This document shows positions 1 to 64,000 of a stretch of DNA of 64,000 nt, in pieces. The DNA lies in the sequence record MT135025.1; one strand, written 5' to 3'. The notes beneath the pieces are model-generated. The model saw only the letters and a list, made by a program, of their open reading frames with translations. It ran no database searches and was not told the origin of the DNA. How positions within the stretch are numbered: position 1 is the stretch's first letter; the number at the start of each line of letters is the position of its first letter. Made by a program: the position numbers and the translations under genes.

Positions 1-122
1 ATGTCATCAATGTGCGGGTTACTTTTTGCGTCAACCAGTAGGTCAGCAAGGTACTCCGCTTGCTCCATTGTGTCGGTGGTTGCAACTAGCTTCATGCTAG
101 TTGTATCAAGAATGTAAAGCAT
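1..122 (-). CDS. hypothetical protein, partial (runs off window start)
   Basis: Manual reading MLYILDTTSMKLVATTDTMEQAEYLADLLV...; ATG overlaps the stop of the upstream ORF. Confidence 0.6.
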   Translation of the reverse strand, partial: MLYILDTTSMKLVATTDTMEQAEYLADLLVDAKSNPHIDD

Positions 123-700
123 TATTTAAGCTCCAAACCAAAGTTAGCTTTGATTCCGTCTAACAGCATTTGGTGCTGTACGCGGAACTCTTTAATGGAA
201 TAGCGTGGAGTGTAACACTCACCCGCTTCCGTTTCCAAGACAAGTTGCCCGCGAACGACTCTCATTGCTTTAATTGGGGATAAGCGCGTGTTATGACCGT
301 ATTTGTCAGTATCACCAACAATGTCACATCCAACAAACTTAGGGTCATGGATATATTCAATTGTTTTTGGTGGTACACATTCACCCGCAGCTTCGCGATA
401 CATGATCATTGCGGTGAAGTTGATGACACTTGCGTGGTCGTTATCCGCTAGTGCTTTTGCACGCATGTTCATTAAGTCGTCAATTGTGCAGATGTTATCA
501 CTCCACCAACCTGTGCGACCCTTTTCAAGGGCTGCTGCTTTAAGGGTTTCCTTCATTACCTTTTCGGTAAACCCTGCAAGATAACCACTTGCTAAACCTT
601 CCAATCCTGGAGCAAGAACCCCCTTATTGGATTCAGTTGCTTTTAGAACTTGCATTGTTGAATGCGCTGCGACAAGTGCGTTGGAACTTAGTTTTGGCAT
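122..700 (-). CDS. hypothetical protein (192 aa)
   Basis: ORF with GGGG RBS, co-oriented with the S1 operon. Confidence 0.75.
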   Translation of the reverse strand: MPKLSSNALVAAHSTMQVLKATESNKGVLAPGLEGLASGYLAGFTEKVMKETLKAAALEKGRTGWWSDNICTIDDLMNMRAKALADNDHASVINFTAMIMYREAAGECVPPKTIEYIHDPKFVGCDIVGDTDKYGHNTRLSPIKAMRVVRGQLVLETEAGECYTPRYSIKEFRVQHQMLLDGIKANFGLELK

Positions 701-723
701 TTTGTTAACCCCTTATTAAGTAA

Positions 724-772
724 GTGGGGTAACTATAACAAGCTACCCCACACAGTTCTAGACAATGTTAAA
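724..772 (-). promoter_or_regulatory. S1 hairpin-embedded promoter-like element
   Basis: Minus strand TTGTCTAGA-N19-TATAGT with the -10 inside a GGGGTA...TACCCC stem. Confidence 0.45.
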
Positions 773-992
773 ACGGAATGTCGTATTCCCAACTGTTGCA
801 ACCCTGACCACATACTTTCATGGGTGGTGTCGCGTTGTACAGCTTGCAAATGTTGCGTTCATGGTCTGCGTGCCCGCAGTTAGAACAATTCTGTAACACA
901 CCCGCGTCCATCATTAGCTTCTGCGTCACGATAACTTCCTGCTTAGAACGAAATAACAGGGGTAGTGGCTTCTCCGTCATATTGACCCTCAT
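768..992 (-). CDS. small Cys-rich (Zn-binding) protein
   Basis: CSNC..C..C..C pattern. Confidence 0.6.
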   Translation of the reverse strand: MRVNMTEKPLPLLFRSKQEVIVTQKLMMDAGVLQNCSNCGHADHERNICKLYNATPPMKVCGQGCNSWEYDIPF

Positions 993-2655
993 AATCTATC
1001 TGTAGGATTTGTGGATAAGGTTTCTTGTTGGTGTGCACGCGAATGTTGCGAGGTGTACGACACTCGTCAAAACGCTGTGCAGCGTCCGCAATGGTTTCAG
1101 GTACATTATCGTCGCAACCTGTAGCTTCACGCCACCAGTCACGCGCTTTCTTACCCGCGAAACCTTCGTGCTCCAGGCATAGCGGTTGAGTAAACTTGCG
1201 CAAACCTGTGTGATATGCAATTTCCAAGTAATCGGGTTTACCCGCACGTCCACCCTTACGAGTGAAGAACACACGGCCGACTTTGAAAATATGCACTTCC
1301 GGAGGTGGTGCAGACTTCTTAGCACGTGCAATAAGTTCATCTGTTCCCGCTTTAGCTTTGAACTTGATCTCAGGTGGAAACTCCATACCACACTTAGGAC
1401 ATACGCGAAGCGATGCGTGCATCATAAAGCTACACTGATCACAAATGCGAACAGGTGCTTCACCACCACCTTTCTTTTTCTTCTCGGGTGTAACAGGGTC
1501 GTTAATCGGTCCTAAGCGTTGCGTGTTACCAGCAAAGTCCAAAACAAGACAATCAGGTTTTAAACTGTTAGCAATTGCGTCAAGTCTACCTTGCTGCGTT
1601 GATAAATCGTAACCCTCTGCGTAATCTGTACGAGTACCGCGACCAAGTATTTGCACCCACAACGAAGCTGATTCTGTAGCTCGGAGGATACCTAGCAAAT
1701 CCACAAAAGGCGCGTCAAAACCAGTAGTTAACACACCCATGTTGACAAGTGCGGTAACTTTCTTCTCCATAAACAGCTTGATATTTTCGTCACGCTGCTT
1801 AGAACTCATCTTACTGTGCACAGCTACCGCAGTATAACCCTGCTCAATGATCTCCGTGACAATGTGGTCACAGTGTTCAACACCCGTTGCAAAGATTAGC
1901 CAGTGTTCGCGTCCTTGGTCTTCCGCTGCACGAACCATTTCCGCAACAGCCGCGTGTGTAATCTCTTCTTTATCTGTAGCTTTCTGAAGTTGTGATTGTA
2001 CAAAGTCGCCCCCTTGTTTAGCAACACCCTTCAGGTCTATTTCTGTGTCAGTTTTGTACGGTGACAGCGTGCACAAGTACCCCTGATCAAAGAACCAGTT
2101 AAAAGCGTGGAATTCAGTTGCATCAACTAGCACATGGTTGAAGATACCCATCTCAAGGAGTGTACCGCCACCCATGCGGTAAGCGGTAGCAGTTAACCCC
2201 AACACAATCATGTTCGGGTTCATCTTTTTAAGGAACTTGATAACCTTTTGATAACTGGTGTTACCCGCTTTAGGTATACGGTGACACTCGTCAATAATGA
2301 GCAAGTCAATTTTACCAAACTGCCCAGGATTTTTGACCACACTTTGCACACCGCCAAACGTAATTGGATATTGCGTGTCCTTACGACCCGCACCCGCAGA
2401 ATAGATACCCGCCGGTGCATGTTTCCAAACTGTTTTCAACTTGTCATAGTTTTGCTCAATCAGCTCTTTTACGTGAGTGAGCATCATTACACGTGTTCCG
2501 GGCCATTGCCCGCACATGCGGCGGACAATTTCAGCAATAATGATAGACTTACCCGTTCCGGTTGGGTAGAGCAACAACCCGTCACCCTTACCCCCGTTAC
2601 AATAGTATCGAAAGAACTCCTCGATACCAAATTCTTGATAGTCCCTAGGCTTCAT
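943..2655 (-). CDS. SF2 DNA helicase (RadD/UvsW-like) with C-terminal Zn finger
   Basis: Motifs PTGTGKS, IIDECH, GLTATAYR, TTGFDAP, QILGRGTR; CDQC..CPKC. Confidence 0.93.
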   Translation of the reverse strand: MKPRDYQEFGIEEFFRYYCNGGKGDGLLLYPTGTGKSIIIAEIVRRMCGQWPGTRVMMLTHVKELIEQNYDKLKTVWKHAPAGIYSAGAGRKDTQYPITFGGVQSVVKNPGQFGKIDLLIIDECHRIPKAGNTSYQKVIKFLKKMNPNMIVLGLTATAYRMGGGTLLEMGIFNHVLVDATEFHAFNWFFDQGYLCTLSPYKTDTEIDLKGVAKQGGDFVQSQLQKATDKEEITHAAVAEMVRAAEDQGREHWLIFATGVEHCDHIVTEIIEQGYTAVAVHSKMSSKQRDENIKLFMEKKVTALVNMGVLTTGFDAPFVDLLGILRATESASLWVQILGRGTRTDYAEGYDLSTQQGRLDAIANSLKPDCLVLDFAGNTQRLGPINDPVTPEKKKKGGGEAPVRICDQCSFMMHASLRVCPKCGMEFPPEIKFKAKAGTDELIARAKKSAPPPEVHIFKVGRVFFTRKGGRAGKPDYLEIAYHTGLRKFTQPLCLEHEGFAGKKARDWWREATGCDDNVPETIADAAQRFDECRTPRNIRVHTNKKPYPQILQIDYEGQYDGEATTPVISF

Positions 2656-3721
2656 ACTTCGTACCCAACTCCACTAATTCAACAGACGTGATAAATCCCG
2701 GACCCTGTTTGAAGTCCCGCCCGCTGCGAGTTCTGAGTATGGTGTAATTGTCTTCTGTGCTTCCACCCACATGGTCAAAGGACGGTAATAGTGATGGATC
2801 GAACACGTGTTCGTTGCACCCCTGCATGGATAATTGTTTATCATGTACGTGGTTGTTTCCACGTCGACATGAATAAGTGCCGTCTTGTTCAGCACTCCAG
2901 TGACAGCAAGTGCGACAGTTGACAGCGGGAATTTCCTTTCCGTGGCAGACTTGCTTAACGTCACACCAACGACATTTCCAAAATGTAATCTTATCGGAGA
3001 TGCGAGGTAACGATGTTTCGGCGAAAATAACTCGTCCAGCGCGGTTGCTGTATTTCTCAGCAATTTCTTTATCATACGATATAATTTCAGCATACAGTTC
3101 GTCCGTATTTTTGTTAACAACCATAAAGAGAGTGTATGGCAAATTCATATAGTGCATACACTGTTGACACTGCACATAGTAGGTAAAGTTCTCAACGCGA
3201 CAACCGTCTTTAACGAACTTGTTAAACTTACTATCGCTAGCGGTTTTAAACTCGGTGTAACACGCCGCGCCTTGCGGAACGTCGGGTATACCTAGTGCAA
3301 CCCCATCTAAAGCTGAGCCATAATGCCCACCGTAATCACTCCATTTAATTTGACCCCCTTCAGGGGTTTCATACCAAAGCTGAACACCAGGAATGCACAT
3401 TAACATAGATAAGAAACGTGCTTCCTCCAAGTGTCCGCGGTTGAACAAACGCAATAAGCGCGGTTCAAAACTAGGCGCGGCTGTCCAGCGCCACTTTAAT
3501 TGAATTTCACGATCACATTCGTTACCAATACCAGAGGCACCTTGGTGGTTGCGGAACTTGTCTTCTTGTCCGCGGTAAGCGTCCTCCATCTTAGGAAATA
3601 AGTCACGCAGGTTTTGGCGGAATTGACCACAATTATCCGCAGCGAGCGCGTTCTCAATTGCTTTAAGTGTTTCAGTCGCGTGCTGAACAGGGTTGGCAAA
3701 GTTGGTTGTAATTCCTACCAT
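2645..3721 (-). CDS. Cas4-like PD-(D/E)XK exonuclease
   Basis: N-terminal Cys (ECDRE), GHLEE, LDG, EFKT, Q.Q.CM and C-terminal CRWCDVKQVC Fe-S cluster motif. Confidence 0.8.
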   Translation of the reverse strand: MVGITTNFANPVQHATETLKAIENALAADNCGQFRQNLRDLFPKMEDAYRGQEDKFRNHQGASGIGNECDREIQLKWRWTAAPSFEPRLLRLFNRGHLEEARFLSMLMCIPGVQLWYETPEGGQIKWSDYGGHYGSALDGVALGIPDVPQGAACYTEFKTASDSKFNKFVKDGCRVENFTYYVQCQQCMHYMNLPYTLFMVVNKNTDELYAEIISYDKEIAEKYSNRAGRVIFAETSLPRISDKITFWKCRWCDVKQVCHGKEIPAVNCRTCCHWSAEQDGTYSCRRGNNHVHDKQLSMQGCNEHVFDPSLLPSFDHVGGSTEDNYTILRTRSGRDFKQGPGFITSVELVELGTKYEA

Positions 3722-4203
3722 GATCCTTTATCCTTAATGTGACGCTTTTTACCCCCACGGTAAACAGCTTTCTGCTTCTTCTTAGATTTGTACAACTTTA
3801 GGCGCTCCTTAGACCATTCAATAACAAACTCACATTGCTCAGCATTAAACTGACCTATGTGGCAATCTTCAAACTTAATGTTCATTGATGCAGCGAGTGA
3901 GGCGTAAGCGTGTACACGTGCACAATACATGTAACGCTTCCATATTTTATCAAATACACGGTGAGCTTCTTGACGTAACTTACCAGTCTCACGGTCGCAC
4001 ATGAAACCTTTGGGATTGCGGGAACCTTCGTGGCACGCAACCAAAGCACCGCAAGAACCACACAACCAAATGTAAGGCCAGTTTCCGCGTTCCTTGCCGT
4101 ATACAACGCGATGGTTTACGAACTGCACGTGGTCATGCCCACATGCGTCGCAGCTAGTTGGTTCTGGAAGTTGGGAACGTTGGTGCATTATTTTACTCTC
4201 CAT
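3715..4203 (-). CDS. DUF3268-type zinc-finger protein
   Basis: CDACG...WLCGSCGALVACHEG..PKG..LR..AH..FD pattern. Confidence 0.7.
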   Translation of the reverse strand: MESKIMHQRSQLPEPTSCDACGHDHVQFVNHRVVYGKERGNWPYIWLCGSCGALVACHEGSRNPKGFMCDRETGKLRQEAHRVFDKIWKRYMYCARVHAYASLAASMNIKFEDCHIGQFNAEQCEFVIEWSKERLKLYKSKKKQKAVYRGGKKRHIKDKGSW

Positions 4204-4210
4204 AATTACG

Positions 4211-4258
4211 AATACAGGGGGTATTGTAACCCCCTGTATTAAACTATGCTAGACTAAG
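4211..4258 (-). promoter_or_regulatory. S1 hairpin-embedded promoter-like element / possible terminator
   Basis: TTAGTCTAGC-N19-TACAAT; perfect stem AATACAGGGGG/CCCCCTGTATT. Confidence 0.5.
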
Positions 4259-4268
4259 TCTTGCGAAC

Positions 4269-5189
4269 TTATTGTTGAGCCCATGGAGGGTTGCCACCTT
4301 GTGCAGCTTGCTGAGCGTTTGCATCAGACTGCACGTTGCTTGGATTACCCTGACCGTTGTCTTGAACCGGAGCTTGCTGTTGTTGCTGCTGCTGCGGTGC
4401 GGACTGTTCTTGCTGCTGCGGTGCAGAGTTTTGCCAAGGTTGCTGCTGAACTTCACCACCTTGCGGCGCTGCTTCTTGCTGTGGTGCTGGCTGTTGCTGC
4501 TGTGCAGGCTGCTGCTCGGTTGGTTGCTGCCACTGCTGCTGTTGTACCGGCTGTTGCTGTTGCTGTTGCTGCTGTTGTGGTGCCTGTTGTTGCTGCTGTG
4601 GTGCGTTCCATTGCTGCTGTTGCTGCACTGGTTGCTGTTGCTGCTGTGCACCACCGTTCCAACCTTGTTGCTGTTGAGGCGCTTGCTGCTGACCGCCGAA
4701 TTGCTGCTGTTGCGGAGCTTGTTGACCGCCACCCGCACCGTTCGCCGCGCGGTAGCCTTTAATTTCGTTACGCTGTTCGTAACCGTCTTGTGGCTTAGAC
4801 AGACCAACTTTCACTTCCATTGGAATACCGTGAAGCTGCATTGTGTCTTGTAGCTGCATCACGTTAGTTGCGTGACAGATAGCTGACAGTGTGCGTTGTG
4901 CAATTTCAACCGCAGTTTGGTTCGGGTTGTTTAGGTTCAAGCGATCCCAAAGCTTACGACCTGCGTACTGCTGAGGTGCAATAACTTCAAGTGTTAGCAG
5001 GATGTGCGAACCGTTGTTAGTGCTGTTCGGTTTCTCTTCAGAGTCAACGATGCGTGCAACGTACCAACCAAGAGGCAAGTTCTCAAACGCTTCGTTTGGA
5101 GAAACTTGGTTAGCGTCAAACATTCCGCCAAGACCTGCGCCTGCACCGATAGAAGAAAGAACTGCGATAGTAAGTGCTTTAAGTTTCAT
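4269..5189 (-). CDS. DUF669-family single-stranded DNA-binding protein with long Gln-rich tail
   Basis: FDANQV..LP.GWY.ARI..SEEKP, LNL.NPN..AV.IA...LS.IC.A core; PPWA C-terminus; AGGA RBS. Confidence 0.82.
   Translation of the reverse strand: MKLKALTIAVLSSIGAGAGLGGMFDANQVSPNEAFENLPLGWYVARIVDSEEKPNSTNNGSHILLTLEVIAPQQYAGRKLWDRLNLNNPNQTAVEIAQRTLSAICHATNVMQLQDTMQLHGIPMEVKVGLSKPQDGYEQRNEIKGYRAANGAGGGQQAPQQQQFGGQQQAPQQQQGWNGGAQQQQQPVQQQQQWNAPQQQQQAPQQQQQQQQQPVQQQQWQQPTEQQPAQQQQPAPQQEAAPQGGEVQQQPWQNSAPQQQEQSAPQQQQQQQAPVQDNGQGNPSNVQSDANAQQAAQGGNPPWAQQ
4272..4735 (-). repeat. CAG/CAA low-complexity poly-Gln coding repeat
   Basis: Dense tgttgc/tgctgc trinucleotide runs on the plus strand. Confidence 0.9.
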
Positions 5190-5201
5190 GGATATATCCT
5201 A

Positions 5202-5945
5202 TTATTGCTGTGGTTGAGCGTTAGCGCCCAAGATTTTGTTGATAACGTTACCAATATGTGGGAACTCAATTTCGTCTAGTGCACCCGAACGATCTTTTGC
5301 GTCTGCACTAAAGTCAGGTTGAGTTCGCAGAGCACGGTATGAACTCTGGTCGGGGTTGCGACCGCTAAAGAGTTGGAACACCTCATCTGTTAGATAAGGG
5401 GAAGCTGGGCCAAGCTTCTGTCCAGGAACCGAAGGACCCGCAAGGGTTAGACCTGTACCCTCGTCCTTATTGCGTTCCTCTTTAAACAGTAACACCACAT
5501 GTTTCCCGTCTAGGTCGCGGAAGCTTTTGATCACTTCCAACATTTGCTCAAGCATTACACCGTAAGCTTGACGCGGGTCTTTTGCACCCTTTTTAGCGTG
5601 CGCAAGAACTTTTTCAGCCACTTCACTAACAGAGTCAACAATAATCGTTTGAAACTGCTGTGCCTGTGGGTTAGTGCGGCAGTATTGCTCCGCAGCTACT
5701 AAGTCATCAATTGTTTCAATTTGAATAACTGGTAGCTCGTAGCTAATGCCAGGAGTGTTAACACCCCAAACGCGCTCAATGTTCTCTTTCTTAAGAGATA
5801 GCAGACCGCGCTCTGCACTGATTACTAGCGGCGCCGGTGCAGTACAGCTCAACATGGTTTTACCCATGCCAGAACGTCCGTAGATGGACATTTTAACACC
5901 GTTAGCAACTGCTAGTACATTTGAAGATTCAAGTTGGATTGCCAT
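5202..5945 (-). CDS. AAA_24 / Sak4-like ATPase (recombinase)
   Basis: Walker A GRSGMGKT, IIVDSVSE, AKDRSG; adjacent to DUF669 and exonuclease. Confidence 0.85.
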   Translation of the reverse strand: MAIQLESSNVLAVANGVKMSIYGRSGMGKTMLSCTAPAPLVISAERGLLSLKKENIERVWGVNTPGISYELPVIQIETIDDLVAAEQYCRTNPQAQQFQTIIVDSVSEVAEKVLAHAKKGAKDPRQAYGVMLEQMLEVIKSFRDLDGKHVVLLFKEERNKDEGTGLTLAGPSVPGQKLGPASPYLTDEVFQLFSGRNPDQSSYRALRTQPDFSADAKDRSGALDEIEFPHIGNVINKILGANAQPQQ

Positions 5946-5960
5946 TTAACAACTCCGGTT

Positions 5961-6006
5961 AAGGTAGGGGGTACATAATACCCCCGCCCAACTATTTAAG
6001 CAAGAT
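5961..6006 (-). promoter_or_regulatory. sigma70-like promoter with -10 in GC hairpin
   Basis: TTGCTT-N17-TATTAT; GGGGGTA ttatg TACCCCC stem. Confidence 0.5.
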
Positions 6007-6430
6007 TTTTCAGTAGGTCTTCCAAACCACCCTTGTCCAAGTTTAGCTCGGTCATAAGGGTTTCAAGTGCACGTGTTTTCTGTGCTTCACGTTGCAACTC
6101 TTCAACTTTCTCAGTTGCAGCGTCGTCCTTAGCTAGAAGGTCGTCGTACTGTTTACGGTCAACCTTAGCAACAATCCATTTGTAACGGAAAGGTGCGTCA
6201 ATGTCAATTTTAGCTGTGTTATGGACTCCAGTGACCACAACTACTGTCATGCCTGTGCTTGGCGCGTCGACTACAACTTCGTCACCCACTTCAAGCTCCA
6301 TATCCTTTGGCGCTTTGTAAGTGTATCCCTGACCGATAGCATTACCGTTATGGTCTTTGAAACGCACGTTAACCGTTACACAGTTAGCAGCAACAAGTGT
6401 CATTAGAGCGATAGCAGCGTTGTTTTTCAT
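5996..6430 (-). CDS. hypothetical protein
   Basis: Start placed at MKNNAA after a GGAGG RBS. Confidence 0.75.
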   Translation of the reverse strand: MKNNAAIALMTLVAANCVTVNVRFKDHNGNAIGQGYTYKAPKDMELEVGDEVVVDAPSTGMTVVVVTGVHNTAKIDIDAPFRYKWIVAKVDRKQYDDLLAKDDAATEKVEELQREAQKTRALETLMTELNLDKGGLEDLLKNLA

Positions 6431-6461
6431 AAATCCTCCGGGATTTGTTTTGTGTGAACCG

Positions 6462-6513
6462 TTGTTGGTATGGGGTACATAATACCGCACCCCGTTAATT
6501 AAGCTAGACTAAC
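6462..6513 (-). promoter_or_regulatory. S1 promoter-like element
   Basis: TTAGTCTAGC-N17-TATTAT; shares ggtattatgtacccc with 5968-5984. Confidence 0.5.
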
Positions 6514-6516
6514 TGT

Positions 6517-6936
6517 TTACTTTTCTTTTGGAGGTACAATTTCCAGCGTTGGGGCCTTAGGCTTAGTCACAAGTGCTTCATCCAGCAACTCGCGGTCTTC
6601 TAAGCTCAGATCCTTGTACCCTTTAGCAACTAAGCTCGGGGTAAACTTAACAGCCTTGTCTACAACGTGCTCAGGTAACTCAGCACGCATAAGCTCAAAC
6701 GCTTGAGGATCGAGTTTAGTCTCTTCACCGCGCACATACTTGAGCACGTAACCAGCACCAAGTTCATGCTTGTTAGTGCCGTTCTTAGCTTCAGGGAACA
6801 TCTTGTCAGCTAGGGCTTTACGTTGATCCATTTCAACGGTTTTCAACTCTTTAAGCAGAGCTTGGTTAAGCGACCACGCATGGATCATCTGATCTGTGGT
6901 CATGTCTGGTGTAAAGTGGGCAATCTTGTTATTCAT
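6517..6936 (-). CDS. conserved hypothetical recombination-module protein
   Basis: 139 aa ORF in the typical position upstream of the AAA/SSB genes. Confidence 0.7.
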   Translation of the reverse strand: MNNKIAHFTPDMTTDQMIHAWSLNQALLKELKTVEMDQRKALADKMFPEAKNGTNKHELGAGYVLKYVRGEETKLDPQAFELMRAELPEHVVDKAVKFTPSLVAKGYKDLSLEDRELLDEALVTKPKAPTLEIVPPKEK

Positions 6937-7504
6937 CTTCGTTGCTCTCCGGTTCAGCTACTTCAGGCTCAGAGCGCGGTGGAACCCACGTTGGCCAATC
7001 TGTTTTTAACGTGCGGCGGATAACGTCAGCACTGTGTTCCATGGTACTAGTATCAAACCAGTCAATGCCACCACCAGTATACACATCCAAGTCCATTGCA
7101 ATGTCGAGGGCTTTAGTTGCAGAAGCTTTCATTGCCATTGCACCCAACGCAAATTGAGCACCACTACCGATCGCGGTACGCTTTTCGTATTCACGTTCCA
7201 TGTGACCACATTGTTGCTCGCTGCGGAAACCTGTGAAGATTTCTGTTGGTAATCCTGGAGTTACGCGCACAGCTAACACGGTGAAGTCACCCTGCGGTAC
7301 ACCAAAGCGCTCACCCGTAGCAATTTCACCAACCGCCCAGTCCACCACTTCGATAAAGCTTGGTGCATTACCCGCAACGGTTAGAACTAGTCCATAGTCA
7401 GGGTAATGGTAAAGCTTACGCGCGAAGCGGTCACTTGCATGGTTATTAGACGTAACCTGTTTGTCCGTTGCAAACACAACGCCATCAAATGCTGCTGTGG
7501 TCAT
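6929..7504 (-). CDS. Ntn-hydrolase, proteasome-beta/HslV-like peptidase
   Basis: N-terminal MTTAAFDG...ATDKQVT (Thr nucleophile), K, AIGSGAQFALGAM, D.YTGG. Confidence 0.8.
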   Translation of the reverse strand: MTTAAFDGVVFATDKQVTSNNHASDRFARKLYHYPDYGLVLTVAGNAPSFIEVVDWAVGEIATGERFGVPQGDFTVLAVRVTPGLPTEIFTGFRSEQQCGHMEREYEKRTAIGSGAQFALGAMAMKASATKALDIAMDLDVYTGGGIDWFDTSTMEHSADVIRRTLKTDWPTWVPPRSEPEVAEPESNEDE

Positions 7505-7635
7505 TATAAACGCTCCAAAGCTTTTTCAAGCAGGTCTAAGTTTTTGAAGTTTCCGGTTACACGCTCACCACCCTTGGTTGCATAGTATCCGAACTTGTTA
7601 CGTGAAACGGAGTATGTAACCCCGTTCACAGTCAT
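7504..7635 (-). CDS. small hypothetical protein (43 aa)
   Basis: Manual ORF MTVNGVTYSVSRNKFGYY...; TAATG coupling to the next gene. Confidence 0.55.
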   Translation of the reverse strand: MTVNGVTYSVSRNKFGYYATKGGERVTGNFKNLDLLEKALERL

Positions 7636-7639
7636 GTGA

Positions 7640-8173
7640 CTAGCTAGACGCGCCAAGGTCAGCCTCCTTCACAAAAGTACCATCAATCCATTTACCACCA
7701 CGGTCTTTAATTTCATCGTAAGCAGTTTCCAGAGCTAACTCAGGGGTAACGTCCATTGCTGCACACATGGTAAACAGCAAACTGAAGAAATTAATAAGTG
7801 GTGTGCGTAAATCACGCTTACGACCTACCGCCGCAGCTAGTGCACCGTGTGCAGCAACCAAACGACAGAATGTAAGACCCGCATCATCATCTGGATCACG
7901 TAGGTAAACGTTTTCCATCAACTGTACAGGATCTAAACCTGACATGTGCGCTTGGATAACACCAACAACAGTCTGGTCACCAAGATCATCAAGAACGGTA
8001 ACAGCTTCCCCTTCAGCTAGGCGCACAAGGTTAGCAGCGAACTCACCCTGCTCTTCTTCACCTTTTACTTGCTGTGACACAAGCGTAGCACCTTCTTTAA
8101 AACCACGAGCGTCAGCCCAAGCAACAACTTTTACAATTAGTTCCGCAAGTTGCGGAGTAGATACATTAGACAC
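7640..8173 (-). CDS. mazG: MazG-like nucleotide pyrophosphohydrolase
   Basis: WADARG..KGEEEQGE..DDLGD..; C-terminal AYDEIKDRGGKWIDGTFVKEAD. Confidence 0.75.
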   Translation of the reverse strand: MSNVSTPQLAELIVKVVAWADARGFKEGATLVSQQVKGEEEQGEFAANLVRLAEGEAVTVLDDLGDQTVVGVIQAHMSGLDPVQLMENVYLRDPDDDAGLTFCRLVAAHGALAAAVGRKRDLRTPLINFFSLLFTMCAAMDVTPELALETAYDEIKDRGGKWIDGTFVKEADLGASS

Positions 8174-8204
8174 AGGAAACCCCTTTGTGTGTTTGTTTAT
8201 TAAG

Positions 8205-8246
8205 TGTGTATATAATACCCCGCGAACGGGGTATTTGCTAGACTAA
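8205..8246 (-). promoter_or_regulatory. S1 promoter-like element with hairpin
   Basis: TTAGTCTAGC-N19-TATTAT; AATACCCCG ttcg CGGGGTATT stem. Confidence 0.5.
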
Positions 8247-8551
8247 ATCAATTTAACGCAGTGCATATAACATCCATGTTCTAGCATTTCTTTTGGGCAG
8301 CGTAAAGCAAGTTCCGAATCTCGGTTCATAGCGTTAAGCACTTTCCACACAAACTCCAACCCAACACCTTCGAACAACGGGTTGGTAGATAGTTCGCGCT
8401 CCAAAAGGGGAACGGGCACATAGCCCATCTCAATAGCAGGCTCATAACCCACCTCAATGTCATTATCCCCCAAACAACCAACAGAATCATACACATTGAC
8501 GGCTTCAATAATCGCGTTAACATGTTCTTGTGTAACAGTAAATACTTCCAT
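8243..8551 (-). CDS. hypothetical protein
   Basis: Start placed at MEVFTV after a GGAG RBS. Confidence 0.65.
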   Translation of the reverse strand: MEVFTVTQEHVNAIIEAVNVYDSVGCLGDNDIEVGYEPAIEMGYVPVPLLERELSTNPLFEGVGLEFVWKVLNAMNRDSELALRCPKEMLEHGCYMHCVKLI

Positions 8552-8552
8552 A

Positions 8553-10934
8553 CTATTCTCCAATGTATAGATAACCAATACCTTTCGATTTGTACTTGTC
8601 GCGCATCTCTTTAGCGACAATTGTGCGAACGGTATCTTTAGATTCCATGTAACGCAATGCAGCGTTCATATGGTCTTCAACGTTACGACCACCACTATCC
8701 GCAAACAACTTGTTACGTCCAATCTTACGTGTTATGACAGAACGAGTAACAATACCATCCGCATGGACTTCCTTCTTGTATATCTTACGAATGGTTGCAG
8801 GTAAGTCCTCGTAAACAGTTGACAACAGACTAGACATAACGTTCTCAAGTAGTTCCGCACGACGTTGCGTTGTACCGTCCATCGTAACCTTACCACTTTG
8901 AACAGCATCCCAAACCAAATGGTTATGACGCAGAACATAGTCCCAAGCCCAGTTCATGTGCACTTCCGTAACCTTGGGCATAGTAGGATTATCCATCACT
9001 GCAAGCAGAGCTGATACTTTCATTACCTTCAAGTTAGTACGTGTCCATGTTGCATTCCATGCGTGCGATGTGTTCTGTTGGTTTACCATGTCCGTACAGT
9101 AGCGGGACAACGAGCGGAACTTCTCTGCAATGTCCGGTGGCAAAGCAATGGGCATAACATCCACATGGTTTACATCGCGTAACGCGGAGCTCATACAAAG
9201 CACAGCGTTAGTCATGTGGTCAATTAGTGCGGGACTAGGTCGCACACCCCTGTCAATGTTATCGTACGGTACATTACCATCAAACTCTGAGAAGATAAAG
9301 CGCGATACAAAACCATCACCAAACGCCTCTTCGTTTAAACAGTCATAGAACGTCTCTGGTACACACTCACCGAGGAAGCTGTAAGCAACCGCATGGTTAA
9401 TGTTAATCGTCTTTTCCATGTCTGTGTAACGAACACCACCTAGCACATCATAAGCACCAGACTTAGAGTATGTTTCAACCATTAAGTCTCGCACAGTACG
9501 GGTAGAACCGTCAGGGTTTACCATTGCGCGGAAGTGATTACCAAACTCTGATAAAGCGTGCAAGAAAGATGTATTCTCTTGGAACACTTTCATCATAGAG
9601 TTACGGTGTGTAAACGCTTCTGTGACCACAAACTTGCTTGCATCAATTACACCTTGCTCACGCTCCAGTAGACGCATAAACTCTTGAGGTGCTGCGGTTA
9701 ACTGTGACTTACCTGTACCCGATGGTGCTAACACCATGAAGTAATTGTTAAGACCAGTTCCACTGATGTTGTACGCACGACCAAACAGACCTGAAGCAAG
9801 GGATAAAGCTTCTGCAATAGCAAACTCTTTAATCTGCTTCACACCTGTAGCGTAGAAGTGACGTGCAAGTTCACCCATCCATCCTGGAGGGTAGTTGAGC
9901 TTACCTTGGAGCGGTGGCATCTGGTACTTTGGCTCAGCGTTACCCGTTTGCGCGTTAATATTGCGCTTCGCGTGTAACTCTTTTGCGAGTTTAGCACCTT
10001 CCTCAGCGTGGGCTTTGCGTAGCTCTTCGTCTTTCATGTTCTCAGTCGCCGCTTGTTTAATAGCTAAGTGTAACAGACGGTCGCTTCCTACATGGTTGCG
10101 TTTCTCGTGCTGCTTCTTACGGTTGCCGGGATAGCGAAGCTCAAGATTAGCAAGCGCAGACATACGCCACAAGCGTTTACACTGCTCAATGTTGCGTGTG
10201 TAGTACGTTACAATAGTCATAAACGCACTGTCAGCACGCGAGGCATCAAACACGTCAACACCGTGTGCACCCTGCTGTTTCATAATCTCAAGGTACTTGT
10301 CCCAATCACCCGTCATAAGGCATTCAAACTTACCACTGTGGTCATATGCGTAAACCTCATTGAGTAGATCAGTGTCACTCATCTTCTCAGGTTCATCAAT
10401 GTCCGCAATGTTGTCTACCTTACGGGATTGCGAGATGTATTGGTTAAACTGGTCAATAAGACCTTGGTCGTAACGAATGTCGTATCCAAGAATAACATTA
10501 CCCGTACAAATAATGAAACGTTCCTTGGAGTACAACTCAAGTCCACCACGCTTGTATGAACCGTCAATCTCACCACCAAACCATAAGTGATAACCCCCAC
10601 CTGAGCGGGAAGCCTCGGTATAGGTTTCATAAGACTGTACAGCGTTCCACCATTGCTCAGTAGCTTCAACGGATGTATCGTCGCCAATATCAATGTCCGC
10701 TACTGTAAACCCGTCACCCTGTGTAAGGACAAAGCCAAAGCCACGTTCGGGGTGCTGTGCAAGCAAGGGTAAAAGTTCTTCATAACTAATAAGCTTGTTG
10801 TGGTCGCTAGTTACCGAAATCGGGACGAACTTACCGTCCACATAAGCAAACGGAGCCTTAGCCATCCCGCCATCATGTTCTGTGCCTGTAAAGCACCAAC
10901 GACGCAGTTTCTTCAACTGCCAAGGCATATCCAT
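8553..10934 (-). CDS. bifunctional primase-polymerase (AEP) fused to DUF3987-like P-loop domain
   Basis: GFGFVL..DID, YTEASRSGGGYH, LELYS..RF..CTG; D.SRAD primase C-terminal domain; APSGTGKS. Confidence 0.85.
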   Translation of the reverse strand: MDMPWQLKKLRRWCFTGTEHDGGMAKAPFAYVDGKFVPISVTSDHNKLISYEELLPLLAQHPERGFGFVLTQGDGFTVADIDIGDDTSVEATEQWWNAVQSYETYTEASRSGGGYHLWFGGEIDGSYKRGGLELYSKERFIICTGNVILGYDIRYDQGLIDQFNQYISQSRKVDNIADIDEPEKMSDTDLLNEVYAYDHSGKFECLMTGDWDKYLEIMKQQGAHGVDVFDASRADSAFMTIVTYYTRNIEQCKRLWRMSALANLELRYPGNRKKQHEKRNHVGSDRLLHLAIKQAATENMKDEELRKAHAEEGAKLAKELHAKRNINAQTGNAEPKYQMPPLQGKLNYPPGWMGELARHFYATGVKQIKEFAIAEALSLASGLFGRAYNISGTGLNNYFMVLAPSGTGKSQLTAAPQEFMRLLEREQGVIDASKFVVTEAFTHRNSMMKVFQENTSFLHALSEFGNHFRAMVNPDGSTRTVRDLMVETYSKSGAYDVLGGVRYTDMEKTININHAVAYSFLGECVPETFYDCLNEEAFGDGFVSRFIFSEFDGNVPYDNIDRGVRPSPALIDHMTNAVLCMSSALRDVNHVDVMPIALPPDIAEKFRSLSRYCTDMVNQQNTSHAWNATWTRTNLKVMKVSALLAVMDNPTMPKVTEVHMNWAWDYVLRHNHLVWDAVQSGKVTMDGTTQRRAELLENVMSSLLSTVYEDLPATIRKIYKKEVHADGIVTRSVITRKIGRNKLFADSGGRNVEDHMNAALRYMESKDTVRTIVAKEMRDKYKSKGIGYLYIGE

Positions 10935-10938
10935 TCAC

Positions 10939-11256
10939 TTAACCTCGCATCTTAATCCAAGCTTGAATGTACTCCATCATGTCGTCAGTACGTAACCAGT
11001 ACCAAGAGTTGCCAATCTTAAACTTCGGATACTTACGAAGCTTGTTAGTAACGCTAACAGGGGTAACATCAACCATCTGGCAAATGTCAGCAACGGAAAT
11101 ATACAGGGCGTTAAATAACTCCTGGCCATCATACTTCTCGCGGATGTATGTTAGCATGTCCGCTTCACTCATGCTCGGCAAAGCCATGTCAGTTGGGTTG
11201 CCACGTTCGAAAGGTTGTTCCGTTGTACCGACCACATTATTGTTTACAGCTACCAT
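10939..11256 (-). CDS. putative HTH DNA-binding protein
   Basis: YISVADICQMVDVTPVSV..K..FKIGNSWYW winged-HTH-like pattern. Confidence 0.55.
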   Translation of the reverse strand: MVAVNNNVVGTTEQPFERGNPTDMALPSMSEADMLTYIREKYDGQELFNALYISVADICQMVDVTPVSVTNKLRKYPKFKIGNSWYWLRTDDMMEYIQAWIKMRG

Positions 11257-11361
11257 TGTTTATTCCTCTTTGCGTTCAATGTATGCGGTTTATTATAAGC
11301 GCATAGTTTTAGTTAACAAGACAACCCTGTGGTTTATTGTGACCACATTACTGTCAGCTAT

Positions 11362-11545
11362 TTATAATGTGCAGAGTATTGGTACTGCTGAATAACACTA
11401 CTCTTTACAATGCACAGAGCACTGGCCTCGCAAGAACATGCGCTTTATTAATAAACCGCAGAGCACTTGCTTAGCAGTGCATGGGTACGCTTTATATATT
11501 ATGTGCAGAGCACTGGTCACGCAAGACAAGGGTTGCTGAAGGGTA
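11362..11545. repeat. four imperfect ~44 bp direct repeats (iteron-like)
   Basis: Core CAGAG(C/T)A(C/T)T(G/T)G at 11372, 11415, 11459, 11506, each after an AT-rich tract. Confidence 0.6.
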
Positions 11546-11824
11546 ACTTAAATTGTGCTATATGGCTAATAAGCAGAGTTTATGTTTATTGCTTTACTTT
11601 CTGTTGTTAATTTAGTTTGCTTTAGTTGCTGTCCATAGGGTTGTGCTTGCAGGTATATAAAGTTTGCGTAATTATATGCGTGTTGTTCGCGTAGTGGGAA
11701 ATAGTTCTGTGCAAAAAAAACGCAATTGCTGCCCGAGTTGCGCCAGTGGATAACCCGTTTTTTGTGTGCAAAAACAGGGGGTTACAAGTAAGTGCTGCAA
11801 TTGCGCAAAAAAACGAGGGGGGGG

Positions 11825-12155
11825 GTAAATCTAAGAATCTCAGGGCCTGACTTTGTGGCTACCAAAAAGCAATAACACTAGTAGGTAATAATAGCAGACT
11901 ATAAGCAATTATATTCATATACAATGTGAGAGCGTTGAGCGTATGAAGTTTGAAATGGCTAATCAGCTTAAAGATCTTGCAGAGCGTAAGCGTGCGAAGA
12001 AAGCGGGTGAAGAGCCAGACCGCGTTATCTTCTTCATTGAAGACCGAACATCCAATCGTCAGCACCCGCGTTAGCATCTGAGCCACCGCCGAAGTTGTAC
12101 GCACCAGATTCAGTTTTCCATCCCTCTGCGATAGCAGTGATGTAAGCCGACTTAT
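11825..12155. other. junction S1/phage A with short unrelated fragments
   Basis: G-run, then two unrelated partial ORFs on opposite strands, then the 3' end of a phage A gene (IDALGLTVEDFRAEV...AA*). Confidence 0.6.
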
Positions 12156-12254
12156 TGACGCACTAGGTCTAACTGTTGAAGATTTCCGTGCGGAAGTTAA
12201 AAACGCTGTAGACGTTGAAAACAATGAACAACAAGTAGATAAGGCTGCTTAAAA

Positions 12255-12443
12255 ATGAAAGCTACCCAAAAAGTACATCGCACGTCTCAATTTCCTCAAG
12301 GTGGTTGGCGTGTCCGTGATAATACTATGTATTCGTCTTTTAAGCGTTCTAAACAAGCACGTAAGGCTGTCAAACGCTATAAGCAATGCAATGGTATATC
12401 TAATGCAACAAAAGCTCTTAGCGAGGCTTTGAGAGCGTTGTGA
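12255..12443 (+). CDS. hypothetical early protein (basic)
   Basis: 62 aa ORF. Confidence 0.6.
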   Translation: MKATQKVHRTSQFPQGGWRVRDNTMYSSFKRSKQARKAVKRYKQCNGISNATKALSEALRAL

Positions 12444-12573
12444 GCATTCGAGTAGTAAAACCGTGTGGTGGCGTAATTGTCATCACACGTAATCCAATTA
12501 TGAATACTTGCGGTCAGATGACTGTATCTTACCAACGTAAATGGCACGTAGTAACTAATGGAGTTATAACACT

Positions 12574-12885
12574 ATGAATCTTGAAAACTTAGCGGTAATG
12601 GCTGCAAACCATGCTTTAAATGAAATGCTCACTAAGCGTGGTTATTTCGACATCTGCACTTTGGATAAAGTGTTGAGAAACATGGGTATTCAAGCTCAAT
12701 GTGGTAAAAGCTATGGTATCTTGAACTCTTTGCACTGCATGGATTACAAAGATATGCCAGATGAGTTACGTCGTAGTATTCCAGTTCTACTACAAAATGT
12801 AGTTGGTATTGAATCAGAATGTTATGAAGCTGAACCTAAACCAGAGCCTAAGCCTAAACGCTTGTCTCTATCATTCTTCAAATGA
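12574..12885 (+). CDS. hypothetical early protein
   Basis: GGAG RBS, 103 aa. Confidence 0.7.
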   Translation: MNLENLAVMAANHALNEMLTKRGYFDICTLDKVLRNMGIQAQCGKSYGILNSLHCMDYKDMPDELRRSIPVLLQNVVGIESECYEAEPKPEPKPKRLSLSFFK

Positions 12886-12894
12886 GGTGTTATA

Positions 12895-13089
12895 ATGTTT
12901 TCTTTGTATGATTTAGTTTCTGTTAACAACCCAAAACTCAAAACATTTAACCAAGATGGTATTGTTATTGGTTTCGGCGTTAGTTCTAACAAAAAGATTA
13001 GGGTTAAAATGTTTAACGGTAGAACTCATACCTTTAAGCGTGAAAACCTAACTAAGACCAAGGTTTGGCGTATTTCTCACTACCTGTAA
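12895..13089 (+). CDS. hypothetical early protein (SH3/KOW-like)
   Basis: GAGG RBS. Confidence 0.65.
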   Translation: MFSLYDLVSVNNPKLKTFNQDGIVIGFGVSSNKKIRVKMFNGRTHTFKRENLTKTKVWRISHYL

Positions 13090-13101
13090 GGGGATATTTC
13101 A

Positions 13102-13368
13102 ATGAATACAAACATGACACTGTATGAGTTGAACTCTCAATTCATCATAAAACACGCTATTAAGTCTTTGAAGACAACATATTTACAGTTGAATGACTTA
13201 AAAGTAGTTAAAATTGAGCCGTCAGTTGAAAAACAAGGCTTTTTCTGCGTCGCTCTTGGTCATATTGAAGCCAACAAGACGTATACTATCAATGTTTCCA
13301 TGAAAAACAGCTTAGAACAGCTACTAAACAGCTTAAATCTGGCATTGGAAACACTCACAAACCGTTAA
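13102..13368 (+). CDS. hypothetical early protein
   Basis: AGGG RBS. Confidence 0.65.
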   Translation: MNTNMTLYELNSQFIIKHAIKSLKTTYLQLNDLKVVKIEPSVEKQGFFCVALGHIEANKTYTINVSMKNSLEQLLNSLNLALETLTNR

Positions 13369-13380
13369 GAGGGTAAAACA

Positions 13381-13854
13381 ATGCGCAAGTTCTTCTATCT
13401 ATTCATAATCGTCTACGTTATCTTATCAATTTTCTTCACTTACAAGGCTGTAGCTGGTGAGAATGATGAAGTAAAGGTGATGTTTGCAGGTTTTTCGCAT
13501 CATATTGGTGCGCCTGATTATGCAGACCATAACGAAAAGCACAATTTGGTAGGTATTTCGTACAATGACACTGAGATTTTCTTTATGAAGAACTCATTTC
13601 ACAACGATTCTGTAGGGATTGCGCATAATTTTACTTATTCTTACAGCCAATACTTGGATTTTGGATTCCGTGTTGGTGCTGCAAGTGGCTATGATATTGA
13701 TGGAATATACAATGTAGGCGGTATTGCACCGTTTGCACAGCCAAATGTGACGGTAAAATACAGTAATTTAGGGGTTGAGTTGGGATATTTACCTCAATTT
13801 AGCCATTCAACGCCGTATGGAGCGGTAACATTAACATTTAATTGGAGCTTATAG
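13381..13854 (+). CDS. predicted outer-membrane beta-barrel protein (PagP-like)
   Basis: Sec signal peptide (MRK + hydrophobic stretch + AVA), alternating beta pattern, SHH..N..N..G, NSF, GAASGY, C-terminal LTFNWSL. Confidence 0.6.
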   Translation: MRKFFYLFIIVYVILSIFFTYKAVAGENDEVKVMFAGFSHHIGAPDYADHNEKHNLVGISYNDTEIFFMKNSFHNDSVGIAHNFTYSYSQYLDFGFRVGAASGYDIDGIYNVGGIAPFAQPNVTVKYSNLGVELGYLPQFSHSTPYGAVTLTFNWSL

Positions 13855-13855
13855 C

Positions 13856-14071
13856 ATGAAAATTCAATACCTCATCAAGTTTTTCGACATTCTTACGTGG
13901 TTTCTTAATCGTACTATCGAGAAAGATAACAACGAAATCAAGAAAAACCGTCAAAAACGCAAGGATTTAAAGACAGCTATGCGTAAACTGGATGAAGCTA
14001 ACAAGCAGGTTTATAAAGACCGTCAGCTTGCTGAGCGCATCAAAGCTAATGTAGCTAAAATTACTGAATAA
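13856..14071 (+). CDS. hypothetical coiled-coil protein
   Basis: 71 aa ORF. Confidence 0.6.
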   Translation: MKIQYLIKFFDILTWFLNRTIEKDNNEIKKNRQKRKDLKTAMRKLDEANKQVYKDRQLAERIKANVAKITE

Positions 14072-14098
14072 TCCACCAACTAGCCACAGGACAATAAA

Positions 14099-15583
14099 AT
14101 GAAGATTGAAGATATTGTAATTGGTCAAGAATACCGTATCGTTCGTAAAGGTTTGGTAAATACTGGTCGTATTGGTCGTGCTGTAGGTAAGAATGGCTTC
14201 AAAGTCAAACTTCTAATGCACCACAACAATGCTGAGCTTACACTTAATGCCATGTCTGTTGAACCAGTTGAAAAAGGCGTGAAAGCTAAGAAACAAGTTG
14301 ACGTTAACGAAAACCGTAAACCTGTTGACAATGAGCTTGTTAAGCCTAAGAAGAAACCAGCTAAGAAGTTCGTAGAACGTGATGTACTTATCGAACCTGC
14401 CGAAGATGCAGTGGTTCTAATTGAACAAAATGGTGCTGTGGTATCGGTATCAAGAAGAAACTTAGAGTTCTTTGATGACCGTTTGATGTCTCATGGACGT
14501 GATTTCACCAAAGAGTATATAGGCTTCATCCCTCGTGGTGCTAAGTTTAAGGTTAATAAGCCTGATAACATCATGGAATATCCCTTTTGGAATGATGACG
14601 ACATGCAAGACGGCATGGAACTTACATTCAAAAATTGGCGTAATGACTTCGGCTCTACAATACTAACGACTGAAGAAAACTTTGACATTCTAGCTAAATG
14701 GATTGACCGTACTACTCTGCACAAAATGGGTAAGGCTAAGGTTGAAGTTGACAACAATGGTAATGAAGTAATTCCACCATTGGAAGAACAAGCTCTTAAA
14801 CGCATGGAAAAGGATGCTAAAGAAGCTAGCGGTCTTGCATTCGCTCTTTACTGGGATTACCGTGGCAAGCTTGAGTCTGGCACTCGTAACCATGCAGCAT
14901 GTCACTACCACATGCGCTGTTTCGTTGATGGTGACAAGCGTAAAGATGCTAAGGCATTGTTTGCAGCCCAATTCATCACTGAACACTATTACGTCAATAT
15001 AAAGAAAGAACTTGTTGACCGTTACCTAACTTGGGTAATGAATGACTCTCCGTGGTCTGATTACATTGTCACTAAAGATTTGGCTGAGGGTAAAGAGAAA
15101 GGTATCCGTGTTCGCACTGATATTCCAGCTAATGCAATGATGTGTACATTCTACGCTCTGCGTTATCCTACTGAATACTGTGGAGTAATCACTCTGTGGG
15201 GACGTTATACGGACGAAGGCTTAGACCCTACTATTGCCTTCTATAAAGCTGAAACTCGTGGCTATGACCGTGACACGGCTTCTCACCACGGCTTGTTGGA
15301 CACATTCTCAATGACATTGCAAGATGTGATTGATTTTGCCAACAAGAAACGTGGTAAGATTGTTGATGAAATCTATGGTGTTAAATACTTCAACTACAAG
15401 AACGTGTCTGTACACCACGGCTCATCTGTAAACCGAGATGTTAAGACTGCTCTTACTGAACTTAAAGATAAGTTTAAGCCTAAGAAAGTCAAAGAAAAAC
15501 ACCCTGTTCTGGGCGAAATTGAGAAAGAAATCGCTGCAACAGAGCAAATCGACCAATTCCTAACTAGCAAACTGGAGAAATAA
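14099..15583 (+). CDS. large hypothetical protein (494 aa)
   Basis: Long ORF, AGGA RBS, N-terminal KOW/SH3-like segment. Confidence 0.8.
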   Translation: MKIEDIVIGQEYRIVRKGLVNTGRIGRAVGKNGFKVKLLMHHNNAELTLNAMSVEPVEKGVKAKKQVDVNENRKPVDNELVKPKKKPAKKFVERDVLIEPAEDAVVLIEQNGAVVSVSRRNLEFFDDRLMSHGRDFTKEYIGFIPRGAKFKVNKPDNIMEYPFWNDDDMQDGMELTFKNWRNDFGSTILTTEENFDILAKWIDRTTLHKMGKAKVEVDNNGNEVIPPLEEQALKRMEKDAKEASGLAFALYWDYRGKLESGTRNHAACHYHMRCFVDGDKRKDAKALFAAQFITEHYYVNIKKELVDRYLTWVMNDSPWSDYIVTKDLAEGKEKGIRVRTDIPANAMMCTFYALRYPTEYCGVITLWGRYTDEGLDPTIAFYKAETRGYDRDTASHHGLLDTFSMTLQDVIDFANKKRGKIVDEIYGVKYFNYKNVSVHHGSSVNRDVKTALTELKDKFKPKKVKEKHPVLGEIEKEIAATEQIDQFLTSKLEK

Positions 15584-15584
15584 G

Positions 15585-16277
15585 ATGGACATGGATAAAC
15601 TACCGCAAATTATGAAAGTTATGGTCGTGGGTTCTGGTATGAACCTCGACTACCATCGTATGCTTAACGACATGGGTCACACAACAGTGGCTTGTCGTTA
15701 TGTTGAGCAAATCCGTCCAATCTTGTACAAAGGTGATATTGATGTTGTATTATTTGTGGGTGGGGCTGACGTTAATCCTGAGCTTTATGGTCATACGTTA
15801 CATCCCACGTCCGGTATTTCTAAAGCCGAAGATGAGTTATACCAGCAAGCTTTCTGTCAAGCTCAAGAATTTGATGAAATCAAGTTTGTGGGTATTTGCC
15901 GTGGTAGTCAGTTCTTGTGTGCTGCTAGCGGTGGGGTTCTTGTTCAACATTGTGATAATCACGCTGTGTTTAATGGGCATAGTGTTGAAACTAAGTGGGG
16001 TCACGAATTTAATGTCACATCGACGCACCACCAAATGCAAGACCCACGGGAAGTGGAACACGAACTAATCGCTTGGACTAAGCGTACTACGTTCAAAGAT
16101 TACCACATTGATGGTGAGACAGTTACCATTGAAACTCAGGCAGACCCCGATGAGCTGGATATTGAAGTTGTTTGGTATCCACATACTAAGTCGTTAGCTT
16201 TCCAGCCACATCCTGAATTTGCAGGAGCTGGTGAGACACTAGCATTGTTTAAACGTTGTTGGAATGAGTACATGTAA
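15585..16277 (+). CDS. class I glutamine amidotransferase (peptidase C26-like)
   Basis: GGADVNPELYG, GICRGSQ (catalytic Cys), HHQ, FQPHPEF (His-x-Glu). Confidence 0.9.
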   Translation: MDMDKLPQIMKVMVVGSGMNLDYHRMLNDMGHTTVACRYVEQIRPILYKGDIDVVLFVGGADVNPELYGHTLHPTSGISKAEDELYQQAFCQAQEFDEIKFVGICRGSQFLCAASGGVLVQHCDNHAVFNGHSVETKWGHEFNVTSTHHQMQDPREVEHELIAWTKRTTFKDYHIDGETVTIETQADPDELDIEVVWYPHTKSLAFQPHPEFAGAGETLALFKRCWNEYM

Positions 16278-16480
16278 TGCAAAATGTAAGAATTGAACTA
16301 GAGGGTGGTTGCACTTTTGGTTGTGTAGCTGTAGGTGATGTGTTCCTTTACAACAATACCCCATACATCAAACTAAATAATGACCCATGCTTAAACTGTA
16401 AGAAGTTTGGTACTGTAGGAACTGGTACTATCTCTAAAAGCACTCGTGTTATTGTTCCTGAAGAAATTATCATTAAATAA
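16277..16480 (+). CDS. small hypothetical protein
   Basis: TAATG coupling. Confidence 0.65.
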   Translation: MQNVRIELEGGCTFGCVAVGDVFLYNNTPYIKLNNDPCLNCKKFGTVGTGTISKSTRVIVPEEIIIK

Positions 16481-16711
16481 GGCAGGTAGTTATGAAGCTG
16501 GATACAAGTTAGAAATGTAAATGATTACTGGGGTGGATTCCATGTTTATTTGTAGATATTTAATTAATTACAGCTTTGTGTGTGATTGGATGAATTCTCC
16601 TTACCACCCCAGTGGTTATCCTTATTAGTATTAAGTAGTATTAATAAAAATAACTTAGTTATTAGCGATAGCAAGGCTATCAATCTGTAAAACCATTCTC
16701 TTGTATGAGAC

Positions 16712-16740
16712 ATACTAACACAAAAAAGTGTCACTGTCAA
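16712..16740 (-). promoter_or_regulatory. antisense sigma70 promoter
   Basis: Minus strand TTGACA-gtgacacttttttgtgt(17)-TAGTAT; shares TTGACAGTGAC with the promoters at 21602 and 24016. Confidence 0.65.
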
Positions 16741-16778
16741 GAGGTAAATCAATGAAAGTTAAGAAAAGGTATTAAATT

Positions 16779-18131
16779 ATGTGTGGAATTGTAGGCGTTG
16801 TAGGTCTTATCACGGCAAACGAAGAAAAAGTATTCAAGCAGTTACTTGAAGTTGACTCTCTACGTGGTCGTCATTCGACTGGCGTTATTAAGCTTTCTTC
16901 TGGAGGTGTAGTAGAGACACGAAAGAAAGCGATTGATGGTATGGACTTTGTTAAGCTTGAGGGCAACTGGATTTCATCTGGTGTTAACCGTATGCTTATC
17001 GGTCATAACCGCTATGCAACTCGTGGTGGTGTTAATGATGCTAATGCTCACCCATTCTCACATGGACACATTCACGGTGTTCATAATGGTACATTAACTA
17101 CCCAACTTGGTTTGAAAGACCAACATAAATTCCCTGTTGATTCTGATAACCTTTTCTACGATATGGCACATGGTAGTCTACGTGAAACAGCTAAGAAAAT
17201 CTCAGGTGCTTGGACTGTTGCGATGTATGATGAACAAGAGAAAACGTTTAACATGTTCCGCAACACTGAGCGTCCAATGAGCGTTGCTCTCTCGGAAGAT
17301 GGTACAGTTATGTACTTCGCTAGTGAAGCCACTATGCTTGAGTGGGTTCTTGACCGTAATAATGTTAAGTACAAAGACATTCTTAACCTAACTCCAGCTA
17401 AGCTGATTACTATCGAACCTACTGCTGTTGCAAATGCTGACGGTAAACGTGTTCCTGATTTGATGTCTATTACTGACATTGAATACAAGAAAGTTCCTGC
17501 TGCCCCGGCTCGTGGTGCAAAAAAGTTCCTTTCAGACTTCGGGTTAAATATCCAAAAAAAGTATCCAATTTCTTTAATCAACAGAAAGAAAACAAATGCA
17601 GGGTACGAGTATGAAGTTGAGCTTATGATTCCTCCATACAACTCTTGGACTGTATACGCTTACCAACCTAAGACTGCGGAAGTTCTTAGTAAGTTGTACG
17701 ACAATGACGAGATTGCATGTTCTGTGTTAACTATTGGTTACTCATCTAACATGCCACACTGCTGGGGTATGGATATTGAGCCAGCTACGGAAGAAGCTCT
17801 TAAAATCCTTGCGGATGAAGAAGCAGCAGCGGCAGCGGCTGTAATTGACCAAAACGATGTTGATGATTTGACAGAAGATGAGCTTAGTCAAATCTTTGAT
17901 GCTTATGGTATCACCCAAATCAAAAAGGAATGGTATGACCACAATGGTTTAGCTATGACAGAAGCTGAGTTTGAAAAGACTCAAGCAGGTCAGCATGGCT
18001 GTTGTATGTGTGGCGACCACTTCCAAGAACCAGAAGATGTAGTGTGGAACGATGATGGCGACACTGCATTTTGTACAGACTGTGTAGAAGCATACAACGC
18101 TATTTACGGAACTCAAGCACAATCTAAGTAA
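16779..18131 (+). CDS. class II (Ntn) glutamine amidotransferase with C-terminal acidic/Zn-ribbon extension
   Basis: MCGIVG, RG.HSTG, GHNRYATRG, NAHPF, HNGTL, DS; CCMC...CTDC. Confidence 0.92.
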   Translation: MCGIVGVVGLITANEEKVFKQLLEVDSLRGRHSTGVIKLSSGGVVETRKKAIDGMDFVKLEGNWISSGVNRMLIGHNRYATRGGVNDANAHPFSHGHIHGVHNGTLTTQLGLKDQHKFPVDSDNLFYDMAHGSLRETAKKISGAWTVAMYDEQEKTFNMFRNTERPMSVALSEDGTVMYFASEATMLEWVLDRNNVKYKDILNLTPAKLITIEPTAVANADGKRVPDLMSITDIEYKKVPAAPARGAKKFLSDFGLNIQKKYPISLINRKKTNAGYEYEVELMIPPYNSWTVYAYQPKTAEVLSKLYDNDEIACSVLTIGYSSNMPHCWGMDIEPATEEALKILADEEAAAAAAVIDQNDVDDLTEDELSQIFDAYGITQIKKEWYDHNGLAMTEAEFEKTQAGQHGCCMCGDHFQEPEDVVWNDDGDTAFCTDCVEAYNAIYGTQAQSK

Positions 18132-18158
18132 TTCACTAACAGAGAGAGAGATTTAATT

Positions 18159-19007
18159 ATGTCAAATTCAGTATTCGGTAAAGTAACACTAGGCGCAGAC
18201 CCAGAAATCTTCTTAGTAAAACCTGATGGTACTCCTTGGGGTGCATTAACTACTGGCTGTAAAGGTACTAAAGAAGTGCCTGAGCCTACAGAGTACGGTG
18301 CATTACAAGTAGATGGTCTAGCTCTTGAATACAACATTCATCCAGTTGACAAATTAGAAGATTGGCTTGACCTGCACACAGCAGCTTTAACACATATTGC
18401 TGACACAGCAGATAAAGCTGGTCTTGAAATTGACTCAAGCTCTCGTTTGGACTTTACCTCATACATTGATGGTAACGGTGCCACTGAAGATGAGTTACTA
18501 TTCGGTTGTGACCCTGACTTTAACGCAGACACAATGGAAGAAAACACCATGCCAGATAACGATGGTTCTATCAAGTTCCGTACTACTGGCGGTCATGTTC
18601 ACATCGGTCTAGCAAACTGGGGTGAGTTGCACGGTGGTGATGATAAGATTGCACACATGATGGCATCTAAAATCATCTTTGTATGTGACGCAATCCTTGG
18701 TCTACGTTCTGTCCTAACAGATGATGGTGTAGCTCGTAAAGAATTGTATGGTAAAGCTGGTGCTTACCGTGTTAAACCTTACGGTGTTGAATACCGTACA
18801 CTATCAAACTTCTGGCTATTTGATGAAGAAGAAATGAAGTTCATCTTTGATGCACTAAACAATATCTTTGCATCTGATGCTGAGTTTGAACGTGTGTCAG
18901 AGTTTGCAACACTAAACCGTGCTGACATTGTTAAAGCAATCAACACGAACGACAAAGAGCTTGCTATCAAGCTACTAGCTGGTGACGCCCCATTAACTGA
19001 TAAATAA
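18159..19007 (+). CDS. phiEco32-like COOH-NH2 ligase type 2
   Basis: LGADPEIFL, DG.ALEYNI, GCDPDFN, RTTGGHVHIG, YGKAGAYRVKPYGVEYRTLSNFW. Confidence 0.92.
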   Translation: MSNSVFGKVTLGADPEIFLVKPDGTPWGALTTGCKGTKEVPEPTEYGALQVDGLALEYNIHPVDKLEDWLDLHTAALTHIADTADKAGLEIDSSSRLDFTSYIDGNGATEDELLFGCDPDFNADTMEENTMPDNDGSIKFRTTGGHVHIGLANWGELHGGDDKIAHMMASKIIFVCDAILGLRSVLTDDGVARKELYGKAGAYRVKPYGVEYRTLSNFWLFDEEEMKFIFDALNNIFASDAEFERVSEFATLNRADIVKAINTNDKELAIKLLAGDAPLTDK

Positions 19008-19018
19008 AGGAGTACCAA

Positions 19019-19615
19019 ATGAAGAACTTCCATGATAATGCACACGCTAATAACCGACTATCCCGTTGCTTTGTGTGCATTAAGATTAATGGCAAGTGGG
19101 TAACTAAACGTATTGCAGAAGCAACTAAGCAAAATATCATCTGCCGTGATGGTGAGGTTTACCCACTACATAGTGATGATGTTAAGATTACGTTTGATAA
19201 CTTAGGTTATGTTAACACTCAACATCAAGCTATCTTCGTAAGCCGTACTCCTAAGCGTATGTGGAAAGCTGGTCTGGTTCCTGAGAACATTCAGGCAGAA
19301 CACATTCACCCACAGCATCTACGCCACGGCGACATGGTTGAGTTTGACAAGTGTCTAGACAAGTTGATGAACAATGTATATCCATCTTACCGCATGGCTT
19401 ACCTGCGAGTTAAGAACGGCAAGTGTGCAGCATCAGCTTTCCATCGTAACTTCGCTGTATCCTTGAGCGACTTTACAGAACATTTGGTTCTTTACTATAA
19501 GAACTACGAAATCGGATTCATTGATAATGATTCTGAACAAATTGTGGTGGGTGATTCTTACACCCATCTACGTGAACAAATCTTTGAAGCAACAGGTATG
19601 GAGTGTATCTCATGA
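19019..19615 (+). CDS. conserved hypothetical protein of amidoligase cluster
   Basis: AGGAG RBS; lies between the two ligase genes. Confidence 0.75.
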   Translation: MKNFHDNAHANNRLSRCFVCIKINGKWVTKRIAEATKQNIICRDGEVYPLHSDDVKITFDNLGYVNTQHQAIFVSRTPKRMWKAGLVPENIQAEHIHPQHLRHGDMVEFDKCLDKLMNNVYPSYRMAYLRVKNGKCAASAFHRNFAVSLSDFTEHLVLYYKNYEIGFIDNDSEQIVVGDSYTHLREQIFEATGMECIS

Positions 19616-20457
19616 AGAAAATCGCAGACATCTTTAAACTAAAACGTCCTCGCAATGATGACTCTTTTGGTGTAGAGCTGGAACTTGAGTATAACAACCG
19701 TCCTGCTGCCTCAGATGAGTGGAAAATGGAGCATGATGGCTCTCTGCGTGTCGCTGGTATCGAATACGTAATGAGAGAGCCTATGAGCCTAGCTGATAGT
19801 AAAGTAGCTTTACAGAACCTCTCAGACAAGTTCAAAGCTGTTAAGAACAACCCAAAAGCTACCAACTTGGCATCATCTCATATCCACATCAACGTCTCTC
19901 ACATGACGTTACAAGAGTTTATCCAGTTCGTTAGTCTTGTACTGCTATTCGAACCACACATCGGTAAGCATGGTGGTCAAGACCGTTGGATGAACTACTT
20001 TGCAGTGAGTTCACAAGAGAGTGGCATCCTAATTCGTGAGTTGTTAAAAGTGCGTACCGAAGAACAGTTCGCTAAATTCATCTTACGAGTAAATCAGCGT
20101 GACTGGCGCTACAACGGGATTAACTTTGCATCTGTGGCAAAGTATGGCTCGCTTGAAATTCGCTACTTAGGGGCTATGCCAGAGCCTCTGGATGTTATTC
20201 CTTGGCTTGAGTTCTACGATACACTTCGTGAAGCTGCAATGAATGACATTCAATGGGGTATGGTATTTGAAACAGTATCAGCAGGTGAGACATTCTTACT
20301 TGAGGGTACATTCAAAACTCCATTCCCTCTAAATCAAGATGACCTACTACTTGGTGCTCGTATGGCACAAGATTTGGTCTACCCAGTATACCATGATGCA
20401 AAAGGCGCTCCTTTCGCAGAAACATGGAAACTTACTAACTACTACGCAAACGTATAA
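19603..20457 (+). CDS. putative amidoligase (Amidoligase_2, COOH-NH2 ligase fold)
   Basis: FGVELELE, HDGSL, E.V, S.HIHIN, RY..INF, LEIR. Confidence 0.88.
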   Translation: MYLMKKIADIFKLKRPRNDDSFGVELELEYNNRPAASDEWKMEHDGSLRVAGIEYVMREPMSLADSKVALQNLSDKFKAVKNNPKATNLASSHIHINVSHMTLQEFIQFVSLVLLFEPHIGKHGGQDRWMNYFAVSSQESGILIRELLKVRTEEQFAKFILRVNQRDWRYNGINFASVAKYGSLEIRYLGAMPEPLDVIPWLEFYDTLREAAMNDIQWGMVFETVSAGETFLLEGTFKTPFPLNQDDLLLGARMAQDLVYPVYHDAKGAPFAETWKLTNYYANV

Positions 20458-20470
20458 AGGAAATTTAAAC

Positions 20471-21598
20471 ATGGCTATTAAACTACACGCTTACAAAAAC
20501 GGTTCTGAATCTGCTAAGGCACTTCGTGATGCACTAGGTATTAAGATGTTATTACCTGCCGGTAAAGGTAAATGGAAAGGTAAAGCTGGTGACAAACTAA
20601 TCAACTGGGGTTGTTCTACACCACATCCAAACAAAGGTCTAGCTACCTACGTTAACACACCAGAAGCAGTACGAAGTGCAGCTAACAAGCTGATTACACA
20701 GCAACGTTTTGATGCAACTCCTGCAATGGCTAATCATACATTGCCTTGGACAACAGAACGTGTTACGGCACACCAGTGGATTGAGAACGGCGATACAGTA
20801 GTATGTCGTCAGAAACTGACTGGTAACTCTGGCGAGGGTATTGTAATCGCTGAGAAAGTGGAAGACCTTGTTGATGCTCCTCTGTACACTTTGTACAAGA
20901 AGAAGAAAGATGAGTTCCGTGTTCACGTCTTTGATGGTGAAATCATTGATGTTCAGCGTAAGGCTCGTAAACATGAAGTAGAAGATGACAAAGTTAACTG
21001 GAAAGTGCGTAACTTGGACGGCGGTTTCATCTTCGCTCGAAACAATGTTATCGCTCCTGTTGTTGTCCGTCAGGCTGCTGTTGAAGCTGTTAAAGCTTTG
21101 GGTCTGGTTCATGGCGCTGTTGACATTGGTCATGGTCGTCATGGGACTTACGTTTACGAAGTTAATACCGCTTGCGGTCTCGCTGGGTCAACCTTGGTTA
21201 CTTATGCTAAGGCATTTGCTAAGTACCTAGGCATGGACGAAGATAAACTAAAACTAACTAAGGAGCAGTTAGACAATTACGTACCGATGAATGAAGGCAA
21301 TAAGCTTATAGCACTTGCTCAACCTGAGATTGAACCACTCCCACAAGAGGCTCAGGTTGGTGCCGGCATTGATGTTGGTCGTCCAATAGCTCAAGTTGAA
21401 CAAGAAATAGCAGCAGCTATTGAAGCACAAGAGGAAGAAGCGGAAGAAGAAAAACCTCTACATGTACAAGAGTTCGGCAAAAACAAACTCCAAGTTACTA
21501 TCAACTTAAGACAAAAAGATGTACGCATTCTTTTTGGTAATGCTGAATTAACTATTACTCGTGACAACTTCGCAAAAGTTGTACAGGCACTGAAATAA
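20471..21598 (+). CDS. ATP-grasp ligase with acidic C-terminal extension
   Basis: INWG, NKL, G.SGEGI, EFRVHV, NL.GGF, GAVDI, YEVNTACGL; start MAIKLH after an AGGA RBS. Confidence 0.88.
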   Translation: MAIKLHAYKNGSESAKALRDALGIKMLLPAGKGKWKGKAGDKLINWGCSTPHPNKGLATYVNTPEAVRSAANKLITQQRFDATPAMANHTLPWTTERVTAHQWIENGDTVVCRQKLTGNSGEGIVIAEKVEDLVDAPLYTLYKKKKDEFRVHVFDGEIIDVQRKARKHEVEDDKVNWKVRNLDGGFIFARNNVIAPVVVRQAAVEAVKALGLVHGAVDIGHGRHGTYVYEVNTACGLAGSTLVTYAKAFAKYLGMDEDKLKLTKEQLDNYVPMNEGNKLIALAQPEIEPLPQEAQVGAGIDVGRPIAQVEQEIAAAIEAQEEEAEEEKPLHVQEFGKNKLQVTINLRQKDVRILFGNAELTITRDNFAKVVQALK

Positions 21599-21601
21599 TA
21601 C

Positions 21602-21631
21602 TTGACAGTGACGCAAATAAGGTGGTAGACT
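21602..21631 (+). promoter_or_regulatory. sigma70 promoter
   Basis: TTGACA-N18-TAGACT with TG extension. Confidence 0.55.
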
Positions 21632-22119
21632 TGTTAGACGATAAAGAAAAAGTTCTGATTCCTAATGAGCTTCTTCCGCCTAAGTATCAAAATAAAGGTT
21701 ATCGGATGAGTTCTGATGGCTCTGTGTACGGGGTGTATGGTAAGAAGCTACGCCCCAATGATTACTCGCCAAATGGTTTTAACCATCCGATGCTTTTCAA
21801 CCGTAACTTATGGTACATTCGAGCAGCCATGTTCGTCCCTAACCCTAATAACTACAAAAGGGTTGTCGAGATTGACAACGAAGTTCACTGGCTGAGTGAA
21901 AAGAAATACCGAGAAATGGTTGCTAAATACTTAGGTCGTGAAGTAGTGGAGCGAAAGCCCTTGAATGATTGGGGTGGGGTATTGATAGAAATGCTTGAAA
22001 AGGGAACACGCATAGCTGATGTAGCTAAGGCTCTTGGCTATTCCCGTGCAGCAATCTACAAATACCTAGAGAAGAATAACTATGAATACAAAAACCGTAG
22101 ACTTAAAAAACGAAAGTGA
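21622..22119 (+). CDS. putative DNA-binding protein (degenerate NUMOD4/HNH-like N-terminus plus C-terminal HTH); start uncertain
   Basis: Y.MSSDG.V..., MFVPNPNNY; RIADVAKALGYSRAAIYKYL HTH. Confidence 0.55.
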   Translation: MVDLLDDKEKVLIPNELLPPKYQNKGYRMSSDGSVYGVYGKKLRPNDYSPNGFNHPMLFNRNLWYIRAAMFVPNPNNYKRVVEIDNEVHWLSEKKYREMVAKYLGREVVERKPLNDWGGVLIEMLEKGTRIADVAKALGYSRAAIYKYLEKNNYEYKNRRLKKRK

Positions 22120-22363
22120 ATACGTTCCATCAGTACGTGGTAATCCTGCTGACGCATTGAATACATACATCGTCACAATTTACGACACCAAAACTGGTAA
22201 ATATCACGAGGGGCTACGAACTCATCATTACAGTGGTGAAGCCTGTGCTTTCTGGGTAATGCAAAACCTTTCAGACGGATACGAATTTGTATCTGCTTAC
22301 AACCCAGACAATAATGTAACAATCACTAAAAAAGACATCCTAAAACAAGAAGAGGAAAAATAA
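22082..22363 (+). CDS. hypothetical protein
   Basis: 93 aa ORF. Confidence 0.6.
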   Translation: MNTKTVDLKNESEYVPSVRGNPADALNTYIVTIYDTKTGKYHEGLRTHHYSGEACAFWVMQNLSDGYEFVSAYNPDNNVTITKKDILKQEEEK

Positions 22364-22365
22364 TT

Positions 22366-22605
22366 ATGAAAAAAGTAATCATGTACGCATCAAACTTCTC
22401 ACGCTACGGCAAACTTCAAGCAGTTAAATCTACTCTAGCTCACCTATCTCGTGAAGCAGGTTTCATCTTCGCTTTCGTAAATGACCCAGAGCGTGGCAAC
22501 ACAGCTAAAATCAAATTCGGCAAGAAGCAAGTCTTTGTTCGAGACTTCAACCCTGCCCAACTAAACAAACACCTAGAAGAAATGCAAGACATCCACGCTG
22601 TATAA
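22366..22605 (+). CDS. hypothetical protein
   Basis: GAGG RBS. Confidence 0.65.
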   Translation: MKKVIMYASNFSRYGKLQAVKSTLAHLSREAGFIFAFVNDPERGNTAKIKFGKKQVFVRDFNPAQLNKHLEEMQDIHAV

Positions 22606-22615
22606 GGAGAAATTA

Positions 22616-23062
22616 ATGTCATTAAACCAAATGTTCGATGAGTTTAACTCACTATACCGTGTGAAAGGCACAGACATCAACAAAGAATCAGCCAAGGGTT
22701 TCGTTACCCTTGTGTGTGATGAAGTAGTAGAGTTCGCTGAGGAGTTCGATAAAGAAACTCTTGATAAAGCTGCTGCTGCTAAAGAGGGTCTTGATGCCAT
22801 CTATGCAGGTATGCAACAACTACGAACTATGGGTATTGACTTGGAAGCAGGGCTTAAGGCTCTGCATTCCTCTAACATGTCAAAGACTGTTAAACGAGTT
22901 GATGCTGAGAAAGAACTTGAAATCGCTCGTGAACGTTACCCAGAAGCCTATATCGACGAGGCTCAAGCCTACTGTGTTATTCGTGATGCAGCTACAGGCA
23001 AAGTAATTAAACCAACAACTTACACTCCAGCAATCGTAAACGAGGACATCTACAATGCGTAA
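22616..23062 (+). CDS. all-alpha NTP pyrophosphohydrolase (MazG/PRA-PH-like)
   Basis: DEVVEF..E, KEGLDAIY, LHSSNMSK, GKVIKP..Y. Confidence 0.8.
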   Translation: MSLNQMFDEFNSLYRVKGTDINKESAKGFVTLVCDEVVEFAEEFDKETLDKAAAAKEGLDAIYAGMQQLRTMGIDLEAGLKALHSSNMSKTVKRVDAEKELEIARERYPEAYIDEAQAYCVIRDAATGKVIKPTTYTPAIVNEDIYNA

Positions 23063-23414
23063 ACTAACAAAAGCTCACTTTAACTACTTAGCACGCCACA
23101 TCAACCTACGTTTTCTTAATTATGAGAAAGCATTTCTAGAAGATGTTGATAACAAAATTAAAGGCGTTCCTAACTTCTCTTGGATTATGAAAGTTCAAGG
23201 TACTTTTAATCCACACCAGACTCCAGAAGTTGATAAAGCAATCCGTGCTATTCTTAATAAGCTGTATGAAGAAGTTAAATTCAAGAAGTACGAACACTTC
23301 AATCATTCATTCAACTGCTTTATGAAGCGTCTGTGTGTTGAACTTAAGAAACAAAACCCTAAGTTCGTTGAGTCTAAATTCCGTGAAGCATGTACAAAAG
23401 GGAGCATCCAGTAA
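23055..23414 (+). CDS. hypothetical protein
   Basis: 119 aa, AGGA RBS. Confidence 0.7.
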   Translation: MRKLTKAHFNYLARHINLRFLNYEKAFLEDVDNKIKGVPNFSWIMKVQGTFNPHQTPEVDKAIRAILNKLYEEVKFKKYEHFNHSFNCFMKRLCVELKKQNPKFVESKFREACTKGSIQ

Positions 23415-23415
23415 T

Positions 23416-23724
23416 ATGACAGCATTGAAAGAACAAGTGGGAGGCGACCACTACAAACGCCTACAATACCAACCGCACACATTTGCAATGGACTTATATG
23501 CATCTGGTGGTGTGTATTCGAAGTACGATGACACAATCGAGCAACTTGAGTACTTCAGAGATTGTATTGCCAACGCAACTGTACGTGAAGTCACAGAAGA
23601 CGACTCTCAAACCGATCAGTTCTACGCTCGTGGACTCGTGTATTACTTACTGAAATCTAAAGCAAATAAAGAGATTAAGATAAATCTAAAGCAGATAAGG
23701 AATAAGTATGAGATTAACCTATAG
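23416..23724 (+). CDS. DUF3310/SaV-like N-terminal motif protein
   Basis: ALKEQVGGDHYK motif. Confidence 0.5.
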   Translation: MTALKEQVGGDHYKRLQYQPHTFAMDLYASGGVYSKYDDTIEQLEYFRDCIANATVREVTEDDSQTDQFYARGLVYYLLKSKANKEIKINLKQIRNKYEINL

Positions 23725-23995
23725 TAAGACTATACTACTATATACTATAGTTCCAGTTCTATTTCTTACCAGTTGCACTACTACAGTTCCACCAGTTCCT
23801 ATTGAATCAGTTACAAATACAATGGATGATGTTAAGAATGCTGTTACCAGTTCAGGTAGTACAGTTATTAATAACAGCTTAGAGTGGTGGCAGTGGGTGA
23901 TTATTGGTATGTTCATTCCATCCCCGTTAGACTACCTTTCTTCATTATTTAGTGGGTTTGGTGGCTTTATTTTGAAATTATTTGGAAGAAAATGA
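23708..23995 (+). CDS. predicted lipoprotein / membrane protein (spanin-like candidate)
   Basis: Lipobox-like LFLTSC, then a C-terminal hydrophobic segment. Confidence 0.55.
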   Translation: MRLTYSKTILLYTIVPVLFLTSCTTTVPPVPIESVTNTMDDVKNAVTSSGSTVINNSLEWWQWVIIGMFIPSPLDYLSSLFSGFGGFILKLFGRK

Positions 23996-24015
23996 TAAAT
24001 TTCATAGTTTTATAC

Positions 24016-24044
24016 TTGACAGTGACGGAATATTAGTGTATAAT
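24016..24044 (+). promoter_or_regulatory. consensus sigma70 promoter for the tRNA cluster
   Basis: Perfect TTGACA-N17-TATAAT. Confidence 0.85.
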
Positions 24045-24149
24045 ATAGGACATGTTTCAACAATTACTGTACATCTATACAGTAGTTAGGAGGACACTAG
24101 CGTTGACAAACGATAGTCATCGTTGGAAAAGGAATAATAAGGAAAATAT

Positions 24150-24226
24150 CTGTGTGTAGCTCAGTCTGGTAGAGTGTTAGCTTTGGAAGCTTAGGGTCGT
24201 AGGTTCAAATCCTGCCACACAGACCA
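24150..24226 (+). tRNA. tRNA-Pro(TGG)
   Basis: Acceptor CTGTGTG/CACACAG, loop TT-TGG-AA, GGTTCAAATCC, encoded CCA. Confidence 0.9.
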
Positions 24227-24234
24227 AATTAAAT

Positions 24235-24309
24235 ACTTCTGTGGTAGAGAGGCTCTTACATTCGGCTGATAACCGAAAGACGTTGGTTCGAATCCAACCA
24301 GAAGTACCA
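24235..24309 (+). tRNA. tRNA-Ile(GAT)
   Basis: ACTTCTG/CAGAAGT, TTCGG-CT-GAT-AA-CCGAA, GGTTCGAATCC, CCA. Confidence 0.88.
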
Positions 24310-24315
24310 AATTAA

Positions 24316-24415
24316 AGGAAGGATAAGCCGAAAGATTCTGGGTAGCGGCAGCGGTCTTGAAAACCGAAGGTTACAGTGATGTGACGTCAGGGTTCGAATC
24401 CCTGTTCTTCCGCCA
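24316..24415 (+). tRNA. tRNA-Ser(TGA)
   Basis: CGGT-CT-TGA-AA-ACCG, long variable arm, GGTTCGAATCC, GCCA. Confidence 0.85.
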
Positions 24416-24420
24416 GTTTT

Positions 24421-24507
24421 AGAGGGTTGACAGAGTGGTTTAATGTATCGCACTGCTAATGCGACGTCCGAAAGGATGCATGGGTTCGAATCCCATACCC
24501 TCGGCCA
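24421..24507 (+). tRNA. tRNA-Ser(GCT)
   Basis: TCGCA-CT-GCT-AA-TGCGA, variable arm GTCCGAAAGGAT, GGTTCGAATCC, GCCA. Confidence 0.88.
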
Positions 24508-24644
24508 AATATAGGAGAGCAATATGTACAACAAAAGCAAATTAGTACAAGAATACGTACTTTACTTAGAACAACGAGTAGAGTTTTTAGAACGTGAAAA
24601 CGAAGAACTTAAAGGCTCTGCTAAAGACATGGAGACAGCAATTA

Positions 24645-25061
24645 ATGAGCAACGTAACCGAAATTAAACGTGGTATCGGTGAGAAGGAACGCTTAGAAAA
24701 GTTCGCAGAAGCTTATGCAGACAACGGTGGTGACCATATTCAAGCCTACATTGCTGCTGGTTTTAGTGAGAAAACTGCTGCTCAGAACGCTAAAAAGTAT
24801 TTAGACAAAAACAACGACCATGTGATGGCGGTGGTTAAGCGTAGAATGGGGCAGACTTCAGCGTTAGCACAGAAACTACTTCTTACCGCAGCTACAGATG
24901 AGTCTGTTCCTTGGAATACACGTCTTAAAGCCCTTGAGATGATTCTTAAGAACTCAGGTATTCAGAAAGATACACTGGTTATTGAGGATACTAAGGCTGA
25001 TGAGATGACACCAGAGGAACGACAAAAAGAGATTCAAGAATTGATGGCGAGGTACAACTAA
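24645..25061 (+). CDS. terS: terminase small subunit
   Basis: KFAEAY..NG....AYIAAGFSEKTA..NA HTH pattern; upstream of terL. Confidence 0.8.
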   Translation: MSNVTEIKRGIGEKERLEKFAEAYADNGGDHIQAYIAAGFSEKTAAQNAKKYLDKNNDHVMAVVKRRMGQTSALAQKLLLTAATDESVPWNTRLKALEMILKNSGIQKDTLVIEDTKADEMTPEERQKEIQELMARYN

Positions 25062-25825
25062 TGGCAGATGGCTTACTTACTGATATTTATAACCGTCAGG
25101 CTCTAATCCCAGAGGTTACTTTACAAGAGGTAAGCCTACCAAAAGTTAACTTACCAAATGTTACATTACGCCTTTCTGAGTTTGACCCTTTAGAAAATGC
25201 TAAAGCTAATCAGAAGCAGAGAGGCATTGAACAAGTAGAACAGGCTGCTGAAACTCAACAGTTTGACCCAACAGAAGTAGTATTTAACCATCTAGCCGTA
25301 TTAGAGGGTAGTGGTGATAATGTTACAGATATTCCAACTGGTAATCTTGGTGTTACTTCGGTAGCTCGCCAAGCAGTTAATGCACCAGATGATATGCCTG
25401 ATGAAGAGGTAGCACGGGAGTACCTAGCACTGCTTAATCGTCAGTGGGGTATGCGTAAGGGCTTCAACGAAGCACCACCTGAACTTCAGGCAATGTTGAT
25501 TGATGCATCATATAATATGGGTGAACAGGTACTTAATAATAGTTACTTTCCTAAGCTAAACAAAGCTCTTATGGAAGGCAATTATGACGAAGTATCTAAA
25601 CAACTGTTAGATACAGCAAATGTTGGTGGACAGTCTGTTAAGGGATTGGCTAAACGAAGAGCATTATCTTATAACTTAGCAAATCCAGACAACCCTATCT
25701 CTGAGGTAGAACAGCTAAAAGATGGAACAATTATCTACCGAGATATGAAGGGTGGCGAATTATTAAGCTACAGACCTGACGGTGGTAAACACGAAGCGTC
25801 TGAGGCAGGGAGATTACCTTTATGA
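25061..25825 (+). CDS. lysozyme-like muramidase with N-terminal extension
   Basis: LIDASYNMG..FPKLNKAL..G.Y.E...QLLD...GL.KRR (phage lysozyme C-lobe pattern). Confidence 0.65.
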   Translation: MADGLLTDIYNRQALIPEVTLQEVSLPKVNLPNVTLRLSEFDPLENAKANQKQRGIEQVEQAAETQQFDPTEVVFNHLAVLEGSGDNVTDIPTGNLGVTSVARQAVNAPDDMPDEEVAREYLALLNRQWGMRKGFNEAPPELQAMLIDASYNMGEQVLNNSYFPKLNKALMEGNYDEVSKQLLDTANVGGQSVKGLAKRRALSYNLANPDNPISEVEQLKDGTIIYRDMKGGELLSYRPDGGKHEASEAGRLPL

Positions 25826-26028
25826 GAAAATCAAGAGACTTCTTATGCGATAACTGTGGGTTCTCCACAATCAAAATTGTAGAAGATGACGTTCATACAC
25901 GACCATGTGACGAGTGTGCATTCCCGATGAAGCGAGTATTATCCGCTCCGGCAATTGGCTCTACTGACAACATGGGTTCATGGAGAACAAATGGTACAGC
26001 GAGTAAGACCCCAGCGATTGGGAAATAA
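25822..26028 (+). CDS. FmdB-like zinc-ribbon protein
   Basis: DFLCDNCG...CDEC..MKRVLSAP. Confidence 0.7.
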   Translation: MRKSRDFLCDNCGFSTIKIVEDDVHTRPCDECAFPMKRVLSAPAIGSTDNMGSWRTNGTASKTPAIGK

Positions 26029-26124
26029 TCAGAATTACGTACAGCGTAATAAGAAACGGGCGTTTTGGATGTCAGCTCCTATGACACATCAGAACCAGAA
26101 ACAAGATAAAGGAGCAGATACATA

Positions 26125-26487
26125 ATGGGTTTTAGCTTAAATAGAGTACAGGGTGTTGTCACTAAAGGTGGTAACATCGGTGATGGTGAGTATGCTCGTA
26201 TTTGGGCTTCACCAAATCGTAACTTCTTACAGGTAACTAACGATAACGTAGGTGACTTACTTGTCTTTATTGGTTACCTACCAGAAGATATTCCTGCTCA
26301 GCGTGCATTAGGCAATTACTTCATCCTACAGGGTATGGAGCAAGGTAATGAGAAACAGGGGGGAGCCATTTGGAATCCTAGTCCTGTAATCACAGACGAC
26401 ATCATCTTAGTTCCCGAAACGCCTGCTGTTAACTTTAAAGTATCGGTTGCTTCGGATAGCAAGGTTTCATTGGAAACTTTTGCTTAA
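26125..26487 (+). CDS. hypothetical (possibly virion) protein
   Basis: AGGAG RBS, 120 aa. Confidence 0.7.
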   Translation: MGFSLNRVQGVVTKGGNIGDGEYARIWASPNRNFLQVTNDNVGDLLVFIGYLPEDIPAQRALGNYFILQGMEQGNEKQGGAIWNPSPVITDDIILVPETPAVNFKVSVASDSKVSLETFA

Positions 26488-26506
26488 TTAAAACTTGGGA
26501 GAGTAT

Positions 26507-27937
26507 ATGGATGATTTAGAACGTTTGAAGAAACTAATTGCTGCTGAAGAAGATTGGAAACGAAAGAATAAACTTAAGTTCTTTGAACCATATGATTGGC
26601 AGAAAAAGTTTATGTACGCTTCCAAAGAAAACAGACAGAAACTAGCGATGTGTGCTAACCGTATTGGTAAGACATTTACAGGTGCTGCTGAAATGGCATA
26701 TCACCTAACTGGTAAATACCCAGATGATTGGGAAGGACATCGCTTTGATAAACCAATTAATGCATGGGCATGTGGCGTATCTAACGTAACAACCCGTGAC
26801 ATTCTACAGCTAGAGTTGCTAGGACAACCAGATGACCCTACTGCACTAGGTACAGGAGCAATTCCTGCTGAAGATATTATTGACACCACACGATTACCGG
26901 GTGTCCCAAATGCTCTCCAGAGCGCCACTATCAGACATGTGTCGGGTGGCGTCTCTCGATTGGGCTTTAAGTCCTATGAAATGGGCGAACACAAATTCAT
27001 GGGTTCAGCACTAGACTTTATTTGGCTAGATGAGGAACCACCACACAATATCTTTACACAGTGTATTACACGTACAGCTACTACAAAAGGTATTGTGTCA
27101 ATGACATTTACACCAGAGAATGGTATGACAGAAACGGTACGTGCATTTATGTACGAACTTAAGCCGGGTCAGTTCCTGATTCAAGCCTCTTGGGATGATG
27201 CTCCACACATTGATGAGCACACTAAGCAACAGCTACTTGCAGTTTACTCTCCACATGAACGAGAGATGCGTGCAAGAGGTATTCCGGTATTCGGTTCTGG
27301 TCAGGTATTCCCATTCCCTGAAGACCAAATTGTGGTAGAACCTTTTGTTTTACCAGACCATTATCCACGTATTTGTGGCTTAGACTTTGGTTATGACCAC
27401 CCTACTGCTGCTATCTGGGTAGCATGGGATAGAGAGTCAGATACTGTTTACATTTACGATGAACATTATCAGAACAAACAAACAGCAGTTGTGCATGCAG
27501 CAGCAATTAACTCTCGACCTCGTTGGATTCCAGTTGTATGGCCTCATGATGGCTATCAACATGATAAAGGTTCAGGTATCCAACTAGCTCAACAATACCG
27601 AAATCAAGGTGTGAACATGACAGCAGAACACTTTAAGAACCCTATTGCCTTGGGTGAGAAATCAACAGGTAAAGGTAGTAATAGTGTCGAAGTTGGTATC
27701 ATGGAAATGTACCAGATGATGGAGCAAGGACGCTTGAAAGTGTTCTCAACCTGTCGTAACTGGCTTCAAGAGTTCCGTGAGTATCACCGTCAAGATGGTA
27801 AGATTGTTCCTATTAAAGATGATGCAATCTCAGCTTCACGTTACGCAATCATGTCACGAGAGAAATATGCAGTTGTAGGTTCTGGTGGAGACCCATACAC
27901 AGAATACTTTGTACAGGATAACAGAGGTATAGTTTAA
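26507..27937 (+). CDS. terL: terminase large subunit
   Basis: ANRIGKT, WLDEEP, MTFTPENG, GLDFGYDHPTA, DDAISASRYA. Confidence 0.96.
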   Translation: MDDLERLKKLIAAEEDWKRKNKLKFFEPYDWQKKFMYASKENRQKLAMCANRIGKTFTGAAEMAYHLTGKYPDDWEGHRFDKPINAWACGVSNVTTRDILQLELLGQPDDPTALGTGAIPAEDIIDTTRLPGVPNALQSATIRHVSGGVSRLGFKSYEMGEHKFMGSALDFIWLDEEPPHNIFTQCITRTATTKGIVSMTFTPENGMTETVRAFMYELKPGQFLIQASWDDAPHIDEHTKQQLLAVYSPHEREMRARGIPVFGSGQVFPFPEDQIVVEPFVLPDHYPRICGLDFGYDHPTAAIWVAWDRESDTVYIYDEHYQNKQTAVVHAAAINSRPRWIPVVWPHDGYQHDKGSGIQLAQQYRNQGVNMTAEHFKNPIALGEKSTGKGSNSVEVGIMEMYQMMEQGRLKVFSTCRNWLQEFREYHRQDGKIVPIKDDAISASRYAIMSREKYAVVGSGGDPYTEYFVQDNRGIV

Positions 27938-30078
27938 TGCCAAAACAAGAAGAATTGAAGGTAATGGAAAAGGATAAACAGATTCATTACCTTCGTAAAT
28001 ATATTCGAGATGCTCGTGATTATCAGGACGAGAAACTACAAGAGAACTGGAAACAAGCTCAACGCTACTACTACGGCGAGAAGATGGGCAATGAAGTTGA
28101 AGGTCGTTCTCAAGTAATCTCACGAGATGTCTCAGATGCCATTGACTGGATGATGCCAGATTTGATGGAAATCTTTGCAACAGATTACAATGCTGTGCAA
28201 TACGAAGCTCGTACTCCTGCCCATGTAGATGGTGCAGAACATATGAGTAACTACGCTAACTACACATTCTTTAACCTGAATGAAGGTTTCATGATTATGC
28301 ATCAATGGTTTAAAGATGCACTAATGTTTAAGCGTGGTATTGTTAAGCATTACTGGACGGAAGAAACTAACCAAACAGCAGAATACTACACAGGCTTATC
28401 AAATGATGGTGTTACAGCAGTTCTTGCAAAAGACGGTGCTGAACTATTAGAGATTGCCGAGAATGAAGATGGTACGTTTGATATTAAGATTTCTGTAGAA
28501 GAAACTAAACGTTACATCAAAGTAGAGCCTGTTCCGCCAGAAGAGTTCTTGATTGACCGAAATGCTAAGTGTGTTAAAGACGCTACATTTGTTGGTCATC
28601 AACGTAAAGTTACTAAGGCTGACCTATATGAAATGGGTTATACAGCCGAACAAATTGAAGAGTTAAATAACTACGATGAAGATGACCCATCTGATTCTGA
28701 ACTACGACTAATCCGTGAGATGTATAACGGTGCTCAGACACACGATTATGACGATTACGGAAATGACCCAATGAACGACAAGTATTGGATTATTGAAGCG
28801 TATGTTCGTATGGATGTGGATGGTGATGGCTTTAATGAGCTACGCCGAATCATCATGTGTGGTAATACAATTCTGAGTGATGATGACTGGGACTTTGTAC
28901 CTTTTTCTTCATTAACTCCTAACCCTATTCAACATCAGTTCTACGGTCAATCTATTTATGACATGGTTCATGATGTTCAAGAAGTTAAGACAGCCCTTCT
29001 TCGTAACCAACTAGACAATATGTACTTGATTAACAATGGTCGCTATGCTGCCGTTGAGGGTCAGGTTAACTTAGCTGATATGCAAAATAACAAGCTAGGC
29101 GGTGTAGTTCGTGAGAAGATGCAAGGTGCATTACGACCTCTAGTACAGCCTGAGTTACCGAAAGGTACTTATGATATGGTTGCTTACTACGATGAGATTA
29201 AAACAAACCGTACTGGTGTTTCTCCTCGTACACAGGGTCTTGATGACAAGGTTCTAAACTCTCATACTGGCTCTGGTCAAGTTAACCGAGTTATGTCTAC
29301 TGCTGAGAAACGACTGAAATTAGTAGCTCGTATCTTTGCTGAGACAGGTGTTCGTGATTTGTTTATTGCTATTAAGCAACTTGCAATGAAACACCAAGAT
29401 GAGCAGATGAGCTTCCGTCTTAACGGTAAGTACGTAACAATTGACCCAGCTACTTGGCGTGACCAAGTGGATATGAAAGTTCTTGTAGGTAACGGTACTA
29501 AGGATAAAGACCAACAACTTATGCACTTGATGCGTATGTTTGAATTGACACAAAGCATTGTGGGTAATGGCGGTCTAGGTATCTTAACCAATGAACAGAA
29601 GATTTACAATCTATTAACTAAGATTACTGAAAACGCTGGTTATACAGATGTAGAGGAGTTCTGGTTAGACCCAACTACCGAAGAAGCTTTAGCAGCTAAG
29701 AAAGCTCGTGCAGAGGAAGCAGCTAAACCTACACCTGATGAAATTAAGGCTAATGCAGACGCTCTGAAGAAACAGTCTGATTCGCAAGTTGACCAGCTTA
29801 AGGTACAACAGGAAGCGAAGAAGAATGATGTGGAAAGTCGAATTAAGCTTAAAGAACTTGAGCTTCGAGAACGTGAGATTGCGTTGCAAGAACGTGAGCA
29901 AGCGCTTCAAGAAGACATTCAAGACATGGAGCGAGAAAAGTTTGAGTGGGCTAAACAAGTTAACATCGCTGAAGTCGTCCTTACTAAGGAAACAGAGAAA
30001 GCTGTCTCAATCGGAGATGGAAAGCTCTACAAAGGACGAAACAAAGGCCAAACAGATTCAGGCAATACTGGACAGTAA
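27937..30078 (+). CDS. portal protein (P22/PaP3-type)
   Basis: 713 aa after terL; GRSQVISRDV, FKRGIVK, C-terminal coiled coil. Confidence 0.92.
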   Translation: MPKQEELKVMEKDKQIHYLRKYIRDARDYQDEKLQENWKQAQRYYYGEKMGNEVEGRSQVISRDVSDAIDWMMPDLMEIFATDYNAVQYEARTPAHVDGAEHMSNYANYTFFNLNEGFMIMHQWFKDALMFKRGIVKHYWTEETNQTAEYYTGLSNDGVTAVLAKDGAELLEIAENEDGTFDIKISVEETKRYIKVEPVPPEEFLIDRNAKCVKDATFVGHQRKVTKADLYEMGYTAEQIEELNNYDEDDPSDSELRLIREMYNGAQTHDYDDYGNDPMNDKYWIIEAYVRMDVDGDGFNELRRIIMCGNTILSDDDWDFVPFSSLTPNPIQHQFYGQSIYDMVHDVQEVKTALLRNQLDNMYLINNGRYAAVEGQVNLADMQNNKLGGVVREKMQGALRPLVQPELPKGTYDMVAYYDEIKTNRTGVSPRTQGLDDKVLNSHTGSGQVNRVMSTAEKRLKLVARIFAETGVRDLFIAIKQLAMKHQDEQMSFRLNGKYVTIDPATWRDQVDMKVLVGNGTKDKDQQLMHLMRMFELTQSIVGNGGLGILTNEQKIYNLLTKITENAGYTDVEEFWLDPTTEEALAAKKARAEEAAKPTPDEIKANADALKKQSDSQVDQLKVQQEAKKNDVESRIKLKELELREREIALQEREQALQEDIQDMEREKFEWAKQVNIAEVVLTKETEKAVSIGDGKLYKGRNKGQTDSGNTGQ

Positions 30079-30241
30079 GGTCTTTCAAGAAGCAATGGAT
30101 GATTTAAGGGCGGATGCTTTAATCCGCTCAATGGTTGCGGAGGCTGATGAAGTCTCCCTTCAATACAAACGAGAAGCTAAGGCGGTTGATGCTATCATCA
30201 CCCAACTGGAAATTAAACTTAGCGAATATAAAGGAGAGTAA
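30017..30241 (+). CDS. small head-region protein
   Basis: KAKQIQAILDSKVFQEAM pattern between portal and scaffold. Confidence 0.55.
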   Translation: MESSTKDETKAKQIQAILDSKVFQEAMDDLRADALIRSMVAEADEVSLQYKREAKAVDAIITQLEIKLSEYKGE

Positions 30242-30246
30242 GATTT

Positions 30247-31317
30247 ATGAGTACAAACGCTACGCCTGTTATTGGGCACGGACCGAACAACCTTGATGAA
30301 GGACTCGATTTGTCAGCGGCATCTCAGCACGACGTATTCCAGTCGATGGCTAACGAAATGCTAGGCATTGAAGAGGAAGAAGTCGAACAAGAAGTGGAAT
30401 CCGAAGAGGAGGAAGCTGAAATTGAAGAGGAGCTAGACGAGGACGAATCAGAAGAGGAAGAGGTCTCTGAGGAAGACGATGAGGATGAAGAATCCGATGA
30501 AGAATCCGATGAAGAGGAAGCCGACGAATCTGAAGATGAAACTACCGATAGCGAAGTCTTCTTGGTCAAAGTTGATGGAGAGGAACTCGAAGTAACTGGT
30601 GATGAACTGGTTCAAGGTTATCAACGTCAGCAAGACTATACACGTAAAACTCAAGAAGTTGCAGAAGAACGTAAGCGTCTACAAGAGCATTATGCCGAGC
30701 TAGAAGCTGAACGTACTAAATATGTAACCGCTCTTGACCAACTCATTCAAGAAGAATCTAAAGAACTAGAGAAATACAATGAGGTTGACTGGAATAAACT
30801 TAAACAGGAAGACCCAAACCAATTCCTAATTCTTCAATACGAATTGAATGAGGCACGTACAGCGCTACAATCTAAGATGGAAGCCCGTAAACAAGCTATT
30901 GAGCAATCAACCTCAGAGAAAGGCTTGAAAGAGGCAGACTATCTAGCAGCTCAAGAGAAACGAGCAGCAGAGATTGTTGAGGGGTGGCGTGGACCTGAGC
31001 ACGACAAGTTGGTGCAAGGACTACAAGAACAAACACAAAAGCTAGGTTTTGAAGATACTGATAAAGACCTTCTTAAACATGCTATTGTTATTAAGCTACT
31101 CCAAAAGGCTAAGGAATATGACGACTACAAAGCTTCTCAGACTAAAGTGGTAGAGAAGAAATTGAAGCGTAAAGTTCCTAAAGTAGTCAAATCAGGAAAG
31201 AGTGCTACAGGTAAGACTCAAGATAAATCTCAGAAGAAATATCAGGAGTCAATGGCACGTCTTCGTAAAACAGGTAATATCAAAGATTCAGTTGACGCTT
31301 TTAAGGCGTTTCTATAA
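30247..31317 (+). CDS. capsid scaffolding protein
   Basis: Very acidic N-terminus, VKVDGEELEVT.DELVQGYQRQQDYTRKTQ motif. Confidence 0.9.
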   Translation: MSTNATPVIGHGPNNLDEGLDLSAASQHDVFQSMANEMLGIEEEEVEQEVESEEEEAEIEEELDEDESEEEEVSEEDDEDEESDEESDEEEADESEDETTDSEVFLVKVDGEELEVTGDELVQGYQRQQDYTRKTQEVAEERKRLQEHYAELEAERTKYVTALDQLIQEESKELEKYNEVDWNKLKQEDPNQFLILQYELNEARTALQSKMEARKQAIEQSTSEKGLKEADYLAAQEKRAAEIVEGWRGPEHDKLVQGLQEQTQKLGFEDTDKDLLKHAIVIKLLQKAKEYDDYKASQTKVVEKKLKRKVPKVVKSGKSATGKTQDKSQKKYQESMARLRKTGNIKDSVDAFKAFL

Positions 31318-31332
31318 GAGGAATAACTAATT

Positions 31333-32376
31333 ATGGCAGATTTTAACAGTACAGTATCAGTCGGTAAACGTGAAGACCTAGCGGACGTAATCTACAACGT
31401 TGACCCGTTTGAAACCCCAGTAATGAACTCGATTGGTCGTGGTTCAGCACACAACATCGTATGGGATTGGCAGGTAGATGAAATCGGTAAAGGTCATGCG
31501 ACAGATACCATCGTACCAGAAGGTCATGACTTTACTCAACAAGAGCAACAGTCTACTGACCGACTAAGCTCAATCATGCAGATTAACGAGCGTGGTTTCG
31601 GTATCACTGGTACTGATGAAGCAATCAAGAAAGCTGGTCGTGGCTCAGAGCTTGCTTACCAAATGGCTAAGGTTTCTAAGAAACTGAAGATGGATATGGA
31701 GATGCAGCTTGCAGGTGGTCACCACCAGTACACTGATAACGGTGGTAACGTTGCAGTAGCTCGTAAGACTCCATCTGTATCTAGCTGGATTTCTAAGAAC
31801 GTTATCCAAGTAGACGGCACTAACAAATCTACACTGACTGGTAATACTCCAGCTCCAGTGACAGGTGTTGCTAATGGTCGTGGTGTATGGCAAGAGCCAG
31901 GTGCTGCTTCTACAGCAGAGCTTACTGAGACTCACCTACAAGACCTATTGACTGGCATCTATATGGAGTCAGGTCGTTCACCAAACACACTGGTTGTTGA
32001 CCCTAAAACTAAGACCAAAATCTCGAATACTTTCGTAGGTCGAGCGACTGGTCAGCTACAGCAATCAGCTAAGGACAAGACTGTTCAGTCAGTTGTTGAT
32101 GTGTACATCTCGGACTTTGGTACCCTACGTATCATGCCTTCACGTTACATCGGCGGTGACTTGGAACAAGGCGGTATGGCACTAGCGCTAGACACTTCAC
32201 AGTGGTCTATCGACTTCCTACGTAGCTTCAACACCTACGACTTGCCTAAGACTGGTGACCACATGCGTAAGGCACTTAACGTTGAGTGGGGTCTACGTTG
32301 TAACAACGAGTTAAGCTCTGGTATGATTATCGACTTTGCGAAAGGTAACCCATTCGCTTCTGTCCCAGTAGCTTAA
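31333..32376 (+). CDS. major capsid protein (DUF5309-like)
   Basis: GKREDLADVIYNVDP.ETP, KKLKMDME, EWGL; followed by a strong terminator. Confidence 0.92.
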   Translation: MADFNSTVSVGKREDLADVIYNVDPFETPVMNSIGRGSAHNIVWDWQVDEIGKGHATDTIVPEGHDFTQQEQQSTDRLSSIMQINERGFGITGTDEAIKKAGRGSELAYQMAKVSKKLKMDMEMQLAGGHHQYTDNGGNVAVARKTPSVSSWISKNVIQVDGTNKSTLTGNTPAPVTGVANGRGVWQEPGAASTAELTETHLQDLLTGIYMESGRSPNTLVVDPKTKTKISNTFVGRATGQLQQSAKDKTVQSVVDVYISDFGTLRIMPSRYIGGDLEQGGMALALDTSQWSIDFLRSFNTYDLPKTGDHMRKALNVEWGLRCNNELSSGMIIDFAKGNPFASVPVA

Positions 32377-32389
32377 TAACTAACGACAA

Positions 32390-32420
32390 GCCCTCTCCTT
32401 CGGGGGAGGGTATTTTTATT
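32390..32420 (+). terminator. rho-independent terminator (UUCG loop)
   Basis: CCCTCTCC-TTCG-GGGGAGGG-TATTTTT. Confidence 0.85.
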
Positions 32421-32434
32421 TGGAGAGTATAGAA

Positions 32435-32740
32435 ATGACACAGAAAAAAGATTACCGTACAGAATATAAAGAACAAGCAGATGGTTCATTAGAACTTAAA
32501 CACGTACAGAAAGTTGACCACATTATCGACACTAACAAGGAACTACAGAAAGAGAATCAAGGCGGCAAGGATATGAAACTAGCTGCACGTATTCCTATGA
32601 ACGTTATCTTCCAGTGGCAACAAGAAGGTATTGATATGACTCTTGTGGGTGTTGACCCTGATATGACAGCTAAGTTCTGGAAGAAACTACAGAGTCCTGA
32701 GTGGGCTAACCTGCGTGTTTGGAAAGGCAAAATGGTGTAA
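32435..32740 (+). CDS. hypothetical virion protein
   Basis: AARIPM.V..QW pattern after the capsid gene. Confidence 0.7.
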   Translation: MTQKKDYRTEYKEQADGSLELKHVQKVDHIIDTNKELQKENQGGKDMKLAARIPMNVIFQWQQEGIDMTLVGVDPDMTAKFWKKLQSPEWANLRVWKGKMV

Positions 32741-32743
32741 GAC

Positions 32744-33448
32744 ATGTATGACACTTTTAAAGAACTAGAAGATGCTGTAATTGATTGGATTGACCGTGAG
32801 GATATTCGTCCTCGTGCTAAAGACTTTATCCGATTAGTTACATTAAAAGCTGCTCGACAGCTACGAGTTCCTACTATGGAACGAACCCAGATTGTTGACT
32901 TATATGAAGATGGTTCTGTACAGATTCCAACAGATTTAGTAGAGCTTATCTCTATAGACTATCTGGTAACAGAACCTAAAGAAAGTAACCCTGACGAAGA
33001 AGTAGTACTACGTAGACACTCTTTGAAGAAGGGTTCAGTATATGAATTTAAAGATGCGGTAGATAAATACTTTACCAGTGGCATTGGGGGTGTTCCACAG
33101 AAGTTTGCTCGTGAAGGTTCTCTTTACAAAGTGTTCCCTCTCAAAGCTTATAGTGAAGATATTGTAGGTGGCTTTACTGGTACATTTGACAAGTACGGTA
33201 AGGTTGAAGTACACTACTTTGCTCTACCAACTACACTACAATTTGATGACGACACAAACTGGCTGTTACAGGTAGCTCCTGAAGTTTACTTGTATGGTGC
33301 TTTATCTCATGCTTATGAGTTTGTACGTGATTATGAGACAGCAGCTTTCTGGAACTCACGTATGGAAACGTCTATTGCTGAGATTCAAGCATGGAGCATT
33401 CGAGCTGATGACCAAGGTGGTTTGTGGGAAGTTCCACTAGGGAGTTAA
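32744..33448 (+). CDS. head-tail adaptor / tail tubular protein A
   Basis: L..AV.DWIDRED...FI.L; NWLL..APEVYLYGAL..A. Confidence 0.85.
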   Translation: MYDTFKELEDAVIDWIDREDIRPRAKDFIRLVTLKAARQLRVPTMERTQIVDLYEDGSVQIPTDLVELISIDYLVTEPKESNPDEEVVLRRHSLKKGSVYEFKDAVDKYFTSGIGGVPQKFAREGSLYKVFPLKAYSEDIVGGFTGTFDKYGKVEVHYFALPTTLQFDDDTNWLLQVAPEVYLYGALSHAYEFVRDYETAAFWNSRMETSIAEIQAWSIRADDQGGLWEVPLGS

Positions 33449-33452
33449 ATAA

Positions 33453-33792
33453 ATGGCTACAGAAAACGGTTTCTTTACAAACCAAACACAATTTCAGAAT
33501 GACCCTAACGTATCTCAACGAGATAACCTAAAGGGTTTTTATGGTACTGCTGTTCGTCCAGCTTACGTTGAGGATTTGGTTGCTAAGGCAGAAGAAGCCG
33601 CAGCCAAGTCATACGAATACAGCCAAAACTCTAAACAGTATAGAGATGAGGCTGAAGTTATTCGTGACCAGACACAGGTTATAAATGACCAAACAGACCA
33701 AGTCTATAATGATACTGTACAAGTGTACAATGACACAGTAGGCGTATATAACGATACAGTAGTACAAGCTAATAATGCTGCACAGAGTGCTA
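33453..33792 (+). CDS. tail fibre N-terminal part (continues on the minus strand from 59203)
   Basis: VYNDT heptads; 33725-33792 is the exact reverse complement of 59204-59271. Confidence 0.85.
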
Positions 33793-33917
33793 TCAGACCA
33801 CGTTGAAGTGAATTTATCACACGCCAACGCTTTTGCGTTTATACGGGCGTTTGGTGTAAATGATGGCGACTCGAAGAGCGGCGTACTAGGTAAAGGTCGA
33901 GCTTTCGTAGGAGCAAC
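33792..33917. repeat. 126 bp exact inverted duplicate of 45289-45414
   Basis: Direct reverse-complement comparison. Confidence 0.92.
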
Positions 33918-34188
33918 AAACGAAATTAAAGCACGTCTAAGAGTAGATCGTGTGGTGTATGAAATGTCTGACAGGGAAGGGTGGCTTGCGGCTCTTCAGC
34001 ACCCTATTTTTGACTATGGCGAGGGTCCTGAAGTTGATCGAACATATCTAGTCGGGGCATTTAAAAACTTCTATATCGTGTTGACTAGTCAAACAAGTCT
34101 AAAAATATACACCGATGATGCTGCGTTTACAAAATATGTGAATGCTTTCGACGCGCCATGGTTAAACCCAGAAATAATGGAATCTTAA
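33792..34188 (+). CDS. segment B hypothetical protein, 5'-truncated
   Basis: Open frame from the junction to TAA 34188. Confidence 0.6.
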
Positions 34189-34190
34189 AA

Positions 34191-35042
34191 ATGAAATTTA
34201 GCGAATATCAAAACGAGCTAACAGAAGCATTTGATCGACCAGCACCGATCACAGCACGTCGCGGCAATCAGAGTTTTTTCATGATTGGTGACACTGAGTA
34301 CATGGTCGGGTTGTATTACGACGACTCGAAAAAATCACTCGGAGTTGACTTCATGCATAAGCCGGGTGATTCAGCAACGTACTACTACAGCTTAGCCAAA
34401 GGCAACTCAAAAGACGCAATGACTGTTTTTGCCACAGTGATTGCAGAAATCAAGCGACTTATGAAAGACAACCCGGTAAACAAAATCAGCTTTAGCGCGT
34501 TTCAAGACTCTGATAGCTCAGATGCTAAAAAGCGTTTCCGTTTGTACAAGCGTATGGCAGAACGTTTCAGCAAAGAGCTTGGGTTCAGAATGACCACGTA
34601 TGGCGATTCTTTCACCATGACACGTATAAATCCTGTTGCAGTCAATGTAGAAGAGCCAACTGGTTATGATACAGCGTGGGGTACTGAAATGCTCGATCTG
34701 TATGAAGTCAACGACGCTGCAATTGCCAAAGTCACAGAAGGTGATGGTGAATGGCGTTTGAATAACTGGAACAAGCTGATTGTTCGCAACGGTAAAGTAA
34801 CACTAACATCGGGTCCAATTCGAATGTCAGACGCTTGGTACGATGCGTTTTACGACTTAGAATGGTATCACGATGAAGAAGGCGAACAATGGTTCGATGA
34901 TGAACAGAAGATCGCGATCATCAATGGTAAAGTTTGGGTCATCCACGACATGGAAATTACTATTTGGCCAAGTATTGAGAAATTAGAATTGCAAAGTGAC
35001 TCGGAATTATCAAGCGGGACACGTCAATTGCTTGGATATTAA
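34191..35042 (+). CDS. segment B hypothetical protein (T4-like virion-type N-terminus)
   Basis: MKFSEYQNELTEAFD..; GNSKDAMTVFATV; RFRLYKRM. Confidence 0.7.
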   Translation: MKFSEYQNELTEAFDRPAPITARRGNQSFFMIGDTEYMVGLYYDDSKKSLGVDFMHKPGDSATYYYSLAKGNSKDAMTVFATVIAEIKRLMKDNPVNKISFSAFQDSDSSDAKKRFRLYKRMAERFSKELGFRMTTYGDSFTMTRINPVAVNVEEPTGYDTAWGTEMLDLYEVNDAAIAKVTEGDGEWRLNNWNKLIVRNGKVTLTSGPIRMSDAWYDAFYDLEWYHDEEGEQWFDDEQKIAIINGKVWVIHDMEITIWPSIEKLELQSDSELSSGTRQLLGY

Positions 35043-35047
35043 TCAGA

Positions 35048-35072
35048 AAGGTAGCTTCGGCTACCTTTTTTC
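35048..35072 (+). terminator. rho-independent terminator (UUCG)
   Basis: AAGGTAGC-TTCG-GCTACCTT-TTTT. Confidence 0.9.
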
Positions 35073-35092
35073 GTTTTCAGAGCAAAAAACGG

Positions 35093-35140
35093 TTGCATGA
35101 AATGCTCAAAACCCCTATTATAGCTTCATCGAAACGAAAG
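35093..35140 (+). promoter_or_regulatory. early sigma70 promoter of segment B
   Basis: TTGCAT-N17-TATTAT followed by ATCGAAACGAAAGAGG. Confidence 0.7.
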
Positions 35141-35151
35141 AGGAAAACGAA

Positions 35152-35451
35152 ATGGATGTAACATCAAAACTTGAATTGTCGATGAAAGAGTTCGTTGACG
35201 TTCCATACAACGAGCACAAAACTCATTCTCTTGTTGGTCAAGCAAGTGAGCACATTAACTCGTACTACAACAATCCGGGTGAAATCGTGACTTCAAACGT
35301 CATGTACGTTGAAATCAACGGTGGTATTGTGTATGCTGTAACGCACTCTAAGAGTCGCTACCAGCTAACCAATGTGTCTCATGATGAGATTGCGCAAATG
35401 GTTAAAGCCGCAAGCGAACGCGGGATTAATATTCCGCTTTACAAAAACTAG
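35152..35451 (+). CDS. hypothetical protein
   Basis: GAGG RBS. Confidence 0.7.
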   Translation: MDVTSKLELSMKEFVDVPYNEHKTHSLVGQASEHINSYYNNPGEIVTSNVMYVEINGGIVYAVTHSKSRYQLTNVSHDEIAQMVKAASERGINIPLYKN

Positions 35452-35512
35452 AAAAATTGCTTTAATACAAACTGATTCACTACTTTTGATTACTTTTTGA
35501 GAGAAATATATT

Positions 35513-35827
35513 ATGACTACTATCGTAAACTTCACTGCTGCAATCGAACTAACTACTAAAGCTCTTGTTGAAACTAACCGTATCGAAGGTCGTTTCTACA
35601 ACTCACGTATCGGTCACGAGCAAGGTGAGCAAGCGAAAACTGACGCAGTTCGAGCGTTCAAAGTAATCGACAACAAAGTATATGCTGAAACTCGCAACTG
35701 CGTGTTCCATCTTCGCAATCTGTCTGCTCTTGCACTAGCTGACTTCAACACTATCAACGCACCAGTGTACATGAAGAAAGCTGATGCTGAGTTCGACGAG
35801 ATGGTTAAAGCAGCCCTGTTCTCGTAA
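35513..35827 (+). CDS. hypothetical protein
   Basis: 104 aa, high-expression codon usage. Confidence 0.75.
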   Translation: MTTIVNFTAAIELTTKALVETNRIEGRFYNSRIGHEQGEQAKTDAVRAFKVIDNKVYAETRNCVFHLRNLSALALADFNTINAPVYMKKADAEFDEMVKAALFS

Positions 35828-36279
35828 TGTACCCGAAGAATAAAAGCTATTATGACTTGGTGTATCTTGACATCGCCAAGTCATTTGCTAAAAAAAGCAC
35901 CTGCAAGCAGAAGCAAGTAGGTGCTGTCATCGTCAAGAATGATCGCATTATCTCACACGGTTACAATGGTACGCCGTCAGGCATGCTTCACTGTAAAGAT
36001 ACCGCTGACTTCGGTGATCTAACTCACCGTCAATGGTCAGAAATTCACGAGATTCATGCTGAACAAAACGCGATTTGCTACGCTGCACGCGCTGGCATAT
36101 CTACTGAAGGCGCGACTATGTACGTCACAGCGTCGCCGTGTCATAACTGTGCCAAGCTGATAGTCGCGGCTGGTATCAAAATTCTCATTGTAGGTTCGAT
36201 TTACAGCGGTTCGCAACCCGATTGGTGGCACTGGCTACGTGATCGCGGTGTGAAAGTTATTATGTTCGAAGACGAATAA
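35827..36279 (+). CDS. dCMP deaminase
   Basis: STC...VGAVIV, GYNG.PSG, HAEQNAI, SPC.NC.K Zn motifs. Confidence 0.95.
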   Translation: MYPKNKSYYDLVYLDIAKSFAKKSTCKQKQVGAVIVKNDRIISHGYNGTPSGMLHCKDTADFGDLTHRQWSEIHEIHAEQNAICYAARAGISTEGATMYVTASPCHNCAKLIVAAGIKILIVGSIYSGSQPDWWHWLRDRGVKVIMFEDE

Positions 36280-36333
36280 TGTTTAATATAAGTAATTCGG
36301 ACTTATAATAGAGCTTTAACAAGAGAGAAACAT

Positions 36334-37260
36334 ATGAAAAGTACAATGTTTTTGAACAACATCACATGCATCGACCATGCATGGGTTGATGATATGGGTG
36401 AAATGAATGGTAATAGCTACAATCTATGTGTAGAAATTACCGGTGAAGTTGACGAGACTGAACAAGTTGTTATTGATTTCAGTGGTTGTAAGAAAGCAAT
36501 CAAACATCTTGTGGATGATTCTGAATTCGCCATTGATCATCGTCTAGTCGTCGTTGACGGGTTTAGTGATGCAGTTCTTTCTCAAGTCGAAGATCGACTA
36601 CGCATTCAAATCGACACGCCGGTCTTTCATGCAGTGTCCACGGTTGACGACTGGTATCAAGTCATCAAGCCGAGCGAATTGATTGAAGCCGACTTTAAAA
36701 TCCCTAGCGATTCTCTGTACATGTCGTATGTTACTGAGTATCTTGAAGATATGCTGCTTGAACAGCTACGCAAGCAAGGTTATCCCGTTACACACGTCGC
36801 TGTAGAGCTTTCAGAGTCGTTTGACTTACCATCATGGGCAAACAGTCACGTTGAATTCAATTACGCTCACGGACTGCGTTCAAGCACATCATACGGATGT
36901 CAGAACATTGCACACGGTCATCGTTCATTCATTGCAGTAGATCAGCATTTGAACAGTAACGGTCGCAAGGTGCTGAAGCGCATTGCTAAAGAAATGAGCG
37001 GTTATATTGCTTGGTCAGAAAACATTCGCAAAGAAGATGAAGTGTCTTACACTTCAAAACGCGGCAACTTCTACTTGAGACACAGCAATATCAAAGTAAT
37101 CCCGACGGAAACTACAGTCGAAAATCTAGCCAATTACATTGCAACTACATACGAAGAAGAGTTCCAACGAATGGGAGTTCAGCGTGTGTGGGTATCTGAG
37201 GGTCTATCAAAAGGCTCGGTTGTAGACATCAAAATCAACAAAGAATTGCTCTATAAGTAA
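36334..37260 (+). CDS. queD: 6-carboxytetrahydropterin synthase QueD, tandem-domain form
   Basis: Two T-fold repeats; second has HGL..C..IAHGH.S and TTVENLA; first has degenerate NGNSY; VIDF, DH. Confidence 0.8.
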   Translation: MKSTMFLNNITCIDHAWVDDMGEMNGNSYNLCVEITGEVDETEQVVIDFSGCKKAIKHLVDDSEFAIDHRLVVVDGFSDAVLSQVEDRLRIQIDTPVFHAVSTVDDWYQVIKPSELIEADFKIPSDSLYMSYVTEYLEDMLLEQLRKQGYPVTHVAVELSESFDLPSWANSHVEFNYAHGLRSSTSYGCQNIAHGHRSFIAVDQHLNSNGRKVLKRIAKEMSGYIAWSENIRKEDEVSYTSKRGNFYLRHSNIKVIPTETTVENLANYIATTYEEEFQRMGVQRVWVSEGLSKGSVVDIKINKELLYK

Positions 37261-37280
37261 TCAACAAATTAATGTTTAGT

Positions 37281-37305
37281 AGCACGTCTCGGCGTGCTAT
37301 TATTG
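37281..37305 (+). terminator. hairpin, possible terminator
   Basis: TAGCACG-tctcgg-CGTGCTA-ttatt. Confidence 0.5.
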
Positions 37306-37328
37306 TTTTCTATCAATGAGGAAATAGA

Positions 37329-37997
37329 ATGTTAGACAAAAATAAAGTAGATCCAGTACTTGGACAAAAAGTTGAAGCGCATCTTCGTAAAATCGGGATG
37401 CACACGCCGACTGTTGAAAACGGTCTAACTGATGATGAAAAGAAAGCTATTCTTGAAGATCGTTTCACTGACATCATGCAAGCTCTTGGTCTTGACTTAT
37501 CAGACGATTCATTAGTTGATACTCCGAAGCGTTGGGCTAAGATGATGGTGAATGAGCTTATGAGCGGTCTATCGCCAGATATGTTCCCGAAATGTACTGC
37601 TGTAGACAACAAGATGAACTACGATCAGATGGTTTGCGAAAAAGGAATTACTGTTCTTTCTCAGTGTGAGCATCACATCGTAACAATCGACGGCTTTGCC
37701 ACTGTCGCATACATTCCGAAGAACAAAGTTCTTGGTCTGTCGAAAATGAATCGCATCGTTGAGTACTTCGCTCGTCGTCCGCAGATTCAAGAACGTCTGA
37801 CTGTTCAAATCGCTGAAGCACTGAAGTTCATTCTTGAAACTGAAGACGTAGCGGTATTGATCGACGCCAAACACTATTGCGTGAAAGCACGCGGTGTTGA
37901 AGATAACAACTCAAGCACAGTGACTAGCCACTTATCTGGTGCTTTCCGTAACGAACCAGAGGCTCGCGCTGAGTTTATGTCACTTGCACGAGGGTAA
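37329..37997 (+). CDS. folE: GTP cyclohydrolase I
   Basis: TPKRWAKM, SQCEHH, GLSK..R, RRPQIQERLT, HYCVKARG. Confidence 0.97.
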   Translation: MLDKNKVDPVLGQKVEAHLRKIGMHTPTVENGLTDDEKKAILEDRFTDIMQALGLDLSDDSLVDTPKRWAKMMVNELMSGLSPDMFPKCTAVDNKMNYDQMVCEKGITVLSQCEHHIVTIDGFATVAYIPKNKVLGLSKMNRIVEYFARRPQIQERLTVQIAEALKFILETEDVAVLIDAKHYCVKARGVEDNNSSTVTSHLSGAFRNEPEARAEFMSLARG

Positions 37998-39377
37998 TTG
38001 ATGATAATTGAATACGTTATGTCTGCGACGGGTCATGCTCGTCTCGGCGCAGCACATAAGCTAATGGACGTGGTTGACACGTCCTATTTGCGCGACATTT
38101 TAAATGCAGCGCAAGATCTCGACGGCGTTCACAAAATCAGTATGCTGTACAATGCATATACTGAAAAGAAAGTCGGTCATCAAATCAATGACTTGTTCGG
38201 TGATTCTGTATACAAGGTACACGTCGATTCGGGTGGTCTACAGATAGTCAACTTGGGTTTAGAGAACACGCCCGAACTTCGCAAAGCAGTATACGAGAAT
38301 CAAGCAGAATCTGGTGATATTGGCATGTGTTTTGACGAAATCCCATTGCACAACGAAGCAAAGGGTGGTGGCGCTGCTCGTATCAACACGAAAGACAAGG
38401 TCTTCATGTATGATCTAGCGTACAAGTACGGCGTCAAAACAGGTAAGAACATTCGCGCACAAATCGAAACTTATATCGAGAAGGGTAGCAAATGCAAACC
38501 GTATATCATCTTACAAGGCAACTCAGACGACGACTTTAAAGCATTCAGTGACGGGATTATGTCTCAACTCGAAGGCGTTGAAGATCACATTGCTGGTTGT
38601 GCTGCTGCCGATACATGCATTGGTAATGGCGTACGTGAGTCTATCGACATGATGAGCGTCATTCCGAAACTCAACATCCCAGAGAAAGCAAAGAAATCAG
38701 TGCATATGCTGGGAGTTGGCTCAGTTAAACGTCTATTGCCTGCTGTAGCACTTATCAGAAGTGGTTATTTTGGCGATGACTTTCATATCAGCTATGACTC
38801 ATCAACGCATACTGGATGTCTGACTAACCGAGAATACACTGATAAGCTTGGTCGTCGTCGTAAGATCTCGGGTCACGGCATCATGAAAGATGGTAAGAAA
38901 TTGCCTTCTCGTGAGCTTGATGAAATGCTAGATGAAGTGTGGGGTCGATTCGGTCATGCTCTACCGCGTAGCAAAGAAGAGTTCAAGGAATTCGCGACAC
39001 GTCTGTGGTTGAAAGAACTCGACAAAGAAACAATGACTGACGAAGATATTGTGTTTGAAGTTGCTTGCAACTTGTGTATAATCTTATCACAGGTCAACAA
39101 CTTTCAAGCGATTATATCTGAAACGTTTGACTTGAATACGCCAAAAGCTGCTGATCTGTCAGCGTTCTTCGGTGGTTCTGTTGAGAAAAAAGAGCCGCAA
39201 GAGGGATTCAAGAAGTGGTCAGCGATTCGTCGCCTTGATGTTCTTGATAAACTACTTGACGTTAAAACTATCGAAGCCTATGACCGCTGGCACAGTAGCT
39301 ACGTTGATAGACTACCGTCAATGCGCATTCGTAGAGGCACAACTGCTGAATTCCCAGCGTTCAAAGAACAAGAATAG
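37998..39377 (+). CDS. TGT-fold 7-deazaguanine transglycosylase (DpdA/TGT-like)
   Basis: DSGG.Q, .MCFDEIP, ILQG, VHMLGVG, SYDSST motifs; no zinc-binding CxC motif evident; adjacent to folE/queD/queF. Confidence 0.75.
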   Translation: MMIIEYVMSATGHARLGAAHKLMDVVDTSYLRDILNAAQDLDGVHKISMLYNAYTEKKVGHQINDLFGDSVYKVHVDSGGLQIVNLGLENTPELRKAVYENQAESGDIGMCFDEIPLHNEAKGGGAARINTKDKVFMYDLAYKYGVKTGKNIRAQIETYIEKGSKCKPYIILQGNSDDDFKAFSDGIMSQLEGVEDHIAGCAAADTCIGNGVRESIDMMSVIPKLNIPEKAKKSVHMLGVGSVKRLLPAVALIRSGYFGDDFHISYDSSTHTGCLTNREYTDKLGRRRKISGHGIMKDGKKLPSRELDEMLDEVWGRFGHALPRSKEEFKEFATRLWLKELDKETMTDEDIVFEVACNLCIILSQVNNFQAIISETFDLNTPKAADLSAFFGGSVEKKEPQEGFKKWSAIRRLDVLDKLLDVKTIEAYDRWHSSYVDRLPSMRIRRGTTAEFPAFKEQE

Positions 39378-39406
39378 CGCCTTTGGGCGCTCTTTATGAG
39401 GTAAAC

Positions 39407-39544
39407 ATGAGCAATTATGATCAAGTTTCAGCTATTGCTGCTGAACATTTAGGTAAAAAAGCTGGCGATTACAGCGATTTCGTTGACATCGTAGAAGTTC
39501 GCCCTGATTTACTCGTGCCGATCCCGCGTGAACTGAATCGAACT
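39407..39544 (+). pseudogene. queF: QueF (preQ0 reductase) N-terminus, truncated by a junction
   Basis: HLGK...Y....PDLLVPIPRELNR matches the QueF N-terminal LGK/LLxxVPRxLNR pattern; GAGG RBS. Confidence 0.7.
39418..39544. repeat. 127 bp exact inverted duplicate of 54918-55044
   Basis: Direct reverse-complement comparison. Confidence 0.92.
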
Positions 39545-39658
39545 CACTAAATCATTTGATGATACAGAAGCGTGACCGAAGTGAGTGTCGCTCGTAAATG
39601 TGATTGTAGTCATAATTTTCTCTTTCGTTGTTTCGTTTCGATAGACACATATTATCGC
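39545..39658 (-). other. foreign fragment: B-type promoter leader plus start of a metallophosphoesterase-like ORF
   Basis: Reverse strand ATCGAAACGAAAC..GAGAAAATT-ATG then MTTITFTSDTHFGH. Confidence 0.6.
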
Positions 39659-40168
39659 CATCTTACTCCTTTTCGTCACACTTCAGTCACTATTCGATGC
39701 AAGGAGCCTATCTTCCTTGCCCGTCAGCTAGGTAAACATCAAGCTGGCTTGAGCTGGAATGAAGTGTCACGACGTTACGTAAAAGGTGATGCAGAGTTTC
39801 ATGTTCCATCAGCTTGGCGACTAGCTCCTGATGGTAGTATCAAACAGGGCAGTGCAGGTGTGCACCCTAGCTCTGGTCAATTCTCTGCTGCTTACAAAGA
39901 CTTCATCAACAAAGCAGAAGATTTCTACAACAGCTTGATTGAAAATGGCGTTGCTCCTGAGCAAGCCCGTATGGTTTTACCACAGTCAATGCTAACTGAG
40001 TGGGTTTGGACTGGTAATCTGCTAGCTATGGCTCATATCTACCGTGAACGAATTGCATCTGGAGCACAACTTGAAGCACAATACTTCGCAAGAAAACTGG
40101 ACGACGCCTTACAGCCGCTTTTCCCTGTGGCTTGGGCAGCGCTTACAAAACCTAACGCAATCAAATAA
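39659..40168 (+). CDS. thyX: flavin-dependent thymidylate synthase ThyX, 5'-truncated
   Basis: H.TPFRH, PIFLARQL.KH, SWNEVSRRY, PEQARMVLPQS, AQLEA. Confidence 0.92.
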   Translation, partial: HLTPFRHTSVTIRCKEPIFLARQLGKHQAGLSWNEVSRRYVKGDAEFHVPSAWRLAPDGSIKQGSAGVHPSSGQFSAAYKDFINKAEDFYNSLIENGVAPEQARMVLPQSMLTEWVWTGNLLAMAHIYRERIASGAQLEAQYFARKLDDALQPLFPVAWAALTKPNAIK

Positions 40169-40178
40169 GGAAACAAGT

Positions 40179-40403
40179 ATGGCAACTGTAGACATACGCA
40201 ATCATGGCGCTAAAATAGATGGTATAGTGTTTGCAGATAAAGAGGGCGGCGAGGGTCGCCTCTATAAGCTGGAGCGTTTTGTACCTGTACAATTTCACCT
40301 CGTAACATCTAGCGGAATGAGAGTCCATGTAAAAATGGATGATGTTGACAACCTTATTGAAGCCCTAAAGGCAGCTAAAGAGCTTTGGGGCAAAACAAAT
40401 TAA
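40179..40403 (+). CDS. hypothetical protein
   Basis: AAGGA RBS, start MATVDI. Confidence 0.65.
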   Translation: MATVDIRNHGAKIDGIVFADKEGGEGRLYKLERFVPVQFHLVTSSGMRVHVKMDDVDNLIEALKAAKELWGKTN

Positions 40404-40417
40404 ACGAGAGAAAAATC

Positions 40418-41167
40418 ATGGAAAATAGAAAGCACTTCTTCGGTAACTTTAAAAAGATTATCGACAGCTTGGTAGTAGACACCCACCCACATAGTGAAAA
40501 TGGCGGTGTTGTAGTAGTTGCGGGGGGTTTCCTCCGTGACTTACACCTAAGACGACAACCTAAAGATATTGACATCTTCTTTAGTGGTCCACAGTCGTCA
40601 CAAACTATCTTTAAGCATTTAAAGGAGAAGAACCCTGAACTGTTTAAAGACTGCAAGCATAAGTTCTACTGTGATGAAAACTATGGTATGGAAGAAGAAG
40701 AAGTTAAAGGTAACTTTGCTGTCTACGACCTAGTTAAAGTTGAACTTACAAATGGTTTAAACATTGACATCATTGCAACACAACGTGTGTGGGAACAGCC
40801 TTGGGAGTTATTAGGCAACCACTTTGATTGTAACTTAAACGCCCTAGCATATGATGGTCAGACTTTGTTTGCACCTAATGGTATGCCTAACAAGGATGGT
40901 ATCTTCTTCCCTCTTGGCGGTGCATACATTGACAACCAAGTTACTAAAGAGCGTATGATTCGCTTAGTACAGAAAGTTCCTTTCGGTAATTTCCAAGCCT
41001 TTAGTCAGTTCTTCCCTAATGATTGGGATGAGATTCTAGAAGCACGTAAGAAAGCACAAGAAGCTGAACGCAAAGAACTGGCGAAAGCAGCACAAGCTGA
41101 AGCCGCAGCAATGGCAGCGGTAGTACCAGGAATTATTCAAGACGAAGCAGCACAACTGGAGTTTTAA
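40418..41167 (+). CDS. nucleotidyltransferase (CCA-adding/poly(A) polymerase head-domain-like)
   Basis: VAGGFLRD....PKDIDIF (GG..RD..DxD), IDII, FD..LN.LA. Confidence 0.8.
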   Translation: MENRKHFFGNFKKIIDSLVVDTHPHSENGGVVVVAGGFLRDLHLRRQPKDIDIFFSGPQSSQTIFKHLKEKNPELFKDCKHKFYCDENYGMEEEEVKGNFAVYDLVKVELTNGLNIDIIATQRVWEQPWELLGNHFDCNLNALAYDGQTLFAPNGMPNKDGIFFPLGGAYIDNQVTKERMIRLVQKVPFGNFQAFSQFFPNDWDEILEARKKAQEAERKELAKAAQAEAAAMAAVVPGIIQDEAAQLEF

Positions 41168-41169
41168 TA

Positions 41170-41295
41170 ATGGATAAGCAATACAACAAATCTCGTTACG
41201 AACGTAAGCGCAAGTACAAAAACAAACAACAACAACGTCGTCGCCGTTATGGTGATGACTATGACAAAGGCTTTGGAGGTAACTGTGGAGAATAA
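41170..41295 (+). CDS. small highly basic peptide (41 aa)
   Basis: Manual ORF MDKQYNKSRYERKRKYKNKQQQRRRRY... Confidence 0.5.
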   Translation: MDKQYNKSRYERKRKYKNKQQQRRRRYGDDYDKGFGGNCGE

Positions 41296-41435
41296 TTTCA
41301 CTGTTCACACTAAACGTACACTAGAAGCGCTCCCATTGGTGGAGCGTTTGTACATCCAAGAGAAACACAAAATTCATTTTAAGTATAAGCGTGGTGATAT
41401 TGTTTACCATTGTTTCATGTTTTAAAGGAGAATAG

Positions 41436-43136
41436 ATGGCAAAAATTATTGGCGATACGGCTTGTCCTAAGTGTAGAGAAAATGGTAGAGACAAAACTGG
41501 CAACCACCTAATGATTTTCGATAATGGTAATGGCTACTGCAATCGCTGTGGTTTTGTCCATCGAAAAGATAAGATGGGTGAGGTTAAGCCAGTTCCTCGA
41601 CCTATCAAATCTCCTGAAGAAATCAAAGCTGAGTTGGATGAGGTTAAAACTTATCCGATTCAAGCTCTTGGTAGTCGGAAGATTAGTAAAGAAACTGCCG
41701 ACAAGTTAGGTATCCGTGTGGCGCTGAGTGAGGAAGATGGAAAGACCCAAACTCAGCACTACTACCCGTATACTCGTGAGAGTAAACTGAGTGGCTATAA
41801 CGTTCGTAACCTTGGCATGAAGTCATTCTACGGTGTTGGTGAACGTAAGGGTGTTGACCCATTCAACTGGTTCAATGCTCGTCGTGTAGCTACTCGTAAA
41901 AAGATTATCATATGTGAGGATGAGCTATCTACAGCATCCGTTGTTGAGGTGTTCGACAAGTACACCAAGGATAAGCAATGGCTTCCTGCTGTAATTGGCT
42001 TGGCAACATCCCCACAAGGTATTGTACAAGAGCTAGGTCGTACTCATATCAAAGACTTCTTATTGTCATTTGATGAAATTGTATTCGCATTGGATAATGA
42101 CGAGGCTGGTGAAGAGGGTCTGAACCAAGCACTGCAACTATTCCCTGATGCTAAGTTCGTGGACTTACCGCTTAAAGACCCTAACGATATGAAGATGGCT
42201 GATATGGAAGTAGAACTCTACAACCTTATCAACTTCAATGCACGTCGTAAACAACCATCTGGTTCTTTGACTCTACACGACCTCAAAGAGCGTATGCTTG
42301 CTCCTGTTGAGAAAGGTTACTCATTACCTTGGGAGAAGCTAAACAAACACACTAACGGGCTTCTGATGGGTCAGATTTGGACTATCGGTTCTGGTGTAGG
42401 TATTGGTAAAACATTCTTGGCTAACTCTATTACAGCTTGGTTATGGAAAGAACACCGTATCAAGTCTGGTCAAATTATGTTGGAGCAACCTGCTGAGGAA
42501 TCTGGTCGTGCTATTGTAGGTGCGATGACAGGTCAGCATTTCAATGACCCTAAGATTCCAATGAACAGAGAGAGATTAGCTGATGCTATCGACGACGTTG
42601 GTAACAATATTTATTTCTATGATGCTGTGCGTAATGCTGATTGGGACGAAATCAAACCAGTCATTAGACACTGGGTGGTGGTGGAAGGCGTCAAAGTTAT
42701 ACAGCTTGACAATCTTACTACACTCACTGCTCATCTTGATAGTTCTACTGCAAACACCGAAGTAAATAGAATCATGGCTGAGCTGGCTATGATGTGCAAG
42801 AAGTATGAATTCTCTGCATTCGTATACAGCCACTTGAACCCGCCTAAGACAGGCGATAGCCATGAAGATGGGGGTGAGGTTAAGGAAGTACAATTAACAG
42901 GCTCTCGTGGCGCTATGCGTTACTCTAGCTATGTGATTGGCTTTGAACGTAACCGTAACCCAGCTCTTCCACAAGAGGAGCAAAACCTAAGCCGTATTCG
43001 ACTGATGAAGTGTAGACCTATTGGTTCTACCCCAACCATTGTCGGTACATATTACAATCCTGCAACGGGATTAATTGAACAACGAGAAGAAATGCACCTA
43101 CCTAAAACACCTAAGCTTGTGGGTGGGGGCGATTAA
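41436..43136 (+). CDS. T7 gp4-type DNA primase-helicase
   Basis: CPKC..CNRC Zn finger, CEDE..A, LD.D.AG TOPRIM, GSGVGIGKT, LDNL, SHL, GS. Confidence 0.95.
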   Translation: MAKIIGDTACPKCRENGRDKTGNHLMIFDNGNGYCNRCGFVHRKDKMGEVKPVPRPIKSPEEIKAELDEVKTYPIQALGSRKISKETADKLGIRVALSEEDGKTQTQHYYPYTRESKLSGYNVRNLGMKSFYGVGERKGVDPFNWFNARRVATRKKIIICEDELSTASVVEVFDKYTKDKQWLPAVIGLATSPQGIVQELGRTHIKDFLLSFDEIVFALDNDEAGEEGLNQALQLFPDAKFVDLPLKDPNDMKMADMEVELYNLINFNARRKQPSGSLTLHDLKERMLAPVEKGYSLPWEKLNKHTNGLLMGQIWTIGSGVGIGKTFLANSITAWLWKEHRIKSGQIMLEQPAEESGRAIVGAMTGQHFNDPKIPMNRERLADAIDDVGNNIYFYDAVRNADWDEIKPVIRHWVVVEGVKVIQLDNLTTLTAHLDSSTANTEVNRIMAELAMMCKKYEFSAFVYSHLNPPKTGDSHEDGGEVKEVQLTGSRGAMRYSSYVIGFERNRNPALPQEEQNLSRIRLMKCRPIGSTPTIVGTYYNPATGLIEQREEMHLPKTPKLVGGGD

Positions 43137-43153
43137 ACGAGGAAATATACACG

Positions 43154-43600
43154 ATGGCTATTTATAAAATTCAACGAGAGAAAATTGGTAATATCACACA
43201 CCTAGTGCGTGTTCAGGTTCTGCCTTTTGATGTATACTGCAAAGTATGTGAAGAATATCATGACGCTGTTATGGGTGATGAGGATGATTTTACTATCCAT
43301 ACGGAATGTAGTTGTGCTATTGATGACTTCTACACTGAAGAACAGTATGAAGATTTAGAAGAAGAGCGTGACCGTTGGGAAATCAGAGCGGAAGAGCTTG
43401 AAGAAGAGCGAGATGAAGCTGTTGCAGACAAAGACCGTCTTGAACAGGAATATATCCAAGAGATTCAAACACTTCGTGATAATAACGAACTAACTAACAA
43501 CACTCTCGAAATCGAACGTGAAGAACACCAAGAAGCCATCGAGTTACGTGATAATATTATTGATGAACTGGAAGCTAAGCTTCGTGAATTGGAGGGTTAA
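43154..43600 (+). CDS. hypothetical acidic coiled-coil protein
   Basis: 148 aa; CxxC, CxC; TAATG-coupled to pol. Confidence 0.7.
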   Translation: MAIYKIQREKIGNITHLVRVQVLPFDVYCKVCEEYHDAVMGDEDDFTIHTECSCAIDDFYTEEQYEDLEEERDRWEIRAEELEEERDEAVADKDRLEQEYIQEIQTLRDNNELTNNTLEIEREEHQEAIELRDNIIDELEAKLRELEG

Positions 43601-45288
43601 TGGAATCATTTGTTTCTGGACTAGGTGAGGTCTGGTGTACTGACATCGAATCAACAGGTCTCATCGAGGACATGAAGAAGCAATCTAATCCAATGCTTCA
43701 CTGTTTTGGAGCGATTAACCCAGAGACGGGTGAGAGACGTTTGTTCTCTCGCTCAAATGGTAAACTAGGCTCTGAACTACAGGCATTTCTAGATAGCGGT
43801 GTCACTCTAGTTATGCATAATGGAATCTGTTTCGATGGTGAAGCACTCAAATATTTGGGTTACAGTGTGGACAAGTGCCGTATTCTTGATACTCTTGCCC
43901 TTAGCTGGTACCTTAATCCTCGGCTAAACAAGCACGGTCTTGAATACTGGGGTGAGGTATTTGGAGTACCTAAGCCACCTGTATATGATTGGGTTAACGA
44001 AGACCCATCTGTGTACGACCACCGAGTCATGGAAGACTGTGAGATTCAGTTGCGACTCTGGCGTATGCAACAACAACAGCTCAATGAGATTTATGATACA
44101 GCTAAGAGCAAAGGTAAGCTACTTGATTATCTTATGTTCAAGATGGAACTTCAACGTATCCAAGCTCTTAACAAATGGAAGCTTGATATTGATGGCTGTC
44201 ATAAACTTATTGCAGAACTTGAGGCACGTAAGGATGAACGATTCGATGCACTTCAATGCTCAATGCCAAAAGTACCTGTCAAAAGTAAGAAAACAAGACC
44301 AGCTAAGCCTTTCAAAAAGAATGGGGATTTATCAGCGACAGGTCTTAAATGGAAAACTCTTACCGAGGAACATGGGCTACCATTCGAATATGACGGCGTT
44401 ATTGAAGTCATTACAGGATACGTCGAACCAAACGCTGGCTCACATGTACAAATCAAAGACTGGCTCTTCTCCCTAGGTTGGGAGCCACAAACTTTTGACT
44501 TTAAACGTAACAAGGAAACAGGGGAAACACGGAAGATTCCTCAGATTAGTGATGGCAATGGCGGTGTATGTAAATCCGTAGAGAAGCTGATTAAGAAGTA
44601 TCCTGACAAGGGTATTGATAACTTAGCAGGTCTTGGTATTATCAGCCACCGCTTGAGTATCGTTAAAGGTTTCTTAAGAGAGGTAGACGATGACGGATAC
44701 ATCGCAGCAAGATGTAACGGGTTCACTAACACGTTGCGTCTCAAACATGCTGGACTGGTTAATTTACCATCCACTCGTGTTCCATACGGTAAGGAAATTC
44801 GAGGGCTACTCGGCTGTCCAGACGGATACCAGAACATTGGTTCTGACTTATCGTCCTTGGAAGACCGTTGCAAACACCACTTCCAATGGAAATACGACCC
44901 TGAGTATGTTAAACTCCAGATGCAAGAGGACTATGACCCCCATCTACAAGTATGCTTACTCGGCGGGTTGCTCACGGAGAAACAGATTGCAGCGCACAAA
45001 GCAAAGCAAGAAGACCACTCAGACACAAGGCACATCGGCAAGGGCGGTAACTACGCTTGTCAGTACGGTGCAGGCATCGAAACGCTGATGCGTCAGCTAG
45101 GCATTCCTTTAGAGGTTGCTAAAGCTGTACACTCAGGTTATTGGAAACTAAACTGGTCAATCAAAAAGATTGCTCAATCAACAACGGTGAAGCATGCAAA
45201 TGGAGAAATGTGGCAATATAACCCAGTATCAGGTCTATGGTATTGGCTTAAAGCAGACAAGGACAGATTCTCAACTCTTTGTCAGGGT
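43600..45288 (+). CDS. polA: family A DNA polymerase, 3'-truncated before motif C
   Basis: TDIEST exo I, HNG..FD, DLSSLEDR motif A, K..NYACQYGAG motif B; sequence switches to the inverted duplicate at 45289. Confidence 0.92.
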
Positions 45289-45414
45289 GTTGCTCCTACG
45301 AAAGCTCGACCTTTACCTAGTACGCCGCTCTTCGAGTCGCCATCATTTACACCAAACGCCCGTATAAACGCAAAAGCGTTGGCGTGTGATAAATTCACTT
45401 CAACGTGGTCTGAT

Positions 45415-45532
45415 TGAATATGAAGCCAAATTATCTGGCATTGATATTATCATTATTAAAGGCAGAGATGCATGGCGTAAAATTCATAAAGACTACGACC
45501 ATTACTGCACAACTATTTATAAGGAGTTATAA
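45415..45532 (+). CDS. 3' end of a tail-region GNAT-like protein, 5'-truncated
   Basis: ...IIIKGRDAWRKI..Y...TTIYKEL*, coupled to the next ATG. Confidence 0.45.
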
Positions 45533-46161
45533 TGGGCGGTGACCAAAAACAATCCCAAACCCAAGATAGTACCTCAGTATGGAAGCCCGTCCAATCTGGT
45601 AACTACGAGGAACTACTTAATCGTGCTGATGCATGGCTTAACCAAGGCGGCTTCCAGTTAGGTTCAGATTATACTGGACAGATGGAAGACATCCTAGGTG
45701 CTAGCCAAAACATGTACATGGAAATGATGAATAGTAATGTTGACCGTAATGCTCTCAACAATGCTATGAATGCTTCTGCTCAAGCAGCAACTACCAACTT
45801 CCAACGTAATGTACTTCCGGGTATTCAGCAAACATCTAATCAGGCGGGCGCAGGAGCAGGCTCACGCAGTGCAATTGCAGAAGGCTTAGCAATGGGTGAC
45901 CTTAATGCTCAAATCGCTCAGACGAACGCACAGCTCGCTTATGAGGCTGAACAGAATAACATCCAACGTCGTATGGCAGGTGCTCAAGGTCTAGGTAACT
46001 TGATGAGTGGTTATCAAGGTCTATCTGATTACCAAGCTAGCCGAGCTAATAGTTACATGCAGTCACTACTTGCTTACAAAGATGTTATCTCAGGCAATAT
46101 GGGTGGTACAGAAACAGGTACAACCACAGGTACTGCATCAGGCAGTGGAGGTCTATTGTAA
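45532..46161 (+). CDS. internal virion / DNA ejection protein
   Basis: MGG....Q.Q.S start; AGAGAGSRS.IA.G motif; Gln/Asn-rich. Confidence 0.7.
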   Translation: MGGDQKQSQTQDSTSVWKPVQSGNYEELLNRADAWLNQGGFQLGSDYTGQMEDILGASQNMYMEMMNSNVDRNALNNAMNASAQAATTNFQRNVLPGIQQTSNQAGAGAGSRSAIAEGLAMGDLNAQIAQTNAQLAYEAEQNNIQRRMAGAQGLGNLMSGYQGLSDYQASRANSYMQSLLAYKDVISGNMGGTETGTTTGTASGSGGLL

Positions 46162-46823
46162 TGGGATTTTTCAGTAACATCTTCGACTTTGATAACTTCG
46201 ACCTAGGAGAAATTGCAAAGATGCCTCTTACACAAACTGAGGCAGATTTCAACTTTGTTAAGGACATCTTTAGTGGTGATGCTGATAAGGCATTTGGTAA
46301 TCACCAAGATGCAATGACTGAGATGCAAGGCTATCTAGGTTTAAACAAAGACAACAAAATTGTAAAGAACTCTGATGCCATTGTGGGCAGTATCTTCGGG
46401 GCGGTTTTGGGTGGTGGTGCCCTAGCCGCTGGAGCTGGAGGTGGTACAGCAGGAGGCGGTGGAGCCGCAGCAGGTGGTGGATTTGGTTCAGGTGCTGCTG
46501 TTGGTTCAGGTGGTTTAGGCTCAGGGGCATTTGCTTCTATGGGTTCTATGTCTGCCCCAGCAGGAGGCGCTACGGCTACTACAGGTGGTCTCGGTGCAGG
46601 TGCTGCTAGCACTACTTCATTGACTCCCGCAGCCAGCTCAGGAGCCCCTGCAGCCGCCGGAGCAGGAGATTACCTTAGCAATATTAACCAAGGTATGAAC
46701 TTATTACAGAACCTGCAAGGCCAGCCACCACAAATGCAATTGCAGAGTCCGTTGAGAGGTGCTCGTTCATATCAAACTAATGAAGTACCTACACCAGAGA
46801 AAACGTATGGAGGTTTAATTTAA
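46161..46823 (+). CDS. Gly/Ala-rich internal virion (ejection) protein
   Basis: Hydrophobic GSIFGAVLGGG segment plus Gly-rich tract. Confidence 0.7.
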   Translation: MGFFSNIFDFDNFDLGEIAKMPLTQTEADFNFVKDIFSGDADKAFGNHQDAMTEMQGYLGLNKDNKIVKNSDAIVGSIFGAVLGGGALAAGAGGGTAGGGGAAAGGGFGSGAAVGSGGLGSGAFASMGSMSAPAGGATATTGGLGAGAASTTSLTPAASSGAPAAAGAGDYLSNINQGMNLLQNLQGQPPQMQLQSPLRGARSYQTNEVPTPEKTYGGLI

Positions 46824-48025
46824 TGGCAACCCTATTTGATAACTTAAAAGGTTATGTAAACACAGCTTCGGATTTTCTTGACGAAAACCTCAGCTCTGAT
46901 ATTGTTACAAGAGCTCTGACACCTACAGGGGTGGGTCTGTTGAAAGATGTATATAAAGATGTCGAAAGTGGTGTTACAAAGACCGCTAAAGAGGTTGGTT
47001 CTAAAGCATATGATATTGCAGAGAAAGGAACCAAGCAATTTGCCAAAGCCAGTGTTCCTATCACCAGTGTGTTAAATTCAGAAGATGGTGTTGGTAAAAC
47101 ATTAGAAGATGCTGGCATCCTAACACTAGATACGGATGTTGGCAAAGAGTTTTTTAAAAATGTTGGTGAGAAAGGAGCTGAGGCATATAAAAAGAGTAAG
47201 TCCTTTGTATCTGGTATTATAGGTGATGATGCTCCATCCAGTGTGGCTGAGCCTGCTGCTGTTATTGATGCAATGGAAACACCTAAGCTGGATGAAGACC
47301 AGTATAAAGAGGTTCGAGAGAAACTTCAAGAGGAGGTAGATGACAGACGAGAACATGCACTCAGACTGCACTTTGCCGACAGAAATACTAAGGAAGGCAA
47401 GAATGCTTGGGAACGTACAGCGAAAGCTCTCAACGTACCTCTTGATTGGCTGCTTAAGAAGTGGGATGAGTTTGACGAAACAGCAGGTGGGTATCCGTCA
47501 GGTGCTGCTGGCTTACTTGGTGATGCTGGCGGTGCTGTTGCGGAAGGTGCCGCTTTTCTAAACGATAAGATTGACTTCATTACAATGCTTTCTATTGGAG
47601 CACAAGCTGCATCTAATAGAGACCCTGTAAGTGTTGCCGTCTTAAAAGGTTTGGGGGCAGGTGTACAAGCACGACAACAACAAAAAGCAGCCGCCGCTAA
47701 GCAGAAACGTGAAGATGCTAAGTGGGCAGCAGAACAAAATGTGAGAGAGTATAACGCATTAGTTAACGGTAGACGTCAGCAAGCTTCATTGCTTGATAAA
47801 GAGAATAAGCCGCTGGAATTATCAACCAGTGACCGCTCTATTGCTAAGTCATATGCAGCAGATAACAAGGTTGCACAGTCTGTAGTAGAAGATGCTATTA
47901 TCCGTTTGAAGTCAGTTAACCAACCTGTTACACCGACTACGATTCAAAATGCAATCAAGCAAGGTGTTGCTTCAGGAGCATATGATGAACCTATGTTCTT
48001 TGGCAAGACCACATTAATGGATTAA
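46823..48025 (+). CDS. internal virion protein
   Basis: 400 aa ORF in the ejection-protein block. Confidence 0.7.
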   Translation: MATLFDNLKGYVNTASDFLDENLSSDIVTRALTPTGVGLLKDVYKDVESGVTKTAKEVGSKAYDIAEKGTKQFAKASVPITSVLNSEDGVGKTLEDAGILTLDTDVGKEFFKNVGEKGAEAYKKSKSFVSGIIGDDAPSSVAEPAAVIDAMETPKLDEDQYKEVREKLQEEVDDRREHALRLHFADRNTKEGKNAWERTAKALNVPLDWLLKKWDEFDETAGGYPSGAAGLLGDAGGAVAEGAAFLNDKIDFITMLSIGAQAASNRDPVSVAVLKGLGAGVQARQQQKAAAAKQKREDAKWAAEQNVREYNALVNGRRQQASLLDKENKPLELSTSDRSIAKSYAADNKVAQSVVEDAIIRLKSVNQPVTPTTIQNAIKQGVASGAYDEPMFFGKTTLMD

Positions 48026-48034
48026 GGAGTTTTA

Positions 48035-50366
48035 ATGAGTGATAATCTTGGCAATACGCCACAATTATTTGGTGAGGGCAGCCCACTAGATACTGATGTA
48101 AATTTTGGTGCTACTACAAATGAAGTTGATTTAGGCTTTGAGCCAAGAGTAGAACGTGTTGGGGCTTTAGAGGCTGGTGTCGATAAGGCACTGGCTTCTC
48201 AATCTCGTGCTGCTTCTGTACTAGCAGGTAAGCTTGGTCTAGATGAAACAGCTAGTGACCTTGCACAATACTCAGAAGAGAAGTATGCAGAGTGGCGTAA
48301 GTTTAACCCTAAAGTAGCTTCATACAAAGATATTAAAAGCCTTGGTCAATTGATGGATTATATTGGTGAGGGTCTAGCTACAGGTGCTCCAGAAGTGGCA
48401 GCAATGTTCTTTGGTAGGTTAGGTCTTGTCGCTAATGCAGCTTCATACTTTGGTGATACAGTAAACCAACAAATTGAAGCAGGAGAGGAAATTGATGTAG
48501 GTCGTGCAATGGTCACGGCTGGTGCTGAATCACTATTAAACATTCCTATCACTAAAGCCATGAAAGGTATGTTAGCCAAGCTAGACAAAACCAACCTTAC
48601 AGAAGAAGCTAAGAAGAATGTACTTACAGACTTGGCTAAGAACTTCGCTGTTGATGGTGGTACTAACGGTGCTCAACAAGTATTACGTAACTACGGTGTA
48701 ACCGGAGAGATTTCCACAGAGGATATTGATGAGGCTATCGTAGGTGGTATGCTTGTATCAGCTCCTTTACGTGTAGCACAGGCAACTGTAGATAAAGCTA
48801 AACAAGCTGAACTAGCAGAGATGGCTAGTGACCATGCAGTAAAGACAGGTGATATTGCAGGTGCAGATGGCTTCATGCAATCAGCTCTTAACTTCACTAT
48901 GGGTACTGCATTACGTCCTGTACGACGTTTCCTAGAGGGAACAGAGGCAGGGCAGGAAATTAATAAACGTATTGAGACTATGCGTGTTGAACGTGAGGTT
49001 ATGGCAGCAGAAATGAATAACCGTATTGATGCTTTGTTTTCTGCGGTTAAGGATGCTGATAAACTACGCAAGGATTACGCAGAGGGACGTCGAGATACGG
49101 CTGAATTACAACAGCTAGATTCAATTATGAATGATGTACATGCTCGTGCTAACAGTAAGCAAGGGGCTAACTTAGATGCAGGCTTCATTCAAAACTATTT
49201 GCCAACTACCTTTGATGTTGAGAAGTTTGATGTAGATACACTTCACAATCAATACACACGTTGGTATAACGAACAAGTAGATAAAACAACTGTAGATACT
49301 GATGGTAATGTAAAACCTCTTGTAACTCCAGATGAGGCTCTTGGTAAGATTAAAGCTTTCAAGGTAGCCCTAGAGAAACAAGACACAGAAGCGGCTAGAA
49401 TGCCTCGTGTAAGTATTGATGAGAATGGTAACGTAGTTGCCCCTAACCGAGTTGAAACATCTTCTCCAATGAAGTATGGACAGCTTGAGAAGTCTCGTCA
49501 ATTAGGCTTCATTCCTCAGCATATCTTAAATGACCAAGCAATCTCTAATAACTTTAAAGAACAGTTACAGAGTTATGTACAATCAGCAGCTCATCGTATT
49601 ACATATGCAGAGCAGCTAGGTAAGAATAACGAAATCCTAAACGGTCTTATGGCTCAGGCTAACGCCCAACGAGGTAATGCTCAAGCTATGACTACAGCAG
49701 AAGTAGATACATTCTACAACGCTATGGATGCTTACCAAGGTACATATGGTCAATTCCAGAGTGAGTCAGCTAAGAAGTTAGCTTCTGTTGCTCGTTCTAT
49801 CTCTAACGTAGTGGCTCTACCACTTACTGCATTGTCATCTTTGACAGAGCCATTTAACTTGGCTATAAAAGTAGGTAACGTAGCTGCTAGTAAAGCTTTT
49901 GTTAAGGCATTAGGTTCTATTTCACGAGACTTAATCAGTACATTTACTGGTGGTATTGTAGATAAATCTGAAACAAACCGTCAGCTATTAATGACTGGTC
50001 GTAGTTTTATGAATGCAACTACTGCACTTAACAACCGTATTCAGGGTGAGTTCTTAAGCCCTGCAATGCAAAACTTTAACAATGCGTTCTTCCATGCTAC
50101 TGGTCAGACTGCTATCAACTACTTGGTAAACAGTATGGCTGTACATGCAATGGATGCACAACTTAAAACTGACCTAACTACAATCAATAGTCGTCCTAAG
50201 AACTCACGAGCTTACATGAGTGCTGTGGAACGATTGAATGATTTAGGTATCAGTGAGAGCATTGCTCAAGCGATGTATAAGAACCCGAATATCATTGATG
50301 AATATAAACCATCTATGGTAGCACGGTTCAACAGAGACGTAGCACTAAACCCAGAGGCTCTAGATA
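48035..50366 (+). CDS. large internal virion protein, N-terminal part (continues at 63357)
   Basis: 50304-50366 is duplicated at 63294-63356; the joined sequence is in frame. Confidence 0.85.
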
Positions 50367-50508
50367 GACGGTTGTACCAGTCAACATTCTTCGTCTTGTG
50401 GTGAAATACCGAAGACACCAAAACGATTGAAATCAGGGATGAATTCAACCGACGTACCTTGTGTACCACCTTTCGAAGTTCTAACGAAAATACGCTCTGC
50501 GTTGTTCG
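50367..50508 (-). other. foreign fragment resembling type II topoisomerase (gp39/GyrB-like)
   Basis: Reverse frame ...KGGTQGTSVEFIPDFNRFG. Confidence 0.55.
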
Positions 50509-51285
50509 AACAGAGTCTAGGATACGTTTGTATTCACTAATGTTGCTGTTGTAGACATGACTCCACTCAGGGTCTTTAAGTAAGATAGATAAGATAGCAT
50601 AATCAAATCGTGTGTGCATTACCTCATCACGACAGATAAGCTTAACATCTTGTGCAATACCTTGGAATACACCAGTCTCTGCAATGCCAAATGTAACTGA
50701 GAAGCTTGCCATAAATGCAATAGCCTCAAGTGCAAATAGTGCGAAGATAGCACCTAGAATAGCTTGCATGACCTCTTTACGGGTTGAATCTTTAGGTAGT
50801 GCTTCTAGTCTATCAAAAGCCTCTACAATCGCTTGAGAGCGGTCTAATACTTTAAGGTTGTCATAGGTTTCCTTAAGCATTTCAACAGGGTTCTGGAACG
50901 TCTGCTTGACGATATGGCTATATGTACGAGCATGGATAGTCTCGAACAAGCTCCAACAGTTAAGCAAACCCTCCAACTCAGAGTTTGTAACATATTTCAT
51001 TAACAAACCAGAGATAGATTTAGAAGCTACAGAGTCAGCTAGATGTTGCCAACTGATAGTCTTAACCATAAGCTCAGTTACTTTAGGGTCAACTTTCTGC
51101 ATATCCATCTTGTCTTGAGTCAAGTCTACCTCAAACTCATTCCAGATTTGAGCCATCTGTTGTTGGTACAGCTCTTCTAGCTCAGGATATGTACGGTTAA
51201 TTGTGTCGAATAGACCTAGTTCTTCACCTAGGAATAATGGGTACCCCTCAGAGTACCCTTTGTTATTTGCATTAAATACAGTCAT
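50509..51285 (-). CDS. nrdB: ribonucleotide reductase class Ia beta subunit, 3'-truncated
   Basis: W...EVDL.QD, DSVA, ETIHARTY, ALEAIAF..SF, RDE.MH di-iron ligands. Confidence 0.93.
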
Positions 51286-53381
51286 TACAGTTTACAACCC
51301 CCTTCACAACCCTCTTCTTCTGAAGATGAGAATGTGCCTCCATTATAATCGTTAGTGTTAGAGTAGTACATTGTCTTGTTGCCTAGACGGGCTTGTGCAA
51401 CCCAGTCTTTAATAAGTTTAGACATTGGTACTTTGCCGCCCTCAAATCGTGACGGTGTAATGTAATAGTCAGCAGAAATAGCTTGGTCAGTGTAAGCCTG
51501 TACTGCTGCATAAGCTCTTGCTAGTGTAAGGTTATCAATATCCCAAGCTGTCTCTACTACATTAGGTGCAATGTATTGGATGTTACCATAGCGTGATTGC
51601 TTGTTGATAACACGAGTACGAACTGGATATAGACCGTTAGTTGCATCAGAAAACACAGCACTTGACTCTGTAGGCATATGAGCTACAAGCACAGAGTTAC
51701 GACGTGGTTTGCCCCGCAATGCTTCCCAATCCATGAATGGCTCAGTCTTAGTACGCTTAGTGTCAATAGGTAGCCAATCTTCCTTGATGCCCTCACAAGG
51801 TGTACGACCCTCCTCTACTAGCTTTTGTGAAGCTTTAAGTAGGTAGTAGTAGTGCATCTCAGCCAAGCGTTCAATTGCATTAGCATCAGAGTAAGTACGA
51901 CCCTCACGATGTAGCCAACCAGCTAGACCAGTAATACCGATACCAATAGAACGACGCTTAGTGATGTTCATTTTCATAGAGTTAGTCATCATTGGAGCAC
52001 GTTCAATCAAGTTATCAACCGTCTTAACTGCTAGGTAAGCTAATCGTTCGTATTCCTCGTGAGTGTAAACACGAGATACGTTGATAGCTGATAGGCTACA
52101 GAATGCTGTCTCACCTTTGGACATGCCATTACCGTACAAGTCAGACATGTTTTCATATGGCTTAGTTGGAAGACAAATCTCTTGACATAAATTACTTAAC
52201 CTAATCTCATCGCTAAATGGTGTGTGGCGGTTAGCTTCTGATTTGTTGAAGCAATACACACGACCTGTTTCCTGACGTACAGTTAAGAATGTAGCCAACA
52301 GTTTACGAGCATTGATGTTCTTAGTAATGTTAGATACCTTACCACGTAGAGTGATGTCTTTGTTGTTGATAACTGCATCTAAGAACTCATCATCATAAAC
52401 AAGAGAATAGTCCAGCTTATCGAGTCGTCTATTCTCAGGAGTACGTTGAGATTTAAGTAGTAGTAAATCCACAACCTCAAGGTCATATACGTCAATAGCC
52501 ACTGTAGCAGAGCCGCCACGAGATACTTGGGTAAACATCTTAACAGCTTTATCAACCGTTGCGAAGATTGGAACCTTGCCCAAGTGTTTGATACGACCAC
52601 CTTTAACTGGTTCACCCAATGACCGTGTAGCCATTTCGATACCGATACCAGCTTTCTTAGCCGTCATCTTGTAAGCTATATGCTCTGCAACACCGATAGA
52701 ATCAACAGAATCACCGCCAGTAATGACGCAACAGCTAATAGAATCGAAGTCGCCGTTACGACACCCATTAAGAACTGGAGTCGGGAGATTGAGTTGACCA
52801 TATACCACCGCTTTAGCTGTATCATACGCTTCTTGAGTAGTACCGTGGATAGCCAAAGCCATAGCCAAAGCTCCCATGTGTGGTGTTTCAACTGCCTTAT
52901 CATCAATCTTAACTGCATACTTGTCATTCCATTGTTTGATTTGCCAGAACTCAAAGTAGTTAGGATACAAATCCTTATACCATTCATCCCAGATTGGGTC
53001 TGGTTCAGGGAAAGATTTAGCATCCCATAGACCAAGTTCACACATGTTGTGGTAAATAGTTAGGAAGCTATCCTTATCTGAGATACCAACCTGTGCCATG
53101 TTCTTACGTAGCGTTGCATACTCAAGACGAGCAGCTACACGAGACCACTTAAGTTCTTCTTTGTCTAGACAGACCTTAATCATTGTACTATGAATCTCTT
53201 CAGTAGTAACTTCAAGTGGCAGTCGGTCTAAGGTTTTACCGTATAGCTCTTTCCAATTAACGTCATGCTTAGCTGCATACTTCGACCATCGTTTAATCTT
53301 CTCCTCAGAGAAAGGCTCTTTATGACCATTGCGCTTAATAACTGTACGTTGTGTTTCTTCTTGGAAATATTTATCTAGCAT
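51285..53381 (-). CDS. nrdA: ribonucleotide reductase class Ia alpha subunit
   Basis: ATP cone VIKRNG, LPTP, SCC, SNLCQEI, CSLSAIN, MPT.SS, C-terminal CEGGCKL. Confidence 0.96.
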   Translation of the reverse strand: MLDKYFQEETQRTVIKRNGHKEPFSEEKIKRWSKYAAKHDVNWKELYGKTLDRLPLEVTTEEIHSTMIKVCLDKEELKWSRVAARLEYATLRKNMAQVGISDKDSFLTIYHNMCELGLWDAKSFPEPDPIWDEWYKDLYPNYFEFWQIKQWNDKYAVKIDDKAVETPHMGALAMALAIHGTTQEAYDTAKAVVYGQLNLPTPVLNGCRNGDFDSISCCVITGGDSVDSIGVAEHIAYKMTAKKAGIGIEMATRSLGEPVKGGRIKHLGKVPIFATVDKAVKMFTQVSRGGSATVAIDVYDLEVVDLLLLKSQRTPENRRLDKLDYSLVYDDEFLDAVINNKDITLRGKVSNITKNINARKLLATFLTVRQETGRVYCFNKSEANRHTPFSDEIRLSNLCQEICLPTKPYENMSDLYGNGMSKGETAFCSLSAINVSRVYTHEEYERLAYLAVKTVDNLIERAPMMTNSMKMNITKRRSIGIGITGLAGWLHREGRTYSDANAIERLAEMHYYYLLKASQKLVEEGRTPCEGIKEDWLPIDTKRTKTEPFMDWEALRGKPRRNSVLVAHMPTESSAVFSDATNGLYPVRTRVINKQSRYGNIQYIAPNVVETAWDIDNLTLARAYAAVQAYTDQAISADYYITPSRFEGGKVPMSKLIKDWVAQARLGNKTMYYSNTNDYNGGTFSSSEEEGCEGGCKL

Positions 53382-54219
53382 ATAATTCTCTTTCGTAGTT
53401 TTCTAATAACCTTTTAGTTGAATCTAGTTCTTCCCACGGAATAAGTTCGTAGGACATAAATAATAGTGTGCCATTCTCAAGCAGGTGTTCTTTCCACAAG
53501 TTGCCACAATGTAATTGATATTGTGCAGCAACGATGTTAAACATCTCTTGCTCGGATGAGGCTTCAGCTAGAAGTTGTTCTGCTGCTTTAGGACCAACGC
53601 CCTTTCGTCTTGGGTTTCCTTTCTTGTCTGGTAACTTAACGGCACATCCAAGAATATTGTCGGTGGAATCTCCTGTAAGACATTGTGTATAGAACCATCT
53701 ATCAGCTTCAAGCTTATCAATCCACTGAAGCGGTTTCTCAGGACTTCGTTCACCCACTGCCCACGAGTAGTGCCATCCAGGATGACCTCGTAAGTCCTTG
53801 TCTCTAGAGCCAATGCAGGTTGTCCCTTCATCCACATCTTGGTCTTTTGCCATGTGGTCATCTGCTTCGAAAAGCTCACAGTTAATTGTGTTCTCCAAGT
53901 AATCTCGGATAACCTCTCCAACCGTTTTCCAGTGATATGGTTTAACAAAGTCTTTTCGATTTCCCTTGTAAGGTTGGATAGTGGCTCGTTTAAATCGAAA
54001 ATTCTTTCCCTCTGAGAGGTAGCCTCGAACGTGAGTGCATCCAGTTCTCTCAATAATGTAATTAATCTTCTCTTTAACAAGCTCTTCAACTTTGGCTCTT
54101 GATTGTGGTACATCAATTTTAGTACCTCCTATCGTGATTGTATCTCCTTTTGATAAGATACTACCCAACTCATAACGTAGGATGTCACAGTCAAGTAATA
54201 GTGTATGTGGTTTATTCAT
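53371..54219 (-). CDS. 5'-3' exonuclease (T7 gp6-like)
   Basis: LLDCD, YKGNR, EADD, SRDKDL, GD.TDNI.G, GVGPK.A. Confidence 0.9.
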   Translation of the reverse strand: MNKPHTLLLDCDILRYELGSILSKGDTITIGGTKIDVPQSRAKVEELVKEKINYIIERTGCTHVRGYLSEGKNFRFKRATIQPYKGNRKDFVKPYHWKTVGEVIRDYLENTINCELFEADDHMAKDQDVDEGTTCIGSRDKDLRGHPGWHYSWAVGERSPEKPLQWIDKLEADRWFYTQCLTGDSTDNILGCAVKLPDKKGNPRRKGVGPKAAEQLLAEASSEQEMFNIVAAQYQLHCGNLWKEHLLENGTLLFMSYELIPWEELDSTKRLLENYERELYAR

Positions 54220-54230
54220 TTTGCAGGGTC

Positions 54231-54258
54231 AAAAAATCCCACCCGCAAGGGGTGGGTC
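54231..54258 (-). terminator. rho-independent terminator
   Basis: Minus strand ACCCACC-ccttgc-GGGTGGG-ATTTTTT. Confidence 0.75.
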
Positions 54259-54264
54259 TTAGGA

Positions 54265-54917
54265 TTAGAATGGGCGGTCGTCATCCGCATCAGCTTCCTC
54301 ATCTACGATAGCTTGAGGTGCTTCTTCTTTAGGCTGCTCTTGTGGTTGTTCTTCTTGTGCAGGTGCATCGCCATATACAACTGGTGGCTCACCCGGAATC
54401 TGACGACGTTCAGAGACTTTCTTTTTCTCCCAGCCGTACACTTCCTTATCCCAAACTTCTTGCATGTCTGGGTTGTAGAGGTTGAAGAATACTGTAGGTA
54501 GCTGTGCATCAAGTGGTGCACCTAGTGGCATTACAGACTGAATCTGGTTGTAGTAATGACCAGCTTTAGCTTTCTTCTTATTGACTTGTAGTAATACCGT
54601 CTTACCTAACTGAGCATCCCAGTTGAAGTCAACGATGTATTCGTGTTCGTTTTCCTTACCCTTACGGATAGTAGGAACTTGTGGGTCTAGAGCTTTAGCA
54701 ATAGCAAAGCCATTAGACTTGTGGTGTAGTTGGTCGTTTAATGGGTATTCTCGTGTAAGAGTCTTAGCGCCCTCTTCTCGTGAACCATCATCAAACACTT
54801 TCCAATGATTAGGTACTTTGTTACCCATCATATCTTCAACAAGCTCAAAGCCGAAGACAGTAATGAATTGAATCTTACCCTCTTCAAAGTCGCTCTCTTG
54901 GAAGCCTAGAGTTACGA
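54265..54917 (-). CDS. putative ssDNA-binding protein, 5'-truncated
   Basis: VTLGFQE start of the visible frame, acidic C-terminus ending DDDRPF. Confidence 0.65.
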
Positions 54918-55044
54918 AGTTCGATTCAGTTCACGCGGGATCGGCACGAGTAAATCAGGGCGAACTTCTACGATGTCAACGAAATCGCTGTAATCGCCAG
55001 CTTTTTTACCTAAATGTTCAGCAGCAATAGCTGAAACTTGATCA

Positions 55045-55147
55045 CATTAGATGGAAGATTAAATCTGGTACTTGGTTCATGTGATACTCCTTTTTTAAGA
55101 GTATACACGAATCAAATCGCTACATCAAGTATCTTCTTTCAAGTTTT
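55045..55147 (-). other. foreign fragment with promoter and ORF start
   Basis: TTGATG-N17-TATACT, AAGGAG, MNQVPDLIFHLM, then a break. Confidence 0.5.
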
Positions 55148-55393
55148 TCACGTCCACCAGTAGTTCTCATCAGTATCATCTCGCAATGGGAGGATAATTT
55201 CAGGATATACCGAACCATCATTAAGAACACCAGTTTGACCTAAGCCTTGTTCATAACCAGATACCTTCTTAGTCTTACCATGCTTAAACGAGACTTCATT
55301 AGCCTCGTCCCACATAGTAGAATCCAATTGTGATGGCTCTAGTGAAAAGTTGACACCTTTAGGTTTCTCAACTTTATAAACTTGGTATGCCAT
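55148..55393 (-). CDS. tail stabilisation protein (P22 gp10-like) N-terminus, truncated
   Basis: V.KP.GV...L.P..L....W..A.EV.F..GK..K..G pattern; remainder appears at 61391-62272. Confidence 0.6.
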   Translation of the reverse strand: MAYQVYKVEKPKGVNFSLEPSQLDSTMWDEANEVSFKHGKTKKVSGYEQGLGQTGVLNDGSVYPEIILPLRDDTDENYWWT

Positions 55394-55402
55394 TTATCCT
55401 CC

Positions 55403-56110
55403 TTATGCTTGACCTACATATACAATAAATGCTAGTACAACGTACTCTGGTCGGTTATCAAATGTTGGTACACCTTCATTATCTACTTCTGCTGTTAGTC
55501 CGTGACTGTGAGGTTGACCACCACCTACAGGTTCATTATAACCACGTTGGTTAGACTGCTGTGCAGAACCTACATCAAATGCACTAGCATTTCTAGGTGA
55601 GGCAACTCTACCATATTCACTATCACCATAACGACCAGCATAGTCATTATATCGGTTTAAGTGTTTATGTTCTGGAATCTCTGATTCAACCAGAGTATGA
55701 GGTTCAGAGATAAGATGGTCTGTAAGGTCAGGATTATTCTCACCACCAGTTGAACGGCTAGGCTGATATGAATCCTTAATGTTATTATAGCCCATGATGA
55801 ACTTATCACGTAAATCTACAGTCTGAAAACCATTCTGGATAGTACCATCAGATAGTACCCAACCAACTGGGATGTCCTCAATAAGACCTTGGAACATGGT
55901 AGTCTCACCAATGAAGCGACCTTGTGTGCCATCAGTCATTTTGTTTAGTTCAGCTACTGTAGCAGTAACCTCACCATCAATATTTGGGAATGATTCCTGT
56001 ACCATTCGCTTTACAGCTTTAATCTGGTCAGCACCCTCATAGCGAGGGTCCGTAGGTGCAGGAATATTGATATTCATTCCAGCAATGTAATTACCATTAT
56101 CAATTGCCAT
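55403..56110 (-). CDS. tail-collar domain protein
   Basis: GE..MF.G...IP.GW.L.DG......DLRDKF.MG; H.H; NRP.YVVL.FI. Confidence 0.8.
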   Translation of the reverse strand: MAIDNGNYIAGMNINIPAPTDPRYEGADQIKAVKRMVQESFPNIDGEVTATVAELNKMTDGTQGRFIGETTMFQGLIEDIPVGWVLSDGTIQNGFQTVDLRDKFIMGYNNIKDSYQPSRSTGGENNPDLTDHLISEPHTLVESEIPEHKHLNRYNDYAGRYGDSEYGRVASPRNASAFDVGSAQQSNQRGYNEPVGGGQPHSHGLTAEVDNEGVPTFDNRPEYVVLAFIVYVGQA

Positions 56111-56289
56111 TATTTACCTCCTTGTGGAATCATACGACCTAGAGCCGTAAAGAAACCAGCAGCAGCCATGATAAGACCAATCTGCCATTGCTGTAGGTAT
56201 GCCTCAAAGTAAGGCATTACACTGATTACAACGCCCGCTAGGGACGTTGTAATACTCAGTTGGATGGAATATTTCTTTAGCCAATTCAT
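56110..56289 (-). CDS. holin-like small membrane protein (59 aa, absent from ORF track)
   Basis: MNWLKKYSIQLSITTSLAGVVISVMPY...LIMAAAGFFTALGRMIPQGGK; two hydrophobic segments; TAATG coupling. Confidence 0.65.
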   Translation of the reverse strand: MNWLKKYSIQLSITTSLAGVVISVMPYFEAYLQQWQIGLIMAAAGFFTALGRMIPQGGK

Positions 56290-56306
56290 ATCTTTTTCCT
56301 GTTGTG

Positions 56307-59271
56307 TTATAAATCAACACCTTCAGTTTGTTCAGCAGCACGAGCTTGGTTCTTAGTGTAGCCATATGGGATAGATAGTTCAGCAGTACCATATAAACAG
56401 GTATCCCCATTTAGGTTAGTATATGTTGCTGTACCGTCTGTGATGCTGATTGTTGAGTTGTCGCCCCATGTGCCCGCCGCAGGCTTATCTCTATAATAAA
56501 GAGTACCGCTTGAGTTTGAGATATTCCCTGCTGTATCAAGACTAATACGTCCATCAGACATGTATTGGTCAAATGTGTATGTTCCCGCACCATGATTACT
56601 AATGAAGAAACCAGAGCCGTACTGTCCTGCTAGATAGAATCGCTCGTACTTAGGGATGCTTGAAGTTAGTGTAGAACCTGTGTACACAGTAGGTGAATCG
56701 TCCTGCCAAACCAACTCACTCCAAGCAAAGTTTAAGGATGCCTGTTGGTTGTTAGCTGTTTGATACCATAGAGTCTTGACCGCAGGACTATCATTTAATG
56801 GCTTCCACAAATCCACAGCAGTATGTAAATGCAGATTGACACCAGTCTTCAAGTTGCCTTCGGGGAGCATGAAGTGCTTGGTAATTGTAAATCTTCTCTC
56901 TTGGTTCCCGTCTTGGTTGTCTTTGCCTACTTTACCAAGCAATGACTCAATTAACGCATTACCTTGAGTTACAAAATTGTCAGCACTAGCCCATACAAAA
57001 CCAACACCTTCGGAGCCGTTAAGCACTTTCTTGTTGGTAGAACCCTTAGTCTGCTTAGCGAATGCTGTGTAGCTGTATACTGAGAATTCGTTATCAACAT
57101 TTGTATAGTTGAGTGTGATTGTGTTTGTTGCTGTATTGATAGGGACGACACTTGTGTACCAAACCCCACCTGAATAGAAGATATTATTAGCACTTGTGGA
57201 TGCTGCTTTTCTAACAAGTGGGATTGTCATAGCGCCATTAGAGATAATAAATGGCACCCAACGACCTAACCAACCATTAGCAAAGTTATTCTTCGATAGT
57301 ATTACTTTTGGTTTGCCAACAACATCGACCATAGAGAACTCACCGGATACGGATGAGTTTAATTCTTCAATAGGAATTACGTAGCAGATGCCTGTAATAT
57401 CGATATTGTTAGAATGATTTCCCAATTGGGTAGAGAAATATACGGTATCAAAGCCACCAGAGTTTGTGCTGATTGTAGAAATAACAAATATGTTATTTGA
57501 AGCATCTACAAAATGACCTCCAACTTTAACGTCTGTCGCTTTTTGATACTGAGGGAAACTTGATTCAATGGTCCCAGCGGGAAATCGAACTTGAGCATAT
57601 CCTGAAAATGTACCTTTATCTTGTGGTACAACGCCGCCAAATACTCTGGTTTTAATTAACTTTTCCTTGCCCCGATAAGTACCATTTACTACTTTCTGGA
57701 ATACCTTACTTGCTTCTTCTTTAGAAGACATATCCCAAGAAGGCAGACGATAGTCAATTACACCACCTTGACCTGAAGCATAGATAGCGTCGTATTTTCT
57801 CTCATCGCTACGAGCGTCAAACGCATCGGCAATCGTACCAGTTGTAGGGTTTGTTGATTTCGAGCCGCCTGCTGTTGACTCAATAAAACAATCTGACGAA
57901 GAAGTTGCTGGTTTTGCTGCGACGTTACTAAACCATGTAACTTGTCCATTCGATGAGTCGCGCCATGCTAGTGCTGCTGCTCCCAACGGGTTAAACGATG
58001 GATGATAAGCACCTTGGTTCAGACGAGGAACCACACCCCATACGTGGAAGTAACACTCACCGTCTACTGCTATGTTTGTATCAACACCAGTGTTAGCCTG
58101 ATTGACCGCAACATAATGACCTTGACCACCCGTTGTTACCTTGTCTCCATCTTCCCCGTAATAACCTGTATTGCCTGAATTATACCTATCTAGTGAGTTA
58201 GGGATTGAGTCCAAAGAACCTTGAGGCTTAACTCTCTGAGATGAGGTGTATCTCAAGTAACTAGCACCACTACCCGTACCCGCAGGGTTCAGGTTCTCCC
58301 AATCACCATTACCAGCACCAACAATAGTACGTTGACGCATACGCCATTGAACCAAACGACCATCATCTAACATGAAGATGTTATTGGTTTCATCGGATAC
58401 CAATGCTTTCTTCTGTTCGTCAGTAGCTGCCCAGAAATCTACACCACGACCTTGTGAACCAGTATCACCATCGTATACTGCGTAGTAAGTAACAGGACGA
58501 TTAGATGTAGTTGTAGCAATATCATTCATCGAAGTAGTTTGTGACTGAATCATTCCTTTTGGATAAACAAAAGGATTAGTTTGAGATACTTCTTCTAAGA
58601 AGAACTCAGCACCAAACATATCAACACGGTTAATAACTACTTCAATAACATCTGAAGTGTCTGCCAGTGCAAAAGCAGTAGCTGCATCAGCATGTTGAAT
58701 TACCTCACCTGTGGCAGAGTTATATGTTACAGTGCCATCTGGAGCTTCTGGGAATTTGATAGGGGTGGTGTGGTTACCTCCGCCGTAATACTCTGTCGTA
58801 ACTTGAGACACAAACCCCGCAATGGTTGTTACAGGGAAAGGTGAATTAGAAGTACCTCCAATACTTGAAGCTGGGTTTGAGCCAATAGCACATTGATTTG
58901 CCCATCCTGCTGAATCGGTACGTACTGATAACCCCTCATTAACTGATGTATAGCTCCCGCCTGAGTTTTGTTTACCATAATGGTCAAAACCGCTAGCTGC
59001 ACGAACAGATTTATTCTGCTCACGCATTTGGTTCAAAGTAGCTTCATTACGTACAAACTGCTTCCACTCAAGAGTATCAACATCACCTGAGATATTATCA
59101 ATCTGAGACTGTAATGATGGGACAATAGCTGCCGCATCATCGGCACTCTGTTGAGCATCTGCTGCACTTTGTGCTGCATTAGCCTCACTTGTAGCAGCGT
59201 CAGTAGCACTCTGTGCAGCATTATTAGCTTGTACTACTGTATCGTTATATACGCCTACTGTGTCATTGTAC
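56307..59271 (-). CDS. tail fibre / receptor-binding protein, main body
   Basis: In-frame continuation of 33453-33792; RAASGFDHYGK and WGD...YG....PYGY motifs I associate with vibriophage fibres. Confidence 0.85.
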
Positions 59272-59405
59272 GCATGAGCAAATGATGGCTATGTACGGCG
59301 AGCCAATCGGCGCTGATTTCCCTGTTTGGCTTGATAAAGACGGTAATGAAGTCGCGCTTGCTCGTGTAGAGCGTAGCACTGGCGGTAAAACTACTGACCT
59401 GATAC
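59272..59405 (+). other. foreign fragment at junction
   Basis: Unrelated open frame HEQMMAMYGEPIGADFPVWLDK between two broken genes. Confidence 0.55.
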
Positions 59406-61391
59406 ACACGACACACGATAGTGATATGATAGTGTAGAGCCTGTGCTGTTAGCAGCAGTCCATACAATACCAAACCTATCTACGTTTGTACGTGATGTAG
59501 CAGTAAGCATCAACGGAATACAAGTAACAATAGCCACACGGTCATAGTTCTGTCTTGGCACAGTAATACGAGCCATAGTAGCCGTAGGAGTGTCTGAACC
59601 ATTACTAACGTACCATTCAGACCAGTCAGGTGTAGAACTCGTAGCTGAGCTATCTACGGCCCCACCAATTGCACCTGTAATACCTTGGTAAGTAACCTCA
59701 CCACCAAAGTAACCATTGTTAGCGTGCAAATCACCATTAGGTGTTACTCGGAAGTTAGCTGAGGAAGACCTTGTATTACCTACCCAAATGCGGCTGTTAG
59801 AGTCGCTAGCGTCTAGAACGACCACATCTTGACCTGATGTACCACCAATAGTGATTCGTGTCCCTGAGTTAATCTTGTTGCCTGTGATAGTACCTGCTGC
59901 AATCTTGTTAGCAGTGATAGCATTAGTAGCAATCTTACTGGCGGTTACTGCACCTGCTTGAATCTTGTTAGCAGTGATAGCATTAGTAGCAATCTGTGCA
60001 GCAGTGATGGTATTAGCTACCAGCTTATTAGCTGCGATTGTACCGTTAATAATTGCATCACCATCTACGAATAGTTCCACAGGTTGCCATGTACTCGATG
60101 AACCAGTACCTCCTGTGTAATAACGTTGTTCTGAGAATTGGTTTACAGAGTTAAACAATGTAACAGTATCCCAGTATCGAACTACACCGTCAGAGTTAGG
60201 GTCATTGACAATAGCATTATATGCCTGTGAATTACTCCATGAGCTTCCAGAGATAGCTTTAGAAACATTGAGAGTACCACGGGTACCATCTGCCCCATCC
60301 TGACCATCTTGACCCGGGGGACCTTCAGGACCGATAGGACCAACCTCACCTTGCTCACCATCCTTACCAGTTACCTTAATAGGGAATGAATAAGGATACT
60401 GAGGTAAGTTACCATCCTCTTGTACCAGAATCCATGTCATCCAAACTGGTAGTGTTGGGTTGTTAGGTGTTGTTTCCGACCAGCCTGTTGGTGGGTAAGT
60501 ATTACCCGGAACTTGTGGTTGTGTAGCAGCCTCTTTAAAGAACTGCTTAGTAATCTTACCATCAATACCGTCTTCACCATCTTCACCTGAAACTTTGATT
60601 GGAAAAGACCAAGGGTATACAGGGTCAGTACCATCCTCACGAACCTTGATAAAAGTCATCCATACAGGCAGAGTAGGATTCTCTGGCGGAGTCTTAGACC
60701 AAGGAGATGGAGCCGGATATACGTCGCTAGGTACTGATGGAGTTACAGAAGCTTCTCTAAACCACTGCTCAAAGATACGACCATCTAAGCCCGGAGCACC
60801 ATCCTGTCCGTCTGCACCATCTTGTCCATCTTCACCATCAACAACACCTGCACTAAATGGAGTTGGTTGAGACCATGTATGGGTATCTGTGTTCTCATCA
60901 TAAGCTGCTGACATAGTAACCCAAATCCATTCAGACTTATCACTCTTAGTAGGAGCTACATCCGACCAACCGCTTGGAGGAGCAGATGATGGTGATGGAG
61001 TTGATGGAGGTGTACCATCAGCAGTAAGACGGTAAGCAAACACTGCACCTGTAATACTTGATGGGTCATCAATGATTTTCCACCATCTCTCACGTCTGTA
61101 AAGCCACACACCGGCTGAAGTGATAATCTTCTGACCTTTGTATTGACCTACATTATAAACGTCGTCTAGAGGCTCTGTGAAGTACATCATCATACCCTCA
61201 CGCCAACGCACTGGCATCTTACCTTGAGGTGGGAATGCCCCACCCTCCAAGATACCATTAACAATACCACCTAACGCCAAGAGTTCATCATTGATATAGG
61301 TTGGCATTGACTTCTCTTCCGTAGGTGTCGGTCCAGCTTGGTAGTGACCTGAGCTTGGACCTGAACCAATCATACCTGCTCTACTTGACAT
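59405..61391 (-). CDS. tail protein with collagen-like and 10-aa repeats, 3'-truncated
   Basis: GxDG triplets, two ~70 aa Pro/Trp repeats, TITANKIxAG repeats. Confidence 0.8.
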
Positions 61392-62272
61392 TATCTAGCT
61401 CCTGTTGCTTTATATTCTAACCAATAGCCACGCAATTCTGCACGACTCTTTTCTGGGATTTCGAACTTAACATGAATGAACTTACCTGTTGCTGTACAAC
61501 CTAGATTAGCTCGCTTATTAGGGTCAAACCTACCAACGTATCTCCAATTAGGAGACTGTGTAGTTGTTTCACTGCCAGCTACCCACACATCAATATCACC
61601 ACCCCGAACGAGAGGCCAAATCTTATTGAGTGTCTTAGTGGTTGTATAGTCTTCCATGTCAATCCATTTCTTCTCCACACTAGCTTTAAAGTTAGCACCA
61701 TCCCAAGTTGGTTCATCAATAGTTGTATATACAGCACCCTTACCATCAGAGGTAACACCAGCGAACGCTAAGCCCCACTGTGAGCTGTTATACTTAAAGT
61801 ATGAACTAATCCATAAGTCAGTGGATTCTTCCCATGTAGCGCTTTCTGATGGCGCTGTCCATGTAATATCACCCTCTGTAATAGATAGGATAGTGTAAGT
61901 AGAAGTCAATGAATCTGGCATGTCTCGTTTAGACCAGTGACGTTCTTCCCAGTTATATACATATGCTACGTTACAACGACCATTAGTGTTTGTTGATGCT
62001 TCTGGAATACATACCCATACCTCTTTCTCTTGGTAACGTACAGCTACGAATACCTTGTCGATATGGTCTGGGTCAATAGAATCAAAGATTCTGTTACGTA
62101 CAATACCGTCTGCTACAGATTCTTTATGTACACCATTATGCATATAGATGTCTGATTGACCAACCACAAAGTGATAGCCATCAATCTCAGCTACACAATC
62201 TGGACCAAGTACACCTACGTCGTTAAACAATTCCTTAAAGGCGAATACTAAGATACCGCCAATGTATGACAT
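61391..62272 (-). CDS. tail stabilisation protein (gp10-like) C-terminal part
   Basis: HFVVG..DIY.HNG, VYNWEE..WSKRD, TGKFIHVKF, G.R end. Confidence 0.8.
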   Translation of the reverse strand: MSYIGGILVFAFKELFNDVGVLGPDCVAEIDGYHFVVGQSDIYMHNGVHKESVADGIVRNRIFDSIDPDHIDKVFVAVRYQEKEVWVCIPEASTNTNGRCNVAYVYNWEERHWSKRDMPDSLTSTYTILSITEGDITWTAPSESATWEESTDLWISSYFKYNSSQWGLAFAGVTSDGKGAVYTTIDEPTWDGANFKASVEKKWIDMEDYTTTKTLNKIWPLVRGGDIDVWVAGSETTTQSPNWRYVGRFDPNKRANLGCTATGKFIHVKFEIPEKSRAELRGYWLEYKATGAR

Positions 62273-62428
62273 CTGCCATACTGCATTTCAAACATGTTAT
62301 ACCCCTGCTAATTTCATGAATGTGCTAATGTAAGTACTAACATCATCCCTCGATAGTACATTGATTACGCGATTTTCTTCGTTTCGGTTGAATTCATATT
62401 CGTCAACGGGTATCAGATAGTGTTGTAA
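62273..62428. other. foreign fragment at junction
   Basis: Does not continue the flanking reading frames. Confidence 0.5.
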
Positions 62429-62478
62429 ACGATTGATACATTACAACGTGTTAGTCGTCTTGAGGCTAAACAATAAAC

Positions 62479-62522
62479 AAAAAATAACCCCGCCCAGAAT
62501 TAACTGGAGCGGGGCTTTTTAT
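62479..62522. terminator. bidirectional terminator between convergent modules
   Basis: A-tract, CCCCGC-CCAG..CTGG-A-GCGGGG, T-tract. Confidence 0.75.
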
Positions 62523-62743
62523 TATTCAGATTTTTCTTTCTTAGTTCGTGGCTTACGCTTAGGTTTTTCTTCTTTAGGCTTATTAGCCTCTACAAGTTCT
62601 TGACGGAACTTATCTTTCTTCATCATCATAGCTCGCCACTGAGGGTATGTACCGCAGTCTGTACCATTACGTTGAGCTTCGATTTGAGCCATCTTGTAAG
62701 CTTTGATTGATAGGTCTAGTGGTTGTGTTAGTGTTGGATTCAT
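62522..62743 (-). CDS. hypothetical protein
   Basis: 73 aa with basic C-terminus. Confidence 0.7.
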   Translation of the reverse strand: MNPTLTQPLDLSIKAYKMAQIEAQRNGTDCGTYPQWRAMMMKKDKFRQELVEANKPKEEKPKRKPRTKKEKSE

Positions 62744-62744
62744 A

Positions 62745-63152
62745 TTACTTAATCTCCTCTAAAAATTTCTTTAGTTCTTCATTTATATGTAAATCTTTGT
62801 TGCACTCAAAATATCTAAAGCCGTTACGTTCTGCCCATTCTCCATGAGTCTGTTTAGTACCGTCTTTTCTGGTCTTAGCATGTGGCATTGGAGTAGATGC
62901 TTTATAGAATATAAAAACAAGCTCTTTACCGTCTGCTGTGATTGCATCTCGGATATGCTTATATTTAGCCGCTTCTGCACTGTCCCGAAATCTGCCTTTA
63001 GTTTCAATGAGTGTGTTTCCAAACACAAAGTCTGGTGTATAGTTATGGGGAATGTTGTACGGAATCTTAGCTCCTTGAAACACACCTCCTGTAAGAACTT
63101 TATCTCGGAGGTCAGCTTCCCATACTGAGTCTGCTTTACGTGCATGTGCCAT
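62745..63152 (-). CDS. endonuclease I / Holliday junction resolvase (T7 gp3-like)
   Basis: DS.WE, Y.IPHNYTPDF, IETKGRF, WAE.NGF.Y. Confidence 0.88.
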   Translation of the reverse strand: MAHARKADSVWEADLRDKVLTGGVFQGAKIPYNIPHNYTPDFVFGNTLIETKGRFRDSAEAAKYKHIRDAITADGKELVFIFYKASTPMPHAKTRKDGTKQTHGEWAERNGFRYFECNKDLHINEELKKFLEEIK

Positions 63153-63159
63153 CCATCGT

Positions 63160-63293
63160 CTATTTGGTGGGCGAAAGAAACGAAATACGAAGCAGTTGAT
63201 ATGATCATGGAAATCTATCAAATCAACAAGCAAAAAGCTATTGATGTGCTTCATCGTCTGACCGCTGATGAGCTTGAGCAGTTGACTACATGG
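63160..63293 (+). other. foreign fragment resembling a T4-like clamp-loader small subunit C-terminus
   Basis: WAK....DMIMEIYQINKQKAIDVL..LT.DELEQL. Confidence 0.45.
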
Positions 63294-63808
63294 ATAAACC
63301 ATCTATGGTAGCACGGTTCAACAGAGACGTAGCACTAAACCCAGAGGCTCTAGATAAACCAGTTTGGTTTTCTACAGGATGGGGTGCTATGTTCACCCAG
63401 CTTCGTGGTTATCCAACCATGTTTGCTAACACTATCCTACCAAAGCTGTACGACTTAATTGACCCACGAGGTAAGAGTGGTGCAGAATTGGCTGTAGACC
63501 TTGCACGATTTGGTGCTACTACAGGAGCCATCATGTTTGTTGGCTTCTTACAGGAGAGTTTAAAGAACGAAGTTCGAGGCGGTAATCTAAGTGATGAGGA
63601 AATCTTCATGAAGGCTTATCGTAATACTCTCATGCCAATCCATATGGGTTATCTACAGGATGCTGCTACAGGTCAACTTTCACGAGTTGTTGTTCCTGTT
63701 TCGTTTAGTATCTACGACCAGCAAGCGAATTTGCTTAATAGAGCTGTTAGTGGTGAAGCGGAATTAGAGGACTTGCCTGTGATGTCGGCATTTAAGGGAG
63801 CATTATAG
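63294..63808 (+). CDS. large internal virion protein, C-terminal part
   Basis: Begins with the 63 bp duplicate of 50304-50366; F.QLRGYP..F.NTILP motif. Confidence 0.85.
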
Positions 63809-63818
63809 GAGGTGTTTT

Positions 63819-64000
63819 ATGGCAAGATGGGTGGAATATGCGGTAGTGTTAGTTGCGGCTTTCACTATTCCTACCCTTACCGTAGCTTCACAGTGGGGTG
63901 GATTTAGTGAAATCCTAACACGTATCGAGAAAAAGGTAGACAAGATAGACGACCGTACGATTGATACATTACAACGTGTTAGTCGTCTTGAGGCTAAACA
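63819..64000 (+). CDS. small membrane/coiled-coil protein (holin/XhlA-like); stop inferred from the duplicate at 62429-62475
   Basis: AGGAGG RBS; MARWVEYAVVLVAAFTIP...RVSRLEAKQ. Confidence 0.65.
   Translation, partial: MARWVEYAVVLVAAFTIPTLTVASQWGGFSEILTRIEKKVDKIDDRTIDTLQRVSRLEAK

Follow-up and report, generated by a model that had tools for sequence, protein, structure and literature searches.

A probable VPp1-type copy of the phiEco32/LUZ24-type amidoligase gene set in MT135025.1 and its possible gamma-glutamyl chemistry

Results

The window analyzed here is a 64,000-nt stretch of sequence record MT135025.1, in which a first-pass annotation had read positions 15585-21598 as a five-enzyme amide/peptide-synthesis cluster with intact catalytic motifs. 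All five genes are indeed there in full length and share one orientation (+ strand), and their key residues are conserved among homologues. The region and its upstream neighbors contain the following features.

13381..13854, + strand: OMP-like ORF with signal peptide, 157 aa (PHROG 3600, 3.6e-46, label 'PagP')
14099..15583, + strand: 494-aa protein, accessory member (PHROG 38092, function unknown)
15585..16277, + strand: class I GATase-fold enzyme of predicted Peptidase_C26 type, 230 aa (Pfam, PHROG 7218)
16277..16480, + strand: 67-aa ORF with four cysteines (translation; no family match)
16779..18131, + strand: class II (Ntn) glutaminase with Zn-ribbon-like end, 450 aa (Pfam GATase_6)
18159..19007, + strand: COOH-NH2 ligase type 2, 282 aa (PF14395, PHROG 3815)
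19019..19615, + strand: 198-aa LUZ24 gp17-family protein (PHROG 11055, hhalign)
19612..20457, + strand: Amidoligase_2, 281 aa (PF12224, PHROG 7469)
20471..21598, + strand: RimK-like ATP-grasp ligase, 375 aa (PHROG 2599, NCBIfam rimK_fam)

Two ORFs inside the region, at 16277-16480 (67 aa) and 19019-19615 (198 aa), were absent from the first-pass annotation, which thus overlooked a core member, the 198-aa protein. Vibrio podophages of the VPp1/KIT05/IME234 type share 92-97% DNA identity with this stretch, and the five enzyme genes and the 198-aa ORF are under purifying selection, with dN/dS values of 0.00-0.26 against two relatives. The kinship with phiEco32/PaP3-like phages that had been proposed, without a settled product, is borne out by orthology with the LUZ24, Kuravirus, and Grimontviridae genes; a common core order of these genes is seen in LUZ24, Kuravirus Bas89, Grimontviridae, Zobellviridae, crAss-like, and Rhizobium phages. 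We conclude that the region is very probably a VPp1-type copy of the virus-specific phiEco32/LUZ24-type amidoligase gene set.

The class I enzyme scores above the cut-off for Pfam Peptidase_C26 (53.7 bits, 3.2e-14), just below it for the classical GATase PF00117 (19.9 bits), and matches PHROG 7218 at 2e-74. It contains a G-I-C-R-G elbow and an H-P-E motif, and C105, H209, and E211 are each at least 85% conserved among 63 homologues, from which we predict a C26 (gamma-glutamyl hydrolase-like) enzyme with an intact Cys-His-Glu triad. Its weak NCBIfam matches to gamma-glutamyl-CDP-amidate hydrolase and PuuD fall far under the family cut-offs (24 bits versus 250 for one and 17 versus 266 for the other), and it could equally be a true ammonia-donating amidotransferase subunit. 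The class II enzyme matches Pfam GATase_6 (1.6e-13) and begins with MCGIVG, marking Cys2 as the Ntn nucleophile. Comparison of 82 homologues shows conserved Ntn residues, a hypervariable stretch at residues 200-400, and retention of the CxxC...CxxC arrangement of C408, C411, C432, and C435 in 63-77%. No Pfam domain matched residues 208-450; a synthase domain was not found, and nothing is conserved past the glutaminase except the Zn ribbon, which numbers one to three per glutaminase across the family. The presence of both GATase classes together with a Zn ribbon had been put forward as special to this version, a view not sustained by the census described below, in which 64 of 89 loci have the class I (C26-type) enzyme, or by the CxxC pairs in class II enzymes of LUZ24, Kuravirus, Grimontviridae, and Rhizobium phages.

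Both ligases exceed the cut-offs of their Pfam families. The 282-aa ligase (PF14395, 31.4 bits; PHROG 3815, 3.8e-91) is 35% identical to LUZ24 gp16, and its invariant residues include GxDPE, QxD, E57, H146/H148, R193, and YGxEYR; the 281-aa Amidoligase_2 (PF12224, 27.1 bits; PHROG 7469, 1.4e-108) conserves ExExE, H90/H92, E114, R125, E182, and R184. Sequence and profile searches of the PDB returned no relative of either one, and because neither family has a solved or characterized relative, their substrates are not readable from homology. The 198-aa protein encoded between them matches PHROG 11055 at 7.2e-81 and the LUZ24 gp17 family by hhalign (98.4%, E 6e-15), and its family comprises 1397 representative clusters in a library of 1.84 billion proteins. 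Its AF2 model, a confident one (pLDDT 96.8, pTM 0.89), is rich in beta-strands in the N- and C-terminal parts and gave no convincing match among PDB folds (best E 0.1, TM <=0.22), the weak resemblances being to Tudor/SH3-like binding modules only; matches in BFVD were uncharacterized phage proteins only. Conservation of at least 90% within the family is limited to G63, N66, R76, R80, G85, A140, and G166, and the protein is apparently non-catalytic.

The 375-aa protein belongs to PHROG 2599 (7.8e-113). Its matches to NCBIfam rimK_fam and MptN (2e-8 each) are far below cut-off (33.9 bits against 143.4 for rimK_fam), those to Pfam R2K are likewise sub-cut-off, and a weak PDB match is to the alpha-L-glutamate ligase 7qys (E 0.014). 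Conservation extends to the ATP-grasp residues K73, GxG121-123, E148, K164, D218, E230, and N232. Residues 255-375 are missing from about 90% of homologues, and the C-terminal ~120 aa are a lineage-specific extension. An acidic tail had been ascribed to this protein; the acidic stretch is indeed present, but it lies within this extension, at about residues 308-327, and not at the terminus.

Among the 89 loci examined, the COOH-NH2 ligase is found in 89, Amidoligase_2 in 87, the class II enzyme in 84, and the ATP-grasp enzyme in 83. At least one enzyme of a gamma-glutamyl-cleaving type, C26 or GGCT, is encoded in 85 loci, and because 19 loci contain both, one does not simply take the place of the other; DUF7195 occurs in 10. 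The slot between the two ligases is occupied by the 198-aa/gp17 family in 81 of the 89 loci. In the 88 loci for which gene order was counted, the ligase gene adjoins the 198-aa gene in 67 and the 198-aa gene adjoins Amidoligase_2 in 72, mostly with overlapping ends; in MT135025.1 the stop of the 198-aa gene overlaps the Amidoligase_2 start by 4 nt. The tightly packed genes for COOH-NH2 ligase type 2, the 198-aa protein, and Amidoligase_2 are thus the invariant heart of the set, and their products probably form one complex. Outside this triad the order is variable, with the glutaminase, ATP-grasp, and C26/GGCT genes shifting position around it. The version in MT135025.1 had been described as distinctive, but its gene order is the commonest one among the 89 loci. 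For the COOH-NH2 ligase, matches come from 319 phage records and 434 IMG/VR loci, and a search of one genome each of 185,579 species gave 15 matches, mostly MAG contigs and several of them phage-sized, so that the distribution of the gene set is almost virus-only. The hosts of the phages that carry it include Bacteroidota, Pseudomonadota, and OM43.

The 494-aa gene and the OMP-like gene had both been suggested to belong to the system, and they fared differently. The 494-aa gene ends 1 nt from the start of the class I enzyme gene and is present in 29 of the 89 loci; in 23 of these 29 it immediately precedes the class I enzyme gene, a synteny that supports its link to the set; in the remaining loci a GGCT gene mostly intervenes or replaces the class I gene. 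Its product has no match in Pfam or the PDB and has 19 relatives, several on phage-sized contigs (~48-51 kb). The C-terminal half is conserved and Cys/His-rich, the invariant residues of the protein include C268, H269, E359, H396, H397, H439, and H440, and dN/dS is 0.13-0.23. The OMP-like gene (dN/dS 0.09-0.22) accompanies the set in just 4 of the 89 loci, which speaks against its being part of the system. Its product has no Pfam match even at E<=1, fails the Pfam PagP model despite its PHROG label, and has no PDB sequence match. Two unrelated Vibrio phage lineages do have a 'PagP'-labelled OMP-like gene upstream of the set, and we regard it as a neighbor weakly linked to the set. The 67-aa ORF, which has no family match in Pfam or PHROG, occurs in 4 of the 89 loci, shares only 33% amino-acid identity with its L010 counterpart, and has a dN/dS of 0.25-0.62; it is fast-evolving and probably lies outside the conserved set; 3' of it is a 298-nt gap containing a weak hairpin at 16603-16616.

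Discussion

The gene set is of a kind already known, having been described computationally for the phiEco32/LUZ24/PaP3 type by Iyer et al. (2009) and occurring in hundreds of phages, and the MT135025.1 copy is intact and ordinary. The literature searched contained no functional study of the set and no measured product, substrate, or phenotype for any member. Mass spectrometry of Kuravirus SU10 detected its ATP-grasp, GATase, and GGCT-like proteins, which were classed as early (PMC4281155). The enzyme families point to ATP-dependent amide bonds, glutamine-derived nitrogen, and gamma-glutamyl chemistry, in agreement with the amide/peptide synthesis first suggested for this locus; among the free peptide, peptidoglycan, and host protein then offered as targets, neither sequence, structure prediction, nor distribution singles one out. 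A DNA or nucleotide target was absent from those options.

We tentatively favor, with a probability of about 0.4, a cytoplasmic, early-expressed, ATP- and glutamine-driven amide-bond assembly line that has a gamma-glutamyl intermediate. Each glutamine-synthetase-like ligase would use ATP to activate a carboxylate for coupling to an amine or ammonia, and the Ntn glutaminase, docked through its Zn ribbon, would supply ammonia in trans. The ATP-grasp enzyme may add a glutamate-like amino acid, and the C26 enzyme or GGCT would remove or recycle the gamma-glutamyl group. The outcome would be a small pseudopeptide, amidated and of gamma-glutamyl type, or a group of this kind carried by a soluble acceptor. 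Characterized C26 and GGCT enzymes have soluble gamma-glutamyl compounds as substrates. The virus-only distribution, the obligatory non-catalytic beta-rich protein, and the presence of one to three Zn ribbons suit a macromolecular substrate as well as, or better than, a small one.

One such macromolecule could be DNA, the set placing an amino-acid or amide group on a phage base or deoxynucleotide precursor against restriction, with the 198-aa protein and the Zn ribbon as nucleic-acid-binding parts, although we consider this rather unlikely. Genomic context is in its favor: intact relatives carry the set on the same strand between early ORFans and a block of MazG, ThyX, nucleotidyltransferase, primase/helicase, and DNA polymerase genes, and the set adjoins replication genes in LUZ24, Kuravirus, crAss-like, Zobellviridae, and Rhizobium phages. 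Its confinement to viruses is also consistent with this role, as is the co-association of amidoligase and amidotransferase genes with thymidine-hypermodification genes in viromes (Lee et al., PMC8989533). However, an enzyme able to form a reactive base did not turn up, the thymidylate synthase of the VPp1 type being ThyX, and no hydroxymethylase, kinase, or pyrophosphorylase family lies within 10 kb of the 89 loci or is annotated in IME234. Restriction sites argue in both directions. With 2 EcoRI and 5 EcoRV sites in its locus alone, Bas89 does not owe its resistance to site avoidance, but VPp1-like DNA has no GATC in any of the three stretches analyzed (11-18 kb; 33-50 expected each) and almost no GGCC, and such strict avoidance of sites would be unexpected if this DNA were broadly protected. 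Moreover, the BASEL authors name other candidates, dCTP deaminase and nucleotidyltransferase, and in Kuravirus the set genes are classed as early and not with the replication (middle) genes (PMC4281155).

That early, host-takeover class would suit a protein target, a rather unlikely competitor in which the glutamine-synthetase-like and RimK-like ligases put glutamate or a short peptide on a phage or host protein, as in pupylation (PafA/Dop) or the action of RimK on ribosomal protein S6. The 198-aa protein would then be adaptor or target, with reversal or trimming of the tag falling to the C26 enzyme or GGCT. An obligatory non-catalytic protein flanked by two paralogous ligase-fold proteins fits this arrangement, as do its weak fold likenesses, solely to Tudor/SH3-like binding modules. 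The ATP-grasp enzyme is RimK-like and weakly matches the Pfam R2K clade, which is predicted to modify proteins in phage-host conflicts (PMC4431377). The expected tag is missing, in that no small protein is conserved (67-aa ORF, 4/89 loci; DUF7195, 10/89), and the 198-aa family retains Gly, Asn, Arg, and Ala positions but no acidic or lysine acceptor. Profile searches of the PDB gave no link to PafA or Dop, and characterized GGCT-fold enzymes act on free gamma-glutamyl compounds, not proteins.

Editing of a peptidoglycan or envelope precursor, for example by amidation or extension of a stem-peptide carboxylate to block superinfection or tune lysis, is an idea that two papers (PMC10580990, PMC11318856) credit to Iyer 2009, and we judge it very unlikely. 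The signal-peptide OMP-like gene upstream of the set in two Vibrio phage lineages would fit this idea, but this is the gene that occurs in 4/89 loci and fails the PagP model. Peptidoglycan stem peptides contain a gamma-glutamyl link, and their carboxylates are amidated by GATase-dependent enzymes in some bacteria; nevertheless, no enzyme of the set matched Mur-ligase, MurT/GatD, or AsnB family models in Pfam or NCBIfam, and the envelopes of the hosts (Bacteroidota, Pseudomonadota, OM43) are very different.

Least probable of all is an auxiliary metabolic role, in which the set would work as a viral version of the gamma-glutamyl cycle or as a glutathione-like pathway and raise host nitrogen assimilation or redox supply, for instance for ribonucleotide reduction. 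Glutathione is made and turned over by enzymes similar in type to a carboxylate-amine ligase, an ATP-grasp ligase, and a GGCT. In 'Phage-ZRK32' this gene set was interpreted along such lines from growth effects only (eLife, PMC10945688), and IME234, Grimontviridae, and crAss-like phages have RNR genes close to it, but the ligases have essentially no cellular counterparts (15 matches, 185,579 species), which host-borrowed metabolic genes normally have, no family-level NCBIfam match to GshA, GshB, GlnA, or AsnB was obtained, hosts already make glutathione and glutamine, and the scheme has no use for the Zn ribbon or for the obligatory non-catalytic partner.

The proposed assembly line shares parts with several known systems. 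Pupylation and RimK/LysX glutamylation likewise use paired ligase-fold paralogues or a RimK-like ATP-grasp enzyme, but the set has no tag or carrier protein bearing a conserved acceptor terminus. Two-component carboxylate amidation joins a glutaminase subunit to an ATP-dependent ligase, as in MurT/GatD and AsnB-type enzymes, and here, too, a glutaminase that lacks its own acceptor domain stands beside ATP-dependent carboxylate-activating enzymes; sequence membership in those families was not found, and the pairing and ammonia transfer in the phage set are putative. Polyamine catabolism by PuuA/PuuD, glutathione synthesis and turnover, and butirosin biosynthesis by BtrJ/BtrG combine a GS-like ligase with a C26 hydrolase or GGCT, and these pathways resemble the set in their carboxylate-amine ligase, ATP-grasp ligase, and C26 hydrolase or GGCT folds. 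PDB sequence and profile searches detected no similarity of the phage ligases to solved GS, GCS, or Puu enzymes, and the cellular pathways, in contrast to the set, have neither a gp17-like partner nor a Zn-ribbon glutaminase. Thymidine-hypermodification clusters are also phage-only, adjoin replication genes, and have co-associated amidoligase/amidotransferase Pfam matches (Lee et al., PMC8989533), whereas the present set and its linked families yielded neither a 5-hmdU-forming enzyme nor a kinase or pyrophosphorylase.

The closest comparison is with the phiEco32/LUZ24/PaP3 cluster itself. The MT135025.1 set differs in having no GGCT and DUF7195 genes and, in their stead, a C26-type class I enzyme and the 494-aa protein, both common in marine and IMG/VR versions. 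Its class II enzyme is upstream of the triad rather than downstream, and its 198-aa protein (PHROG 11055) is linked to LUZ24 gp17 (PHROG 4877) by profile comparison only. In common are four enzyme families, for which BLASTP gives E values from 1e-8 to 1e-44 against LUZ24, Bas89, and Cronobacter-phage proteins, the triad of ligase, gp17-family protein, and Amidoligase_2, and the location in the genome, with early ORFans on one side and replication genes on the other.

Results

Five intact enzyme genes and their chemistry

The first-pass annotation had read five intact enzyme genes between positions 15585 and 21598, and this reading stands: all five are complete and co-directional, with their catalytic residues kept.

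The gene set and its upstream neighbours
13381-13854, OMP-like protein, 157 aa
14099-15583, 494-aa protein
15585-16277, + strand, class I/C26 enzyme, 230 aa
16277-16480, 67-aa ORF
16779-18131, + strand, class II (Ntn) enzyme, 450 aa
18159-19007, + strand, COOH-NH2 ligase type 2, 282 aa
19019-19615, + strand, 198-aa protein (LUZ24 gp17 family)
19612-20457, + strand, Amidoligase_2, 281 aa
20471-21598, + strand, RimK-like ATP-grasp enzyme, 375 aa

The acidic, His and Arg residues expected of a glutamine-synthetase-like carboxylate-amine ligase are present in both ligases. The 282-aa protein matches PF14395 at 31.4 bits (cut-off 25) and PHROG 3815 at 3.8e-91, and its GxDPE, E57, H146/H148, R193 and YGxEYR are invariant among homologues. 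The 281-aa protein matches PF12224 (Amidoligase_2) at 27.1 bits (cut-off 22), PHROG 7469 at 1.4e-108 and, by BLASTP, LUZ24 gp18 at 1e-8. Sequence and profile searches of the PDB returned no usable relative of either ligase. The 230-aa protein passes the Peptidase_C26 threshold (53.7 bits, cut-off 20.5) and falls below that of the classical GATase family PF00117 (19.9 bits, cut-off 22.8); its Cys-His-Glu triad of C105, H209 and E211 is intact and conserved among 63 homologues.

The 450-aa protein begins MCGIVG, placing the catalytic Cys of a class II Ntn enzyme right after the Met. Among 82 homologues this C2 is kept in 83%, the remainder being gaps from ORF calling, and the glutaminase core residues R29, G30, H76, R78, N103, G104, D121 and S122 are each at least 85% conserved. 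Residues 200-400 are hypervariable or gapped in the same alignment, and past the glutaminase conservation is confined to C-terminal CxxC pairs. Unlike GlmS, PurF or AsnB, the protein has no acceptor (synthase) domain fused to it, nor any Pfam domain past the glutaminase; with no conserved domain between glutaminase and Zn ribbon, it cannot complete an amidotransferase reaction alone. The Ntn and ATP-grasp proteins match LUZ24 gp19 (5e-36) and gp21 (2e-26) by BLASTP and belong to PHROG 4736 and 2599, respectively. Nucleotide- and metal-binding residues of the ATP-grasp fold are conserved in the 375-aa protein, which scores 33.9 bits against rimK_fam (cut-off 143.4) and 16.8 against S6-glutamate ligase (cut-off 331); judged by sequence it is RimK-like, and we do not claim demonstrated membership of the RimK family.

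Three points of the first-pass annotation had to be amended. Zn-ribbon-like CxxC pairs are shared across the family, being present in the enzymes of LUZ24, Kuravirus, Grimontviridae and Rhizobium phages as well, a class I enzyme accompanies the set in 64 of 89 sampled loci, and the supposed acidic tail of the ATP-grasp enzyme is an acidic stretch within a lineage-specific C-terminal extension that is missing from about 90% of homologues.

Against two relatives, dN/dS lies between 0.00 and 0.26 for the five enzyme genes and for the 198-aa, OMP-like and 494-aa genes; the sole gene evolving faster is the 67-aa ORF, which is rare across loci. Complete co-directional genes, conserved residues and low dN/dS together argue that the arrangement is real and not due to chance. 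PADLOC gave no match to the cluster proteins, and Rfam, promoter and terminator scans of the 298-nt gap at 16481-16778 gave nothing convincing.

Distribution of the set

The COOH-NH2 ligase occurs in at least 319 phage records and 434 IMG/VR loci, in Bruynoghevirus, Kuravirus and relatives, Grimontviridae, Aeromonas and Vibrio phages, crAss-like Steigviridae, Zobellviridae and Rhizobium phages. A pattern-seeded scan of one genome each of 185,579 bacterial and archaeal species returned just 15 matches, mostly on contigs of metagenome-assembled genomes, several of them phage-sized. By this measure the gene set appears to be virus-only and almost absent from cells. We searched 89 loci with profiles of each family.

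Families of the set in the 89-locus census
COOH-NH2 ligase type 2: 89/89
Amidoligase_2: 87/89
Class II enzyme: 84/89
ATP-grasp enzyme: 83/89
198-aa/gp17 family: 75/89 (81/89 with a third subgroup)
Class I/C26 enzyme: 64/89
GGCT: 40/89
494-aa family: 29/89
DUF7195: 10/89
OMP-like: 4/89
67-aa ORF: 4/89

GGCT (AIG2), found in just 40 loci, is accessory and not defining, and a profile search of the 64-kb window found no such gene. The C26 enzyme and GGCT occur together in 19 loci, C26 without GGCT in 45, GGCT without C26 in 21 and neither in 4; the 19 loci with both rule out strictly exclusive substitution. The commonest gene order is that of the window, namely 494-aa, class I, class II, ligase, 198-aa, Amidoligase_2 and ATP-grasp. 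Only the adjacency ligase, 198-aa, Amidoligase_2 is invariant, and the remaining genes shift around this triad. The order count over 88 loci gave the ligase/198-aa junction in 67 and the 198-aa/Amidoligase_2 junction in 72, with gene ends mostly overlapping. No fusions between the set's families were found among those compared.

HNH or homing endonuclease genes lie in or beside the set in several lineages (L004 7475-8786, L008 7553-8011 and L009 6197-6619 among the compared loci), and the ligase gene of Bas89 is annotated as split around one. At 21622-22119 the window has a 165-aa HTH_7 ORF where the VPp1-type phage IME234 has an annotated HNH endonuclease. Endonuclease insertion is typical of conserved, important phage genes.

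A conserved partner between the ligases

The 198-aa ORF, which the first-pass annotation had passed over, is an obligatory partner of the set. It is sandwiched between the ligases, its stop overlapping the start of the next gene, and in that position LUZ24 and phages of the Kuravirus, Grimontviridae and Zobellviridae groups all have an ORF, 188-204 aa long. BLASTP matched none of the proteins of 198, 494 and 67 aa to the neighbours in LUZ24, Bas89 and the Cronobacter phage, and at an E-value of 0.035 a comparison of profiles from shallow alignments did not tie the 198-aa family to gp17. When hhalign was run on alignments of 66 and 10 sequences taken from the fetched loci, the 198-aa and gp17/PaP3 p47 families aligned over 155 columns at 98.4% probability (E 6e-15). 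A third, divergent subgroup in this slot joined at 98.0%, which brings occupancy of the slot from 75 to 81 of 89 loci.

The family comprises 1397 representative clusters in a library of 1.84 billion proteins, and nearly all of the best 150 are stand-alone proteins of about 180-230 aa. An AlphaFold2 model built from a 147-sequence alignment reached pLDDT 96.8 and pTM 0.89, against a pLDDT of 61.8 from 9 sequences. When the model was compared with the PDB by Foldseek, no solved relative emerged: the best E was 0.1, TM did not exceed 0.22, and all of the weak matches were tandem Tudor/SH3-like modules. Its matches in BFVD were exclusively uncharacterised phage proteins, and sequence and profile searches of the PDB gave no usable relative of the family. 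Because conservation of at least 90% is limited to seven positions (Gly, Asn, Ala and two Arg), the pattern suggests a binding or scaffolding role and not catalysis. In crAss-like phages (loci L006, 10747-12294, and L007, 10275-11735) there is no separate 198-aa/gp17-type gene, and Amidoligase_2 is extended at its N terminus by about 170-220 aa; such extensions of crAss-like Amidoligase_2 proteins, one of them about 380 aa long, did not match profiles of the 198-aa/gp17 family.

Neighbouring genes and genomic context

The 494-aa gene had been proposed as linked to the set, and it is a true accessory: 23 of its 29 loci have it directly upstream of the class I gene. The N-terminal half of the protein is variable; the C-terminal half is conserved and rich in Cys and His, and its invariant pairs C268-H269, H396-H397 and H439-H440 are suggestive of a metal-binding or thiol enzyme from a family not yet described. 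The protein belongs to no recognisable family, no usable relative came out of sequence and profile searches of the PDB, and comparison with proteins of ~300 aa that lie upstream of the ligase in other lineages yielded weak signals (15-21% probability). The OMP-like gene, also proposed for the system at first, is loosely linked, standing alongside the set in 4 of 89 loci. Its 157-aa product has a signal peptide and matches PHROG 3600 ('PagP', lipid A acylation) at 3.6e-46; no Pfam match at E of 1 or less and no PDB match at E of 10 or less were found, leaving the PHROG label as the sole support for PagP. In the unrelated Zobellviridae Vibrio phage 275E43-1, the set again has this ORF upstream of it, in a longer form.

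The window makes up the final 64 kb of the 349-kb record MT135025.1 ('UNVERIFIED_ORG: Vibrio phage V07'), to which the span is 100% identical. Identity of 92-97% links the span to Vibrio podophages of the VPp1/KIT05/IME234/IME271/BA6 type, ~50 kb in size, whose records already annotate these genes as glutamine amidotransferase, COOH-NH2 ligase type 2, amidoligase and ATP-grasp enzyme. The window as a whole, its VPp1-like blocks being scrambled relative to intact phages in both order and orientation, looks like contigs of several phages joined together.

Mosaic structure of the window
1 to ~11.9 kb: BA3-like siphophage piece
~12.0-23.5 kb: VPp1-like early block with the set
After the early block: VPp1-like late genes, orientation opposite to intact relatives
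33.9-39.5 kb: 5.7-kb piece, 98.8% identical to Schizotequatrovirus PVA8
Beyond the piece ending at 39.5 kb: VPp1-like replication genes

The + strand of IME234 carries early ORFans, the OMP-like and 494-aa genes and then the cluster, followed by HNH, MazG-like, ThyX, nucleotidyltransferase, primase/helicase, DNA polymerase, exonuclease and RNR genes, with late genes on the opposite strand. In the window, 39572-41167 holds a ThyX-type thymidylate synthase and a PolyA_pol-head (CCA-adding-like) nucleotidyltransferase, both just upstream of the primase/helicase gene, the 5' end of the ThyX gene apparently being cut by the ~39.5-kb junction. Kuraviruses have a comparable nucleotidyltransferase, suspected by the BASEL authors of a role in DNA modification. 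A cluster of tRNA-Pro, tRNA-Ile and tRNA-Ser genes occupies 24150-24507; between Ile and Ser, 24317-24411 matches the Rfam tRNA-Sec model below threshold (35.7 bits, threshold 47), with no ARAGORN call.

The VPp1-like segments, 11974-33945 and 39521 to ~54000, are free of GATC, with 0 sites against 33-50 expected per 11-18 kb in all three VPp1-like stretches, and are almost devoid of GGCC. The foreign pieces have normal counts, so the GATC map follows the mosaic boundaries. The same loss holds for IME234, which in addition has 0 CGCG.

Discussion

We consider it highly probable (roughly 0.9) that the set is a single functional amide-bond-forming unit of a known phage kind. The original interpretation is supported in part, at the level of enzyme chemistry and phage kind; its view of a distinctive version and of a tie to the OMP-like gene is not supported, the gene order being the commonest and the tie being confined to the four loci. 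Glutamine-synthetase-like ligases, like ATP-grasp enzymes, use ATP to activate a carboxylate, which is then joined to an amine or ammonia. Amidotransferase domains of the Ntn and triad types either free ammonia from glutamine or hydrolyse gamma-glutamyl amides, and such amides are also cleaved by C26 and GGCT enzymes. From this family chemistry and the anatomy of the set we infer an amide-bond assembly line acting in the cytoplasm early in infection. The ligase/198-aa/ligase triad would form one complex, to which the stand-alone glutaminase, docked via its Zn ribbon, would supply ammonia in trans; the ATP-grasp enzyme may then add a glutamate-like residue, and the C26 enzyme or GGCT may remove or recycle a gamma-glutamyl group. 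In Kuravirus SU10, mass spectrometry detected ATP-grasp, GATase and GGCT-like proteins, which are counted among the early gene products (PMC4281155).

The nature of the acceptor is less certain. That nearly every locus has a gamma-glutamyl-cleaving enzyme type speaks for a soluble substrate, and the virus-only spread, the obligatory binding-type partner and the Zn ribbons weigh against one; a soluble small molecule as product or acceptor is a tentative reading to which we give somewhat less than even odds. It is rather unlikely that the triad and the Zn-ribbon glutaminase are a virus-only writer of an amino-acid or amide hypermodification on phage DNA or nucleotide precursors, with the 198-aa protein as a nucleic-acid-binding adaptor. 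Such a role would fit the set's position beside replication genes and the finding by Lee et al. that amidoligase and amidotransferase genes lie beside thymidine-hypermodification genes in viromes (PMC8989533). It would also explain the restriction resistance of Kuraviruses, seen although the Bas89 locus alone has 2 EcoRI and 5 EcoRV sites, and would constitute a new chemical class of phage DNA modification; in the BASEL study, set-carrying Gordonclarkvirinae resist restriction without a known modification pathway. However, we found no base-activating enzyme: the thymidylate synthase is ThyX, and neither the IME234 annotation nor the families within 10 kb of the 89 loci (small ORFs scanned in part) include a 5-hydroxymethyl-dU former, a 5-HMUDK kinase or an aGPT-type pyrophosphorylase. 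Moreover, avoidance as strong as zero GATC and scarce GGCC in VPp1-like DNA is unexpected if that DNA is broadly protected.

Tagging of proteins is about as doubtful as DNA modification. The R2K paper predicted related ATP-grasp enzymes to be protein modifiers in phage-host conflicts (PMC4431377); PDB profile searches gave no match to PafA/Dop, and no small ORF that might encode a tag with a conserved C-terminal Gln or Glu is conserved across the 89 loci. Editing of the envelope, in line with the cell-wall or superinfection idea for which later papers (PMC10580990, PMC11318856) cite the founding study of Iyer et al. 2009, is improbable, and a helper role in nitrogen metabolism, which one paper takes from growth effects only (PMC10945688), is more improbable still.

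The amide-bond-forming unit, which is under purifying selection, occupies 6-7.5 kb of a ~50-kb genome, and its carriers include gut phages of the crAss-like kind as well as phages of Pseudomonas and E. coli that were characterised for use in therapy. In the literature on the gene set we found no measured product, substrate or phenotype. Once the product is identified, two uncharacterised ligase families and a 1397-cluster protein family with no solved relative would gain functions, and novel phage chemistry could come to light, be it a metabolite, a tag on proteins or a modification of DNA. Since VPp1-like phages and their Vibrio hosts are culturable, descriptive chemistry is feasible.

The feature is of a kind already described, the Pfam family name itself recording its computational description in phiEco32-like phages, and this copy is ordinary and already deposited. 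What the present analysis adds to the known systems is the definition of a five-gene core, the recognition that the 198-aa/gp17 protein, with a fold unmatched among solved structures, is an obligatory partner, a glutaminase that has no acceptor domain, a near-universal gamma-glutamyl-cleaving enzyme type and a virus-only distribution.

Follow-up and report, generated by a model that had tools for sequence, protein, structure and literature searches.

A probable KVP40-like 7-deazaguanine DNA-modification module, with queF cut at an assembly seam, in the sequence record of Vibrio phage V07

Introduction

A cluster of genes for 7-deazaguanine chemistry lies near the middle of a 64,000-nucleotide stretch of MT135025.1 (positions 285332–349331, the final 64 kb of the record; referred to here as the window) and ends abruptly after 46 codons of queF. 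The locus raises two questions: whether the source phage modifies its DNA with a 7-deazaguanine base, and whether its queF gene is really broken. Our preferred answer, to which we assign a probability of about 90%, is that the cluster makes up the central portion of a KVP40-like (Schizotequatrovirus) 7-deazaguanine DNA-modification module and that the truncation of queF is an artefact.

Results

Composition of the cluster

The preliminary description of a contiguous, co-oriented cluster is confirmed: five genes lie on the + strand in 35827–39544, separated by short intergenic gaps.

35827–36279, + strand: cd, dCMP deaminase, 150 aa (PF00383, 86.5 bits against a cut-off of 25)
36334–37260, + strand: QueD-like protein, 308 aa, two T-fold halves (PF01242 in two stretches)
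37329–37997, + strand: folE, GTP cyclohydrolase I, 222 aa (PF01227, 206 bits)
38001–39377, + strand: dpdA2, 7-deazaguanine DNA transglycosylase, 458 aa (ATG start; TTG at 37998 is an alternative)
39407–39544, + strand: 5' fragment of queF, codons 1–46 of 302 (100% identical to KVP40 QueF residues 1–46)

The same genes stand in the same order and orientation in KVP40 (KVP40.0119–0123), and the order is identical in more than 40 Schizotequatrovirus genomes; the arrangement is therefore not due to chance. The dCMP deaminase, the QueD-like protein and FolE are each 100% identical to their KVP40 counterparts (KVP40.0119, KVP40.0120 and KVP40.0121, respectively), and DpdA2 is 99.6% identical to KVP40.0122. 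Unlike in KVP40, queF in the window ends after codon 46, at an assembly seam, and the piece carries neither queC nor the genes downstream of it. Phage VH7D has the same gene order with somewhat lower identities (FolE 96.8%, cd 96%, QueF residues 1–46 93.5% and DpdA2 92.8%), and its QueD-like protein is only 76% identical to that of the window.

The dCMP deaminase matches PHROG 174 (E = 1e-61), and its translation shows both zinc motifs, HAE and PCxxC. It adjoins the deazaguanine genes in KVP40, PG216 and VH7D; no functional tie of this nucleotide-metabolism gene to the deazaguanine pathway was found. FolE scores above the cut-offs of both NF006824 (301.4 bits versus 202) and TIGR00063 (236.5 versus 181.6). 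The full-length QueF of KVP40 consists of QueF_N (PF14819) and QueF (PF14489) domains and lies below the TIGR03138 cut-off (224 versus 293 bits). Bimodular QueF of the YqcD type keeps its catalytic residues in the C-terminal module, and the fragment in the window is without the catalytic part.

The QueD-like protein reaches 41.4 bits with PF01242 (cut-off 22.4) and misses the equivalog level of TIGR03367 (35.1 bits versus a cut-off of 89.25). Its N-terminal half aligns with residues 27–67 of Escherichia coli QueD and has MxxxNGN at the aligned position of the QueD motif CxxxHGH; the C-terminal half carries AH...C-x4-HGH, which is one residue longer than CxxxHGH. The protein is presumed to be a CPH4 synthase. 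KVP40 genes are listed as DpdA2, FolE, QueD and QueF in a published supplement (PMC6884629), in which DpdA2 is NP_899370 and QueD is NP_899368; the place of KVP40.0120 in the RefSeq numbering makes it NP_899368.

Fold and substrate of DpdA2

Searches with the window DpdA2 against Pfam, including the canonical TGT family PF01702, and NCBIfam, and phmmer and profile searches against the PDB, gave no match. The AF2 model (pLDDT 91, pTM 0.91) has the DNA transglycosylase DpdA (PDB entry 7UI4) as its best Foldseek match (E = 2.6e-7), followed by the TGT QTRT1. In VIA-align, the model gives Z-scores of 17–18 with TGTs, 14.1 with DpdA and about 13 with unrelated TIM barrels. The modelled protein is of the DpdA/TGT fold, sharing the (beta/alpha)8 TGT-type architecture with bacterial DpdA and QTRT1/TGT at a sequence identity of only 12–17%; a C-terminal helical region (approximately residues 300–458) sets the DpdA2 family apart from both.

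The DpdA2 family comprises 382 representatives. Asp76 (in DSGGLQ), Asp112 (FDE) and Asp266 (YDS) are invariant across 84 members, and the DSGG-type motif and the conserved Asp in Y-D-S may be points of likeness to DpdA and TGT. Going by the TGT motifs, the three residues may be the equivalents of TGT Asp102, Asp156 and Asp280. The zinc motif CxCxxC is absent from the window DpdA2, and a conserved Cys column is absent from the family. In KVP40, PG216 and VH7D, folE lies upstream of dpdA2 and queF and queC lie downstream; family members with 30–40% identity on metagenomic contigs also adjoin folE, PTPS or QueC genes.

Two DpdA2 members have been assayed experimentally, those of nt-1 (YP_008125322) and VH7D (YP_009006086), and deazaguanine insertion into DNA has been demonstrated for both (PMC10516641). 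The VH7D enzyme, to which the window protein is 92.8% identical over 458 aa, introduced preQ1 into plasmids in E. coli and also inserted preQ0 and CDG, less efficiently; VH7D QueF could substitute for the deleted queF of E. coli (PMC10516641). The nt-1 enzyme likewise inserts deazaguanine into plasmid DNA in E. coli, but did not insert preQ1 in that assay (PMC10516641). Specificity of DpdA2 thus varies among close relatives. Phage nt-1, the founding member of the DpdA2 subfamily, belongs to the same genus and has the same preQ0 genes as the window phage, but it carries ArcS instead of QueF, and its DNA contains dPreQ0, dADG and dG+ with dPreQ1 below detection (PMC6884629). Of the earlier statement that dPreQ0 and dPreQ1 had been reported in nt-1, only the first half is borne out.

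In the Schizotequatrovirus 6E351A approximately 15% of dG is replaced by a species whose mass fits dPreQ1 (PMC12028318), whereas in phi-Grn1 and phi-ST2, of the VH7D clade, the modification amounts to approximately 0.1–0.2% of nucleotides and includes a little mdPreQ1. By analogy with the orthologue assays, the window DpdA2 would insert a 7-deazaguanine base into DNA. The identity to the VH7D enzyme and the published data on relatives support the original reading of a dPreQ1-type DNA modification; preQ1 insertion, QueF activity and the presence of dPreQ1 in virion DNA are here carried over from that work.

The top structural Z-scores go to tRNA-guanine transglycosylases, and KVP40 encodes tRNA-Asp, tRNA-Asn and tRNA-His among about 25 tRNAs. 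Both observations would suit a module that serves tRNA, boosting preQ1 for queuosine in host or phage tRNAs (Asp, Asn and His) with the TGT-like protein acting on tRNA. We consider this very improbable. The DpdA2 proteins of VH7D and nt-1 modify plasmid DNA, dPreQ1 is present in the virion DNA of relatives (PMC10516641, PMC12028318), and QueA, QueG and QueH were not found in such phages (PMC6884629). Furthermore, the best Foldseek match is a DNA preQ0 insertase, and the TGT zinc motif is missing. Even so, the module may affect the preQ1 pool of the host as a side effect.

The source record and the seam in queF

MT135025.1 is entitled 'UNVERIFIED_ORG: Vibrio phage V07'. On sequence comparison, pieces of the window match BA3-like siphoviruses, IME234/VPp1-like podoviruses and KVP40, and the podovirus pieces are scrambled in order and in some cases inverted. 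The length of the record, 349 kb, approximates the sum of three genome types (244 + 58 + 50 kb). Seams interrupt the podovirus tail-fibre, thyX and DNA-polymerase genes, and KVP40 scraps of 110–122 nt and exact 127-nt blocks, from which the assembler and k-mer size behind the record are inferred, are located at the seams. In this record, pieces of a KVP40-like phage, a siphovirus and a podovirus are joined end to end in scrambled fashion. The cluster lies in one KVP40-like piece, the ends and right-hand neighbours of which are as follows.

33792–39544, + strand: KVP40-like assembly piece, 5,753 bp, starting midway through the KVP40.0115 homologue and ending at queF codon 46
33792–33918, no strand assigned: end block A, 127 nt (exact reverse-complement copy at 45288–45414; identical to positions 5732–5858 of L003, a locus of the V07 backbone)
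39418–39544, no strand assigned: end block B, 127 nt (exact reverse-complement copy at 54918–55044; identical to L003 5859–5985)
39545–39654, - strand: KVP40 scrap, 110 nt, marking the seam, outside the cluster (KVP40 126490–126599, a distant locus)
39654–40168, + strand: 3' part of thyX from an IME234/VPp1-like podovirus, outside the cluster (PF02511 profile positions 48–191 only)

The piece shares 98.5% identity with PG216 and KVP40 over 5,758 bp, its proteins are 99.6–100% identical to their KVP40 counterparts and its flanks are podovirus-like on both sides. The break falls exactly at 39544|39545, where KVP40 reads on as GACTACGG and the window as CACTAAAT. The scrap that follows is 100% identical to positions 43599–43490 of locus L010, in reverse orientation, and the thyX part is 97% identical to IME234 from position 15219 on. 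In the V07 backbone, blocks A and B abut directly in a blunt join, at the exact site where KVP40 positions 2361–7849, in the numbering of locus L004, are absent; queF residues 5–302 and then queC are present there, and in the sister record V09 the same cluster is uninterrupted. Since the rest of queF, followed by queC, is present at the backbone site that is missing the piece, the stop at 39544 is, as read from the sequence, an assembly artefact and the gene would not be truly broken. The earlier report that a junction cuts queF was accurate for the sequence as such. The 5.75-kb piece would have been omitted from its proper position in the KVP40-like backbone and then appended among podovirus pieces.

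The deposited sequence does set the piece between podovirus segments, and three phages were evidently grown in one lysate. A podovirus or hybrid phage could then have gained the 5.75-kb cluster by recombination in a mixed infection, with a truly truncated queF, in which case it could get no further than dPreQ0. This is extremely improbable given the UNVERIFIED_ORG flag, the length of the record, the seams that fall inside podovirus genes (tail fibre, thyX, DNA polymerase), and the 127-nt blocks and KVP40 scraps placed at seams; the podovirus pieces are themselves inverted and out of order, and the KVP40-like backbone lacks exactly the 33792–39544 piece. Real seams would mean that the module (cd, the queD-like gene, folE, dpdA2 and the queF fragment) had moved from a T4-like jumbo phage to an unrelated podovirus, an inter-family transfer of a DNA-modification cluster caught in the act, and we give this next to no credence.

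The abutting end blocks in the main path also fit a deletion bubble in a de Bruijn graph. The backbone join would then mark a real deletion mutant, present in the lysate, that had lost 5.5 kb (cd, the queD-like gene, folE and dpdA2), and the piece in the window would be the wild-type allele of the bubble. However, the two blocks meet bluntly at their boundaries and the join leaves a nearby GAGCAA similarity unused, unlike a microhomology-mediated deletion, and a simple bubble does not explain the copies of blocks A and B that stand as isolated scraps between podovirus pieces. Plain contig concatenation accounts for all of the observations, and a deletion mutant is unlikely.

Remaining pathway genes and the predicted product

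The two genes needed to complete the pathway had been placed outside the fragment, and this is where they were found. In KVP40, PG216, VH7D and the V07 backbone, the gene immediately after queF is queC. queE is KVP40.0284, about 80 kb from the cluster (~81 kb in KVP40), and in V07 it occupies record positions 201425–202306. A separate 'B genome', the recovery of which had been proposed, does not exist; the remainder is contained in MT135025.1 itself and in V09.

A further derivative of dPreQ1 had also been suggested. DpdM is a YkgJ-like class of preQ1 methyltransferase, and VH7D CF80_gp081 carries the published CxxxCxxCC motif, which our motif scan recovered as a positive control. From the motif and the presence of the protein in phi-ST2 and phi-Grn1, CF80_gp081 is likely to be the VH7D DpdM. 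A scan of the KVP40 sequence, run piece by piece, found no ORF with this motif, and tblastn with CF80_gp081 against KVP40, V07, V09 and PG216 gave zero matches. Because the KVP40 clade, in contrast to the VH7D clade, is without a homologue of this candidate, methylated dPreQ1 is not expected in it, and a derivative formed by way of DpdM is unlikely.

Discussion

In the proposed scheme, GTP would be converted to preQ0 by FolE (the first step), the QueD-like protein, QueE and QueC, and the two-domain QueF would reduce preQ0 to preQ1. DpdA2, a distant enzyme of the TGT fold, would then act on replicated phage DNA and replace part of its guanines with preQ1, and the resulting dPreQ1 would hinder host restriction enzymes. 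By analogy with its relatives, we infer that V07 DNA carries dPreQ1 and no methylated form.

The cluster, the DpdA2 subfamily and the dPreQ1 product were already described for the genus between 2019 and 2025, with the KVP40 genes catalogued, and the locus is in that respect of little biological import. Its practical value concerns data quality. As the record is a concatenate of three phages, its truncations, 'junctions' and odd neighbourhoods, for example queF beside thyX, are not to be read as biology. For the phages themselves the analysis offers a testable refinement: those of the KVP40 clade should hold dPreQ1 without the methylated derivative of the VH7D clade.

Composition of the record

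The window matches positions 285332-349331 of MT135025.1 at 100% identity, i.e. the final 64 kb of a 349,331-bp record titled 'UNVERIFIED_ORG: Vibrio phage V07', and it is a mosaic of three phage types. The length of the whole record is close to the summed genome sizes of three phages (244 + 58 + 50 kb), and the podovirus pieces in the window are scrambled in order and mixed in orientation.

Features of the window (strand given for genes)
1 to about 11650: siphovirus-like part, 88% identity to 58-kb siphoviruses, e.g. vB_VpS_BA3
12150-23514, 24129-33741, 39654-45287, 45412-54918, 55154-64000: podovirus pieces, 92-97% identity to a 50-kb IME234/VPp1-like podovirus
33792-39544: KVP40-like piece, 98.5% identity to PG216 and KVP40 over 5,758 bp
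33792-33918: 127-nt block A, start of the KVP40-like piece; exact reverse-complement copy at 45288-45414
35827-36279, +: dCMP deaminase (cd); PF00383, 86.5 bits; PHROG 174, E 1e-61
36334-37260, +: PTPS/QueD-like protein, 308 aa; PF01242, 41.4 bits in two stretches
37329-37997, +: GTP cyclohydrolase I FolE; NF006824, 301 bits against a cut-off of 202
38001-39377, +: 458-aa protein (DpdA2), unrecognised by any family library
39407-39544, +: queF codons 1-46, the 5' start of the gene, ending at the break
39418-39544: 127-nt block B, end of the KVP40-like piece; exact reverse-complement copy at 54918-55044

The siphovirus-like part includes a low-complexity stretch (4450-4680, + strand, within 4001-5000) with a Cys/Gly/Ala-rich ORF; GC content is locally high there (0.53), and the AT skew is strong (-0.29). 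A podovirus gene at 40385-41167, annotated in IME234 as a tRNA nucleotidyltransferase, weakly matches the poly(A) polymerase/CCA-adding head domain; it adjoins thyX and a primase/helicase gene and has no connection with the deazaguanine cluster. Both thyX and this neighbouring nucleotidyltransferase were rejected as cluster members, being podovirus genes.

The deazaguanine cluster

The KVP40-like piece carries five closely spaced ORFs on the + strand (35827-39550). Identity to KVP40 is 100% for the cd, QueD-like and FolE proteins (KVP40.0119-0121) and for QueF residues 1-46 (KVP40.0123), and 99.6% for the 458-aa protein (KVP40.0122). Identities to VH7D are 96% (cd), 76% (QueD-like), 96.8% (FolE), 92.8% (DpdA2, YP_009006086) and 93.5% (QueF residues 1-46). 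KVP40.0120-0123 correspond, by consecutive RefSeq numbers, to NP_899368-371, which are listed as the QueD, FolE, DpdA2 and QueF of KVP40 (PMC6884629 supplement). The cluster is a real feature and the system an already known one; the preliminary description has the coordinates, gene calls and break position right. Scanning 33700-39700 for promoters and terminators gave 15 and 8 hits versus shuffled expectations of 11.9 and 4.8; since these counts lie near expectation, conclusions about an operon are withheld.

The QueD-like protein (PHROG 14221, function listed as unknown) consists of two T-fold halves. The N-terminal half no longer has the signature Cys and His, reading MxxxNGN instead; the C-terminal half has C-x4-HGH in place of CxxxHGH. 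It is the fastest-evolving product of the cluster (76% between KVP40 and VH7D, with neighbours at 93-97%). The only PDB match to the C-terminal half, a nanobody, was spurious, and a four-sequence MAFFT alignment of the halves was too poor for placing the motif.

The transglycosylase

The 458-aa protein gave no match in Pfam, NCBIfam, a phmmer search of the PDB or a search of the PDB with an 84-sequence profile, and its PHROG match (10773) is unannotated; it was recognised as a transglycosylase only through structure prediction and a fold search. The AlphaFold2 model is confident (pLDDT 91.1, pTM 0.91). The top Foldseek match in the PDB is the bacterial DNA preQ0 insertase DpdA (7UI4, E 2.6e-7), followed by the catalytic subunits of eukaryotic TGTs. 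VIA-align Z scores are 17-18 for TGTs (over 309-322 residues) and 14.1 for DpdA, with unrelated TIM barrels at about 13.

An exhaustive HMMER search yielded 382 family representatives. The invariant positions of an 84-sequence alignment include D76-S-G-G-L-Q, F-D112, Q154, G173, H235-x-L and D266-S; conserved cysteines and a CxCxxC motif are both absent. Distant relatives (30-40% identity) on T4-like metagenomic contigs also adjoin folE, PTPS or QueC genes. The structure, family and neighbourhood results agree with how DpdA2 has been described in the literature, namely as related to TGTs but detectable by sensitive methods only (PMC6884629). On one of these contigs (L008), an ADP-ribosylating exotoxin-type domain (PF03496, 12814-13290) is encoded a few genes downstream.

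The break in queF

Past 39544, KVP40 continues with GACTACGG, whereas the window has CACTAAAT. The 110 nt after the break match a distant part of KVP40 (126490-126599) at 100% identity, in reverse orientation; beyond them lies the podovirus thyX, represented by its 3' part. A second KVP40-like scrap (122 nt, 23518-23639) lies between podovirus pieces, as do the reverse-complement copies of blocks A and B, and seams also cut the podovirus tail-fibre, thyX and DNA polymerase genes. Further exact repeats join piece ends: 68 nt (33725-33792/59204-59271), 63 nt (50304-50366/63294-63356) and 44 nt (62429-62472/63957-64000).

In the KVP40-like backbone of the V07 record (L003), block A directly abuts block B, and the 5.5 kb that separate them in KVP40 (locus L004, 2361-7849) are absent. 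Microhomology at this join was checked and ruled out: the join is blunt, and a nearby GAGCAA similarity is not used. Past the join, the backbone encodes queF residues 5 to 302, then queC and, as in KVP40, a 202-aa gene after it. The two queF pieces share block B as an overlap, and queF is therefore complete in the phage. The cut in queF noted in the preliminary description thus exists in the deposited sequence but not as biology.

A de Bruijn assembly run with k = 127 would produce contig ends of precisely this length (127 nt), and we infer that blocks A and B arose in this way. A genuine recombinant phage would also place a junction here, but the anatomy of the seams contradicts it and we regard it as extremely unlikely. 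A real deletion subpopulation in the lysate could account for the A-B join; nothing observed requires one, and it is improbable. The cluster is unbroken in the sister record V09 and in all other relatives. The sole unusual element, the cut queF, is artefactual and stems from a flagged record in which several phages are mixed.

The remainder of the pathway

A two-domain queF (QueF_N and QueF) directly precedes queC (PF06508, 183 bits) in KVP40, PG216 and VH7D. KVP40.0284, at 153.7 kb, is queE; its radical-SAM and 4Fe-4S matches are weak, and V07 has a 99% identical copy at 201425-202306 of the record. Both queC and queE are present in the phage genomes beyond the fragment and are therefore phage-encoded; they lie outside it, as proposed.

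The 202-aa gene directly after queC, KVP40.0125 (L004 9528-10136; positions 123247-123855 of the V07 record and so beyond the window), matches nothing in Pfam or NCBIfam. Its product begins with MCGLF, as class-II glutamine amidotransferases with their N-terminal nucleophile typically do; as a mere idea, it may feed ammonia to QueC as a split form of a Gat-QueC fusion. Another QueC-like gene of KVP40, KVP40.0258, lies beside two radical-SAM genes (locus L011 498-4161, KVP40 133498-137161); this gene, not the exsB beside queF, is the QueC of KVP40 in the 2019 supplement.

The expected modification

DpdA2 was first defined in phage nt-1, which uses ArcS and has dPreQ0, dADG and dG+ in its DNA, dPreQ1 being below detection (PMC6884629); of the two bases said earlier to be reported in nt-1, only dPreQ0 is therefore borne out. 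VH7D DpdA2 puts preQ1 into plasmid DNA (about 2,800-3,700 per million nucleotides) and inserts preQ0 and CDG at lower efficiency, and VH7D QueF complements an Escherichia coli queF deletion (PMC10516641). In the Schizotequatrovirus 6E351A, ~15% of dG is replaced, and the mass observed fits dPreQ1 (PMC12028318). An exclusive action of the cluster on tRNA is contradicted by these DNA data on orthologues and is very unlikely.

The preliminary description also allowed for a further derivative of dPreQ1. A CxxxCxxCC motif scan of VH7D gave one ORF, CF80_gp081 (304 aa, weak YkgJ-type PF03692 match), which we chose by this motif as the candidate VH7D DpdM, the preQ1 methyltransferase giving mdPreQ1. 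The same scan of KVP40, in pieces, gave nothing. By tblastn, CF80_gp081 is present across the VH7D clade, phi-ST2 and phi-Grn1 among its members, and in a few other phages, with no match in KVP40, V07, V09 or PG216, so that dPreQ1 is the expected end product and a further derivative is not expected. The essential reading, that the phage makes dPreQ1, stands: given its near-identity to KVP40 and VH7D and the published VH7D and 6E351A data, the phage in the window should make this base. The cluster has been called core to the genus, and evasion of restriction-modification systems has been proposed as its role (PMC12028318).
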